Assembly: GCF_964204865.1 (NCBI RefSeq)
Contig: NC_135262.1
Location: 2,294,001 to 2,358,000, forward strand
Source: Styela clava
Lineage: Eukaryota
Reading direction: 5' to 3'
Length of the DNA: 64,000 nt
Shown piece by piece: positions 1 through 64,000 of this stretch. The notes below the pieces were generated by a model. The model saw only the letters and a program-made list of their open reading frames with translations, was not told the origin of the DNA and did no database searches. A program made the translations under genes and the position numbers. Within the stretch, counting starts at the first letter, position 1. Every line of letters begins with the position of its first letter.

Positions 1-169
1 ACACTTATACATGTTGTTTGAGATAGGGCGGATATAATAAAATACGAGAAAAACTTAGTTAAAGAACAATAGGGGTAGGTTGTTGGCTTGGGATATAAAA
101 ATATATTGATCGTTTGAAACATTAAAATAAGAACTTAGTGGAAGGGCGTATTAATGTAGAAAATTATTG

Positions 170-705
170 TTATTTCTGTTCAACGAAAAAATTATGACTC
201 GGCAAAAACTGTTGATTTTGAGGGTTAAAAATATCACAAGCATTCAGTAACGACGTTTCGTCACTTCCTCCAAATACGTCATCATCAATGTCGTCATCAA
301 AAGAACACTTCCGTTTATTTCCCGACATCATATCGTTTATATCCGCGTCCAAAAATTGTTGCAATGCGTTCGGTGAAAGAGTTGGCAGTGGGCAAGGATT
401 AAATTGCGTCATCGATTCGGGTGATGACGCAGACGGCGCTGGTGACGTCATTATTTTTTTTGTAGCGTCTGTAATGTCATCTTTTACAATTGGTGATGTA
501 GAAAATGCATTTGTAGCGTTAAAAGCAGCGCTTAAAATGTCCGCCTTTTCTATATTGGGTATAGGCATCACATGTGAAGCAGTCCCTGGGGACTCCCCCA
601 TTCTGCCGGGGATTGGTGACGACTCGCCGGACGAACTTGACGGCGTTGAGGTAATTGTGGTTGTTGATTTAGGAATGTAGATAACGGGTAGACTTGAATT
701 TGAAT
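170..705 (-). CDS. eomes: T-box gene last coding exon (S/T/P-rich, acidic C-terminus)
   Basis: acceptor ctttctacttcacag|AT in phase 1 runs in frame into the 170..601 ORF, ending ...HNFFVEQK-TAA. Confidence 0.85.
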
Positions 706-3700
706 CTGTGAAGTAGAAAGATTTATTTAATATTGTTTTAATTAAAATATATTTTCGGTAGTTTCGTTGTGTTGCAGCATGATATAAATATTAAAGTAGC
801 CTATATAATTTGATTCAATAGTCTTGCTGCACACTAACACAAAAGTATTTCTGTATAGTTTTGTCTGAACGGGAACAAACTTCTTCAGAGGAAACGTTAC
901 AGAAATACATGCGTGTTAGCGTGCAGCAAGACTCTTGAATTAAATAGTATAGTCAACTTTATTCTTGCCATAGCATCCTTGTGTTACACGCACACGAATC
1001 CTTTCCAATAAAGTTTAATATGGCCAACTGATGGTTACGATAGCCCATAAATATGCTTAAATATTGGATTTGTTTACCAACATCTAATACAGGTTGTGTG
1101 ACATTTTGGGCAATATATTAGATTTTATTCAATTGTTATAAACATAATTAAGGTTTAGCAATTGCATTATATCGCATTTCATGATTGTATAACAGTGTAA
1201 TTCAATATATATATAAAAATTTGTCGCTAAAATTCACAGGTTGTGTGACTTTTATATGGCGAAGCATAGGCGTTACGGAAAAAGTAAAAAAAAATCATAT
1301 AAAACGAACCTTTATTTTGCGTAGATGTGTTAGCTTGCTGGGCTGCTTGTTCTTGGTAGTAACTGCACCTGAAGAAAGTCGGTAGTTGGGTATTGGCACC
1401 GCCTGTAGATAGAAGAAATATTTGTTGATATAACTATCCTGTTTAGCTTGTACAAGTTTGGTTGTAGCGAAGTCATTAGCCCTCAAATGAAAGTGGATAT
1501 ACCAAAGGTACTTTAAATAACTCTAACATGGCTTGGAAAATAGCTAAATGGTAGGGGAGGCCCCATAGTGCATTATTCGGACACATTTTTTCATAGCAAG
1601 TTCACGAGTTTTCGACTTAAGATGGGAGCAAGATATTTCAAACAATGAGTTAACACCACCCACTGAACAGCTAACTAGAAAGGAATGTACAATGTAAATA
1701 CCTTAACCCAAAACATACCATCAATTCTTATTTTAATTAATACTCTTAGTCTCTGTCGCAAATTTAATAGCTTATAACGCGCTAATGTTCGCTATCGACT
1801 GTGCCGTCAGTAATATTTACCATTTAGTTGACGGCTTGGGACGTTAAATTGAGACTTGCGAATACGAATGCAAAGATACAGTACGTCACTTCTATCAAAT
1901 ATCTTTTCACTTTTAGTTTAGGGCTCAGAACATTACTTTGAGCGAACATGTATTGTATACAAATATAAATCTCATAGCACGAAAGCTATTAGATCAGTGG
2001 TCCTCAAACGGTGAGGCGCGTCCCACAGGGGGCGTAGACAATTTTCTTAAGGGGCCTGAAGCTAATTACAAATAAAAATAATTGTTAGATTTGATCTTGC
2101 CTGCCGTATTACGAATATTTACATTTTTTATTGTTTACATTTCTTTATTGTTAAGATATTGCGATTCCATCCACATATTTTCAACGTGTTTTTTGAATAA
2201 AACATACTTTCGTCTTATTATCTGTTATTTGTAGCTTATTGTTAGCTAGTTATTTTAGAGGTGGGGCGCGAGACCCAACTAAAAAGGGGGCATAGCTGGT
2301 CTGTGGCTGTTTCCACTAAAGAAAACTTGCAAAAATAGAACTATAACTACCACCGTACGTACCTTTACTTAAAGCTTCCGTCTTCACCCGGGCCAGGTCA
2401 AAAGGTAACGTGTTGCTCAAAGGTGCAATAGCATTAGGAGGAAAGCACCGATCCACGTTTAATAATTCGTATTTGTCCTGAAATATGTAAATATGATTGT
2501 AATTGATTTATTGATTAATGAGATAGTAAAGTTTACATTTTTACATTTGAAAGTTTTCGTGAATTAAGCGTGGATTTCAAAGTAAATGCATATTGGAACT
2601 ATTACAGGGTGTCCAGAAAATCGCCGATTTTATAATAATGATTAATTATAATTAAAAATTTCTCTTTATTTTATAGTGATAACAATAAAAAAAAATTGTC
2701 TGATTTTATAGTACTAACAATTGTAAGTTTAAACAAATTTTATTGTATGATAAATGGGAACTACAAGCACGACAAGAACTATTAATAAACAAAGACAAAG
2801 AAATTTTCAATTGTCATTACTGTAAAATCGGGTGACTTTTTTTGGGTAATAATGACACTGCGTAGTTGATTGATCAGAGCCGTGTGCAGAGTGACGATGG
2901 GAAAAATAAAATATCTCTTAAGAAACTCGGCTGGCACATGTCTGTATGTAGCATTTCGGTAGAATTGATCAACTTCATTTATCATAACGACTGTCGTTAT
3001 GAAGCAAAATTACATTAGAATATTTTAAATCATGGCCCCAAAACTCTATTTTAAAAACGACATTTCATCCCAAAAACTTTTTGAGCCCACGAAGACAATT
3101 TTCCTATGTTACCTAGGAATAATGATCTTTTTGAAATTTATGATATAAAAGGGGAAAGCGCTGACTGCTACTTTACTCATGTATATGGATCTACTATTTA
3201 TGTAGAATCTCAAGAGGCGAGAGAAAAAATATTCATCACACCAATTTTTTACAAAGTAATAAAAAAGGGCTTAAAGTCACCAACCAGTGGATTTCCATTA
3301 TTAGTCTTCAATCTTTTAGCGCTCGGTGTCTTGATTATATCACTGGATACACTTGGGCCAAAATGATGAACAGTTTTCTTTGACGGATCAGAATGTTGTG
3401 TAGTTGTATCTTTTCCCTCTGACATATTGCTGAGTAATCCTTCCAATTCACGGTCAAAATCGACGTTAGCTAGACTGTTGTTTTCTTCAGTTTTCACATC
3501 AATACCCGCTGTATCTATGGTAGGAATTGTAGTTGAAGATTGGTTTGTGGATAACGCGTCTAGAAGTTTCAAGGAATATGATATAAAGTTAGTAGTGAGA
3601 GGTGAAAAGTATTCGTTTACGTTGCAAGAAGCAACTGTATTAAAGTTTATTGAATTTAAAAATCTTGCTGCACACTAACACGAATATATTTTTGTAACGT

Positions 3701-6700
3701 TTCATATGACCGAGGTCAGACTACTTCAGACAAGCATTTTCGAACTATGACAGAAAAGCGATAGCATGCATATAAATAACCGTTATTAATTGTCAGAATT
3801 CGTGAGTATCTTTTGTTCATCTCATAGTGGGTCATTTGTCCTCGCTTTGGGTCATTTAGTCAAAATGTCTCTGCTACGGGCGAACATACTTACAAAAACG
3901 CAACCTCCACACACAGTCGGTAGTTGAATTATGTATGTCTGAAGAAGTCTGACCTTGGTCAGACGAAACGTTACAGAAATATATTTGTGTTAGTGTGCAG
4001 CAAGACTCTTGAATTACTCCACACACAACGCGTATTTCTATCAATTTCCTTCCGGTAGCTGACTTTGCTGAATTAGGTTGACAATTATATAATGTGTGAC
4101 ATTTGGACTAGCTTTGCGATTGATATTAGACTGTAAGTCTACAGACATTTTACTATATTTAGCGCTTCCTGCATGACCATGTTCCACAATTTCTGATTTG
4201 AAAATATTGGTTATTTCAGCAGATTATATAAGGTGTCCATAAAGGCCTGAATATTTTTTTTTTATTGCAACAGCAATTTATCGATACCGTATATTGTTTT
4301 GACCCTCACAGCTGTATTAAATGAAGTAAAAATACCTAACAATTACTGATTGAAAAACAACAAATCTGGTTAAGATATATTGAGACGGGACTTCATAACA
4401 AAATTGAAAATGTAAAGGAACTTTATGGACATCCTATATATTTACTTACTTCAGCTTTTTAACATCCAAAGTATTCCATTCAGAAATCTTTTATTTTGTT
4501 TTAATTAGCGTGCACACGACTGTTCAGTAAAACTTTGCGCTTATATTTTTCTCAAAGTTTCTGTACGCTTTTAAAAATAAACTTACAAAATATCTGATAT
4601 AAGATTTTCCTACTTTTTTTACATGTACTGTGCCTACGCCTGTTTAGTTAAACTATACGTTTATACTTTTTCTCGTAAATTATATGCGGCTGTTGTGCGC
4701 TGGTTTCAAAAATAAATTTGGCTTGTCATACACGACATTATGACTTTGAACTACAATTTATCAATTCGAGTCAAGGAGAAAAAATACGTGGAAATTATCG
4801 AAAACTGAAACTAAATAAAAAATTTCATCAATCGAGATTTGAATGTGATTTGCGTACAAGGTTTGAAAAATTGGAGATTTGCAAAAAATTGTGAATTTCA
4901 TTCGAAGATAAGTTCGAAATTTCTGGAAATGTATAAAAACTGAAACTAAATAAAAATTCATCAATTGAAAATAGGATTTGCAATTTTGAGTGCGATTCGC
5001 ATATAAGGTTTGAAAAATTAGGAAATTGCGGAAAAAAAAAGGTAATTTGAAATTGACCTTGAATGTCATCTATCAATTCGAGTGTTATAGTCATTAAGTG
5101 TGAATAAAGATCTTGAAATACCCGAAAATTGACAAAACTGAAACTAAAAAAAGAATTCGAGAATGAGATCTGCAATTTTGAATGCGATTCGCATATAAGG
5201 TTTGAAAAATTAGGAAATTGACAAAAAAATTTGAAGTATAAGAGACAAAATGGCGGCGAAAATCGAGCAATTTACTGAAATGAATGGTGGACAGAAAAAA
5301 TTTTAACATTTTAATCGAGTTTTTCTATTTAATTCTTTCAAAATCCTTTTCATTCAAAATTTTCATAATGACTTTTAAAAGATTTTTCTCGAAATGGATA
5401 AAAACTGAAACTAAATAAAAATTCATCAATTGAGAATGAGATTTGCAATTTTGAGTGCGATCTGCATAAAGGTTTGAAAAATTGGGAATTTGCGAAAAAA
5501 AAAGTTAATTCGAAATTGACCTTGAATGTCATCTATCAATTTGAGTGTTATAGTCATTAAGTGTGAATAAAGATCTTGAAATACCCGAAAATTGACAAAA
5601 CTGAAACTAAAAAAAGAATTCATAATTCGAGAATGAGATTTGCAATTTTGAATGCGTTTCACATATGAGGTTTGAGAAATTAGGAATTTGGCAAAAAAAA
5701 TCTGAAATATAGGAGACAAAATGGCGGCGAAAATCGAGCAAGTTACTGAAATGAATATGGTGGACAAAAAAGATTTTAACATTTTAATCGAGTTTTTGTA
5801 TTTAATTCTTTCAAAATCCTTTTCATTCAAAATTTACATAAGTGACTTTCAGCAGATTTTGGTGTTACTAATATTATATCAGAATACCGTCATTCTTGCC
5901 AATAACATTTGTATATTAATGCAAACTAAGCAAATGTGGCTAGCCTATGATGACGAGAAACATTCTCTCCAAGACACAGGCAAAAATATCTCTGTACATA
6001 TCTGCGGCTGGCTGGATACAGTCTTGTTTTGAGCATATGATTAAAAACTTCTTTAGTTTTGAGGTAAAATCTTTTCAACTTTTTGGGGACAAAACTTACA
6101 CAGAAGGTGGTATTTTAACAAATTCTGACATTACTAATATTATTCCATAGTGTTAGTCTTGCCTATATGTACATTTGCCCGTTTTGTAAAAAGAGAGAGA
6201 GAGAATTTATCATTTCGCCAACCATGAAACCAATACTATAAAAAGATTAATAACAAAATAAGCGAATCAAAATTTTCGGTAATGACTGGGAGATAACGTA
6301 GCTTCGGTAATGACTGGGAGATAACGTAGCGGTCATCGAGTCAGTTACCACCTCCGACTATATGACTGAAAGCAGAATTGGGCAAAACCCTTACAGGCCA
6401 GAAAAATTTAGTTCTTTCAAGAACATAGTAGCTCTTCCCATTACAGTGGACGTGGCTGTTTGTCTTGAGCTCTGCTCTGAGCAAAAGTCTAAATATCATA
6501 AAATAATCCTACCTTGAGCTCTCACGAGTTGTGTCATCGTATTTAATTGTTGTTGCATAAAGTGCTTTGCTCTTTGTAATTCCGTATCTTTAACTGGGTT
6601 TTCAACTTTGACTATAGCTTGAGGTTCATTCGCTATTGTTGCGTCATTATTTTGTTGATTCCATGGAGAGGTGACGTCATCAAGTCGTGACGAATCTGGT

Positions 6701-9700
6701 TCGTTTTTATCCGATGGCGACGGTGCACTTTCTACTGATCTAGGGCTTTTAAATATAGGAGAGATAATTGGTAAAACGTGACACATTGTTATGTCACAAA
6801 TATAATTAGGCTCGCAGACGAACTGTCTGTCTCAGATTCGTCTGGTCTGTTTTGGATATTTATTTCTGTCAAGTCATTGACGTGTTATATTAGATTTTAT
6901 AACGAAACTAAACACTGATCTTGGCACATTTATTGCCATTTTTCATATATACTACTTATATTTGAATACTTTTACATAGCACACCATAATTAATTGATAA
7001 TACAGTTTTGCATGGCTGTCATGAAAATCCCACTATTTGAAGTCAAATAACCCCCTACTACTAATGTTCTTAAACTTTTTAAGCCGCGCCCCCTTTTTCG
7101 AATTTGTCAAGTCTCGCGACCCAACTCAAAAATAACTAGCTAACAATGAGCTACGAATAACAGATAGTAAGGCGAAAGTATGTTCTATTCGAAAAAATGC
7201 GTGAATGGAAAGTAAATAATGAAAAAGTTTCGAAACGTAAATATCCGAAATAGGGCGGACAAGGTTAAATCTAACAACTATTTTTATTTTCAATTAGCCT
7301 AACGCCCCCTCAAAAATTGTCTACGACCTCTTGTGGGAGAGGAGACCATCCAAATTACGACTGGAGGCAATACACCCATCTTAACATCTGCTCTTACTAT
7401 ACGAAAGACGCTGCTAGATATGCGTGAGATTTTGATAGAAATTCGGCTTATATACAGAGTGTCCCAAAATAAATGAAACTCGTTAATTAATTCATTTACC
7501 AATTTTGCGGGTTTCATTTATTTTGGGATACTTTTTTTCATGACGTCACACCGTAATTATTACTGCACAAAAGCTTGTATATATGTGTCATCGTTGGACA
7601 ATTTCGTGTTGTCCAAAACACATCTTTTAAAGTCCATTTGGTAAAGTATACAGAGCCGTGTGCTTGCGCCTGTGTACATGCTATCAGCTTTAATTGCTTT
7701 ATGATATAAGATGGGAAATTTAACCATGTCTCTCTTCCAGTCACAACTTTATAAAGGGTATTATGGCGACTTAAGGAAGTTTTAAGAAAATATTCCAGGC
7801 TAATTCTCAGAAATTTTAAATTGAGACGATTGTATTAGTTATTACTTCACAACGTAAAAGTTGGAATTTAAATATTTTTTCTATTCGCCATACATACATG
7901 TATTCAAATATATTTTCAGTTTACCACCATCCTGTTTCATATTCATTTTCTAACAGGAAGCGCGACATTTCATTTTGAAGTTTGACTATTGTATTTATAC
8001 CACGACTTACCCTTCTCTCTTACACTTAACTCATTGTTTATATAAATAATATGACAGGATGCGCGACATTTTATTATAAATTTAAGGTTGACTAATACCT
8101 TCAAACCACGGTTAAATCTCCTGTTGCGCACTGACGTATATCAAAATGATATGACAGGATGCGCGATATTTTATCTCGAGATCAAGGTTGACTATTGCCT
8201 TTATATAAAGACTGAATCTCCCTCCTGCGAGAACTTATGATTAATTGTTTACTAAAATAATATGACAGGATGTGCGACATCTATCTCTAAAATTCAAGGT
8301 TGCCTATTGCCCATAACGCAAGGAGCCAACCTAATTTTCCTGCACTAACTTATGCTTACGGTAATTGCTTAATAAAATAAAGTGGCAGGATACGCGATAT
8401 TTTATTTCAAAATTTAAGGATGCCTTTACATTACATCATAGCCAAACTTCATTCAACTATGGAAAGGTGCATTGGCTTATGTTAGACTTTCTTTTTTAAT
8501 TTTATAAGCACGAATCTTGCCGTCAATTCTGGTCTAGACCGGTGAACGCACGTTTTAAAGAGGTGAAACATCAGACGTTAAGTAACAAGTTGAATTGAAT
8601 TTTAAATATTTCTGTCTGTAGTCTAGACTCTAGACTTCTTTAAATGACAGACACTCAAGCAAAGAGCCGGCTGGGTTAAATTTACTCCAGTAGGTTCATT
8701 GCATTTAAATATCCCTTTTACCGGGCGAATACTTAAACGCCGTAGCTACCAAGAAATGATTGTATAACTAGAAAAATCGTAGGTTTTAAGTCGTACTGGT
8801 CTAAGTCCTACTATTGTATTTAATCAGTCCTTATTACGGTATGGTAAAGAGTTCATACGCTTTGACATTTCTTGGGATAATATTTGAATAAATAAATTTG
8901 AATTCTATGCAAAAAATGCGAATGGTTGCTACCAGCTAACGTACAAAAGAAAAGTATATCGTTTCGAATGTCCTTACATACACGCTTTATCGGGGCAATC
9001 AAACCATGCATAAGAAGGCCTTAAAATTATTCCTCCTATGATATATAGTCTAAGACTTATCAGTTTCTCGACGTAATTTATACGAGTTGAACGCATAGAA
9101 AAACACAACGTTGCGGCACTTTTTTTTCTGAACTTACTGCCTTATTCTCACGAGTAAATCACGACTATTGCGCTCATTGCTTGTCCAGACTATCACCCTC
9201 ACGATTTCCTACATATCTGCCAATCAGGTGTAAATTAAATGACAAGTGAATTATTTCTTGAAGCTGTCGGTTGTCTCGACGGGACCGTTGCCAGAGTTTT
9301 GACTGTCCGACTGGATTTATTTATATTATTATTCACCGAATGAGACACTCACGAGATATCGTGATGGAGCGTCAGGGACGTAGGCCAGGCCAAAGGCTGT
9401 AAACGGGATTTTCAATAGTACCATCAAAGGACCCCCAATGGTCACGCTCCTGTGACGAGTTGTACGGCCGTGGGTTAGAATACGGAAGCTCCCGTCACTC
9501 CTTAATTATTATAAAACCAACTATTATACAGAAAAAATGACGCTGAGGCCAGCTGGTAAAGCGGAAATTAATTTACATATCTTCCAATCAGGTGTAAAAT
9601 AAATGACAAGTGAATTGCTTCTTGAAAATGTCTGTCGTCTGGACAGAACCGTTGCCAGAGTTTTGAATGTCCGACTGGTTTCATTTATATTATTATTCAC

Positions 9701-12700
9701 CGAATTAGACACTCACGAGTTATCGTGATGGCGCGTCAAAGCGTAGGTCAGGCCGGAGCCTGAAAACGTGGGTTCCTGAGTGTCTTGAGGGTCTAAAAAG
9801 CGTTTCAAGCTACAAAAAATAGCTATGTATTATACAGAGAAAGGATTTTTTTACATTTCAAGAGGGGGGGGGGGGTGAGTTCCCCTGGCTCTGAAGTCGT
9901 GGGTTGAAAAACGGAAGCTCCCGTTACTCCTTTATTATAAAAACAACTAAAACACAGAAAAAAATAATAACAAATTCTACTACTGAACATGTTGTGATTT
10001 TTTCAAATGTTTAGATCTTTTGAAAAACGGAAGTTCCCAGTGTTCCATAATGCTAATTAGCTAACTATACACTGAAATATCTCCGTGTTTTTGGATTTTT
10101 CCATGAGCTGTGGCAGTGAGCCATCTATCTGTCGGTCTATTCTTTATCTTAATTCATATAACTTAGAAAAAAAAAAACTAAATACCATATTACAAACTTC
10201 TGAAAATTATTTTTTTAATTTCTCGAACAATTTAGAAGTTCGCCTGAAGTCCCGAGTCCCAAACTAAAAGTAGAATGAGTACTGATAGAAGATTTGCAAA
10301 ACCACTGACGCGCTATACACTATATAAAGAGTTAAAAATTTAGTGGAAAGAGTGTCATCATACCGCTTAACTAAATTCAAACCATGCATATTTGAGAATT
10401 CCCAACATCGGGAGGAATTTGGCGGAACTAAATTATTTATTTAAATAAGTTTCGGTTGGTTAAGATTTGGATTTTTAAAATAAGCTATAATAGGTCTAAC
10501 GAAAATCTCCGAACTTGGTCTCTGAAAAGTCACAAAAATAAATTTTATGAACTTTAAACCAAAATTTGAACATTTCCGTAATAAAGCTATAAATATCCTT
10601 ATGAAATTAGATTTTATAGACTTGTTTCGAAGATTTTGCGATTTTAAATTTATCATTTCATTTTTGGAAAATCAATATGGTGTGTTTCGCTGAGTCACAG
10701 TTACAGAGCGTGACAGTTTTGTTTATAGAAGCACGAGACGAAAATAAAAACAATACAAGATCATTCATTGAAATTCGGGTTCCTATCGCAGTCCTTATAA
10801 TGAGATTTTTATATACGCTTCCTACAAGGCAGGGATATGATACGTATATGGCATAGTATAATACGGCGTTAGTTAGCCCAATTTATCGCTCTCTTTGTGA
10901 GGTACACCGAGTACATGTATTGTCAACGAGGACAAAAATTAGAAAATACTCGCAAAATAAGCGTTAAAATGTTTGCAACGGTTAAGTAATGAAAAAAAAT
11001 TTTCTGGGGTCAATGTTCGGGAAAACATCCATTGCTTATTGTATATATCCATTAAATATTGCATAGCACTTCAACCGTTAATATTTATTAATAATATCAA
11101 TACTACCAGTGAAAAATATCCATTTTACGATAAAACATTAACACGAATTATTAACGAACTTAACTGCACGAAAGGAAGTATTCGACTTCTTACGAGCCTG
11201 GCGTTAAAAGGAAATGAAAAAATTTCATGGAAATAAACCTCATCAAGACATGAATGACTTAACATTCAAAATATTGGAAAATTTTTGTTTGCATCTAACC
11301 CCCCGATTCCGTTTATATTTTCTATCAATAAGATTTTAGATCCTCACCTCCCCCATTTGAAAACTCCTTTCTACGACCCTGATATAGACGTGTACCAGAC
11401 ATTCGAAACATTACCTAACCTATATCCTTTGCTCTTACAATGCGCACGTTTTACTATGAATTACTATTAACCTTTCATTCTAATGTTCATTTCCTATCTC
11501 TGTATAATTGACTACCTAGTTCCGTGTTCCCTAACATATGGGTCGACTGAAAATCTCTCGGGTCGTTTGTTTTTCAAAAATAACTCATTATCCATCTCAA
11601 TTTACATCTAATTTCTTAGAAGAGTTATAGGCGTTTATTATTTGTACATATCCTTGGGTTTCTAGATTTTACAAAACCTTTTTTTTTTTAAATTGGGTCG
11701 CTTGAAAAAAGGGTTAGGAACCACTGACTTAGCTTATGATGACGCTTTTCTCTAACTAGCCAATTCACTCTTATTTCTATGCTATTTCCATTGATAAAAT
11801 GTCCAAACTACTTATACTGTCCGAACTGAATCCGTGTCCAATAGCCGTCTATCTATAAGAAACCAATCTGCCAGAAACCAGCGGAAATGCATTGCGTTGT
11901 ATCGATCCTATGTCTGGGACGGTGCACAAATAGTCGTGATCTTATATTATATATGATTACGCAAACTATAAGCACGAACACAGACTGGTTTGCAAATTAC
12001 ACGTATATTTGAAAAATTGAGAAATGAAATTATTAAATATTGCGAAACTAAGCATTCGAGTCGAAACAAACATTTTGCCAAAATCAAATATCCGAATTTC
12101 TAGACTTTATGATTAGAATTATCAAATATTTCAGCCTGAGAATAAATATCATTCATGCAGGGCAGACAAATGTAAACTGGTATAAATTATTTGCGAAATT
12201 GCGAAGCAATTTTATTTAAAAGGTTTCATATAATCAAAAGTGTCGTCAATTCAACGTTTTGATTAACGATTTTAAAAATTGAATATTATATGATTCGATT
12301 CGCTTTTGTATAATTTGGCCGATCGTCATTGTAACAAAATGCCAATACACATTTGGATTGGTATTCGCCGAATTCCCGACTCGTCTGCGTTTGCAACCAA
12401 GGGCGTGGCCAGAATTTTTTTAAGAGGGGGGGGGGAGTATTTTTGTTTAAACCCCAAATACATTTGGCGAGTTCGATACTTTTAACCAGTCGTGACTTTG
12501 GTTCTATATCATAGTACATGCTAAATCGGTTTAGTGAGAATACTCGAAATGCTATACTAGCGCCCGCAATTAAATACGTCACTCGACCAAGTTTTAGTTG
12601 AGATTCAAATTTTTGCGACTCGGCTTATAAGCAATGGCAAGACAGTCAACCCATAGTATCTAAATATTTCATTGCAAACTGTCTAACATAACATATTAAA

Positions 12701-15700
12701 AACTGTACATACCTGATATCTTTATCTCTAAAACATCTTGCAAACGGGTTGAGGTTGATCTTGAGTTGAGCTACCTGTAATCGGAAGTTGAAAGTAACAT
12801 TTATCAGTAAACTTAATTTCCAATCGAAGAATGAATCTAATGTTTTGGCTATGTATTATTCAGATAGTGATTTAATCTCGTAGCAATGCAAAGATTATGA
12901 AAAAGAAAAGGGGAGACAGACGATTTGATGACTGGTCAGGCTACTTATCTGGTTGGTAATAACTAGTACGTAATCAACTAATGATTGGTGCACCAATGCA
13001 TATACTAAAACAATATTTTATTTTATATCAGTAACACAACAGTCAATAATGTTATTTGTAAAATTTCATCACACATCGGCTTCTAACAAGCTTCTAGACC
13101 ACCTGTTTTCAACCAGTCGGCCGTGGCTCAATGCTGAGCCACAAAGCCCACAAACATATTGATAAATTTAGTTTCATTTGTGTGATTATAGTTACATTTT
13201 AAATGCAGTAGCAAAAATGCTGCTGCTGTTTTTTACTACTGAGTGGTAATTTGTATTTAATTAAATTATTAAAAGTCTAAGTGTCTATATTGCGTGAAGA
13301 ATCAATTGTTTTTCCTGTAACTTTACCCTGGCATGGAAAAGTTACGAATTTTTGTGCAACAAAAATGGGCCACGACAGAAAAAATGTTCAGAACCACTGT
13401 TTTAGACAAAATGTTTCTTAAAAGGGCAGTAATATTTCCAGTTTGACGTAGATTTGCTCTAATGCAGTCTTGGGCGAAGTTTTTCAAGTGTGGCTCAATT
13501 AGTAAAATGAACAAGGTTTCAAGGCTCATCAAACCAATGAAATGAACGTAACGATCGTTTAATATATAAACAAAAAACATTTGGCAAAGATTTATATGTA
13601 ATGTTTGATTTGTAGAACGTTTTGGTGTAATTGAAATTTATTGGAGGCCCACTAGAAAATTCTCGGGGATTGAACACGAGCCACGAACATAGCTAGAGCC
13701 AATTCGGTAAGCACTAAGCTAATTCTCTGCACCTTCCTGGTATTGATTGACGAATATGTTTTACCAAAGACGCATCCGGCAACGAAATTTCATGATTAGA
13801 ACACGTCAATCGCACGTAAATATGTCAAAGCAATTAAACAAATTGGCTGTCTCGGTAGGTCTTGTGACATAGCGAGGGACTTTGTTGTTTTGTTGTGATT
13901 AATGTATTTTGAATTTGTAGGAAAACAACAAAATGTAATGTATCATGTTGTCTGTTGTTTGCCAAGTTGAAAGAATGAGTGGTTTTTATGGAAATTTTTG
14001 TTATTGCAATTGGTATCGACAATAAGACAGGGATTTTAAATGCTGTGAAAAGATCATTTCTTCTGACTGGAAGTCGTAATTCACAGGTGTCGCAGAACAT
14101 TCCTATTTATAAGACTCAGTTATTCAAACTCATAGTTGAAAAAGTTTCTATTTTTAAGAGTGCATTAATTTTTTTCGACTAAGGTTTGACATATATTATG
14201 ATTTGTTTGAAAAAATCCAAGACTAAATTCTGGAATTATAAAAGGTTGTTATTGTAAAAGTCTACTTACATCTGTGTTATGGTATAACGTTACTGTCATG
14301 AATTGTGTCTTCGGGATGATGAACGTTCGAAGATTGGTTTGAATTGAAGGGTCACGGGGGTCAACTTCTACCACGTGGAGGCGCGGTTGATATTTGTGAA
14401 GTGATTTCAAAGAAAGCTGTGAATAAAATAACAATTGTTGTCATAACGAGTTTAGCAATGTTATTACAAAAAATAGAATGCGCTCCAGAAGTATGTGTAC
14501 CAATATAGAGGTGACTAATTTTGTTCGCCTACTTTACATCAAGTTGTGCAAAGGGACGGAAACCTATGGACAGGGGGTAGAGCCACTTGGCTAACACAAT
14601 CAGTCCTCGAACTCGTAATGAAACTAAAGGAAAATCGGAAAAAAATTATGGTCTGACCCTAACCTGGTACACATACTACGGGAATACTAAATAAAAATGT
14701 TAGGAGCAAAGGTTCAGCTAATTCTATTATTCCCCAGCAATATTTCAGTAAAAAAACAGTTAGAAATGTGATGAGGGAAACTTATTCTTGTAAGACAGTT
14801 GTCACGCTTATGTTGTAATCATAGTATTGTCGAACTATTCAGTATCAGTAAAGGGATAGAAATATTATTATAAGATAATATCGATTTTGAATTGAAAATT
14901 ATTGAATATGATATAGACATTTTTCTAGGGGTAATTTTAATTGTGCCATAACAGATGTAGATAAAAAGAACAGTATTATTATCTACTCTCTTACGATGTT
15001 TAGTTAATTTCAGTGTGCTGCCTCAATTTATACCCGTACCTCAAACACATAATTACCAAAATAAACGCGTATTATGTTTTGCTCAAATTCGTATCGTTAA
15101 TATTGAAAGCGTAAATGTGGAATAGTACGTAAACAGACAGTGGGTTCAACTGTTCCACTAAGACTTGAAGCAATATAGAGCAGGGGTGGACAAAATTTTT
15201 GAACGAAGGGCAAAAAATTTTGCCTACCTTGGCTGATGGCCATGTGAGTGTGACGTAAAATGTTACATTTTATGAACAATATTTACGGTGTTACAAAAGT
15301 GAAAATGAAAAAACAATAAGCATCGTGCCGAAACTAAATTTAATCGCAATCTCAACAAAAGCCTTGAGCTATTTTTTTTTAGCTACAACATCAAAATTCG
15401 GTTTTTTGTTTGGCGTGGCAGCATCAGGCGGGTCAGATCGAAGTACCAAATAGGCCGGATTTGGCCCGCGGAGCGTAGTTTGCACATGTCAGGTATATAT
15501 GGATGTATAGCCGTAATCGCCAACTATAAAGTGGCAATTGTAAACAGGAACAAATGGAAAAGTCAAATAACCAAAAATACCTTATCGCTATCATTGTGAA
15601 GATGGTTGCTCAATTTCATCTTTGAAAAACTAACACCACGTTTATTCCAAACATCCCCAGATGCGGGAGAGTCGGGATGAAGGCAAACCCTGTGGCTTTT

Positions 15701-18109
15701 ATCGTAGAAATCTTCTTCCGGGGCAAGACCAGATGGATTCCATTTTTGTTCACTATAATAGGTTTGTATTAGAGGTTATATTGTAGAATATACCGACTGC
15801 ACATAAAGGTTGACAAATTTAAACTGATAAAAAAAATTGGGAATATTGAGAATTAATGGAAATAAACATTGTTTTGGAAATACACCATTTCTTATCTTAT
15901 ACCAGAAAACGACATTTAACTTGTTTGGCACAACGAGACACATTCTTTCGTTGGTTTTGCCACATTCCCATCGAGAAGAAAATGGGCAGTTTGAGGACCA
16001 CAAAAACCCATTTAGAAGTGAAAGAAGCTTACTAATAATTTTTTTTATTCTACATCTCAGTTACAAGGAACTATAAGATAGAGCAGAGGAGATGGTTATT
16101 AATATTTGTAGAGGCGCTATTATGTATTTGGGTGACTGTGTATCCGTGAGTGCTATCTAGCGTGGTTAGGGAGGGATACAGCTTGAGTATTTAAAACTAA
16201 ATAGTCTTTTAACGAAGACTGTATGAATAGGACAAGACAAGAACTAGAAAAATAAACTCTCGAACATCATAATTATGTAATAGGGAACAAAAAGATCCAT
16301 TATTAAGGAATCTATTTTGGTTGAATGGTCCAAATTTTTAGATGTATAAATTCCAAGCTTACCTGAATTTCCACACGTATTTATTTGCAAGAACAAAATC
16401 GACGAATACACTGTACAGCTTCTGTGGATGTAGACCTTTCACGTCATATTCCAAGACAGGGAACATTCGTCTAAAACGATTTAAAGAAATATGTCATGTC
16501 ATTAAACTGTGGAACTACAACGTTAGAAAAGAATTATCTTTTGCATCTCTTTCCTGAGATTGGGGTCGGTGGCCTACCGCTTGGCGCACATCTAATACGA
16601 CAATGCGTTTTGTCACATTCAATAGGAGAAACTTAGAATGTTTTTAAGACCAAATTTTATTCCTCAAAAGACTCGAAAGTTATCCTCAAAATCATACCTC
16701 TATGCTGATGACCATCTCAATGTAAAATACGCCAAAACAGACATAAAATATTGCTTTCCGCTGTGCATCCAAGCTTATATTTTGAAATCTTAAACTAATT
16801 ATAAGTAAAAGTGGATGAATATGATTCTGTCATTGCCCGAAAGTGATGAATTACGAAAATTGCATGTAGAACTTCTTTAGAGTAACCTTCACATTCGATT
16901 TTCTCACAGCATTATCATTAAAATCCTACCTCCCATGTTTGCTGATGACCATTTCCATGACTACGCTTTCAAAATTCTTCCACAAATCGCTATTTCTTAA
17001 TTTGACCTTTGCCCCCAAGCAATTGACTTCCCAATCATTTCCACTAGTTCCGGTCGTTGTTCCGGGTGGCACATCTGACGGTACTATCGGAACCTTGAGA
17101 AATAAAGATATGGCGTTACAAATATGTTTCCATATACAAAATTTAGACTTCTTATTATATATATTCCGGTATTATTACTTTGCTGAAAAAATAACTTGAA
17201 TAATTTGTCCCGAACGTTAAGCATACACTAATTGTATCTACATTGAGGGTAATTTGGGACGACATAACTCTTCAGCTTTTGTAAAACAATTTCGATTTGA
17301 ACGACTTCCCAAATTTTGTCAAAAATCTTCCATCTATTCATTCTCTGGCCAAAGAGCGCAAATTTACGCACTATTACTTACTTGAGGCGGTCTTGGAATT
17401 TGTGGTATTGGTGGCTGAATTCCCGGAATAGAGGGGTGAACACTAGCAGGATGTCGAAATTTAGGGGGTTGCGGTGGCTGAACAAATGGAACCATTGGAG
17501 GCGGAGAAGAGTTCTCACTTGAGATACTAGACATTGGAGATGGGGTGCTATACGGATGAGATGGATTTGAGTTCCACGCTGGTATGGCCCCTGGATTTGG
17601 GGACACTTGAGAGCCATTAAATCCACCGTGCTGTTGTTGAAACTGGTTGTTTGGGAACGTCGTATTCCCTGTTGGGCTCGGTGACACCATCCAGCGGTTG
17701 TCATTACCATGCCCTTGCATACCCGGGGTGGCGCCATAATCTGAGCTCTGTGATGAAGAGGACATTCGCCTACGCATCGTTGCAACCTGCATAACAAATA
17801 AAGACTAATTTGTGAGTTGCTTGCTAACTAAAGATTTATTATGATGGAGAACGAAAAATATATTGAAGATTCTGCATTTCGATTTCAAAGTATTTTCCCT
17901 CTGTTAGACTTAAAACAGTTTCGTATGTAAAGGAAAACGAACAAAACCATAAATTACTCAAAATAGGTCAATATATCTGATTGATATTTAGAGTGAACGT
18001 CTGTGTAGGTAAAAATCTCACATTGGCCCGAACGAGTGCGCCTTCAATTAAAGTCGACCAAGACAAAACGCCCTTTTCGTAAGAGGCCATTTAGATAGGA
18101 GTTTGGGTA

Positions 18110-18146
<37 letters not shown>

Positions 18147-18792
18147 GTCCCGAAATAAATCGAATTAATGGGTTTCATTTATTTTGGGACACCCTTATAT
18201 ACTTTACTTTTTCAAATATACTGTCATTGCATAGTTGATAATATTAGTAATTTTGTGCTATTGGCAATAGCTCATTGAGCAAAATACCGTGCTTCATAGT
18301 CAACAGTAAAACGCTTTATACCTGGTCATAAGGGTTTGGCATTCCTTGAACGACCGGACTCGTACTTTGTCTGTACGGCTGTTGAATTGTGGGATTTTGA
18401 TGTTGCATTATGGGAGGCGAAGCGCGGTTGTGTTGTTGCTGAATCCAATTTCCATGTTGCCAATTCCCGTTTGTAATCGTTATCGGCTGGGAATTTGCAT
18501 TGTAGTCTTCATGCTGCTTCGCATTATTGTTGTTAAAGTTATTCCATCCATGCATTCCTTGTTGGTGCCTGTTTACCATCTGAGCTGGCTTGTAAGCCAT
18601 TAAGGGTGGACTCTGCCTGTTTCTCACGTGTGGCATAGGCGGTGAAGGCCGTTGGTAAGGATTATACCTTCCCGCTCCTGGGTGAACGTAACCACCGTTC
18701 GGCACTACCCCATGGTTGAATTGCTGTATGTTGTTCAGGCCTTGTGCTGGATACCCCTGGTATTGAAAATTGCCATACGCAACTTCTGCCAT
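170..18792 (-). CDS. eomes: T-box transcription factor, Eomes/Tbr1/Tbx21 subfamily (ascidian mT-like); 12 coding exons, 2781 nt, 926 aa
   Basis: join(complement 18322-18792, 17382-17786, 16930-17093, 16363-16470, 15581-15752, 14270-14416, 12713-12774, 6513-6745, 3285-3559, 2363-2477, 1310-1402, 170-705); all junctions are GT-AG and phase-compatible. T-domain: [27 protein letters not shown]...[15 protein letters not shown]...HPDSPASG...KMKLSN...[16 protein letters not shown]...[51 protein letters not shown] and NTD|xxQLKI match the Eomes/Tbr1/Tbx21 subfamily. The subfamily call is less certain than the T-box call. Confidence 0.88.
813..990. mobile_element. Second inverted copy of the hammerhead-bearing repeat
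   Basis: arms 813-855 and 898-940 are reverse complements and homologous to 3652-4015; a degenerate core lies on the minus strand at 852-890. Confidence 0.65.
1310..1402 (-). CDS. eomes: T-box gene exon 11
   Basis: acceptor ttctatctacag|GC, donor AAAG|gttcgt; phase 1-1; GANTQLPTFFRCSYYQEQAAQQANTSTQNK. Confidence 0.75.
1995..2292 (+). mobile_element. hAT-type MITE family C (copy 1, one end missing)
   Basis: starts CAGTGGTCCTCAAAC; body homologous (reverse complement) to 7061-7350 and 28469-28810. Confidence 0.7.
2363..2477 (-). CDS. eomes: T-box gene exon 10
   Basis: acceptor catatttcag|GAC, donor AAAG|gtacgt; DKYELLNVDRCFPPNAIAPLSNTLPFDLARVKTEALSK. Confidence 0.78.
3285..3559 (-). CDS. eomes: T-box gene exon 9
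   Basis: acceptor aaacttctag|AC (phase 1), donor CTG|gttggt (phase 0, required by the next exon); DALSTNQSS...NNGNPL. Confidence 0.75.
3652..4015. mobile_element. Penelope-like terminal-repeat relic: two inverted ~80-bp arms, each containing a hammerhead motif
   Basis: 3652-3732 is an imperfect reverse complement of 3936-4015 (tcttgctgcacactaacac...cttcagaca / tgtctgaag...gtgttagtgtgcagcaaga). Confidence 0.65.
3936..3975 (+). ncRNA. Minimal type-I hammerhead-ribozyme motif (Penelope-like element type)
   Basis: TGT-CTGAAGA-A-GTCTGACC-TT-GGTCAGAC-GAAA-CGTT-ACA: core CUGANGA/GAAA, perfect 8-bp stem II, palindromic AACGTT in place of stem III, short stem I TGT/ACA. Confidence 0.6.
4228..4437 (+). 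mobile_element. Tc1/mariner-type MITE
   Basis: TA-flanked aggtgtccataaag...ctttatggacatcct; reverse-complement homologue at 56094-56300. Confidence 0.7.
4758..5836. repeat. Higher-order tandem repeat (about 465-bp dimer built from ~90-bp subunits)
   Basis: 4927-5390 is duplicated at 5391-5836; subunit aaaactgaaactaaa...aaggtttgaaaaatt starts near 4801, 4935, 5134, 5401 and 5597. Confidence 0.85.
6275..6330. repeat. Perfect 28-bp tandem duplication
   Basis: (ttcggtaatgactgggagataacgtagc)x2. Confidence 0.95.
6513..6745 (-). CDS. eomes: T-box gene exon 8
   Basis: acceptor tctcctatatttaaaag|C (phase 2, matches exon 7), donor CAAG|gtaggg; PRSVESAPSPS...LVRAQ. Confidence 0.8.
7061..7350 (-). mobile_element. 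hAT-type MITE family C (copy 2, degenerate)
   Basis: gtcaagtctcgcgacccaactcaaaaataactagctaac...aacagatagtaa shared with 28469-28810. Confidence 0.65.
7453..7535. mobile_element. Tiny Tc1/mariner MITE (almost TIR only)
   Basis: tacagagtgtcccaaaataaatgaaac...gtttcatttattttgggatac. Confidence 0.65.
7950..8425. repeat. Diverged 100-120-bp tandem array, 5 units
   Basis: RCAGGAW-GCGCGAYAT...aaggttgactatt motif at 7953, 8054, 8154, 8265 and 8385. Confidence 0.8.
9210..9955. repeat. Diverged direct duplication (9210-9530 vs 9574-9955)
   Basis: shared ccaatcaggtgtaaa...ccgttgccagagtttt...gacactcacgag...cgtgggtt...acggaagctcccgt. Confidence 0.85.
11522..11726. mobile_element. Degenerate hAT MITE
   Basis: ccgtgttccctaac...ggttaggaaccactg; TSD-like acctagtt/acttagct; subterminal gggtcg motifs. 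Confidence 0.5.
12713..12774 (-). CDS. eomes: T-box gene exon 7 (62 nt, end of T-domain)
   Basis: acceptor cgattacag|GTA, donor AG|gtatgt; [20 protein letters not shown]. Confidence 0.95.
13100..13399. mobile_element. hAT MITE
   Basis: cacctgttttcaacc...gttcagaaccactg; TSD ttctagac/ttttagac. Confidence 0.6.
14270..14416 (-). CDS. eomes: T-box gene exon 6
   Basis: acceptor ttattcacag|CTT, donor GAT|gtaagt; [18 protein letters not shown]...[13 protein letters not shown]. Confidence 0.95.
14479..14688 (+). mobile_element. Merlin-like MITE family A, long form
   Basis: TIR core agtatgtgtacca/tggtacacatact; TSD aaatagaa/aaataaaa; homologous to 27514, 32085, 39316 and 48273. Confidence 0.75.
15181..15492. 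mobile_element. hAT MITE (CAGGGGTG-type)
   Basis: CAGGGGTGGACAAA start; subterminal ggccggatttggcccgcgg...tagtttgcaca. Confidence 0.6.
15581..15752 (-). CDS. eomes: T-box gene exon 5
   Basis: acceptor tattatag|T, donor AAG|gtattt; EQKWNPSG...VCLHPDSPASGDVWNKRGVSFSKMKLSNHLHNDSDK. Confidence 0.93.
16363..16470 (-). CDS. eomes: T-box gene exon 4
   Basis: acceptor cgttttag|A, donor AG|gtaagc; [35 protein letters not shown]. Confidence 0.95.
16930..17093 (-). CDS. eomes: T-box gene exon 3 (start of T-domain)
   Basis: acceptor tttctcaag|GTT, donor AG|gtagga; VPIVPS...[27 protein letters not shown]; ends in phase 2; not in the ORF track. Confidence 0.93.
17382..17786 (-). CDS. eomes: T-box gene coding exon 2 (S/P/Q-rich)
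   Basis: acceptor tttgttatgcag|GTT, donor CAA|gtaagt; 405 nt; VATMRRRMSSSSQ...PRPPQ. Confidence 0.85.
18112..18196. repeat. (AT)n microsatellite abutting a 55-bp Tc1-type MITE
   Basis: (AT)~15 at 18112-18142, then agggtgtcccgaaataaat...atttattttgggacaccct; same family as 7453-7535. Confidence 0.75.
18322..18792 (-). CDS. eomes: T-box gene coding exon 1 (Q/N/P/G/Y-rich N-terminus)
   Basis: ATG of MAEVAYGNF at 18792; donor CAG|gtataa; 471 nt, phase 0; acceptor ttcctctaagcag lies 10 nt upstream of the ATG. Confidence 0.8.
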
Positions 18793-19031
18793 ATTTAAAA
18801 ACCTGCTTAGAGGAAAACAAGAGCGCAATTCTCAAATATATTGTCATGTAGGACAATTTACTAATATGGCCAACAGTAAGTCATTAATAGCGCCGGATGT
18901 CATCACAAAAACAAAATAGCAATTCTCATAATATATTGTCGCGAAGGACAACCAAGTAATATGATCAATTCATCCAATGTACCCGATGTCATATGACGGT
19001 AGAAGATGAATTGATGAAACAAACAAAAATT

Positions 19032-19234
19032 GTATCTCTTGTACAAAGCCCCGCAAAATAAAAACATCCCCGCCAACCCTCAAACTTAGTAATTGTCTAG
19101 TTAGGGTTATGGACTTATGGTTGGGAATGCAGATTTCACTAAAAATTCGAATTTTTAAATCATTCCTCTTCAACTGGATAATAACCAATTTGTTATTTAA
19201 AAACGTGGCGGGGGCTTTGTACAACAAAAGATCC
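19032..19234. mobile_element. MITE family B upstream of the T-box start codon
   Basis: TIR ttgtacaaagccccgc/ggggctttgtacaa; TSD caaaaatt/caaaattt; homologous to 29521-29785 and 54111-54320. Confidence 0.75.
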
Positions 19235-20828
19235 CAAAATTTTGATGAAAGCGCTACTCTAACAAAACCTTTCTCTCACATGCAGAAGTAAGTCCAAAAC
19301 TTGTACACAATGTTAGCACAATGACCTATTTCCCTTTAGGTGGTGACAATTTGGGATTCTTTTATTGAGACATTATTTCCTAGGTCTGATTTACGAGTAC
19401 ATAAGCAAGTGTTGTATCGTAACCCAATCGCGCAGCGATTCGAATAATATAGTGTTCACTACTTCATAAAAAATATTTAGTCACGTGATATCAATACACA
19501 AAAACAAATGTTGTACAACAAGGCAACCGAGCACTGTTCGGAAACTTTGACTGAATTTTTTACAGATTTTCACTCATTTTGATGTGCCTGTTGTTAACAA
19601 TTACCGACAACCGGTCTGACAACCTATATATTTTCAAAATTATACTTGTTCCAGGCATTTCCTGCGCTTTTGTTTGTCAGTTACCTAATGCTACTAACTG
19701 CATCACTATGATTAATCTCGTCTACTATGTTGATGAGCATATGACGAAAATCTTATCATAATTCTCCGCTTTGAAGACCTAACTTTTTTCAAACCTCTCG
19801 CGCCCTGTAAACAAACTCCGTCCGATAAGAGATACCGCCCTGTTTTCGACTATGTTTCTAAACTGTTCAACCAATCACGCTAATTGTTCCTGCTCGTTGA
19901 TTGATCGACGCAATCTTTACGTTATCTGTGCGTGCGTCCCGCGTACGCGTTATCTTACTCTCCACCGAGGACGAAGTTATAGATAAGGAAGTTGGTGATA
20001 TGTAATGTTTATCATCATTGTTCTGCATAATGATATGGATCCTACATTTTTGGACGGGATGGTACTGGCTGGGTCTCAAATATAACCTGGCATCGCTACT
20101 TCATAGGTTGATTAGTCGACTTCACTTCATTTTGGCCAAATAAACAACTCTCATTTTTTTCAAATATTTGTTTAAAGAATTTCTCAACCTTTTCAATACT
20201 GCGAACTTCTTGAGATAAAATCGGATTTTAACGCCTCTGTTGTCGCTTGATCAACAATTTCAGTGAATACGTGAAACCAGAGGACTAAAAATATTAGTGT
20301 GAGTATAGTACGCGTAGCCTTGTTTTAGACAACTGTATGTTAAAAGTGAATAGTTATTAGTTAGTTACATAAGTAGCTCAGATCTGTGAAATAAAACAAG
20401 AGAGCGATGCCTAAACATGTGGACACGAAATTCAAAACGAAAAAGTATCAGATTTTTTACAATCCAGGCAGTCCTCTCAGCCAAAAATCTTCCGATTTCA
20501 CTGATCGCCAAAACACTCAAATACGATTTTAATTTTGATGAAGTCATCACATTAAAGCTAAAACGGAAAACTAATCATTTTTTCGCACACAAAACAACTG
20601 CTAGCTGGTGCTACTGAGCTGTATTTAGATCCCTTCTGTGCCTGTCAATCGGGGAAGTTATCTGGTAGGTTCGGTTAAAGATGTTGCCATGTACAAATGG
20701 TTGTCTCATATAACTTTCATGTCTCTTGGATGTTATATGTGGTTCAGCTGCCAAAGCTATGCTCATTCATATTAAAAGTGTTCTAAAAACGTCATTTCCT
20801 CAAAAAATAAAGTTGGATATTAAACCTC

Positions 20829-20966
20829 GGGTGTCGCTGCTCCATAACCATTCCTGGTTCCCCGCGACATCCCTTCCCCAGTAAAAATGTGTTTTCAGTT
20901 TTGTATTTTGTTAACTTTGTATGTTATTTTTTACTGAATGGAAAAAAATACACTTGACTATGACTA
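20829..20966 (+). mobile_element. LINE (L2/CR1-like) 3' end relic
   Basis: stem-loop gggtgtcgc...gcgacatccc, T-rich tract, (tgacta)2 tail; homologous to 27336-27474. Confidence 0.5.
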
Positions 20967-21379
20967 CATGGTGATGGTACGCGGGAGAACTTTCGCGATC
21001 ACGAGATTCGGGCGTTATATTATACAGTATTTCTAATCAACAAGACACTCATAGTTTGATTTGTCACTTGATTATGACAACTGCGAATTGGGTGCAACGG
21101 ACAAGTAAATTCAAACTAAAAAGTTCCAATTCTGAAACAAAACACGAATTATGGATCTGTTCAATCAAAAAACGCTTGTCGTTTGCAATTTGTTCACTCG
21201 TGCCTACCTCTACTTGTGGGTATGACGGTCATGTAATTTTCTCTGGATGAAGACTGTATGTTGCACTTTTATTTATTTTGAAATTCAATTGCGCACCTCG
21301 TGGCTATTACGCGTTCGCTCAAGACTATCAAAATACAATTCTCGATGTGACTTTGATGCCGGTGTTATTGAAAGTACCG

Positions 21380-22095
21380 GCGTTTACTGTGTTTTTATTC
21401 AAGGATTTGATATAGTTCCAAAACAACTTCAAAACAAGAAATTATCGGGAAAGTTGTACCGTGTTTCTCCGGGAATAATCAGGGTCCTGTTTCAATTTTC
21501 TTTGAAAAATAACACTTGGGCTTACCTCATTCTATTTTATAAGGTCAGTTTTCAGGTATTCCTGATGCTATTTTTAAATGCCCACATACATCTTCGATAT
21601 CACCCATGCCAAATATCCCTGGGACCACAATCAAGTAATGTTTGTTGAATACATATTTGTTAAATTATTTTTCTTTCAAAAATAAGTAAAATGAACTTGC
21701 TGTAGATGACAGACGCCTGATTATGTCAATTCAATGCTAGATTTGCAATTTTAGGCTAAAAGTTTATAATACATTTTATTGCTGCCTATGTTGTACGAGA
21801 TGCCGAAGTTTACAGTGTACTTATTCAAGGATTTGATATAGTTCCAAGCCAACTTCAAAATGAGAAATAATCGGGAAAACTGTTTCGTACGTCCGGATGT
21901 TTACGAAATCACCCTGAGATTTGTAATATTTAAAAGAGTTTGTTAACTATGTTGGGCAGATATTTAATTTCCGCTTCTTTTTTGAACGAATTCACTTGAA
22001 AAAAAAATGTACGACTCGGAAACAATCCGTTGATTTACTTCATTCTATTTAAAAGGGTCAATTTTTTAGCATTCTTGATGCTATTTTTAAATTTA
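21380..22095. repeat. Diverged direct duplication (21380-21580 vs 21808-22095)
   Basis: shared ttattcaaggatttgatatagttccaa...atcgggaaa and tcattctatt...tgatgctatttttaaat. Confidence 0.8.
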
Positions 22096-23898
22096 GTGGT
22101 GTACTTTTTGGCTTATCACGATTTTAAGGCTAAATATCGGAAGTCCCACTTGATAATTGCAATAAATTAAACTATTTTTATCTCGAATGTAGGATATCGG
22201 TAACGCTATCTCAATGAATGCAAAAAACAGGTGAATCTGTAAACGACTTCTTTTGTTTTTCCCAAAACTTGGGGTCAATTTGCACTGTTTGGGGTAGAAT
22301 TACGAATTCAACCGGTGTGCGAAGGAGTTCAGTAACCCGGTACAACCTTTAGCTCCGATCATCGTATTTACCATTGTGTCCTTGTCACGAATAACGTCGT
22401 CAACTGTCAGATAAAATAAACTGATGTGATATGAGAACCATTGAAGTACTTGCACGCACACGGCACAAAACAAAACTGTTTCTTATTGGTTGAAATTGAT
22501 CCATGACGTAATTTAAATTCCTCTGTAAAAGTTGAGAACCCAGATGTGTCTTGTGACGAATAATTGTTTTCAGCCTTTCCTATAAGCGACCTTTGGTGAA
22601 TGAAAAATGTGAATCGGAAAACACCACCGTTTTTATAGTTCTAGAAGGAAGATCTAACCAAGAAATTATTGGTCCGCGAAGAGTTGCTATTTCGTGTAAG
22701 GACAAAAATTTCTTCAATTCGGCGTTGCCAACCAGATTTCCAAATTATGCCAACCTGTAGTAGGTCAAACTTGGGATCATTACCCTGCCATACCAGCGAA
22801 GTTGAAACTCTCGATTCACTTTCTTACAAGTTTAAAGAAAACAACGCGCTTTTTCTTACGCCATTGAAGAAAATTGACGTTTCACCCCCTCTTACTTGAC
22901 TAACGACTTGTGATATTTAGTAAATCACTTTTGAGCGTAAGCTGAAAATGACCTTTAACACCTCGTCTCATTAATCTCTAATCACCAAAACAATTGTCAC
23001 TGAATCAAACAATTGTTCGACTGTTTTTGTCACATCTATAGAAATTATGGAAGAATGAATGTATTTATTGAGTGAAAATCAGGAAGAATGATGTTATTTG
23101 TGTTGTATTACTTGTGAGGTATGTTTATGTCACTACATTGTTGACGATACGATCTTTTTCAGGGAAATTATATCATATTTTCGATTAAAACATATCACTG
23201 GTTGACGGGGGATTGTATCACGTATTGTTTTGTATCTCCCACCTCTAAACAGAAGTTACAGAGCTACAATTGTAGCATTTAGATGGCGTTTAAAATTATA
23301 CAAAATATTTGCAAAATTAATTAAATAGTTTTACAACATAGTAAAAATAATAAAAGTTTCAAATTTTAATTCGAACTCCGGGAAAAATTCCTTCAGCGAC
23401 TTTTTTTTATCGTAAAGTAAAGTTTCAGTTTTCCCCCACTAATATATGAATACTCTCATTATCCAGTTAGGGTTAGAATTTCAATTCATTCCTAACCCTA
23501 ACCCTTAGTGGCGATGTCGTGACCAATCCAATATATATATGTATCTGTCATAGCATAAATCAATTTTTTTCTTAATGACAGTGAAGCGGGTGGTCCTATA
23601 TTGCACAATTTAATATCTGATATGTTGTTTGATACTGAATATGGATCAGTAGCGTCGGCTTAAAGGTTGAATGCAGTTTCAAGTGTACGTGGTTTTGCCA
23701 CCATGAATTTGTTACCTTTATATCGAAATCAGGTAACATTACACGCTGAAGTTAGTTTTCAAAATTGTAATAAAGAAGTTCAATAGGACGAGATCATTAA
23801 AATGATCCGACTTTACTAATCCAAGGGTTTGGGATACATATAATACAAAGGTGTGTTGTTAACTTGATGTTGGCAGTAAATACTGAGGTCGTTAAGAC

Positions 23899-24117
23899 CA
23901 GTGGTGTTCAACTTTCTATCTCTTGTGGGCCATATTCAGCGTCAAAAAAATATCAGACTTACAAATTTCTTTCTATTTTATGAATGTACTAAAAGTGTCA
24001 ATGACTAAATCAATTCTTCTGTCTATATGCATCAGCATCTCAAGTTGGACTTCCGAACCTTGGTTCAATTCAGAAATTTCCTGCTGCTGTAAACCATGCC
24101 TACCTTGAGAAACACTG
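23899..24117. mobile_element. Degenerate hAT MITE
   Basis: cagtggtgttcaac...ttgagaaacactg termini. Confidence 0.4.
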
Positions 24118-25471
24118 ATTATAGGTTTTACATCGTAGAAATTTATCGGGCAGTGCTAATAGAACGGTGAAACATTCCTTGATTCAGACTTGATTTTTAC
24201 CAAATTTAAACTTAAGCATTTTTGTTCCATTTGTTTTTCAAAATCGACGATATGATTTGAATGCTACTAATTCAAAATTTATTGTTCTGATGTGAGGCAC
24301 TTTTCACTCGAATATTAAATTCCAAGCGGAAAGAGGTAAGCATTTGAGTATGATCGAATCGGGAACACATACTTGGTTCTTGATTCATTTTAGTTAACCA
24401 CTTTATTGCAGTAGCTAGCTCATTGTCTTTGCATTAGTGGTCTTTGGTTGCACCAAATTTCAAAACAAAGAAGGCGCAATTTCAATATTCTCTCGTATCA
24501 TTACAAAAAAAGAATAGAACATTTAGTGACATTTTGATCAGGTACATCAATATTATTGATTCCTTGTATTTGCTACAAGAATTACAAATTCGTACAGTCC
24601 TGATGTTAAAAATGTGATTTGTCATATTGCAGCAGGACCTTGCTTATGCACCCATCCTGAGGGGTACGCCGATTCCCGAGTCCATCAAAAATATCGTCGA
24701 TTTGTCACGCACCTGCCAAAAGAATGTAAAACATTTTGTTTCTGAAGGGAGATACGTGGCATCATCTTCTAATTTCTGTTACCGTGTCCATGTACCCCCG
24801 GAAATCTGAAACATTTTTTAGTTCTTGTTTAATAATGTCGTGAAAATGTTGACTTTTGCGCACGCTACCACTTCACAAGAAGTACTTCCACTCTGAAGAG
24901 GAATTCACGGATTTAGTATCTTGTTACAAAATTATATTATTTTTTGAATCTAACAGAGCAATAGTTCACAACCTTCTTTAATCATATGACTAAACTTTGT
25001 TTTCAATTTTTTTATATAAGGACAAATACTACAAAAAAAGAAGTCTTCGGAACCGCCACAAGGTACGCAATTTTTAATTTCTGAACACGGAATGGACATA
25101 TAGGGTCGTTTTGAAATGTTGTGAAATATGTCGTTTGCTCCGAAACTAATAGGCCATTTGAATTTAAATTTTTAGAACGGAAAGGCTGAAGAGGTCGCTA
25201 GACGGCTACCGTAGTCCTACGTTGTCTGTTAATTCACCCTAAATTTTACTGTTTATTTCGTTTATAAATTACGATTCAGTACCCTAATTCTATATTAACT
25301 CTATCAGTTGGCTGGAACTTTCTGACATTGATTTTCATATTAATCATCCGATCTTCTTGTACACATATTTCAGCATTGGTGACCGCTGACGCTGAGAAAG
25401 TAGGCATGACAGTTTTATGGATTGCTTAGCTCACCCATTGTCATATAGTATTACAAAAAGAACCCATACTA

Positions 25472-25620
25472 CAGGGGTCGGCAACCTTTTGTCGCTCGCG
25501 GGCCAAAATTAAGGGTTGCAAGGCATTGGCGGGCCGCACATATTTTTAGAAAGTTGAAAACCGAACGGATGGTACTTTTTATAATGAAAATCAATCCAGC
25601 CCGCAGGTTGCCGACCCCTG
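25472..25620. mobile_element. hAT MITE
   Basis: perfect TIR CAGGGGTCGGCAACC/GGTTGCCGACCCCTG; TSD ccatacta/ccacacta. Confidence 0.85.
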
Positions 25621-27335
25621 CCACACTAATACATGAAACAATACTCGAATCCGGCTGTTTTCCCGTTGTTATATATCACAATCAAAAATATACAAATCAT
25701 TTATTTTGAACTCCGCCATGGTAAAAAATGACAACACATACAGTATATATATATATATATATAATAGAAGTTTAAGAAATTTGCCAAAATTTTGGTTGAG
25801 GTCTAAACATGCGAAATAAAAAACTGACAATCTAATTATAAATGAGTAATATGGGATAGTAGTCATCATTGTTCTTGCTACAACAGTGGATTGTCTCTCA
25901 GAAATCGAATCTATAGCAAATAGTAGAAATTAGCTGTTGCATTTGGCTGTCAAATATTGCATTCACCTATCTCATTGATTGCATCAAACCTACCGATAAG
26001 AAATAGATAAGGAAACAAATATTTCTCATCCGAGATGGTACAAAAATAACAACAACAAGACAAATACACCGAAAAGTTGCCAATCTTCAAATAAGTTTCA
26101 AACATGCGACACGGAAATACAGATTTTAATTGCAGCAAGCAATGCATTCCATCAGTTAAACTCCAGAAAAAATCAGGGCTATCGATCATTTGTATCCTTT
26201 GACAAGCGCCACGTTTCAAACTCACTTAAACAATAACGATAATCTAATCCTAATAAGGGTTACTAGGGATAATCTGGGATTACTTTAAGCACGCCGGGGT
26301 AATTACCCCCAAAATCTGAGTTCTCTCATATAAACAATACCCCAGAGCGTTCGGCTTCGATGCGTTTCTTGTCCAGCTGACTCAAAAATTACATTCCAAT
26401 GTTTAACATTTCGTGATGGTTAATTATCGTGGTGAAGCTAAGGAAGATTACCTGATAAAAATTTGACAACTTGGCAAATTCCAATCCAGTCAGCTGGGTT
26501 GCGGGAATCATTCAACCGTGACCGAGTTGCCCTAGAAACAATGACTAACAGAACTTGGAATCGGAACTTTGGAATTGTTAATTTTAACAATTTGTATAAT
26601 GAAATTATTCAAATATACAGGAAGTCAGAGTCGTCTATCTGATTTAACGCAAATTTGCTTCGGTATTTGTCCCATATATTTTATATGTAGTAAATCAGAG
26701 TCGAAATTTGCTAGATGAAGTTATGATTTCGCCATTTGATACCGCTGTATCCATCCGTGACTAAGTTGAGTAGCAGCAATTGCGATTTTGCTCTAAAAGC
26801 AATTACTTTAGTGGCTGATATAGAAGTTGTAACAATTTATAAGATGAAATCACTAGTAAAATTCGTGCATTTACCATCACATGACTTTTTATTGTAACAC
26901 CCCCCTTATACACACAATAGTTTTGTGGGAGTCCTTTGCGCTTCATGGCCAATACAAGAGCAAAGTAGAATTGCTTTTCGTCGACAACAAGAGAGTGATG
27001 CTCAAATATATTGAAAAGAAGGCCACAAGTTACAGAGTCAAAATAGTGGTCTCATGAACTAATGTTACACGGCATCATTTTGAGTGAAATGAAGCGAATT
27101 CTCCAGTCTTCAATTACAGAATTAAATCGATCGGTTCAGTAGTTTCAGAATAAAGCTTTTTCACAACAATTTATCAAACTGATCGCGCGTCGTTTCTAGA
27201 GCAGTTTTATTGCATGAACGAGAGTGACACCGGGATATCCGGTGGCTAAAATGTATCTCAAAGACCGGCTTTTGTTAGTACTCTATGTTTGACTTTTTTT
27301 CTCAGTATGATTCAATGTTATACTCATTCACTCAT

Positions 27336-27474
27336 GGGTGACGCTGCTCGATAATCATCATTGGTTTATCGCGTCTCTCTTCACACTAAAATGCATTTTA
27401 TTTTCATTTTTTCTAATTATGTTTGTATAATGTGTACTTTCGGCATGTGTATAAATAAACTGCTGAATGACTGA
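27336..27474 (+). mobile_element. LINE (L2/CR1-like) 3' end relic
   Basis: stem-loop gggtgacgc...gcgtctctc, AATAAA, short ctga-type tail. Confidence 0.5.
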
Positions 27475-27513
27475 TCAACATGTGTACTTCGTGTGCAAGA
27501 ATAGTCTCTTATT

Positions 27514-27715
27514 AGTACTTCCGTAGTGTTTGTATCAGGTTAGGGTTAGGCCATAAGTTTATTCCGATTTTCCTCACTTTAGTTCTATTACTAGTTCGGG
27601 GACTGTATGTGTTATACCACATGCCCATAGGTTTCAGTCCCTTCACACAACTTGATGTGAAGTAGTCGAACAAAATTAGTTACTTCCATATTGATACACA
27701 CACTTCTGGAGCGCC
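27514..27715 (-). mobile_element. Merlin-like MITE family A, long form
   Basis: perfect 8-bp TSD CTCTTATT on both sides; ends ...cttctggagcgcc. Confidence 0.8.
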
Positions 27716-28468
27716 CTCTTATTCATTCAACCTAAAATATCTCGTGAACATGACTCCGCGGTTCATACATAATCCGCCTTAAACTTTAGAATCTAATCAG
27801 TTCCCAAGCCTTTCGACCTCAGCCTATGTGGCACGTGGGTGTACAATTAACTGATCTTATTGGAATGTGACCCCAAAAGGATTACAGTGTTTTAAAAATG
27901 GGGTAATGTTTCTTAGTTATCCGATTAAACGGTGTATCTAAAGCACTATTGCTATTGTTTTTCTTTGATGTAAACAGATGTGTTGGGATTATCTCGTTAA
28001 GAGTTCATACTGGTCAACAGCTAAATACAACAAATCAAAACATGGGCAACTTTTCAAGCATTCATGCCAGGGAGTGTTTTAAAAGTAATACTTAGGAAAC
28101 CATGACAACACTTTGTCTATATCTGAGCTTAGGAGCAGAAAAATCGTGCGCAGGTACACCGGCGCCAGTGGGCAATTCTTGAAGAGCGAAACCTGCTTGA
28201 TTCGTGGTACCAAGCTATTACAGCGTACGATGATACACCATTGTATCGCTCAGATTTGAATTTGCAAAAAGCAAGCCTAGAATGAAGCTTCACCTTCATT
28301 CTATTGACATTCACAAGTAGATCTGAACGCGTTTTCCCCTTATATAAATATATATGGTGTCTATGGAGTCTTAAAAAATTTCAAAATTGCCAAAGAATAA
28401 TTATCGGTACCATATATTTTTTGGCCTTCACAGATGTGTTAAGCAAGATGGACTTTTTTAATATAGAG

Positions 28469-28810
28469 CAGTGGTTCTCAAATTTTTTTAGGCCGACCCC
28501 CGTTTTTAGTATTAGTCAAGTCTCGCGCCCCACCTCAAAATCATCTATTCTAGCTGACAGTAATCTACAAATAACAGATAGTAATGCAAAAATATGTTTT
28601 ATTCAAAAATCACGTTCAAAATACGTGGATAGAACGGAAATATCCAAAATAAAGAAATGTGAACATAAAAAATAAGGCGGGCAAGATCAAATCTAGCAAA
28701 TGTTTTTATTTTCAATCAGCTCCTCGCCCCCCCCCCCCCCCGAAAAATTGTCAACTCCAACCCATGTGAGGCTCGCCCCACCATTTGAGACTGAACTGAC
28801 TGAACCACTG
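28469..28810 (-). mobile_element. hAT-type MITE family C (full length)
   Basis: TIRs CAGTGGTTC...GAACCACTG; 8-bp TSD atatagag/atatagaa. Confidence 0.8.
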
Positions 28811-29520
28811 ATATAGAATCATTTTGTGGATGGTTAACTTTCTTTTTATTAATTGCAGCTTGCTATGTTTATGTAAGGGAGACACTTATGGCCTTGTTTT
28901 GTTTTTATTAAACGGATTTATTTGAAGCATCTTGACAGGACTTAACGATTGTGAAAAAATTCCGACGTGGTTTACCGCTAGATTAAGAAAGGAATACCAT
29001 TGTACTACTGTACTATTAATTCCATAAATATTGATATTAAGAGCCGATAGTCGAGTTTCGATTGTATTGTATAACTCCGGCGCCTTTGCCACAGGAATGT
29101 CATTAACTTATTCAGTCTCAGGTTGATGTAATTACCTCATTTGACAAAACCACTTAGGATGAAGGATTTACCATTAAAGGTATTAACGGGCTTACATTTA
29201 GAGACAAAGATCAACTCATACCCGAAAGTTCATGATCGACGCAAACCCAGAAGTTCAACCCTGGACTTTATTTGGGGAATATTTATTTGAATAGACAAAA
29301 AAAAATATTATAATTAACAACAAGTTTTATCTGTTCTGATCAATTGATCAGACATTTATTTTGTTTCCTTGTTATACAGACAGTATCTCGTTCCCGAAAT
29401 ACCCAACCAAAGTTACGATAGTATGGTCGGAGGGCGACTGACATATAACACTAATGGGTGTGTTACATCTATAATAACGTGTCTGTGATCGCTTACAAAA
29501 TCTTTATCCGCATTTTGTTT

Positions 29521-29785
29521 GAGATCTTTTGTACAAAGCCCCGCCACTGATGCAAAAATGTGAGATTTGAAAAAAACACGCCCGCCATGTTTTAAAACAA
29601 GAAATTAGGGCGCTCCTAAAGTATGTGCACCAAGATGGCACACAACCTGGACCCTAAACTGGTACACATACCATGTTCAGGTTATGCGCCATCTTGGTAC
29701 ACATACTTCTGGAGGTCCGAAATTAGTAGTTATTCAATTCAGGGTTAGGAATGATTTGAAAATTTGAATTCCTAACTCTACCACA
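29521..29785. mobile_element. MITE family B, interrupted by a family-A insertion
   Basis: gagatcttttgtacaaagccccgcc...gaaattag[insert]gaaattagtagtta...gggttaggaatgattt. Confidence 0.7.
29609..29718 (+). mobile_element. Merlin-like MITE family A, short form, nested in a family-B element
   Basis: GGCGCTCC...GGAGGTCC with long TIRs; perfect TSD GAAATTAG. Confidence 0.8.
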
Positions 29786-30359
29786 ACATTTAGGCGGACA
29801 TTTTATAATAAACTAGTCTACAAAACTTCAAGGGTGATTGGTAATATTTGCATCGATTAATGGAACTCTATGCTACTGTTTTGGGAACAAATATTCTCCA
29901 AATCTAAAGTTAATAAGTAGTTTGCAGTCAAGCACAAAATTTCAATTTCTTGTGGTCAAATGTACGTGATTTACAATGAAAAACAACTAAATGTAAACAA
30001 GAATGTCAATAGGACGAGGGAGTGGACACTATCTCTGGCGTCGGACGCTCATTTAGGATTTGGCCACTTGAGTGAGGAGAAAAAAAATATGAATCTACAT
30101 CCGGCGCCTGCTTTATTATAAAACAAATTATTGGTTGACAAAACTGACTAAAAATAGAAGATACTCTCACACTTCTTCTTTTGGTCATGTTCGGGACAAA
30201 CATTCGCTTTTACCAACAGCATTTCGTTTGCAGAAGACCGCCATCAGACCAAATTGAGCAGTGTCTGAAATTTTTCTAAATAAAGTCCTCACCCAAAACA
30301 AGGCAGCGCCCAATTAGACATTAATACGTGAGTGGTTACTGTTAGTAACGAACCGTAAT

Positions 30360-30471
30360 CAATTTATTACACCACAGGTTTAGTGTCTACGACACGGGGT
30401 CTGGGCGTGATACAATCCTGAGACCTCCACAAAGTCATACCTTACGCACTGACCACGAAGCCATCCCGACC
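30360..30471 (-). mobile_element. Degenerate tRNA-derived SINE
   Basis: minus strand ggtcgggaTGGCTTCGTGGtcagtgcg (A-box-like), decayed B box, then gtgtcgtagacactaaacc. Confidence 0.35.
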
Positions 30472-32084
30472 AAATGTTTCAAATATATACATATTATATT
30501 ATTTTTAGCATCATGGAGTATTTGATGGGTCATTTATGCCCATGGCGCCACTTTATCATGTTCTTTTGTTTTTTGTGTGGTCTATAGACATCTCAAGAAA
30601 ACGCCATCTAGTTGCCCAATGCATATATATCATATTTGGTTAATTTTCAACAGCTTCCTTCCGGGTTGCAAGTTCAACAATATATGACAAAATGGCGGCT
30701 AGGGAGATTAAATTTCACGCTGTAACTTTTATTTTCCCTTAAAGTTACTTGTGAGAAAGAAAAGGGCTTTTGAGCATGCGAATTTAGTCATGATATTTTT
30801 TCTATATTTACAATATTATATAATGCAAAACAGATTGTAACTGTAAACGAGTGTTTTTTATGCTGTCTATTGTGGCATTGCTTCAATCGCTGTGAAACTT
30901 CACGAGTTATCAAAATATCCACATTACGTAACCGAATGTCCGCTCATGCAAAGCGTCGGATATTTTGTCATTTTTTACGTAGTAAGGCTTTAAATTTTTT
31001 TTTATTACGCGTAACTCTAATTTTCGGACAAATCCTATCCTAACCCAGGACAAAGCGTGAACTTTACTTCATATGTTTACTTTAACCACTTACCTCACAA
31101 TATACATCTACTCCAACTCAAAAGTGGTACGAGTGTTAAACAACTCTGAGACAAGTGGGACACGATATTTTTGGACACCGAGTTTGGGTTGTTCCAACTA
31201 ATCCTAGGTTTCTATATTATCTACAAATTAGTCATTGTTTAACCATTTTCCCACGGTGCATTAACACATACCATAACAGTATTAATGACATGTCAAAGCA
31301 ATATGGAAACCAGATCAAATTGAAAACCTTAAGTGGACAATTAAGACATACATGAATGTCACGGGTGTCAAGTACTATTCATCTCCACACGATAGTGATT
31401 ATTACTCGAAACTTTAAATCGGTTTAGACTTGAAGATTAGAAAATACCACACAATGAAAGCCAAATAGCTTTAATGAAACATTTCAAATGGAATTTTCGT
31501 TGTTTACTTTACATATCGGATAATCGAAAACAATGACCAAAATGATTAATATGAGGAATGCTTCGAAGCGGGCAGCAATTTCATAAGGTTTAGCTTTATT
31601 TGCATTACCTTAGAACTGTTATTTAGTGATTTCAAGTTGTTTACAAGCGAATTCGACTCATTTTTCGAAGCCACATAAGCCCTAATGTTGCATCGCAGCT
31701 AAATAACGTTGTTCAACCCGCAGGTTACGTGAATATTTTCTGTCAAAAATATGGCTGAGGAAAGTCCAAGAAATTTCACCAACTCCAAAAATACTTTAAA
31801 CACAAGTACCAAACTTAAATCAATAAAACATAACTTAACATTGCTTTATCGGTGTGGTTTTGTAACCAGATTTGTGGTTAAGAAACTTTTAATTCGAATA
31901 TGAAACACAATGGCATATCAAGTACCACTGTATGACGTAATTATGAAGCCATCTTTTAAGCCTATTAAGTTAATCCAAGTGGCTCCGGAACCAGTCGTTG
32001 TACTTCGAAATACCAGCGGCGTTCCCACGAAGCTATCATAGGCAATAGATCATAATATCACCCAAAACTGAAACACTATTTTTG

Positions 32085-32286
32085 GGTACTCCTGTAGTGT
32101 GTGTACCAGCAGGTGAGCCATAATTTTATTCCGATTTTCCTTATTTCAGTTCTATTACAAGTTTGGTTAATGTCTGTGTTAGCCAAGGAAATATACCCCC
32201 TGTCCATGGGTTTCAGTCCCTTTACACAACTCGATGTAAAGTAAGCGAACAAAACTCCATATTGGTAGACACATTTCTGCAGCGCC
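32085..32286 (-). mobile_element. Merlin-like MITE family A, long form
   Basis: ggtactcctgtagtgtgtgtacca...atttctgcagcgcc; homologous to 27514-27715. Confidence 0.75.
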
Positions 32287-32693
32287 CTTCTTTGCACGGC
32301 GCTTGGCGTTCATGAAACACTTCCCATTTTTTATTATATTTTTCTCGAACATAGTTAAGCATACACGATGGTTTAATTACATGAGGCATTGTTCAACAGA
32401 AGACCGCGGTCGTTAGTCGCCTCCCCTGCAGTGTCAAGAGTTCAGAAATCTTCTCCCGCGCGTAATCATTGCCAAATCAGCGATGCGATAATTAGCACTT
32501 CCACTATACTCATTGCAAGGAGTCGTTTGTGACTTCACCGGCGATGGAGTTTAAGCGGGCCTATCTTATTAAAGTGAAACTAATGTTAGCACAAAATTTC
32601 TAACTCGGAACGACTTAAAAATCTGCATAGACCACACACAGCCAGTTGTTCAAAAGAAGATTTACACTTTCAACAAGGATCCAGATAATTACT

Positions 32694-32792
32694 GGACCTC
32701 CAGAAGTATGCGCACCAAGATGGCGCACAACCTGAACATAGCAGGTGTGTACCGGTTAGGATTCAGGTTGATGCGCATACTTATGGAGCACC
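32694..32792 (-). mobile_element. Merlin-like MITE family A, short form
   Basis: ggacctccagaagtatg...ggagcacc; TSD taattact/caattact. Confidence 0.75.
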
Positions 32793-32888
32793 CAATTACT
32801 GATACATCGCGAGCTACTTGATTTAAAAAAAAACGGAATATTCTCGTTGTTTAGTGCATCCGACCCTAGATATTGCGACATATTTTAC

Positions 32889-33258
32889 TGTCCCGTTCCC
32901 ATCCCATAGAAATTATGCTTGTCCCATCCCATGGCGTCTACTAAATAGGACTACAAGTCCGAAGAGACATGCAAAACAACAGATATTACGGACTTTGTTA
33001 ACTTTATATTCATATATATTATACATGTGTCCATCAGCCCCTTCACAAAGTATATTGTTAATGCTGAATATATTTTGCTCTTTTTACCTAACAAGAGTGC
33101 TATGCTCAAATATATGGACACGATGTTCATATCGAAATGTTTTACCATTATTTCCCTGAAAATCATACGGATTTCGTGTCCCACGGGAAATCCAAATGTG
33201 TGCTGCACCATCCCATGGGACGTTTCTCATGGGAATCCCATTTCCATGGACAAGCCTG
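32889..33258. mobile_element. Probable non-autonomous DNA transposon relic with CCCATGGG/TCCCAT subterminal repeats
   Basis: clusters of gtcccatcccatgg at both ends; terminus acaagcctg. Confidence 0.4.
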
Positions 33259-34454
33259 ATTATCCTCCAAGTGGTGATGCAAATTTTACTGTTTCATTTC
33301 GTGTTGAATTATTAGCAAATACCAGAGGTATCAAACACCTAATTTTGACAATTTTGAAAACCTGGCTTCCATAGAAGTAACACAGTTTTTTCAAGTTGAA
33401 AAATGTAATAGAAATAAACACCGGTTCTATTAAAATCACTAACATGCTGAACTAGTTAAGCCTGCCAATTTGCGGCCAAAGACTACCGGCCTAAGAGGTT
33501 CAAGGCTTTAGCAAAATCAAATTTTGAAGTTAATATTAAAAATAACTTCTTTGATTCGTCATCTCAACTTGAACCGCAATCTGAGTGGTGGTTGCAAACG
33601 TCTATTATTAGATACATACTTAAATGACGAAACGTCTAAGCCCATTCAAGTACGTACACGCCCCCGTGGTTGCAAGCAAGCTCAAATTCAAAGAATGAAT
33701 TCAAAGAAATATTAAACTAAGCCTAACTCTTAAGAGACAGTTTTCATTCGAAGCCTCGCAGCGTCAAAACGTAGGTGCGATTAGTTGAAAAATAGCTTTA
33801 ATCCATATTGACGCCATTTGTTTGTTGTTATTTGTTTTCCCGAAGTTTTGATTTACATCCGAATAGATGATTGATATTCTAGAATTCGAATTTACAAATC
33901 AGTTTGACTTCGAGTATTCTAACCGCACTTTTTACAGAAAAGACTATGATAGATATATAGCAAATTTTATATTTTACTGTGATATAATTTTCACATATTA
34001 AAATAAGCCTAATTTAATTGCAAATATGTCCGATTTTAAAGAAAATGCAATTTTACCAACCTAAATTTAAGAAAAAGATAACATTAATTGATTTCGAATT
34101 TCTTTATAATGATATAAATAATTAATTTACTAATTTCATCATTTCGTTCAAAAATGTCTGGGGTTGTTCCAACTCTAGTTTGCACTGTTATCTTTAGCCT
34201 AATTCTGAGGATCGTAACTTAAATCAGACACAACAAAAAGGTTTCAAGTGGTTGTTATTCTAAAATAAATGTGTTGGAATTACATATTAAAATATTTAAC
34301 ACTAACACGTGAAATTTGACTCTTGTTTAATTGCTTGTTGTGCAGAATTTTTACTTTTAACCGAAAAAGTGATTTTCTCACTTTAATTCAAATTGAAATT
34401 TTAGTCTTTTATTGGCGGAGATATTCAATGCAATTGTAAATCTGCTGTTGGAGA

Positions 34455-34567
34455 GGCGCTCCGGAGGTATTCGTACCAAGATAACGCACAGCCTAAATAG
34501 CCCTAACCTGGTGCACATACTATGTTCAGGTTGTGCGCCATCTTGGTACGAATATTTCGGGAGCACC
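34455..34567 (+). mobile_element. Merlin-like MITE family A, short form
   Basis: ggcgctccggaggtattcgtaccaagat...atcttggtacgaatatttcgggagcacc; TSD-like gttggaga/gtttgaca. Confidence 0.72.
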
Positions 34568-35048
34568 GTTTGACATACACCTGATTTACTGGTAGAAATA
34601 CATATTGAAATAATACTGCAATCTTTGCAACGCATTTGAGACGAAGGGCACCATTTTTCAAGACATGTTCGCTAGCAAAGAGCTTGTTGCAAGACCTCCT
34701 CTTTTTCAGCTCAGCGAATAAACTATTAACCAATCCGCGTTCATATCATTTGAAAAACGAAAGAATGTTTCGCAATTGCGGGAGTAGCACTTTCCGTAGA
34801 ATTGACCAATCACTGAAACAAAATTATACTTTGTCAGGGCGTAGGAATTTTTTATCAATATAACTTGAAGGAACTATAAAAATTTATCAACAGCACGCTG
34901 ATTCAAACGGCAATAAGCGCGCAAATGTAAATAAGTAGTGAGATATTTATTCCTGAAACGTTTTAATCTAGAATTTTATCTTACCATCGGTATTCATAAT
35001 AGTCTAAACATATTAAAGACTAAATTAAACTGCCCAACGAATGTAAAA

Positions 35049-35360
35049 ATCCATTTGAAATCAAATTAATTGAACAAGCATTCCTGTTCCAATATACTGG
35101 TAAGTGGTAACAGGTAGGCATATTTCTAAAAGTTACTCATTTCACGAAATATGGAAATGCTTATTTTTATAATGAATTATATTCATAACATTCTCAACAT
35201 AATATAGATCATTTTTAATTTTTACTGCGAAACTGACGTAAAGATCCATTTGAAATAAATGAATTGAACACGCCTGTCTGATTAAATAATCGTAACAGGT
35301 TGGCATATTTCTAAGAGTTACTCATTTGACAAAATATAGAAATGATTATTTTCATAACAA
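35049..35360. repeat. Diverged direct duplication (about 195-bp spacing)
   Basis: atccatttgaaat...gtaacaggt.ggcatatttctaa.agttactcattt at about 35049 and 35243. Confidence 0.75.
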
Positions 35361-38300
35361 AGCAGTCATTCCAATTTCTTGACAGCGTCATCGTGTCATT
35401 CTAATTTTGTTTATTTATCTTTCGTTTCATGATATTATAAGAAATAAAATTAGAAAATTTTCACTATTACTGCCAAACGTGACATGAACGATAACGGAAT
35501 CATAAGTAGTAGCTTATTGTGGTTTCGAGAAGATTGAAGTCTGGTAAATAGTTGACAGGCACGACTATAGCACACCAGTAATCCCGATGATATTCGCAGT
35601 ACCTCTGACACTAAAAATAGCTCAAAACTGGTTATCGACGATCAGGCTTTTATATTTACAGCGCCGCTCAACTTCGAATCAAATTTTTGCTTCTGCTTCA
35701 ACCACAGGTACTTAGGATGTGGAGATAATGGCCACCGACTCTTCCATGCAACCGGTTTTACTGAGTTGCATTTTTGGACACGTATGTGAACATAACGATC
35801 GTTTCAATAATATGTTGTTGTTTTTCGTCACCAATATGATTAAAATATCGCTTTTCTCTTCGAATATCGGACCAATTCCTTTGAAATTTTCAGTGGTTAA
35901 AGATTGATTTTTTTGCCAGAAGGCTATTACTAAAAATTGAGCCGGCGGTTAACCATACTGAACGACATGCTTTCCAGACTTGCACGAGACCTGTCCGCCT
36001 GTTTAGATAGCGAGACCTGTTCGCAAGATGGGAAAAAAATTCACTGTTGCCAAACAGTACGACCAAAATCGTCATGGCGGCCAATTTAGATCCCTGTTCT
36101 GCGGAACACAGTTTGAGAAACGCTGAGTTAACACTTTATCATTCCAGAGGCTTGGGCTTGGCGGAAGCCATTATCGACCAGCGTTTAAATGAACAACGTG
36201 ATGACGAGTTGTCCAGAAACCCTTCGATCATAATCACTCGCAACAGAACTAAAACCCTGGACATACGCAGGATAATCAGCAGTGCGAAGGCAAGCGTGTT
36301 TCCTGCTCCTGAGCGTGACGCGTCAAACAGTGAGACTATTCAATTGTTGTTATCTGCCTGTTGTGATACTAGAGAAGGCGTACTGAACAAGAATACTTTT
36401 GATTCCAGTTCCCGACAGCAGTTCGGTGTGATCTGCGGCCTTTGAGATCTTTAGAACTACTAATTCACACGTAAAATGAGTTCCCGGTCCAACCAGGACG
36501 ACGCAAAACGTAACTTAGGTCAAAAAATGAACACTCTTAGCTCCTACATTTAGCGTACTTACTGCACAACTTGTTTTGATCAGAATGTTATATTAGTAAA
36601 TGATTTATCAGGATTCCCTTCGTTTTCGTAGGATTTGAAACCGGTCGTTAGAATTTTACTGCACGTAAAGTGTTATTACTGGGTGCTAATTAATTTTATT
36701 TCTAATTTTTAAAAATGTCACTGTGAATAAAGTATCACCGCGATGAAATCAGCCTGGTAATTTGGTAAAATAATAAACGATATTTTCCAAACTTTCACTA
36801 ATTCTTTGTGAACAAAGAGTAAAGTTACGTCATAAACAAGATAGGTTATTCCCAATTGCAGAGCGTCCTTGCTAGTCGTGCGTTCACAGGTTTTTGTTGT
36901 GGATTAATGCAGAACATTTTTGGACGTATTGGGAGTGGATACACCGAATGACTCGCACGATTAGCGAATGAATTTGGTGAGTAAATTTAGCGTTTAGTTC
37001 GTCATCGACAAAATTGAGCCATACCGGTACTTTATTGTTTAACGCAGGAGAAAAGATTCTTCTGCGGGAAGAATCAAGCCTGCCCAACGCAGCATCTAAT
37101 TCTAATACAGAAGTGGGGCGACAGCAGACGGGAGCGGCCAAACGTAACGAACCAATTCTGCAATTAGGATAAGCATATTCTGTCCGGCTATGCCTGATTG
37201 CGTTCATGTGCAGGAAACAGCATCGAGCGCAGCTCAGTACCGGTATCACAGCATTCCAAGTCCGGTCTGTCTCCGTAATCTCGGGGCTTGTCCATATGAA
37301 TGAGATTTTTTAGTCCTTCGCTATTATTGGAATCCCAAGGCATTCGCCGCAAACAAAGTGAGAAATCATCCACTGATATCAGTACTATACATTGCGGCCT
37401 GCGGAGCATGATTCCGATGCAGTCTATTACACCCTGAGTTTGTAGACAACAAGCTGTGGCCCAAATATCATTAGGTTCAACGCCCTGGATTACATTCCAC
37501 ACGCGTGGTAATCAATGGTGCAATGACGTGCGCGTTTGTAACTAACTGCAAATAAGTTAGCCAACGGCGGAATCCTTTGTTAGGGTACGTGTTGAATTAG
37601 GCAACTAAGGATTGATTATTTACCATCTGTCACAACTGTAACTGTGTCATACGTTCATGGTTGTTTTTAACACCAGTAGAAAAGTAAGATATCTGCAGAT
37701 ATATGGTTTACTTATTGCGTGAAAATTACGCGAATTTTACTCATTTTTCAGAACACGCTCCTGACTAACTGCACTAGAGTTGATATTTTTAAAACCAAAT
37801 ATGAACAGTAATTTCCATATTGTGAGTGAACCAAGCCCACGTAGCATCATTATTACAGTAATCTTTCAGTTTCTTATATACTATTTTTGAGATTTATCCG
37901 ATGACACATATATGCTCATACTCCGTGGCATTTACACACGTTCATGGCGTATAACAGCCCCCAGATATGCGCGAAGTCACGCTCAGATTCCTTTGCCTAA
38001 TCGCGTCCTTGTTACAGCATTTCAGTTCCCAATTCGCTTCTAAACTAGGCTGAGAGTATGATTCATAAGAGCTTTTCCAAGTATTATTTCTTGATTTTAC
38101 ATCATGTCGCACATGTTTAAGATGTTTCTTCGACACGAATTGAGTCTTAGCATCCACGCCTTGGATTATGCAACGTTTTTGTATAAATTGCACCGACTTA
38201 GGAACGTGGCATGAATCGATTTTATTTATATGAAATTAGCATACGTCACACATGTTTTCGTCTTGTGAAAGTCCCCATGCAGCTGCTGCCTGCTGAATAC

Positions 38301-39315
38301 CTCTGAATTCCCCCATTTCCGTACCTATTCGCATCATCAGCGAATGAGCTAATTTTCCGCATCCCGTCTTGACACAACCCACGTTACACGTATGCCGGGG
38401 TATTTTCTTCGTCCAGAATGTTTTTTGGGCAAAGTTCTGCGGCTTGGCGGGCAAACACACAAAATATTTAGCAGAAAATCGCGCTGAAACGCACGAATCT
38501 TTCAGGTTTTGAACTCTCGCATGATAAATTGATAGAACTTTTAGTCCCATTGAAAAAAATTAGAGTATCCCACGTTTCTGTCAATTCTACAATTTTTTCT
38601 TTCTTAATTTTCGCCCATCCCGAATTTACACTGTGTGGAATGCTAATTAGGGCTGTTATTGGAAAATTTGATATATAAATCAAACTTCGAGAAAAGTTTT
38701 CAGACTGATAATTCTCAATTTGAAACGTTAAAATTACCTCAACTGGGCGTTGTCTGTTCTATAAAAAATAGTATGCGTGGGTGAAGATGGGTTGAACATT
38801 CTGATTAGCTAGAAGAATTAACTATGTGTTGTAAAAGTATTCAAAGGTTCATTTTATTTTGATTGTGTTATTCAGTGGATTGCACGCTTCCTTGGAACGC
38901 CCAGCGAACTAAAATAAAACCGATGTTGATTTATTGAACGCGCTTCAGATCGTCCAAATTTAAATGTGATATTAAATGTTCAGCACCAAATTTTTCAAAG
39001 TACTTTATAAAAATTTTATAATAATTAAAAGTTCGAATTTAGGCATATATTTATGTAATATCCTAAAATCCCGGACGGACTTGCCTAAACTACGATCGTA
39101 TTTCAAATCAGCATTGGTGTAATAGGCATATTTGCTATGCATTGCCTAATCAATTTGACTTTCAACATCTAGTCTACAATTTTAAATAAAGATATCTGTA
39201 GCTTAGCAGATAACTCCAATCCCATTTTGCAGTCGAGCCGGTCTTAATCACCTTCCTGTTATAGCGCGAAAAGTTCTCCCGTTCAAGTTACGCGTTTTTT
39301 AAAAGTTTTTTTTTT

Positions 39316-39498
39316 ACCAGATAAGGTCATAATTTTATTCCGATTTTACCTAAGTTAGTTCTTAGTTCGGGGACTGTCTGTGTTATCCAAGTGAATATAC
39401 CCCCTGCCCATAGGTTTCAGTCCTTTCATACAACTTGATGTAAAGATAGCGAACAAAATTAGTTACCTCCATATTGGAGGTAACACTTCTGGAGCGCC
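39316..39498 (-). mobile_element. Merlin-like MITE family A, truncated
   Basis: cataattttattccgatttt...cccataggtttcagtcc...aacaaaattagttacctccatattgg...cttctggagcgcc. Confidence 0.72.
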
Positions 39499-42389
39499 CT
39501 TTTTTTACAATATGCCGTGATTTCAAGCTACAGACATCAATTGCCTCAAACAAATCGCGACTGCTCGTCTCTACCTTCCTCTCACTGCTACAGCGCTCCG
39601 TAATCTATCAAATTTTTAATAAAAGAAGTCTTGCAACACGTTGATACCGTAGTGTATCGGCCACCACTCTTATTGGAGTAGTTATTTATTGAACTTAAAA
39701 GTAAAGAAGAAATTGCAAATAAGCGAAAACAATAAAAAAAGAAAATTTATTAAATATTAGCAAAATTTCATTACCATAAAAAAAAATAACATATTAGTTG
39801 CAAAACTTTTTGAATAAATTTTCTCTGTTAAATCTTGTACACTCAGAAATATATATAAATATTTGAATATTTTTGTGCAGTTCTATCAAGGCTGAAATCA
39901 ATTACTCAAATTTAATCATTTTACCGATCATTTCTTAGATAAATATGTTTTTCTTATCTTTGTTTGCTAATCTGTGACATTCTCGTTGGCAAATATTGAT
40001 TGAGTACCAATTCTTATGAACATTCAACGAAATGATCGGTCATTTGGAGATGTAAATAGTGGGCCGAACTTGCTCTGAATAAAACATTTTGTGTAAAACT
40101 AAACATAACGTTTTTAATATCTTGGAAAGCAAGAAATACGATTTTGAAAGTGTTACTAAGTTTTCAATACAGATCATACTAAGTGAGAAACTATGTTTTG
40201 TATAGGTTTTAATTGTTTAATTGATAAAGGCAGAATGGTGAAGTTTTTTATTTATTCCATTTTACCTGCTGTTAAATGATTTTTACACTTCACAAGTAGT
40301 GTAATTTTTTATGTATTAAACAAGGATGATTTCACATGTTTTCATATCTTACTATTCGTTCCCGGGTTGTTGTGAATAAAAAGAAAAAAACGCTTATATA
40401 ATTCACCAAGCTTGGAAGTTTTAACAAGCTCTAGCAATTCTCACAGAGCTACATAATGTAAAACTTATTGAAAATAAATGTATTTTTGCTTGTAATATGC
40501 CTTCTGACATAATTATTTCATTGTAATCGATCGACATAGGTAAAAAATTCAAACTAAACGTTTACCCAAATCAAAAATGTAAAGTTTTTGGGTTGGTCTG
40601 CAATGCTAACATTTGGATAAATTTGTCGAAAACATGTAGACCGAAAACCTCCACTCATTGGGGAGAGTCTTATGATTTGGTGATAGCAATATAACTGAAT
40701 TTCATTATCCGAATATCTATTTGCAATCGTAAATTCATAGCAACCCAGCTCAGGAAAAATAAAAGTGCATCAGATTGTAAACAAAACAGAGAAAAGCCAC
40801 TTGCTCTATGAAAGCATATCACCAAAATATTAAAAAGAAAAATAATTATTTATAACGCTGAATAATATCTACATAATATGGTGACGAACGGGGTACTTCA
40901 AAATAATTAGTGATAAAATTATGCGGGGCAGTAAAATTGTTTTTTTTTTACTGCTAAGCGGTTATTTATTGCAACACAAATTATGCGGTTTGTGTCAAAA
41001 CAACGTTCTGCACTGCGGTGGTTTTTGCAACGTTGCAAGACTTACAATTTCGCAATCGTTAAGGAGTTGAAATATGATATTAGAGTTTTTTCCCAGTCAA
41101 ATATCTTAGCAAAATCGAGATAAAGTTGGGTGGCACATTGGTCGGTTAGGCTATAATATTTAGTCAGACCCGCCACCGATTTTATTCTATCAAAGTGGCA
41201 CATATATGTTTCTTGTGATTGTGCCGCCTATGATTAATACTTGACGAGTTTTGTTCAACGAAAAATTGATTTTCGCTTGTAAAAATCATTTCGGATGAAA
41301 ACGGCTAAACGTGAATTAAAGGTACGCCCAAACCTAAATTTATGTAGAAGCATGAATTAAATTCGAACGATATCAACCCAAAAACGTCGAGTAATGTTCC
41401 AGTATTGCGAATGGTCGCTCATGCTTGTCAGGCACAAGCACGATTCTTCGTTTTTCCGGAACGTACTTATGAATGCAATGGGTCCTTGACGTGTGGCGAC
41501 CTGATGTCTCGTATGACCCTCACTGCTTCCTCGAGTTTGGCATAGTTTTCGGCGCAGATTTAATTAAAATTTAGACCTACATTTTAGAGGGGTTTTCGTT
41601 GTCGCTCTAAATAAAATAAACAAACAAACTTAAATAAACAATAGCCCAAACAGGTGACTCTTTCACAAATTCTACAGTAGCCACGACTTTTGTTGTGGGT
41701 GCCTATAAATTGAATTTTTGGCATGACTCTCCCTAAATAATAAACAAATAAAGCCCTCAGTTGCGTCAGCAAAAAATAATAAATTGAAACAGTGAGCATA
41801 AGTGTTGTTCAAAGCAACTTACAGCACAATAAAGCATTGTTTTCACCAAAAATTGAAAATAACTTGTTGACAAAATGGTCCAATGACTATGCTTGGTATT
41901 TAACAGGGCTTTGACACTGTTTAGACCTCATTCATCTACTTTCGAACCATTTTTTAATATTTATCCCAGATTTTTAAGAACAAACACATACAATATTACT
42001 ACATAATTTGACGTTTCACCTTGCATTTTTCGTGCAAATGCCCACCTAACCAAATGATCGTCACGTTAGTTTGATAATTTTTGTGGCAATATTGTGCAGT
42101 TTTGCTCTTATCTGCATTAACAGCGATGCCATTTCAACATTTATCTGGAAATTATGCTTCATTCCAAATAATAGAAACTTAGATTTTCAATAATACCATT
42201 CCAGAAACTTCTCCTAGATTCATCGGGCGGCATTCTGCACGCTTACAGTGTTGGAAGTGGGGCGTTGGGAGCAATTGCAGCATTCAAAGCGCGCGACATC
42301 TGCGGATTCCTTGGAGCGTGTCGCGGCATTTTGCTGCCTTTTGTACTCGGCTGCAACGTTTCAATTGTAACGTTTACCAAGTGTTTCTG

Positions 42390-42785
42390 TTACATACACC
42401 CGCACCTTTTTACAATCATGTCCGGCACGTCGCTATATATTATATTTTCTTCATTGTCAAAATAGAGCATACTCATAGGGGCCATTTTTGTGGGAGCACA
42501 ACACGGCGAAGCTGCTTTAGGTTGATTTTGCCCCGAGTGCATCGCGAGCACTTTGTGTTGATTGGTTTGTAAAAATAGCACTGGGCATTCTCCCGCGCAG
42601 TGGTATGATCGATATATGTTAGGATTAATTATCCAATCCCATCCCATTGCTCTGAAGTCTATTTCAAAATCGTATTTACAACATCTTTCTTCTCGTGACT
42701 CTTCATTACAAATCAAAGCTCCAGCATCTCGCTTTTTTCGTCTGCTGTTCAAATTGCTTGTTAGATCGACCTCGAGCATCGGTTT
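42390..42785 (-). CDS. mstn: myostatin exon 3 (furin site and mature growth factor)
   Basis: acceptor tcttttatttttag|AAA; KPMLEVDL...RRKKR-DAG...RCGCM-TAA. Confidence 0.97.
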   Translation of the reverse strand, partial: KPMLEVDLTSNLNSRRKKRDAGALICNEESREERCCKYDFEIDFRAMGWDWIINPNIYRSYHCAGECPVLFLQTNQHKVLAMHSGQNQPKAASPCCAPTKMAPMSMLYFDNEENIIYSDVPDMIVKRCGCM

Positions 42786-45700
42786 CTAAAAATAAAAGAA
42801 CAGTATTTGAAAAATGTTCAGAGTTTATGTAGGCTCATTAAGTGGTAGAAGATGAATAAAAAAAATCCTTCATTTGTTGCTTTCTTTTACGGAAATAGAG
42901 AAAAATTATTTAACACTTGAACTTCTGTTTGTGAATAACTGTAACAAAACGTTTCAGTAATCTAAATGGCTTTGCACGAAGGTTATGTTCTCTCCAGAAT
43001 ATTTTCCAAATGAACGGTTTTTCGTCACCATGTAAAAAAATGTAAACAGATACTCGTGCTAAGTAAACTAATTGAATATAACCCTTCAGTCCTAGTAGTC
43101 GTATTAGGTTATCGGTCGCATATGAATTAGTGAGAGTAAACAACGAAAATTTGTTAGACGCTATATATGCTAAAATAAATGACTCGAATCGGGGATGCTC
43201 AATCCCATATATCAGCGTAGCCAACGATGTAACAGCCGTGGATAAGCTAATTTTGGGATATAATTTTAATGCGATGTTGAATTCAATATTTTTAATTTAT
43301 TAGTATGCAGATTAGGTAACAACCATTCACTGTTCTATGCTATTATATCGCTTTATAAGCATGTTATTTCATATCGAGTGCTCACCCCGGCATTGCGGTG
43401 AAATTTGACCGCTGCTGAGGTGCTTCATTTCTGCAGAATTTGGTGTTACCTTTCGGCCTCCAAATTCGACACGCCACGAACGTAATATATGCGAAATTTA
43501 ATACTGGGGCCGCGGTTCTTGACACCATTTTGTTTCAAATTTGTGTAATATAACAAAAGCAATGGCAAGGTCAAATTTTTGTGGGCGGTTGTAAGGACTT
43601 ACGCAACCGTTGAAAAATAATACTGAATTGCTAAGTACTTGCCGCAGTTACATAAGGTAGAATTTATGCATTTCGGATTTCATTGATAGGTTACGCGTGG
43701 TGGTTTTGGCTAAATGTTTGAATGGAATACTTCTAAACCAATTTTACCCTCTGTTCCATATACAGTGTATATGTCTGTATTAAAACTTATTTTTCATGCC
43801 TGTACTGGACAATTTGGATAAATTGTTCATCTTCACTTTAGTTAAAATTGGCGCTTTGCTCCGTAAATTGATAATTTCGGGATGGTATACTGAAGAGTTA
43901 GCTACCCGAAAATCGCTCACGAATTACCATCCCGCGGTGTATTATACATGCATTTCATCGAGAAATTGCAGGAATTTCATTACTAATTGCTTTTATGATG
44001 TTTGTGTGTTGCTGTCAAATGCTAGTCACGATTTCATGCAAATCATAAACAGAAAACTTTGATGCTCTTGTCAAATAAACACCGGAAAGAGTTTCAAAAT
44101 GCCTAAAGTGTTTCAGTATTTTTTTCTCTTGTATGTTTTGCCCAGCCAATTTCTAGGTATCCAGCTCAATCACGTCATTAGTAATCTAATGATAGCCACA
44201 ATCTTTCCGTCCCATGTCAACAGAGGTTGATGCGGCGGATTCAAATAATTTTCTGGCACAAACCGCCCCGACTAACTATATCTGTGTACATTAAAGTATA
44301 ATAGTACTAATATTTCGCCAAACGCATTTAATCATGGACAGTACAAATTCTTGGGAAATTTTAGAGCGTTTTTAGGTAGGTATATATAATTGTATTATTC
44401 TAGTTAGTTATCTTAATCCCTAAATACATTATTCAAAATATTTAATTTTTTATCAGATGACCATGGTATTGATAGAATCACGATAAGTAATAAAAAATAT
44501 TTTCGTAACTCCCTTGTGACATTTTTTATTTGCTAAAAATTATTTGGAATTTGTGCTCCAATTTGAAGTTTGACATTTCATGAGGCATAAAGTAGATATG
44601 TGCATGTTTAGATATTGGCAATAAAAAAATTTGGACAATATGATTCGAATCACTGTGGGTACTCTCATTTCCAATCAGTGTACGTACTCGTTTTCGTACG
44701 GTGTGCGTTTCTGTAATCCATACTCGCGTCGGTGTGATCTGAGCAACTCATTTATTTTACCACGTTTTATCCACTTCAAGTACTGAAAGAATTTAATACA
44801 GAACACAGCGACCAAATTTACCTTGTACCATTATTCAAATTTTTTGACCAAGGGAGGAACATGTCTCGAAATAGATTATTTATTATATATATTGCCAGTT
44901 TTACCGCATTTATTTCATATAATCTGTCCGAGTCATAGACTCTATTTGATACTTTGCGATTTTAATTCAAAAATTCCATATTCGAAATATATGGCATAAA
45001 TGCTTAAAAATCACAGTTAATGGCACCTTCATGGAGTTGCCTTAATAACTAATAATTTTTTTTATTAGCTCCTGAAATTCCAGTGGTTTCGCGGTGACTT
45101 TACTCTGAAATGAGCTTTTACCCGGTTGGGTACCTGATTAAAAGTAATCTATCATTTAAAAAAAATTGTCCTTTTTTTGAGAGGAAATATAAATGAAACA
45201 ACCATTCGAATCATCTCTATTTGACGCAATTTATAATTTTCTCCGCTTAATACATTTCTGATGTATTTTGATTAATATATTTTCAATATTATATAATTTT
45301 AATATTTTTAATTAATAACGCTGATCATTTTTGACTGTAAGATTTCTTCATGGTACAGAAAAAACCGCAAAAGCAAGTTTGCGCCAAGCGACGCGATAAA
45401 TAGCCGAAGGGAGAACCTATTTTTGTTTTGAGATTATATTGTGCGGCTTTTATATTTCGTTTTGAGGAATAACTAATAAGGGAAAATTAGTCATCATCTA
45501 GTTTGGCATTTAAAATAAATGGTCATGGATTTCCGCTTTCCATGGGAGGAGATACACATGCACCCGGTAACGTTGTAACAAGCTTACTGCGTTAAATCCT
45601 CTAAAAAGTCAATTTCTTTAAAATTCCTTCTTACATGGCAAACTTCCGATTCATGTAGAAATATAGTACGGGCATAGTCGATTGAGATTCTTCTATCTAT

Positions 45701-48700
45701 AACCCCTATTTTAGATGAAGCTTCGCTCGCGACCTTGAAGCAAATAAAAATTATTAACTGTAAATTTTCTCTCAAAATTACGTAGTTTAGTCTAAACTAA
45801 GATAACAATACTGCCATCGTATTAATGCGACATTTTGTTTTACTTAATATATATTCATTTATTTGATTTGATATTTTCGAGATATTTATGATATAATTTT
45901 AAAATACCATGACATTAATTAAATTTTAACAATAGGAGAGATAACAATCTCTTGCACGAATGATGAAACGTTTATTTTATAACGTATTTGACGCGCGCGC
46001 CTTGACTTAATCATTCTCCCTTTCCAATACGCCATATTCGTTTTGCGGCCAATGAAGATGTTCACGGAGATTTATTTTAAGGGGGATTCAATATTTTTTA
46101 ACGTTTTTACTTTTATATAGTGCAATTTTTATGTTTTTGAAAATATTTAAAATCCAAATTATTTGAAATGCAGTAATACATAATACCCAAGGTTTTTGAT
46201 ATGAACAGCCCAAATTATTGTGCAGCAATATGAATCAAATTTGCATTGTAAATGCTTTAAATTTGCATTTTATGAATTTACCAAACCAATTCGATTTTTA
46301 TCATCAAATCGGACCCAAATTCCACAATAATAACCACACATAAACATTTCATTAACCGTGCGACTAGGGAAGAGCGCTTGTTGTCTGACCGATAGCAATA
46401 TTGAAATTTTCTGCATTAACGTCCGCATAACTCCCCTACATATGTTTACAAGTTTATAAATTTAAAAATATCACCTTGCCTCCGTAATTTCTGGAAATAA
46501 AGGTCCGAAAGATGTCGTGTGAGATATCGAGCTTTTCTCACTAATTAACCTTATGTTCTATATAGTTATTTGAACCAACAAGAAGTCGGCGCAAGGGTCC
46601 AGTTGCTAGGGCGTGTGGACTGTTGTCATCGCAGGTAGGTTATCCAGAAAAGATATTCTAAAAAATACGCTTCACTTTTCAGTGGTTACTTATATAGGGT
46701 CTTGTTCAAGGTGAACAACGCCTCAAAAAATCGCGCTGAATTTTCAGATTGAATATAGAATTTCAGTCATGATATTTTTATACTGTCGAATGTCGATCCT
46801 ATCATGAATCTGGGAATCATGTGTTTGCGGCGTTACGAAAAATTCTAATGGAAGAGTTTCCACGATTTTGTGTATTGTACCTGGCGTTTGAAGTAGCAAT
46901 TTGTCACACTCAGGGTCGGGTAATGTGCTTGAGAAGACAAGTTTGATATTGGGAATATATGGTGACGTGACGCGGAGTGTTAGTGGCCAGTGCGTACTCA
47001 CAAATTGCTGGCATCAACTCAACTATTCACCACCTCTCTGAGTGAGTGATAAATTGGCAATTCCTGAGCGGAAAAAATCCATTCGTGACATAAAAGTGGC
47101 TCTTTAGGTATCAGTAGCCGCCTGTCTTGAGTCAGGATCGGCGTGAAACTGTCCATAAAAAACGCTCTTTAGTTTTGGACTGTAAGTGTAATAACCATAA
47201 TAATTCAACTTAAATACCAATCTAACAACAACGTTTTGGGGAATCTTAGCTTTATAAATCATGGCTGCTTACTGTCAATCCACAGACGAACTCGTTCTCA
47301 TGCACTACTCTAAATATACATTGATGTAGCCAAAGCCATCTGATTTGCTTGATGTATATTTTGCATCGCCTTTAATTGCATTGAAGTTTTATTTTCTATG
47401 AATACATCATGAGCAACGCTAACTATGTTATCTTTACTAATAGGCAACAACGAGGGAACACCCAAAATTTAACCCTGGTTTTTCTGCCTCGTTAGAAATT
47501 GAGCAACTCGGTACGGAAATTACTTGAACTTGGTACAAAATTAGAACGACTAGGCGCATTTTGTTCAAATATTTTTTGAAAAAAATAGGTAAAATTGGCA
47601 TCTATGTAATCCAGTAGTACTTTGAAGTGGGTAGAAATAGGGATTTGATTTAAAAAGCATATTTTATAAATATGATTGTGGTTGTGCACTAGGGTTTAAC
47701 GATATACAGATAAAGCATGCGGACACGGGTGATGTGCGCTCGAACATACTGATGACACAACCAAGCGTTAAACGAGTAAAAGATAAGAATAGTCTTTACC
47801 TTATCCTCATGTCCTTGTTTCGGTTGTGACATGACGATTCCAGGTATCTCTGGACACCGGATATCGATACCAAGATTCGACTCCGGATTTGTGAACCACC
47901 GACTGACTTCATTTGATATTGAAAACGATTTCCATTCTGCTTTCTTTTTAATAGGTATTACTTTCCGGTCGAACTTGACTGCAATATGCGGAGAGTCGGG
48001 CTGTCTCGTGTTTTTTCTGTAGTGGTAGAAGTCTAGGGTAATGTTAGTCCGTTGTGTTGGATTTGCTTTGATATAAATCCATATTACTGCTGACGTCACC
48101 GTATGACGTAAGTCATCTTCCGTAAATCTGAAGTAACTTCCGGTTTGTTCTGGGTCCACTGGAAAAGAAACATTAATACCTTTAGTGATCGATTGTAACT
48201 TCATCAGTGCTGTTTCTGCACATTTAAAGGATGATTGTGATATATTTTATACGTCGATTATTAAAGACTTCCGGCGCTCGAGATGTATGTGTACCAATAG
48301 GGAGGTAACTAATTTTGTTCGTCTATTTTACATCAAGTTGTGTAATGGGACTGAAACCTATGGGTATAGGAGTAGCTAAACTTCCGTCTCGAACAAGGCC
48401 TTTTACAGCCGCTGATACCCAACGATATGTAACAAGCTCCCATTGTTGGACTGGAATATTTATAGTTCGTCATTGTCTACTCAAGTCATTAAAATCAGGA
48501 TGAAGTAGGGGGAACGGAATTTGAACCCGAGACATGCCACCTGCGATGTTAACTTAGTTAAGTCTAATATACACTTCAACCACTACGTCATCGCGCCCAC
48601 AAAGATAACGCTTAAATTTTAATAGTTTATAATGAACAATTCAAAATATGTTGTGACGTTAAAGATGTCCTGCTCAACCAATGTTTATTGCATAGGCAGT

Positions 48701-51700
48701 CCCTTCCGGAACAAACTGGCTTTACACAAATGAAGTCCGCAATAAGTCTAAAGATGCTTAAGACGTAATTAGATTTCTAATTGAGTTACTTCACTACGTG
48801 AGAGTGTTGTGCGAAACACAAAAGAAGCCAAATTACAACTTAAGAGCCACTTATTAAATCTTCAAATCTTATAGTTGCTACTTGCCACACAATATTATCT
48901 AATACTTGTGCTATAGGTTTATAATTATTGACACGCTTTCCATGAAGCTGGCGACAGTTCTGGTCATTAGATTAAACACCACAAACTTTTGCTTTTGTAA
49001 TAAGATCGATTATTTGTCTGGTTGAACCACCGCCTAAGTGTGGGCATATGTACATTCGCGTGAGAATATATGTCGGAAAAATGAATAAAAATGCGAGAAC
49101 AACTATAATCAAATAATTCAAACTATAACTTCATCTATTTATACTTTTCTTTTGGGACCCAAAAACATATTCCCAGCCTAAATTTTCGTACGCTTGCAAA
49201 GGCGAAAAACGTAACCGAATTTGCAATATAAGCCAGAACTCTGAAAACTGGATTTTTCTCAGTTATTAGCTTTCTTACATACGCTTATTCACGACTTTGG
49301 CTCCAAACCTAGTACAAGCAGGAGTATGTGAGGAGTTTTTTTGAATATTTTGAAGAACCGGAATTTTTTAACATAAGGCTGTGAAAAGTCACTGAAATAA
49401 TAGACAGCAATAAAAAGTCAAGCACATTCGGCATTGAAGCTCTGAAGGATAGTTCTTCCGGCTTTACGTAATCCAGCTCAAACGATTTTGAAATGGAAAT
49501 AGCTATTTTCTGCAATACAACATAATCCGTTTTTCACTTTTCCATCTTTTCGCATTTCTCCGAAGGTATTTTCACATGGTAGTCAATTTTATCATTTGAT
49601 ATGTAAAAAAAACTTTTCGGTTTTCTGCGAAAACTAACTATATTTCTTTTATTAATAGACTTGTTGGAACGGTGAGATTTAATTTTGCCTATGTCGTTAC
49701 CTCTAACGTGTGTATGGTACCGTGGTTGTGTAGAAATATTGTTGGAGGGACTATAGCGAGCTGGAATCAATTCTGATCTCATCAGATCCCATTATGATTG
49801 TGCCTAAGTAACTTCTTCTGCAGAGCCATGCTAGGATCAATCCTACCTATCAAACCAATCCCACCTTCGCTTGTCTGTATATGTTTATAGAAAGTATGTT
49901 TATAGTTTCTCAAGAAAATTAAAACATTGTCGAAAAAAATGACTCACTAAGTTGAATATCAAATAAACTTGCCACAATCCGACGTCTTGAACCTATTGTT
50001 GTATTTTTGTTAATAGCTCTTTTATTTAGTTGAAGAAGCCCAGCGTCAAATAGTATGGATTATCTTGCATTTGGTGTAAATTTTGTCGAAGATGTTTAAA
50101 CTAATCTGACAAGCGTGATAAGAAAGGAATTTTTCTGGTTTCGTTCGTTTTATTCTTTTATTCAAAATCTATAAAAATAAATAATACAAATATATATAAG
50201 GTCAAGCGTTCGACTCCTAATAATTTCGATAAATGGTATTTGATTGACATATATCATGGTCATTCCCGCCACTTTTTTTTTAACCTATTCGATATTATAT
50301 AATTATAACTGTGTATTGGATATCATGTCATCGTTTATATGCGGATACAATATCTTTTCTCCTAATGTTTGAATTATATAAGAAAGATCTGAGTTTTTAT
50401 TAGACAAAACATTAAAAAGTAGGATATATTCTTTGCCTTCTACACGCATACATATGCACCATAGTGGTAGAATAAGTAGTTCATTTTTGTACAATTTCAA
50501 TTAACTATAATGGCCATTGGTTGCAGCGTTTGACCTAACCGTATAGGCACCGCAGGTGAAAAAAGTTCATAAATTAATTCCATGACCCCCACCGTCACCC
50601 GGGATTTAACAAATTGAACAGACAACACTGAACCGGAAATTTTCCAGTACTTCAAATATACGGTAGCTGCTTGTACAGAACCTTGTTCAGAGTGTAAAAA
50701 TAGAAAGGCATTGAAATATGTTTGTTTTAGTTGCAAGTCACTTCAATAAAGTGCTTTTTTTATATTAAAAATAATTGAATGTAGTTTGAATATTCATGGA
50801 AATGCGTTACTTGAAAAATTCTAATTCGCATTTTCTAATTTATATGATTTCATCTTGATATCTCTGACACTTTCAAAACAAACTCAAAATAACATAGAAG
50901 ATTGTTTGTTCTTCGAATTTCTTTTCAATAATGGATTAAAAACCTCAAGTACCATGCAGCGACTTATCTCTTTTTGTCGTTATTTAGTAGACCACCATTA
51001 TACTAACAAACACAATGTATAATCAGGCCCAATCATCAAAATACCTCATCCAGTGTAAAGTATACTTTAGCTGCAAATACGAAAAGTGGAATCTGTTTTA
51101 GTGCCATAAAATATTGAATAGGCCTACGTGATAAACATTATCTACTTTATATTTTCGTAAAGACACTTTTGCTCGTTTTTCCATCGGTATATTATGATAC
51201 CTAATAAAAACTAGAGTTAGAATGTTTGTTATAACTTTCATTTTTAAGGTTCAGTTTGTTAAATACATACCAAGTTATTGCAATACAAATTATGGAAATT
51301 TTATAGGACAGCCTCTTAGAAAAAATATCCATTTTTTATAATAGTATAGAACAGCGACATGAAAAATAATATTATTTCTGATGACACTATCGTTTGAATA
51401 ATTGTTACTAGCTCATTCCGCAACTCATCAAATTTTTATAATTACAATTTCTACATGAAAATTTGTTTGTTGATATCTTTTTATCGAGTTATCTTTTTCT
51501 ATGAAATTTGTATGTAAGTAAATGTTAAAACCAAGCTACAGGGAATAACGTCTTACTAATAATATTTGAAACAAACTTAAAAATTGAAAATGAAGTTGAG
51601 ATTTTCGCTAATAGTTTTTCAAATCAATTTCTTGTAATACCTTTTTGTAAATAGGTACTTTTAGTGCGTCTCCAAAGATTATATGTTCAGAAATTTCAAA

Positions 51701-54700
51701 ATTAAACTTGGTCACATTTTTAGACTTGTTTCTAATACTTTTGGTTAGTACTAAATCCTACTATTTATGATACTATATAGTTAACTCACAATTCGAGTTG
51801 TAACGAAGGTTACATTTCACTTCATAAAATATTATTAACAAAATATTTTCTAAATTGTTCAATTCTGAATTGAAAAATTCAAATATCCCACATTTTTTAT
51901 TCTCCTTATCAATTTACAAATAACAATTAGTTTATATATTTTTTAAAACTTGTTTATCCTCCTAACCATGTCGAATTGATTATCGAAGCAAACAGATCTT
52001 TATCTATTGGATGCAACGTGAAATCATAATATGGTATTTATAGGAATTTAATCACACATTTTACATAAACAAGCAAGTAGTCATTAAGTACATACTAGGT
52101 AAGTTATAATTCGACATGCGCAGAACAAATCCATATCTCGAATTGATTACTCATTGTTTATAGACATCCGTACTTTCGAAAACTTATTAACAACTTTTAA
52201 CCCCGATGGACTTTCATATAATATTAAATATTTGTAATCAATGTAACAATAATTAGTTATAAAGCTAAATATTACAAAATAAACATTTCAGCCATTTCCG
52301 ACTCAGAACAATAACAATTTTGAATAATATTAACAAACCTTTCCCTTGAATTATTAAACCGACCAATAAAGATCCTATATCTTGATAGGAATGTTATAAC
52401 AAATGAGTTTCGTTCTTAAATGTTTGTATCAGTAAATATAAACTAACATGCATGAATTATTTATCCGAATTTCTTTAATCTATTTTGTGAGACAGACAAA
52501 CAACTTCCGGAAATATAGGATTACGTTATTGCATTTGTTATCCTGATATTGAAATGAACAAATTTAGTTATATAAGAAGTTGATAAATAGTAAATCGTCG
52601 TTTATTAAGATTTCACAGTGCATACTTGAATATAACGAATAAAAATTGGACAATCAATCATTCCACTCGTCGAAATCGTAAGAGCTCGAGAAAAAGTTAC
52701 GCCGACACATTGGAAATTTTATACACCAGTTATAAAATATTCCCAAATCCTAATCTCACGAATCTTAAATAGCAGCTTAAATAGCTAAAGGATTGGATTT
52801 ATTAGATCCTACCGTTTTCCAATTTCAATTTATTTCCAATGTCTGATTTTGCTTGAAATTTATTTAGATTAAAATGATAAAGGTTATCTAGATGCTTGAT
52901 GGAATCTGAAATTTTTAAAGTGATTAAAATCTTCATTTAAATAGGCGACAGCCGTCATTCCACATCGCTTCAGTTTTGTTTATAATTTGAAAAAATGCTA
53001 CAACATTCTATAATGTGTAGTTCTCACATGCTCCAATCACCCAGTCTATCCACATTTCGATCAAAAAAATAACTAGTGCAAGTGCAACCCAAATTGACTC
53101 TTAAAGCACACGCAAGACAACACATGGATTATCGCAATTGGTGGGCGATATTAATCAAGAATAATTTGCGGTGGCAGCGCTGACGCATATTGAGGCCGGG
53201 TTGTCAACTATCAGGCGCACTTCATTCCCTGACTCATGGTTTTATTTATTTTTAGCCCGGAGGTTACATTTGTTCCGTTCGCCTTCCGTTAACTTAACAA
53301 CATTTCTACCTAAAAGCGAAAATAGTTTGACTTAGTTTATTTTGTATTTTTTGTCCTTAAACTAGCATTCGCTTTGATGAACCCGCTTGTTCTCCGTATT
53401 TTTGCCATAACGTAATATATATATACGATTTAAATTTACCAACTGTTACGCACTTGACGGCAAACTAGATAGACCAGACAGACTAGTTTTGCAATTTTGC
53501 ATTGATCTATCTCACCAAGTATAAGACAGTATATAAAAATTTGTTAATATGTAAATTCGAGAAATACTTCTTCCGCGATAGAGACGGTTATTCATTGATT
53601 GAGGCCTTTGGTGACCATATGACGATTGTCCCATACATACTGTTATAAGGAACCTAGTGACAAAAAAATTGAAAACGTTTCGAAAAAATATCGCACCCGC
53701 GACACCAGCATTATTTATTGTTAAACAATTCTAGGTGCGATTCAAGCATTATATGGGGCTTTGGACGTGCGTCTTGATTCCGCGCACTGATTAAACATTC
53801 TGCCAGTCTGGGTGTGCTTACAACAAAGTCAAAGTTTTAATTTTAATGATTTAATATGGAACCATTTTCCGGTGAATGATTCAATAGATGACCTTGATAT
53901 CAGAAGTCACGCGATCTTGGACAACATAGAAGCAGTTGATCCGGATAAGCAAGAATCAGATAGACAGAAGTCATTACTAATGCTGTAAACCAAAGTGACT
54001 CATATAAACATACGAAAGATTTTTAAAAATCAGAGTAAACAAAGTAATGGTTGAGGAAACGAAATGAATTTGATAATTAACAATGCAAAAAATGCAATTA
54101 GCTTTTGTTTGATTTTTTGTACAAAGCCCCATCGAAAAAAAAATACTCTCGCCAACGCTTAAAATAAAGAAATTAGTAATTAGCCAGTTAGGGTTAGGAA
54201 AGCAGATTGCATGGAATTTCAAATTTCAAAACTCCAACTAGATAATTACTAATTTGTCATCTAAAAACGTGGCGGTGGTGTTTTCTCAAATCTAACATTT
54301 TTACACTATTGGCGGGGGGGGGGTGTCGCAGGACTAAACTTTATGACACGATACACAAATATAAATATACTTCAATTCTATCTGAGGTTAGGAGATAGAT
54401 TCATGTGGTTTCGAATAAAAAAAATTATTATGTAACATATCTGATCAAATCAAATTGCAAACCACTAAATATGATATTTGCAAAACAACAACAAGCCATC
54501 TGAAAATCTCCGATTTTATTTAATTAGAGTCTATCTAGGGATCAGACACTTCGATATTGTGAGGCAATATGTCGTCGATACTTGTTCTGTCCGAATTAAA
54601 TAATAGACATTCATGACTATTTTCTAATTTTATTACATCGGTTCACTATGAAGTCAAAAGATAGTTTGGTTTGATTTTCTGCGAACAAGTTGTTCTCTAC

Positions 54701-57700
54701 GCTTTATAGGTCTCGATTTTACCCATATTTGATTTTAGATATTCAAGTTTTGCGACGACCGTTTTCTTTTTAATCTCTGTCAATGGTATTGGATTACTGT
54801 ATATATGAGTCTAAATGTATCAGCTTGAAAGCTTTTTATCAGTAATCCTTTTATTAAGAGAGAGTTTAACTCAAATTTATATAAAAGTCGAGTGGAAAAC
54901 AACAAACACTTGCGCCACCTAAGAGTCTTAACAATTTAAACTGCAATTTGATAATGATATTGTATCATTGTTTTGATAGGACGTGGCAGGGATATAATTG
55001 TTAACAAAAATATTATGCAACAACGCGAATTCTTTTGTGGGGTTTATTTGTACTTCCCCAATATTTATCATTAAATTAGATACGGCTAATTAGTTGGAAA
55101 ATAATGATATATTTCTTGTTTAGGAGTTACAATGTAAACTTGGATTTTATCATAGAAATTTTACCAAAGTATGCCTAAATAAGCTATTTTTATTTTTTGG
55201 GCTAAACAAACGGTTAAAAATTTGCATTCTAGTTTGATATAGCCTTTGGCATATTTTAGCAAATAAATTGTATATCTAGAATCTAGATGCATTAGACGTG
55301 TCATTTCGTTACATTACAATTACGTTACGTCCAGATTTTACAGTTCAGAACTGCAAACAAAATTGCAAAGTTTTTTTGGAAGGAAATAAATTAACAGTAA
55401 GTGTTTAACAGTCATATATTACTATAACATTTTTTATAAAAATTATCTAAAATATTCGGCCTGTGAGAATTGTACTCACGAAAACTCCTCTCACAAAGTT
55501 CCTCTTTTGGAGAGTTTCACCCATGGGAAATTTCTCTCGTTAAATGTCTCGCCGACCCAAAATTCGATATTATTTCTTAACCGTGACGTATTTTCAATTT
55601 CATTTTTTTTGTGAAATGTACGATTTTTCAGACTCGTTTCTGGGTTGGATTTTTCAAACGCCATTTCAAACAACAATTAAGTTCATTTTAAGTTACTAAT
55701 GGGAAACCGGTTATTGCTAAACACCATCCAATAAATTGTTATAAACGTTACAAATATTGGTTACGGGGGTGGAGAGATTATTATTCCAGATATCGCAAAA
55801 ATTAAACTTATCTTGCCGATATCTCAGACGTGAACTACGATTTAGGGCCCGAAGCAAATTCAATGAGAAATAGGAAAATTGCTTCATGTAAATATTAAAA
55901 ATGAGTTTTAAGGTTTTATTTTCCACTGGGATTTTTTTGCGTTCTGTTATTTATTATCATAGAAAAAGCAGTTAATATGTAATATAGTACGAAGTATATT
56001 TTCTGAAAATTCCAAATAAAAAGTTCCTTCAATTTAAATAAAGACACTCATGCATATCTAGTTGAGAAAATAATCGAAATTACCCAACTAATATACAGGG
56101 TGTTCATATAGTCCTTACAGTTTCAATTTTGTTATGAAGTCAATTCTCAATATACCTTAACCAGGTTTGTTGTTTTTTTAATCAGTAATTGTTTAGGTAT
56201 TTTTAATTTCTTTCAATACATCTGTATGGGACAAATCAATATATGGTATCGATAAATTCCCTTCGCAATTCTAAAACTTTTAAAAGATGGACACCCTATA
56301 TAACTTGAAACGGCGGCGGTGGTAAAAACGTTGATATCTATAATTCGCGCTGCATTAGGTTAAATAATAGGCAAATTAGTTTTGAACTGAAGCAAAAATA
56401 CGTTTCCAAATTTTATTGAAACAAAAAGTTATCATTCATGTCCCAGTCGGAAAAAATGAATTTTGACATATATGGGCATAATCAGACATGCTAGATTTTT
56501 TTCTTTATAAAACATTCTGTTTTTAAAAAACCTAAAATAGATGTTTCGGGTTTGTAATTTGGGTACACGCCAAATAAGGTGTCCTATGTCGAACGGGAAT
56601 TTCGAAAAAAACTTTTGGTTTCCTTAAAACTTGTGAAGTATTTTCTTGGTTACCTTTTGATGAAAAAAATATTTGTGCATTCAAAGAATCTAAGACGAAT
56701 GACGTTTACACTACTAACTGGAAAAGCACCTAATTTGGATACAAGTTTTTGTTGTATATATATAACATACATACTCTAAAATATTTAAAAATTATTGGTT
56801 TTGCTAAGTACTTTTTGGTACAAATTTAATATAATTCATCGAGACCCATTACCTTCCCTTTATCAATATCAAATCAACATTCCAGTAAAAGTGCAAAAAT
56901 CTTGTCGCGAGATCGCTAAGTCTGTTGCCAGAAACAAAAATGCACAAAGCACCAAAAACACAGCTTTCAAGTGTTCTGTCCCTGTAAGCGAGCGCAAGTT
57001 GTCATCAGGCAAACACAGGTGGGTACAAAATTCTAATTTTCTCGCAGTGATCAAAGTTACAAGTTTATGTGTAAACAATAAGACACCTGCTGTAAGGGAC
57101 GGTGGAATGTTTCACCTCCGACCAGAATGCACATATTCGTTACATTCAATTTACTTTGTCGCGTTGGTCCCTTAAAAATATCGCCAACTGCAGGTAGCAA
57201 CTGGTAGAGCGAGGTACATGCAATTGAAAGTTACAGTCATCAATTTTTGTAGCAGTTAGCTGAAAAATATAAATATTGCACTAGTCTTTGTATATATAAA
57301 TGTGTGCCTAGCTGTTTGTTGGGTCAATTATTGAGAAGTGCGAGTGCATGCATACCTTAAAAACAACAAAATACACGAAGATCGACAATGTTCAATGGAA
57401 CTTAACCTAAAGAGGCTTCTCATATATTGATGTTTCAGATATAAGTTGCTCTAAGGTAAAATTATCGAGCACACAAATTTTATTTCAAGAGATTCTACAT
57501 AATCCGAAAAAAAAAATTTCACTGATTTAATGAATAACATTAATTTTGGTCATTGTTTGTAACAAAAATTATTTCTTCATTCCTATTTTTGTCGAACTCT
57601 TTGGCAAAAAATGTTTCCTGTGTGTGGTCTTACATAAAATTATTGTATCGGAAGATTATCGAACAAACTGATTGACATCGACATGACAGAAAAATTTACA

Positions 57701-60700
57701 GCTTCATGAATTTCATTAGATATCAATTTTCAAACACCCAATGAATCTACCTAAGCTGGAAAAGTCATTATATAGTCACCAGTCTGGGAGAATACGCGGT
57801 ACGGACCATTAGGTATGCGCCATGGTAGCATGATCTGCTTATTTTAGTCATTATAAACGGTGTAGTGGTAGATGCCTGGACATATTTCGCGCTTTACAAA
57901 TAGGTTCCGTACATATGTCTGACAAGAGTAGAAATATAAATGCTGAAATGAAACATGCAAAGCTAAAGTTTTTGTATTCGAAATTTTGTTTGATTCAAGA
58001 GTCTCGCTGCACTTTGACACAGATGTATTTATTAAGTGGTTTTTGAATTAAATAGTATAATCATTTGTATTCTTGCTACGGCATCCTTTCATTATCCGCA
58101 TAGTTATTAACCAACACAAAGACATACAGCAAGAAAAAGCAATTAGTCTCAGGTAGTAACCAAGTTTTTTTGTTGCGAAGTCGGGTCAAAACCGACATTT
58201 GTTCAACTTGCATTCTGAGCCAGAATGAAATACCCGCAGAGACTATTCAAGTACAAAAGTGAGCGATAAAATTGATGTAAAATAGCCCAGTTTGTGTCAA
58301 AGCAAATGAAATTCCTTTGATTTGTTTACGCACGCTTGACCTTTGCATATATAACACTTTAACGACATACCAGGAAATATTTTCTAATAAAGCTACATGG
58401 AACGTGCATGACATAAAATTACGAAACTATAATAAAATTTTGATAGCCTTCATATTAAAGGTATGCGAGCGACATGCACACACTGCTGACGTTAATACCA
58501 CAGTAAAAAAAATTAGAAAATTCCTTACATTCTTGTTACGAAACAAAGTGTAATGTAAGAGATTGAATATTTTCACAGTTCTTCACAATCCTCACATTAC
58601 TTTTACTATTATGCAAGTTCTACAAATCTTTTTGTATGAAAATCACCATTTCAAAAATGAAACATAATTAATCGAAATATCCCAATACAATACCTAACTT
58701 TAATTTTTACGTGTTATTTCACACATTTCTCAAAACAAGGTTATAGATAACAGTCGCTATATTGAAAAGATTAGTGAAATAATCGACTGAAAATTGTCCA
58801 TATACCACATTAACTAGTATTTAATGTGCCGTTTTGGACATTCGCCCGAAACAAGACGATAGATAACAAGCTGTTACTGAAATGGACCTGCTTTTCCGAT
58901 TCAATCAAATCGAGTTAGAAACACAGTATCGATATCTGAACTCGCTTTCTGGTTTATTTTATAATAATCAGGTAACAATTTTCATGTTGTTATTACAAAG
59001 TCATACTTTGCAGTGGAAATCGTAAAAGTAAAAATCCAAACCACTTCTGCAATACCTTATGACACCAGTCGTGCACTATTATCTCTGAACGGGTTTGTCA
59101 TTTCAAATAACTTCGTAATGTACAGTAAATGTGTAAAATATCTCGCAATATATTGGAGGTAATCGGACGTGTGGGGTTTCATATTTCTTTCAATTTTAAT
59201 GATTTTTTTTTGCCGAGTCATCCTACAAAATTTTTGAATGTTTGCGAATGAAAGTTGCTTGTAATACTTTTTAGAAACACTTTCATATGAACTTTGACTT
59301 TTGTGTTCATATATTTGAGCTATGTTCCCTTGTTTTCAAATTGTCAATATCTACTATTTGTATTTAGGGGCGAACTCTACTGACTTATTCGCGGTCCCTT
59401 GCTGTAAATTTTCAAATGTTCGATTGGTGTTTTAATGAACTGTACGATATTTCAAGTATATTTATGAAAACAGCGATTTATACGCCTGATTTTTAATCCG
59501 AAGGTTTGGACCGCTTAATATAAACAATGCAAAAAATAATCTTCTTTGTGCGTGCGACCGAATCCAAAATTTGATGTTGAAAAATGTGGGAAAACTTGTT
59601 ATTAAGCCGATTAATTACAAGAAATTTTATTCTAAAGACAACTGTAAACAATGTTTTTCCAAAAATATCACTGAATTTTTAATTTATGAGATCAATATTT
59701 TTTTTGCCTTTTTCCAAATTCAACAGAATATGCCCAAAACAAATAAATCACCTATTTCAATCATATGCAAAACTTTTTGGCATTACGATTGATGCAAGAT
59801 CCTAACACTACAAAAACATCAAAGGACATTCAATCATAGCATGATATTACCTATTGCATTTAAACTATAAGCAAAAAAGTTTTTTTTTGCAATTTTTTAC
59901 ATCCAGAATACCCAAAATGATGTCGTTTCTCATATAAATCACATGCAAAACTCTTCGGCATATCGATTGACTTAGAAACTTAACACTGCAAATAACCAAT
60001 TAGACGGAGTTCAATCACAGTGCAGTATTACATTTAAACTACAAAAAAAAAATACTTATTTTTATCGTCAATAGAATCAAACACCAAGCCGGCTATCGTT
60101 TATTATGCAAAATCTTTTTAGCGTCAGATTTCATATTTAATAAGTATACGATTACACGAACAGAAATCCCCTCACCCACCTATTTCTTATATTAAATGTA
60201 CTTTAACCGCATGTAGCTAAAGTTGAATACATAAATGTTTACAATGCCGTGGAAACAGTAAATTTGCTTAATATGTATCCGCGTTCATATCTCAAAACTA
60301 TGTCATCTCTTTCGAAGGATAATTTCACCTGTTTACGCGAGTTATAAGGTGTCAATATAATGAAATTTTATTCCGAAATAACGGTTGCAATGTGAACTTT
60401 CTACCGGATTCTATGAAACTTGATATAGGATTATAAATGCCGCCTATTAGCGCGACAGACATACTTTCATAAATGCCCTTCGGGCCATCCGGCTACTTAG
60501 ATCGCGATAACAAAAGTTTATCGATTTACTTGACACTGAACTGTAATTTTTTTCCACTATTCTCAATATAATTCAACTCACTATACGCCTTAGATTAAAA
60601 ATGCCCATGCAACAAGGCAAAAGACCTCTGCACTACACACAAGGTACGTTTATAAAGCAAGTCTATTCACACTTTAGATGTCAATTTATATAAAAATATG

Positions 60701-63533
60701 TCACTTATGACGTCATTTTTATGACGCCACCTTTACTGAGATACATTCATAAAAGTATCACATAACAATAGTTTGATTAGGTCCACCCAATCTCGCTTTA
60801 AAACAGTATCAATTCGTCACAAATTTATGACGTCCAAGTTTGTAATATGACGTCACGTTTCACTTCGATGACAACTTCACGTGAACAACCATATATGTTA
60901 CATATGACGGCATATTTGATACTACACGTGGAATGTCTACGTGACATCGGGACATTTGTGCCATGACACGGAGATTTCATTTGCCTAAAAATTAAATTTA
61001 TCACCACAAATAGGAAAAGATAGGAATCTGCTATACTGTGTCACTTAAAGAACATATGAAAGTGTTCAAATCAGCGCTTTTAATGAAAATATCGATTTAA
61101 ACTTAAATATATACATATACCGGTATAATAAAAACAAATTGAATATAATCATAAAAATATTTCGTAATCACCGAAAAAGACAGAAAATTATTAATAGAAA
61201 TTACCTACAAAAACGCGGTTAGCCATTGTAACAATTGATTATTTGTTTTTATAGCTTTTGTTTTTTTACTAGTCCAATACCAATGTAGGAAAATAGCTGC
61301 AAGTAGTTTCGAAATATCGCATCGGAAACTTTATAATTTCTTATCACCAATATTGATACCGATATGTAACGCACCTATCAGCAGCTATAAGAATTTCTAC
61401 CCACGGCTGCATCGACGAAATTTTTATATACTAATTCCTGATCTTTCTATATATTCGTAAAGTCCCAATTCAGTTCCGCGCCAAATTCATTAAAGTTAAA
61501 ATATTATAATAATTAGGCCATTGTAATGATTCAACCACTACTTGTCACTAGACATAGTAAGTTAAGTTGAACTTGGGAACTTCTTTAAAGTTCAATTAAA
61601 CCTATTGATAGTCTAAAGAAAAATGAGCGGAATTTAACAACCTATAATCCGGAAGGTCATCTCTATGGTCAAATTTGTACTTTTATCAAAACTAACAAGA
61701 TTTTTGTCACAAGATATGGGATACGCCCAATTTGCAGTCCTAAAAATATTGTCAGAAGGCATCGCCGGTTTGCGAAAATATTCCCTTGAATAACTGAGTC
61801 CCAGTTCAAACTACATATATTTATATCGGTTTAGAATTGATCGAATTGGTTTCGGCCTAAAAAAATTCTAATCGGTTTTGCTCCGATATTGTCGATTCGA
61901 AATACTGTTTCAGCCGACATACATTAGCACTTCGAACTAACTTGCTAGTATTATTTTGGGCGAATTGAACAAATTGCCTGAAGTCTTCTCATTTTTGGTC
62001 GATACTCGTTTGCTCTACAGTAGCCAACAGTGACTAACTCTACTATTACACTTGAATCTTGATAAACCAGTTGTTTGCCTCTTATTACGAATCAAAAACT
62101 TGTTTATTTGTCATCGTGGTTTGTGTAAGAGAAAGTGATAAACACTCACTCAAAGGTTAAATCCTATTTTTTATTCAATTATTAGGTTTATTTAAATTTA
62201 TAAACTATACTTCCACGAATTAAAGTTAACAGTGATTCCGAATTTTAGAATGTAACTAAACCGTAGTACTCTTGCATGACAGTTCAATGCAAGGTATCCA
62301 AAGCGACAGCGAATTATAATTTCGACATAGTCATTCATAGTTTATGTTGTTCCTCTTTGCTCTACATTACCTGGACTCTATTTGAAAAGGGCCGTATCGA
62401 TTAACGCATCTGGACCTAGCAATGTAAGCGTCTTAGACTACAGTTCTTGTCATTATGCCTATCTCTCGCGACTCAAATTTGGTTGACGAACCGGTTAAAG
62501 TCTTCTTGTGCCAAACAAAATCTTTCCATACGAATAGTGACCGTCTGTATATTGTGCTGCTTAGAGAGAAGGTGTAATACACTTTATAAACTTTTTTGTT
62601 ATTTTTATTTTCGCAAATAACAAAACAGACAAAAGCTTTCGATACGCGTAAATTATTGCTTGTATAGAGCCTTCTTTAATGCAAAGATTTATTTTATGCT
62701 TTCAAAGTTTCCAGTTATAAGTTACTGCTTGTATTAAGGGCTACTTGGAGTAACTTTACAAATTAAAATATTTTAAAATAGTAAAAACACTCACCTGGGG
62801 CTCTTGCATAACTGATGACTTTTTCTCGTTTTGTTTCGTCTTCTTCGTATTCTTCGTCTTCAATTTCTAATTCCAATTCGTCCAGTCTCCTTTTCTGTTT
62901 TAGTATTCTACGAATTGGGGGGGAGTCGAGAGAAATCTTTGGAACCGTGATGTTTGGGGGCGCTTTCAATTTTAACTGTTGTAGAATGTTCCTTTTGACT
63001 GAATCGACCCAAAGCGCACGGGCCTCTTCTCGGGGAGCGCAGGATTTTCCGCCGCGACAAGGCCTCTTTTCTTCGGCAGTATAGTCCGATATTTCCTGGT
63101 CGTCATAAGGGACCTCGTACGCTGCTTTCACAGGCGTATCCTGCATATTACTGTAGTCGTAATATTCAGTGTATTGATTTCCATAATAATAGTATTCTTG
63201 CTCTTTTGCATTCCGTTCGTTTTGCATCCCTTCAGTAATGGGGTCTACGCTTTCATCATACGTTTTTGCACGACTGTTGATGCCTTCCTGAGTTTTGGTC
63301 CAAAAATAAGAAGCATCTTTTTTAATAGCACCAGGGGGGATGGGATAGGAAGACTCTTGTTCTGCGTCTGGATGCTCTGATAACTGCGCTTTGTAAACTT
63401 GCTGAGCTTGTGTGCAAGCAAATAATAATGAAAATAATATAATACTAGTACATGATAGTCTTGGAAACCGGATGCGTCTCTTTGCAACACAATGACAACG
63501 ACACGAATCAACGTTAGACAAATCTCCCGCCAT
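42390..63533 (-). CDS. mstn: Myostatin/GDF8/11 TGF-beta family ligand precursor; 3 exons, 1494 nt, 497 aa
   Basis: join(complement 62795-63533, 47800-48158, 42390-42785); intron phases 1 and 0, as in vertebrate MSTN/GDF11. Signal peptide, latency helix VKRNILQQLKLKAPPNIT, furin site RRKKR, and 9-Cys mature domain DAGALICNEESREERCCKY...GWDWII.P..Y...CAGEC...PCCAPTKMAPMSMLYF...RCGCM. Confidence 0.95.
46588..46640 (+). mobile_element. Truncated tRNA-SINE head
   Basis: ggcgcaagggtccagttgctagggcgtgtggactg...catcgcaggt aligns to the minus strand starting at 48597. Confidence 0.4.
47800..48158 (-). CDS. mstn: myostatin exon 2 (prodomain arm)
   Basis: acceptor ttcttttccag|TG, donor AAG|gtaaag; VTSAVIWIYIK...AEWKSFSISNEVSRWFTNPESNLGIDI. 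Confidence 0.93.
48273..48372 (+). mobile_element. Merlin-like MITE family A, 5' half
   Basis: ggcgctcgagatgtatgtgtaccaatagggaggtaactaattttgttcg...gggactgaaacctatgg. Confidence 0.7.
48505..48597 (-). mobile_element. tRNA-derived SINE head
   Basis: minus strand GGCGCGATGACGTAGTGG (A box)...CATCGCAGGT...GGGTTCAAATTCC (B box); no closing acceptor stem; related head at 46588 (+). Confidence 0.55.
54111..54320. mobile_element. MITE family B
   Basis: ttttgtacaaagcccc...gaaattagtaattagccagttagggttagg...aaaaacgtggcgg. Confidence 0.65.
56094..56300 (-). mobile_element. Tc1/mariner-type MITE
   Basis: TACAGGGTGTTCAT...ATGGACACCCTATA; internal sequence matches the reverse complement of 4228-4437. Confidence 0.72.
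57991..58100. mobile_element. Fragment of the same repeat family in myostatin intron 1
   Basis: tgattcaagagtctcgctgcac...ttgaattaaatagtataatc...ttcttgctacggcatcctt resembles 811-835 and 935-980. Confidence 0.55.
60700..60950. promoter_or_regulatory. Candidate intronic enhancer of myostatin (CRE/E-box cluster)
   Basis: TGACGTCA at 60708 and 60848; TGACG at 60722, 60815 (rc), 60828 and 60905; CACGTG at 60878 and 60925. Confidence 0.35.
62795..63533 (-). CDS. mstn: myostatin exon 1 (signal peptide, Tyr-rich extension, prodomain N-terminal part)
   Basis: ATG at 63533; donor CCAG|gtgagt; 739 nt. Confidence 0.9.
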
Positions 63534-64000
63534 TGCAAAGTCAATTATTCCTTTAATTAAGTTTCGCTTCTGAGGTTTTTTTTCCAGAAATTAAGTCCTC
63601 TGACGTCTTAAACCTCGGCTTGCAGCGGTCTTCAATTGTATATTTCAAGTAGCAATAATTATGGTATACTCACGCCTAGCAATTACGACTATTGGGTAAT
63701 CAGATACCAACTTGTATCTATATATATATAAAAAGAAAAAAACATTCGCACTTTTCTCAAAAATTACCAATCGAACTGGAAACATTTTTTTTACTTTCGC
63801 TAATATTTGAAAGCTAAGTCATATTTCGTGTCGTTTCAAAATGACGAATAAAACACGGGCTCCGTTTCTCACGAATCTTGCACACTTGCGTTACTTCTCC
63901 TTATGGTGAGGCAACGTTTGCAAAACCCGGAAAAAAATCGACACAGTGAAAAAATAAACTCTCAAATTTTTCGCGCCGGTTGAAAACTCATTTGCGTTAA

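Follow-up and report, generated by a model that had tools for sequence, protein, structure and literature searches.

A minimal hammerhead motif in a stub of a young Penelope-like element of Styela clava, and fixed copy ends that likely mark an RNA start and two reverse-transcription start sites

Positions 3936–3975 of the window (the whole 64,000-nt stretch of Styela clava DNA that was analysed) hold a real minimal hammerhead motif within a 99-nt stub of a young Penelope-type element, an arrangement that is already known. Sequence comparison makes it highly probable that the motif represents the minimal hammerhead in a terminal repeat (pLTR) of a Penelope-like element (PLE), and that the stub arose by reverse transcription of the first ~98 bases of a capped, uncut RNA. 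The sequences show an intact parent element, a target duplication (TSD) flanking the stub and a ribozyme core that does not vary. They also show two hairpins with covarying pairs downstream of the core, and genomic copies that end at fixed positions. The more useful part of the result is the fixed copy ends, which likely mark the RNA start and two hairpins at which reverse transcription would begin.

Results

Anatomy of the hammerhead motif

The interval 3936–3975 reads TGT CTGAAGA A GTCTGACC TT GGTCAGAC GAAA CGTT ACA, matching base for base the motif described in the original prediction. On the basis of sequence, fold and family comparison, we annotate it on the plus strand as a minimal type-I hammerhead consisting of a 3-bp stem I (3936–38/3973–75), the core CUGAAGA (3939–45) followed by one extra A at 3946, stem II (3947–64), GAAA (3965–68) and ACGU (3968–71), with a predicted cut after U3972; family positions are numbered from this cut, +1 being window position 3973. 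The motif follows the core CUGANGA...GAAA-NUH and has a long stem II with G10.1–C11.1 and an unpaired base after A9. It is without stem III, and the positions around 15.2–16.2 are palindromic, with ACGU invariant across the subfamily representatives. Stem II, which had been called perfect, is an 8-bp complement that folds into 7 bp closed by a 4-nt loop, and the folding z of the 45-mer is -2.27 relative to shuffles. A pseudoknot through loop II appears unlikely because the loop sequence differs between subfamilies (UU, GU, CU, UC).

A loose core pattern gave 5 matches in the window versus 3.84 expected, which is not an enrichment, and the Rfam scan proposed as a check on the motif returned no hammerhead match at E ≤ 5 in the window or at E ≤ 10 in 3900–4030. 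The case for the hammerhead therefore rests on the family to which it belongs.

An autonomous parent element carries the motif in both terminal repeats

Searching the 377-Mb genome with 3925–4020 returned at least 46 matches at 98–100% identity (40 of 1567 candidates scored), and a 25-nt string of stem II and core occurs in 218 exact copies genome-wide versus 0 for reversed-pattern controls. Minimal-core patterns of the GUU type matched 894 times genome-wide (9 in controls) and those of the GUC type 131 times (4 in controls). The search for copies joined to RT/GIY-YIG open reading frames, which had been recommended along with the prediction, was successful (L031 and L032). The full-length element L031 3604–7235 (3.6 kb) has 238-nt direct terminal repeats and a 940-aa ORF, with motif copies at 3754 and 7148, one per terminal repeat and 3394 nt apart. 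Hammerheads are likewise present in both pLTRs of L032, which holds the second intact ORF, and of L081, L082, L083, L084, L085, L093 and L096, and intact ORFs of three subfamilies are present in the same genome. Both the proposed identity, a PLE-type minimal hammerhead of type I, and the link to a PLE are thus borne out by an intact RT/GIY-YIG element with the same motif in both of its repeats.

The 940-aa protein matched the Pfam families RVT_1 (E 8e-10) and GIY-YIG (E 1.4e-4, marginally below the curated cutoff), and the element has the single ORF by which EN+ PLEs are recognized, encoding an RT followed by a C-terminal GIY-YIG endonuclease. DKG, a CX4CxxC linker (CGRKSCSTC) and CCHH (CKKC...H...H) are conserved in aligned homologues. 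Since Neptune and Nematis are defined, in the accessible part of PMC8557442, by a CX2-5CxxC linker before GIY-YIG plus CCHH, these residues place the element, by sequence, with Neptune/Nematis and not with Penelope/Poseidon. The element protein has a 99% identical counterpart at NCBI, assigned to the ascidian Styela clava, and no named PLE reference element was found among the 120 protein matches listed. The family displays all the traits of EN+ PLEs, namely pLTRs from partial tandem arrangement, inverted truncated copies, a tail and TSDs. Much of the ORF is covered by contigs from three sequencing runs presumed to be of RNA; such contigs carry no start, strand or level information. Long open frames lie beside some PLE copies (L036 161–3655, plus strand; L042 2921–5115 and L049 1–2582, minus strand), and the frame starts in L036 and L042 presumably resemble LINE endonuclease/RT proteins.

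The window copy is a lone stub

The window copy occupies 3920–4018 on the plus strand and represents a 99-nt 5′-truncated pLTR copy, from -52 to +46 of the predicted cut, of the young autonomous PLE subfamily F1. It is identical to the 5′ pLTR of L031 at 98/99 positions, so that, instead of the non-autonomous, retrozyme-like membership first suggested, it is a truncated copy of an autonomous family. An 11-bp TSD, CTCCACACACA, lies at 3905–3915 and is repeated at 4017–4027 (both plus strand), the first 2 nt of the right copy being common to the element end; this 11-mer occurs only twice in the window. Four untemplated bases stand on the 5′ side of the stub (3916–3919, plus strand), of which the G at 3919 is likely a copy of the RNA cap. 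The 5′ strands of a hairpin of the element 5′ UTR (hairpin A, +21..+33) lie at 3993–4005 on the plus strand, and the stub ends inside the loop of this hairpin.

The locus is a solo stub with no tandem array. The hammerhead in it is likely inert, since it has no tandem partner and opposes nearby long minus-strand frames that are possibly host exons. These frames (3249–3674, 170–790, 6496–6831 and 17364–18831) resemble host-gene exons and gave no Pfam match.

Older relatives nearby are separate insertions

Three further loci had been assigned to the same family (813, 3652 and 57991). They are true relatives, at 71–89% identity, and none keeps an intact hammerhead. The first is an older head-to-head pair at 808–1001, with a short-ended minus arm (889–808) and a long-tailed plus arm (885–1001), the hammerhead being broken or incomplete in both. 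The second is an older, separate pLTR fragment on the minus strand (3648–3778), nearest to subfamily F4 (85.6%), whose hammerhead is broken by a change of A9 to U and by stem II mismatches. The third, at 57989–58163, is an older head-to-head pair with no hammerhead sequence (minus arm 58030–57989; plus arm 58043–58163, corresponding to the tail).

The fragment at 3648–3778 opposes the young stub, and the two arms are 84% complementary over 3653–4015, as a single inverted repeat would be if a non-autonomous retrozyme or MITE-like unit had moved as one piece and brought the motif with it. Such units have some precedent, given that the genome also holds a sister family of non-autonomous tandem units of ~580 nt (L113) and that animal retrozymes have been proposed, in the available part of bioRxiv 10.64898/2026.07.22.740005, to derive from PLEs. 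Nevertheless, identity to the autonomous element is 99% for the right arm (3920–4018) and 82% for the left, which is closest to the other subfamily; the TSD flanks the right arm only; the spacer (3760–3915) is single-copy in the genome; and the locus has no tandem array. The arm identities, the one-sided TSD and the single-copy spacer largely refute a MITE-like unit, and we hold this origin of the motif to be extremely improbable. As judged from the sequences, the apparent inverted repeat is two separate insertions of different age, because the left arm is older, belongs to another subfamily and has a broken core, and the DNA between the arms is single-copy.

The young stub is inserted ~130–140 nt from the older, opposite-oriented fragment, which may reflect chance or a preference for existing copies. 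A likely splice acceptor near 3633 lies ~15 nt away from the end of the old fragment.

A tandem derivative and a second hammerhead family

The search for tandem arrays, negative at the window locus, was positive in the sister subfamily F5, where L113 (G000:C1:6692500-6698500) holds at 1786–4341 a non-coding tandem derivative with ~580-nt units. Each unit consists of the hammerhead, the 5′ UTR and the ORF start, followed by an internal deletion. Three of the units lie on one strand and two on the opposite strand. L113 is a retrozyme-like member of the family: if at least two tandem non-coding hammerhead units define a retrozyme, the window copy is not one, and F5 in L113 alone is. In comparison with the non-LTR retrozymes described in the accessible portion of bioRxiv 10.64898/2026.07.22.740005, the type-I hammerhead is similarly related to those of PLE pLTRs, whereas the window copy is a single stub that derives from a coding element and tandem non-coding units occur in F5 (L113) only.

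A distant second minimal-hammerhead family (L101–L112, L127–L131) has a GUC triplet, a stem I of UGCC/GGCA and an AU-rich stem II with U-U mismatches. It makes up most of the 131 GUC-pattern matches, and PLE ORF pieces adjoin it in L130.

The core is conserved and cleavage is predicted to be weak

Subfamily proteins are 62–77% identical, the hammerhead block 87.5–97.5%, the segment +4..+29 92–100% and the 3′ UTR 49–51%. Among nine subfamily representatives, the catalytic core changes at N7 and N17 only, and conservation of the core among copies is thereby confirmed in 9/9. Helix covariation fared less uniformly: in stem II, six close representatives differ by one-sided, wobble-type changes only, and in stem I 3/3 pairs are changed on both sides, against one distant GUC family only. 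In sequence terms, the conserved core and helix pattern fit the minimal hammerheads (min-HHRs) of PMC4209133, whose accessible text reports no monomer cleavage and low dimer cleavage.

Energies computed from secondary structure only, with tertiary contacts left out, were -17.9 kcal/mol for the active dimer, 2 x -10.2 for two monomers, -20.3 for a 6-bp AACGUU form and -32.5 for a stem-II duplex. The active double hammerhead is thus predicted to be less stable than the monomers, the palindrome form and the stem-II duplex. Because these energies disfavour it, cleavage is likely weak and assisted, and the weak cleavage anticipated in the original prediction is on these estimates probably correct. 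Dimerization through the AACGUU palindrome, also anticipated, holds in that an active dimer is predicted, in which the helix would comprise the 4-bp ACGU and not all six bases.

Copies begin upstream of the cut site

The ends of copies were mapped in 92 distinct arms (loci L133–L219) taken from the first 100 of 283 matches; the set is anchored downstream of the cut, and the anchor hides ends before +39. Among the matches listed, 23/92 arms begin at -41..-54 and only 2/92 within -1..+2, so that the genomic footprint of cleavage looked for at +1 was absent from these arms. Of 83 F1-type arms holding the core, 32 have their start at -45..-52 and two at -56, and the interval -53..-55 contains no starts (p 5e-6); the 83 include a few duplicated loci and some arms retrieved by a query whose first base was -47. 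In the sister family F5, 37/73 arms begin at -48..-53 and the edge is less sharp, 8/32 of the remaining arms ending at -54..-61 (p 0.01). Furthermore, an untemplated G follows 11/15 of the ends at -52 compared with 8/41 at neighbouring positions (Fisher p 3e-4, hand-read counts; 11/18 and p 0.003 with three doubtful rows added). All copy-end positions are uncertain by a few bases owing to microhomology. F2 has no purine at -52.

From the pile-up of 5′ ends and the untemplated G at -52, we infer that the RNA starts, capped, at -52 (window 3920) and that the template is sense RNA that has not been cut. The pile-up at -45..-52 might instead reflect stalling or template switching of the reverse transcriptase at the base of a folded domain. 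The stub is indeed predicted to fold with 3920–3925 paired to 4012–4017, and many junctions carry short re-copied pieces; however, this fold is no better than those of shuffles (z -0.96), F3 and F5 share the position of the cliff despite a leader identity of only 44–56% (F1 vs F3/F4), and a stall would leave unexplained the extra G, a reflection of the cap in L1 (PMC11702581). We therefore rate a stall or switch as unlikely relative to an RNA start.

Two other accounts of the upstream region were discarded. The AG that lies 13 nt upstream of stem I does not behave as a splice acceptor, in that truncated copies retain it and F3 and F5 are without it, and a second cluster of 5′ ends at -89 proved to be a subfamily variant and not an end.

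The copies also bear on whether self-cleavage of a dimer is a regular step of replication, in which unit-length RNA would be cut between the terminal repeats, circularised and used as template, a model proposed in PMC4209133 as far as its accessible text goes. The strong conservation of the catalytic core and the presence of the motif in both terminal repeats, 3394 nt apart, are in keeping with such a route. Against it, copies span the cut site intact, a circular template would not yield a cliff at -52 with an extra G, the active dimer is predicted to be less stable than alternative folds, and hammerhead mutants left in vitro insertion unaffected in another PLE, according to the available part of PMC11167929. 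On balance this route appears distinctly unlikely, slightly more so than a stall; a minor circular route may nevertheless exist, since its junction would match the genomic sequence. An antisense template has been proposed for PLEs in the accessible part of PMC3846280; the genomic copies examined here argue for a capped, uncut, sense template.

Copies end in the loops of two hairpins

The 3′ ends of the 92 arms, among the matches listed, are bimodal, with 60 at +42..+60, 23 at +155..+172, nine between and none beyond +172. Folding of the alignment yielded two hairpins in the element 5′ UTR. Hairpin A pairs +27..33 with +65..71, extended by +21..26 with +92..97, around a loop at +34..+64, and hairpin B pairs +139..147 with +180..188 around a loop at +148..+179. 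In hairpin B, 8/9 pairs are changed on both sides among seven sequences, with 96.8% paired compared to at most 52% when the strands are slid; in hairpin A, 2/7 pairs are changed on both sides among six sequences. As the hairpin sequences come from 5–7 related subfamilies, the independent covariation events are few. The short 3′ ends land in the hairpin A loop and the long ends in the hairpin B loop; the two hairpins are ~115 nt apart, and the tail measures ~110–120 nt.

Both ends were visible for 56 young insertions, including 15 head-to-head pairs, every one of which (15/15) combines one short and one long end. TSDs of 11–13 bp were found in 15/56 young insertions, the longest control match being 9, and were concentrated in the head-to-head pairs (12/15 vs 3/41 of the other insertions, the window copy being among those three). 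At the inversion junctions L009, L011, L012, L188, L230 and L268, short re-copied pieces of the template 5′ end lie between the arms (for example, CAACTAC repeated), resembling repeated realignment of the reverse transcriptase at the RNA end.

Other features of the window

Exons of a TGF-beta family gene are spread over ~20 kb on the minus strand (42390–42785, 47689–48246 and 62763–63590; Pfam TGF_beta E 2e-29, propeptide E 2e-10). MITE-like inverted-repeat families were seen at 29596–29731, 32694–32748, 34455–34567, 14471–14628, 27512–27723, 39324–39506, 48273–48367 and 7451–7540, and their hairpins gave sub-threshold matches to plant-miRNA Rfam models that are likely structural artefacts. 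Degenerate tandem arrays lie at 4782–5841 (period ~190–470 nt) and 7932–8414 (~100–120 nt).

Discussion

Published work already describes minimal hammerheads in the repeats of PLEs, along with inverted copies, tails and TSDs. In common with the PLE min-HHRs in the accessible literature, the motif described here has a 7–8-bp stem II, an unpaired base between 9 and 10.1, a G10.1–C11.1 pair, palindromic positions 15.2/16.2 and no stem III, and it occurs once per terminal repeat, ~3 kb apart, with many solo and opposed copies. It differs from them, as far as the accessible descriptions go, in its 3-bp stem I (4–5 bp reported), its GUU triplet and the lack of both-sided changes in stem II pairs among close subfamilies. 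Compared with the EN+ Neptune/Nematis PLEs in the available parts of Craig et al. 2021 (PMC8557442) and Arkhipova et al. 2013 (PMC3846280), the family shares a single ORF with RT and C-terminal GIY-YIG, the DKG, CX2-5CxxC linker and CCHH residues, and pLTRs, inverted 5′-truncated copies, an optional one-arm tail and TSDs. In contrast, the tail is ~110–120 nt here and 30–40 nt there, and the target sites here are for the most part AT-rich and show no clear bias towards microsatellites. A literature search, conducted outside subscription journals, Repbase and Dfam, yielded no paper on this family and none on a PLE tail of more than 100 nt, paired covarying start hairpins or a cap-derived G.

The closest mechanistic parallel is PAc, a Poseidon PLE of the lizard Anolis, for which the accessible part of Frangieh et al. 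2024 (PMC11167929) describes in vitro two internal RT starts that define a 30–40-nt tail, extension of both strands, a protein-assisted hammerhead, uncut RNA as substrate and no need for cleavage. In both systems, two RT start sites set the tail, both target strands are extended and uncut RNA is copied, as predicted here from genomic copies, and the later RT start lies in an AC-rich stem-loop. Unlike in PAc, where the corresponding elements overlap the ORF start in the part of the study available, the hammerhead and both sites lie here in the 5′ UTR, ~200 nt upstream of the first ATG, and the sites are ~3x further apart, each in its own covarying hairpin.

We propose that transcription would start 52 nt upstream of the predicted cut and that the RT/GIY-YIG protein would nick both target strands ~11–13 bp apart. 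cDNA synthesis would be primed in the loops of hairpin A (~+50) and hairpin B (~+163), and each cDNA would run off at the capped 5′ end, leaving either a single stub or a head-to-head pair in which one arm is short and the other long. The hammerhead may cut as a dimer only, through ACGU, weakly and probably helped by protein; its cleavage would spare the RNAs being copied and may act at another stage or as a decapping switch.

More tentatively, at a likelihood we would set somewhat short of even, the 5′ UTR of this PLE clade may constitute a three-part RNA device, comprising a hammerhead behind the cap and two covarying hairpins that each present one RT start. One insertion event would then prime both strands on capped sense RNA, and the hammerhead would be a decapping switch that removes the 52-nt leader and not a maker of templates. 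If true, such a device would account for the strict short-plus-long head-to-head pairs and the ~115-nt tail. The family provides a test case for the role of the PLE hammerhead and for the origin of inverted ends and tail, in which hairpins A and B are named, mutable targets for an existing in vitro assay.
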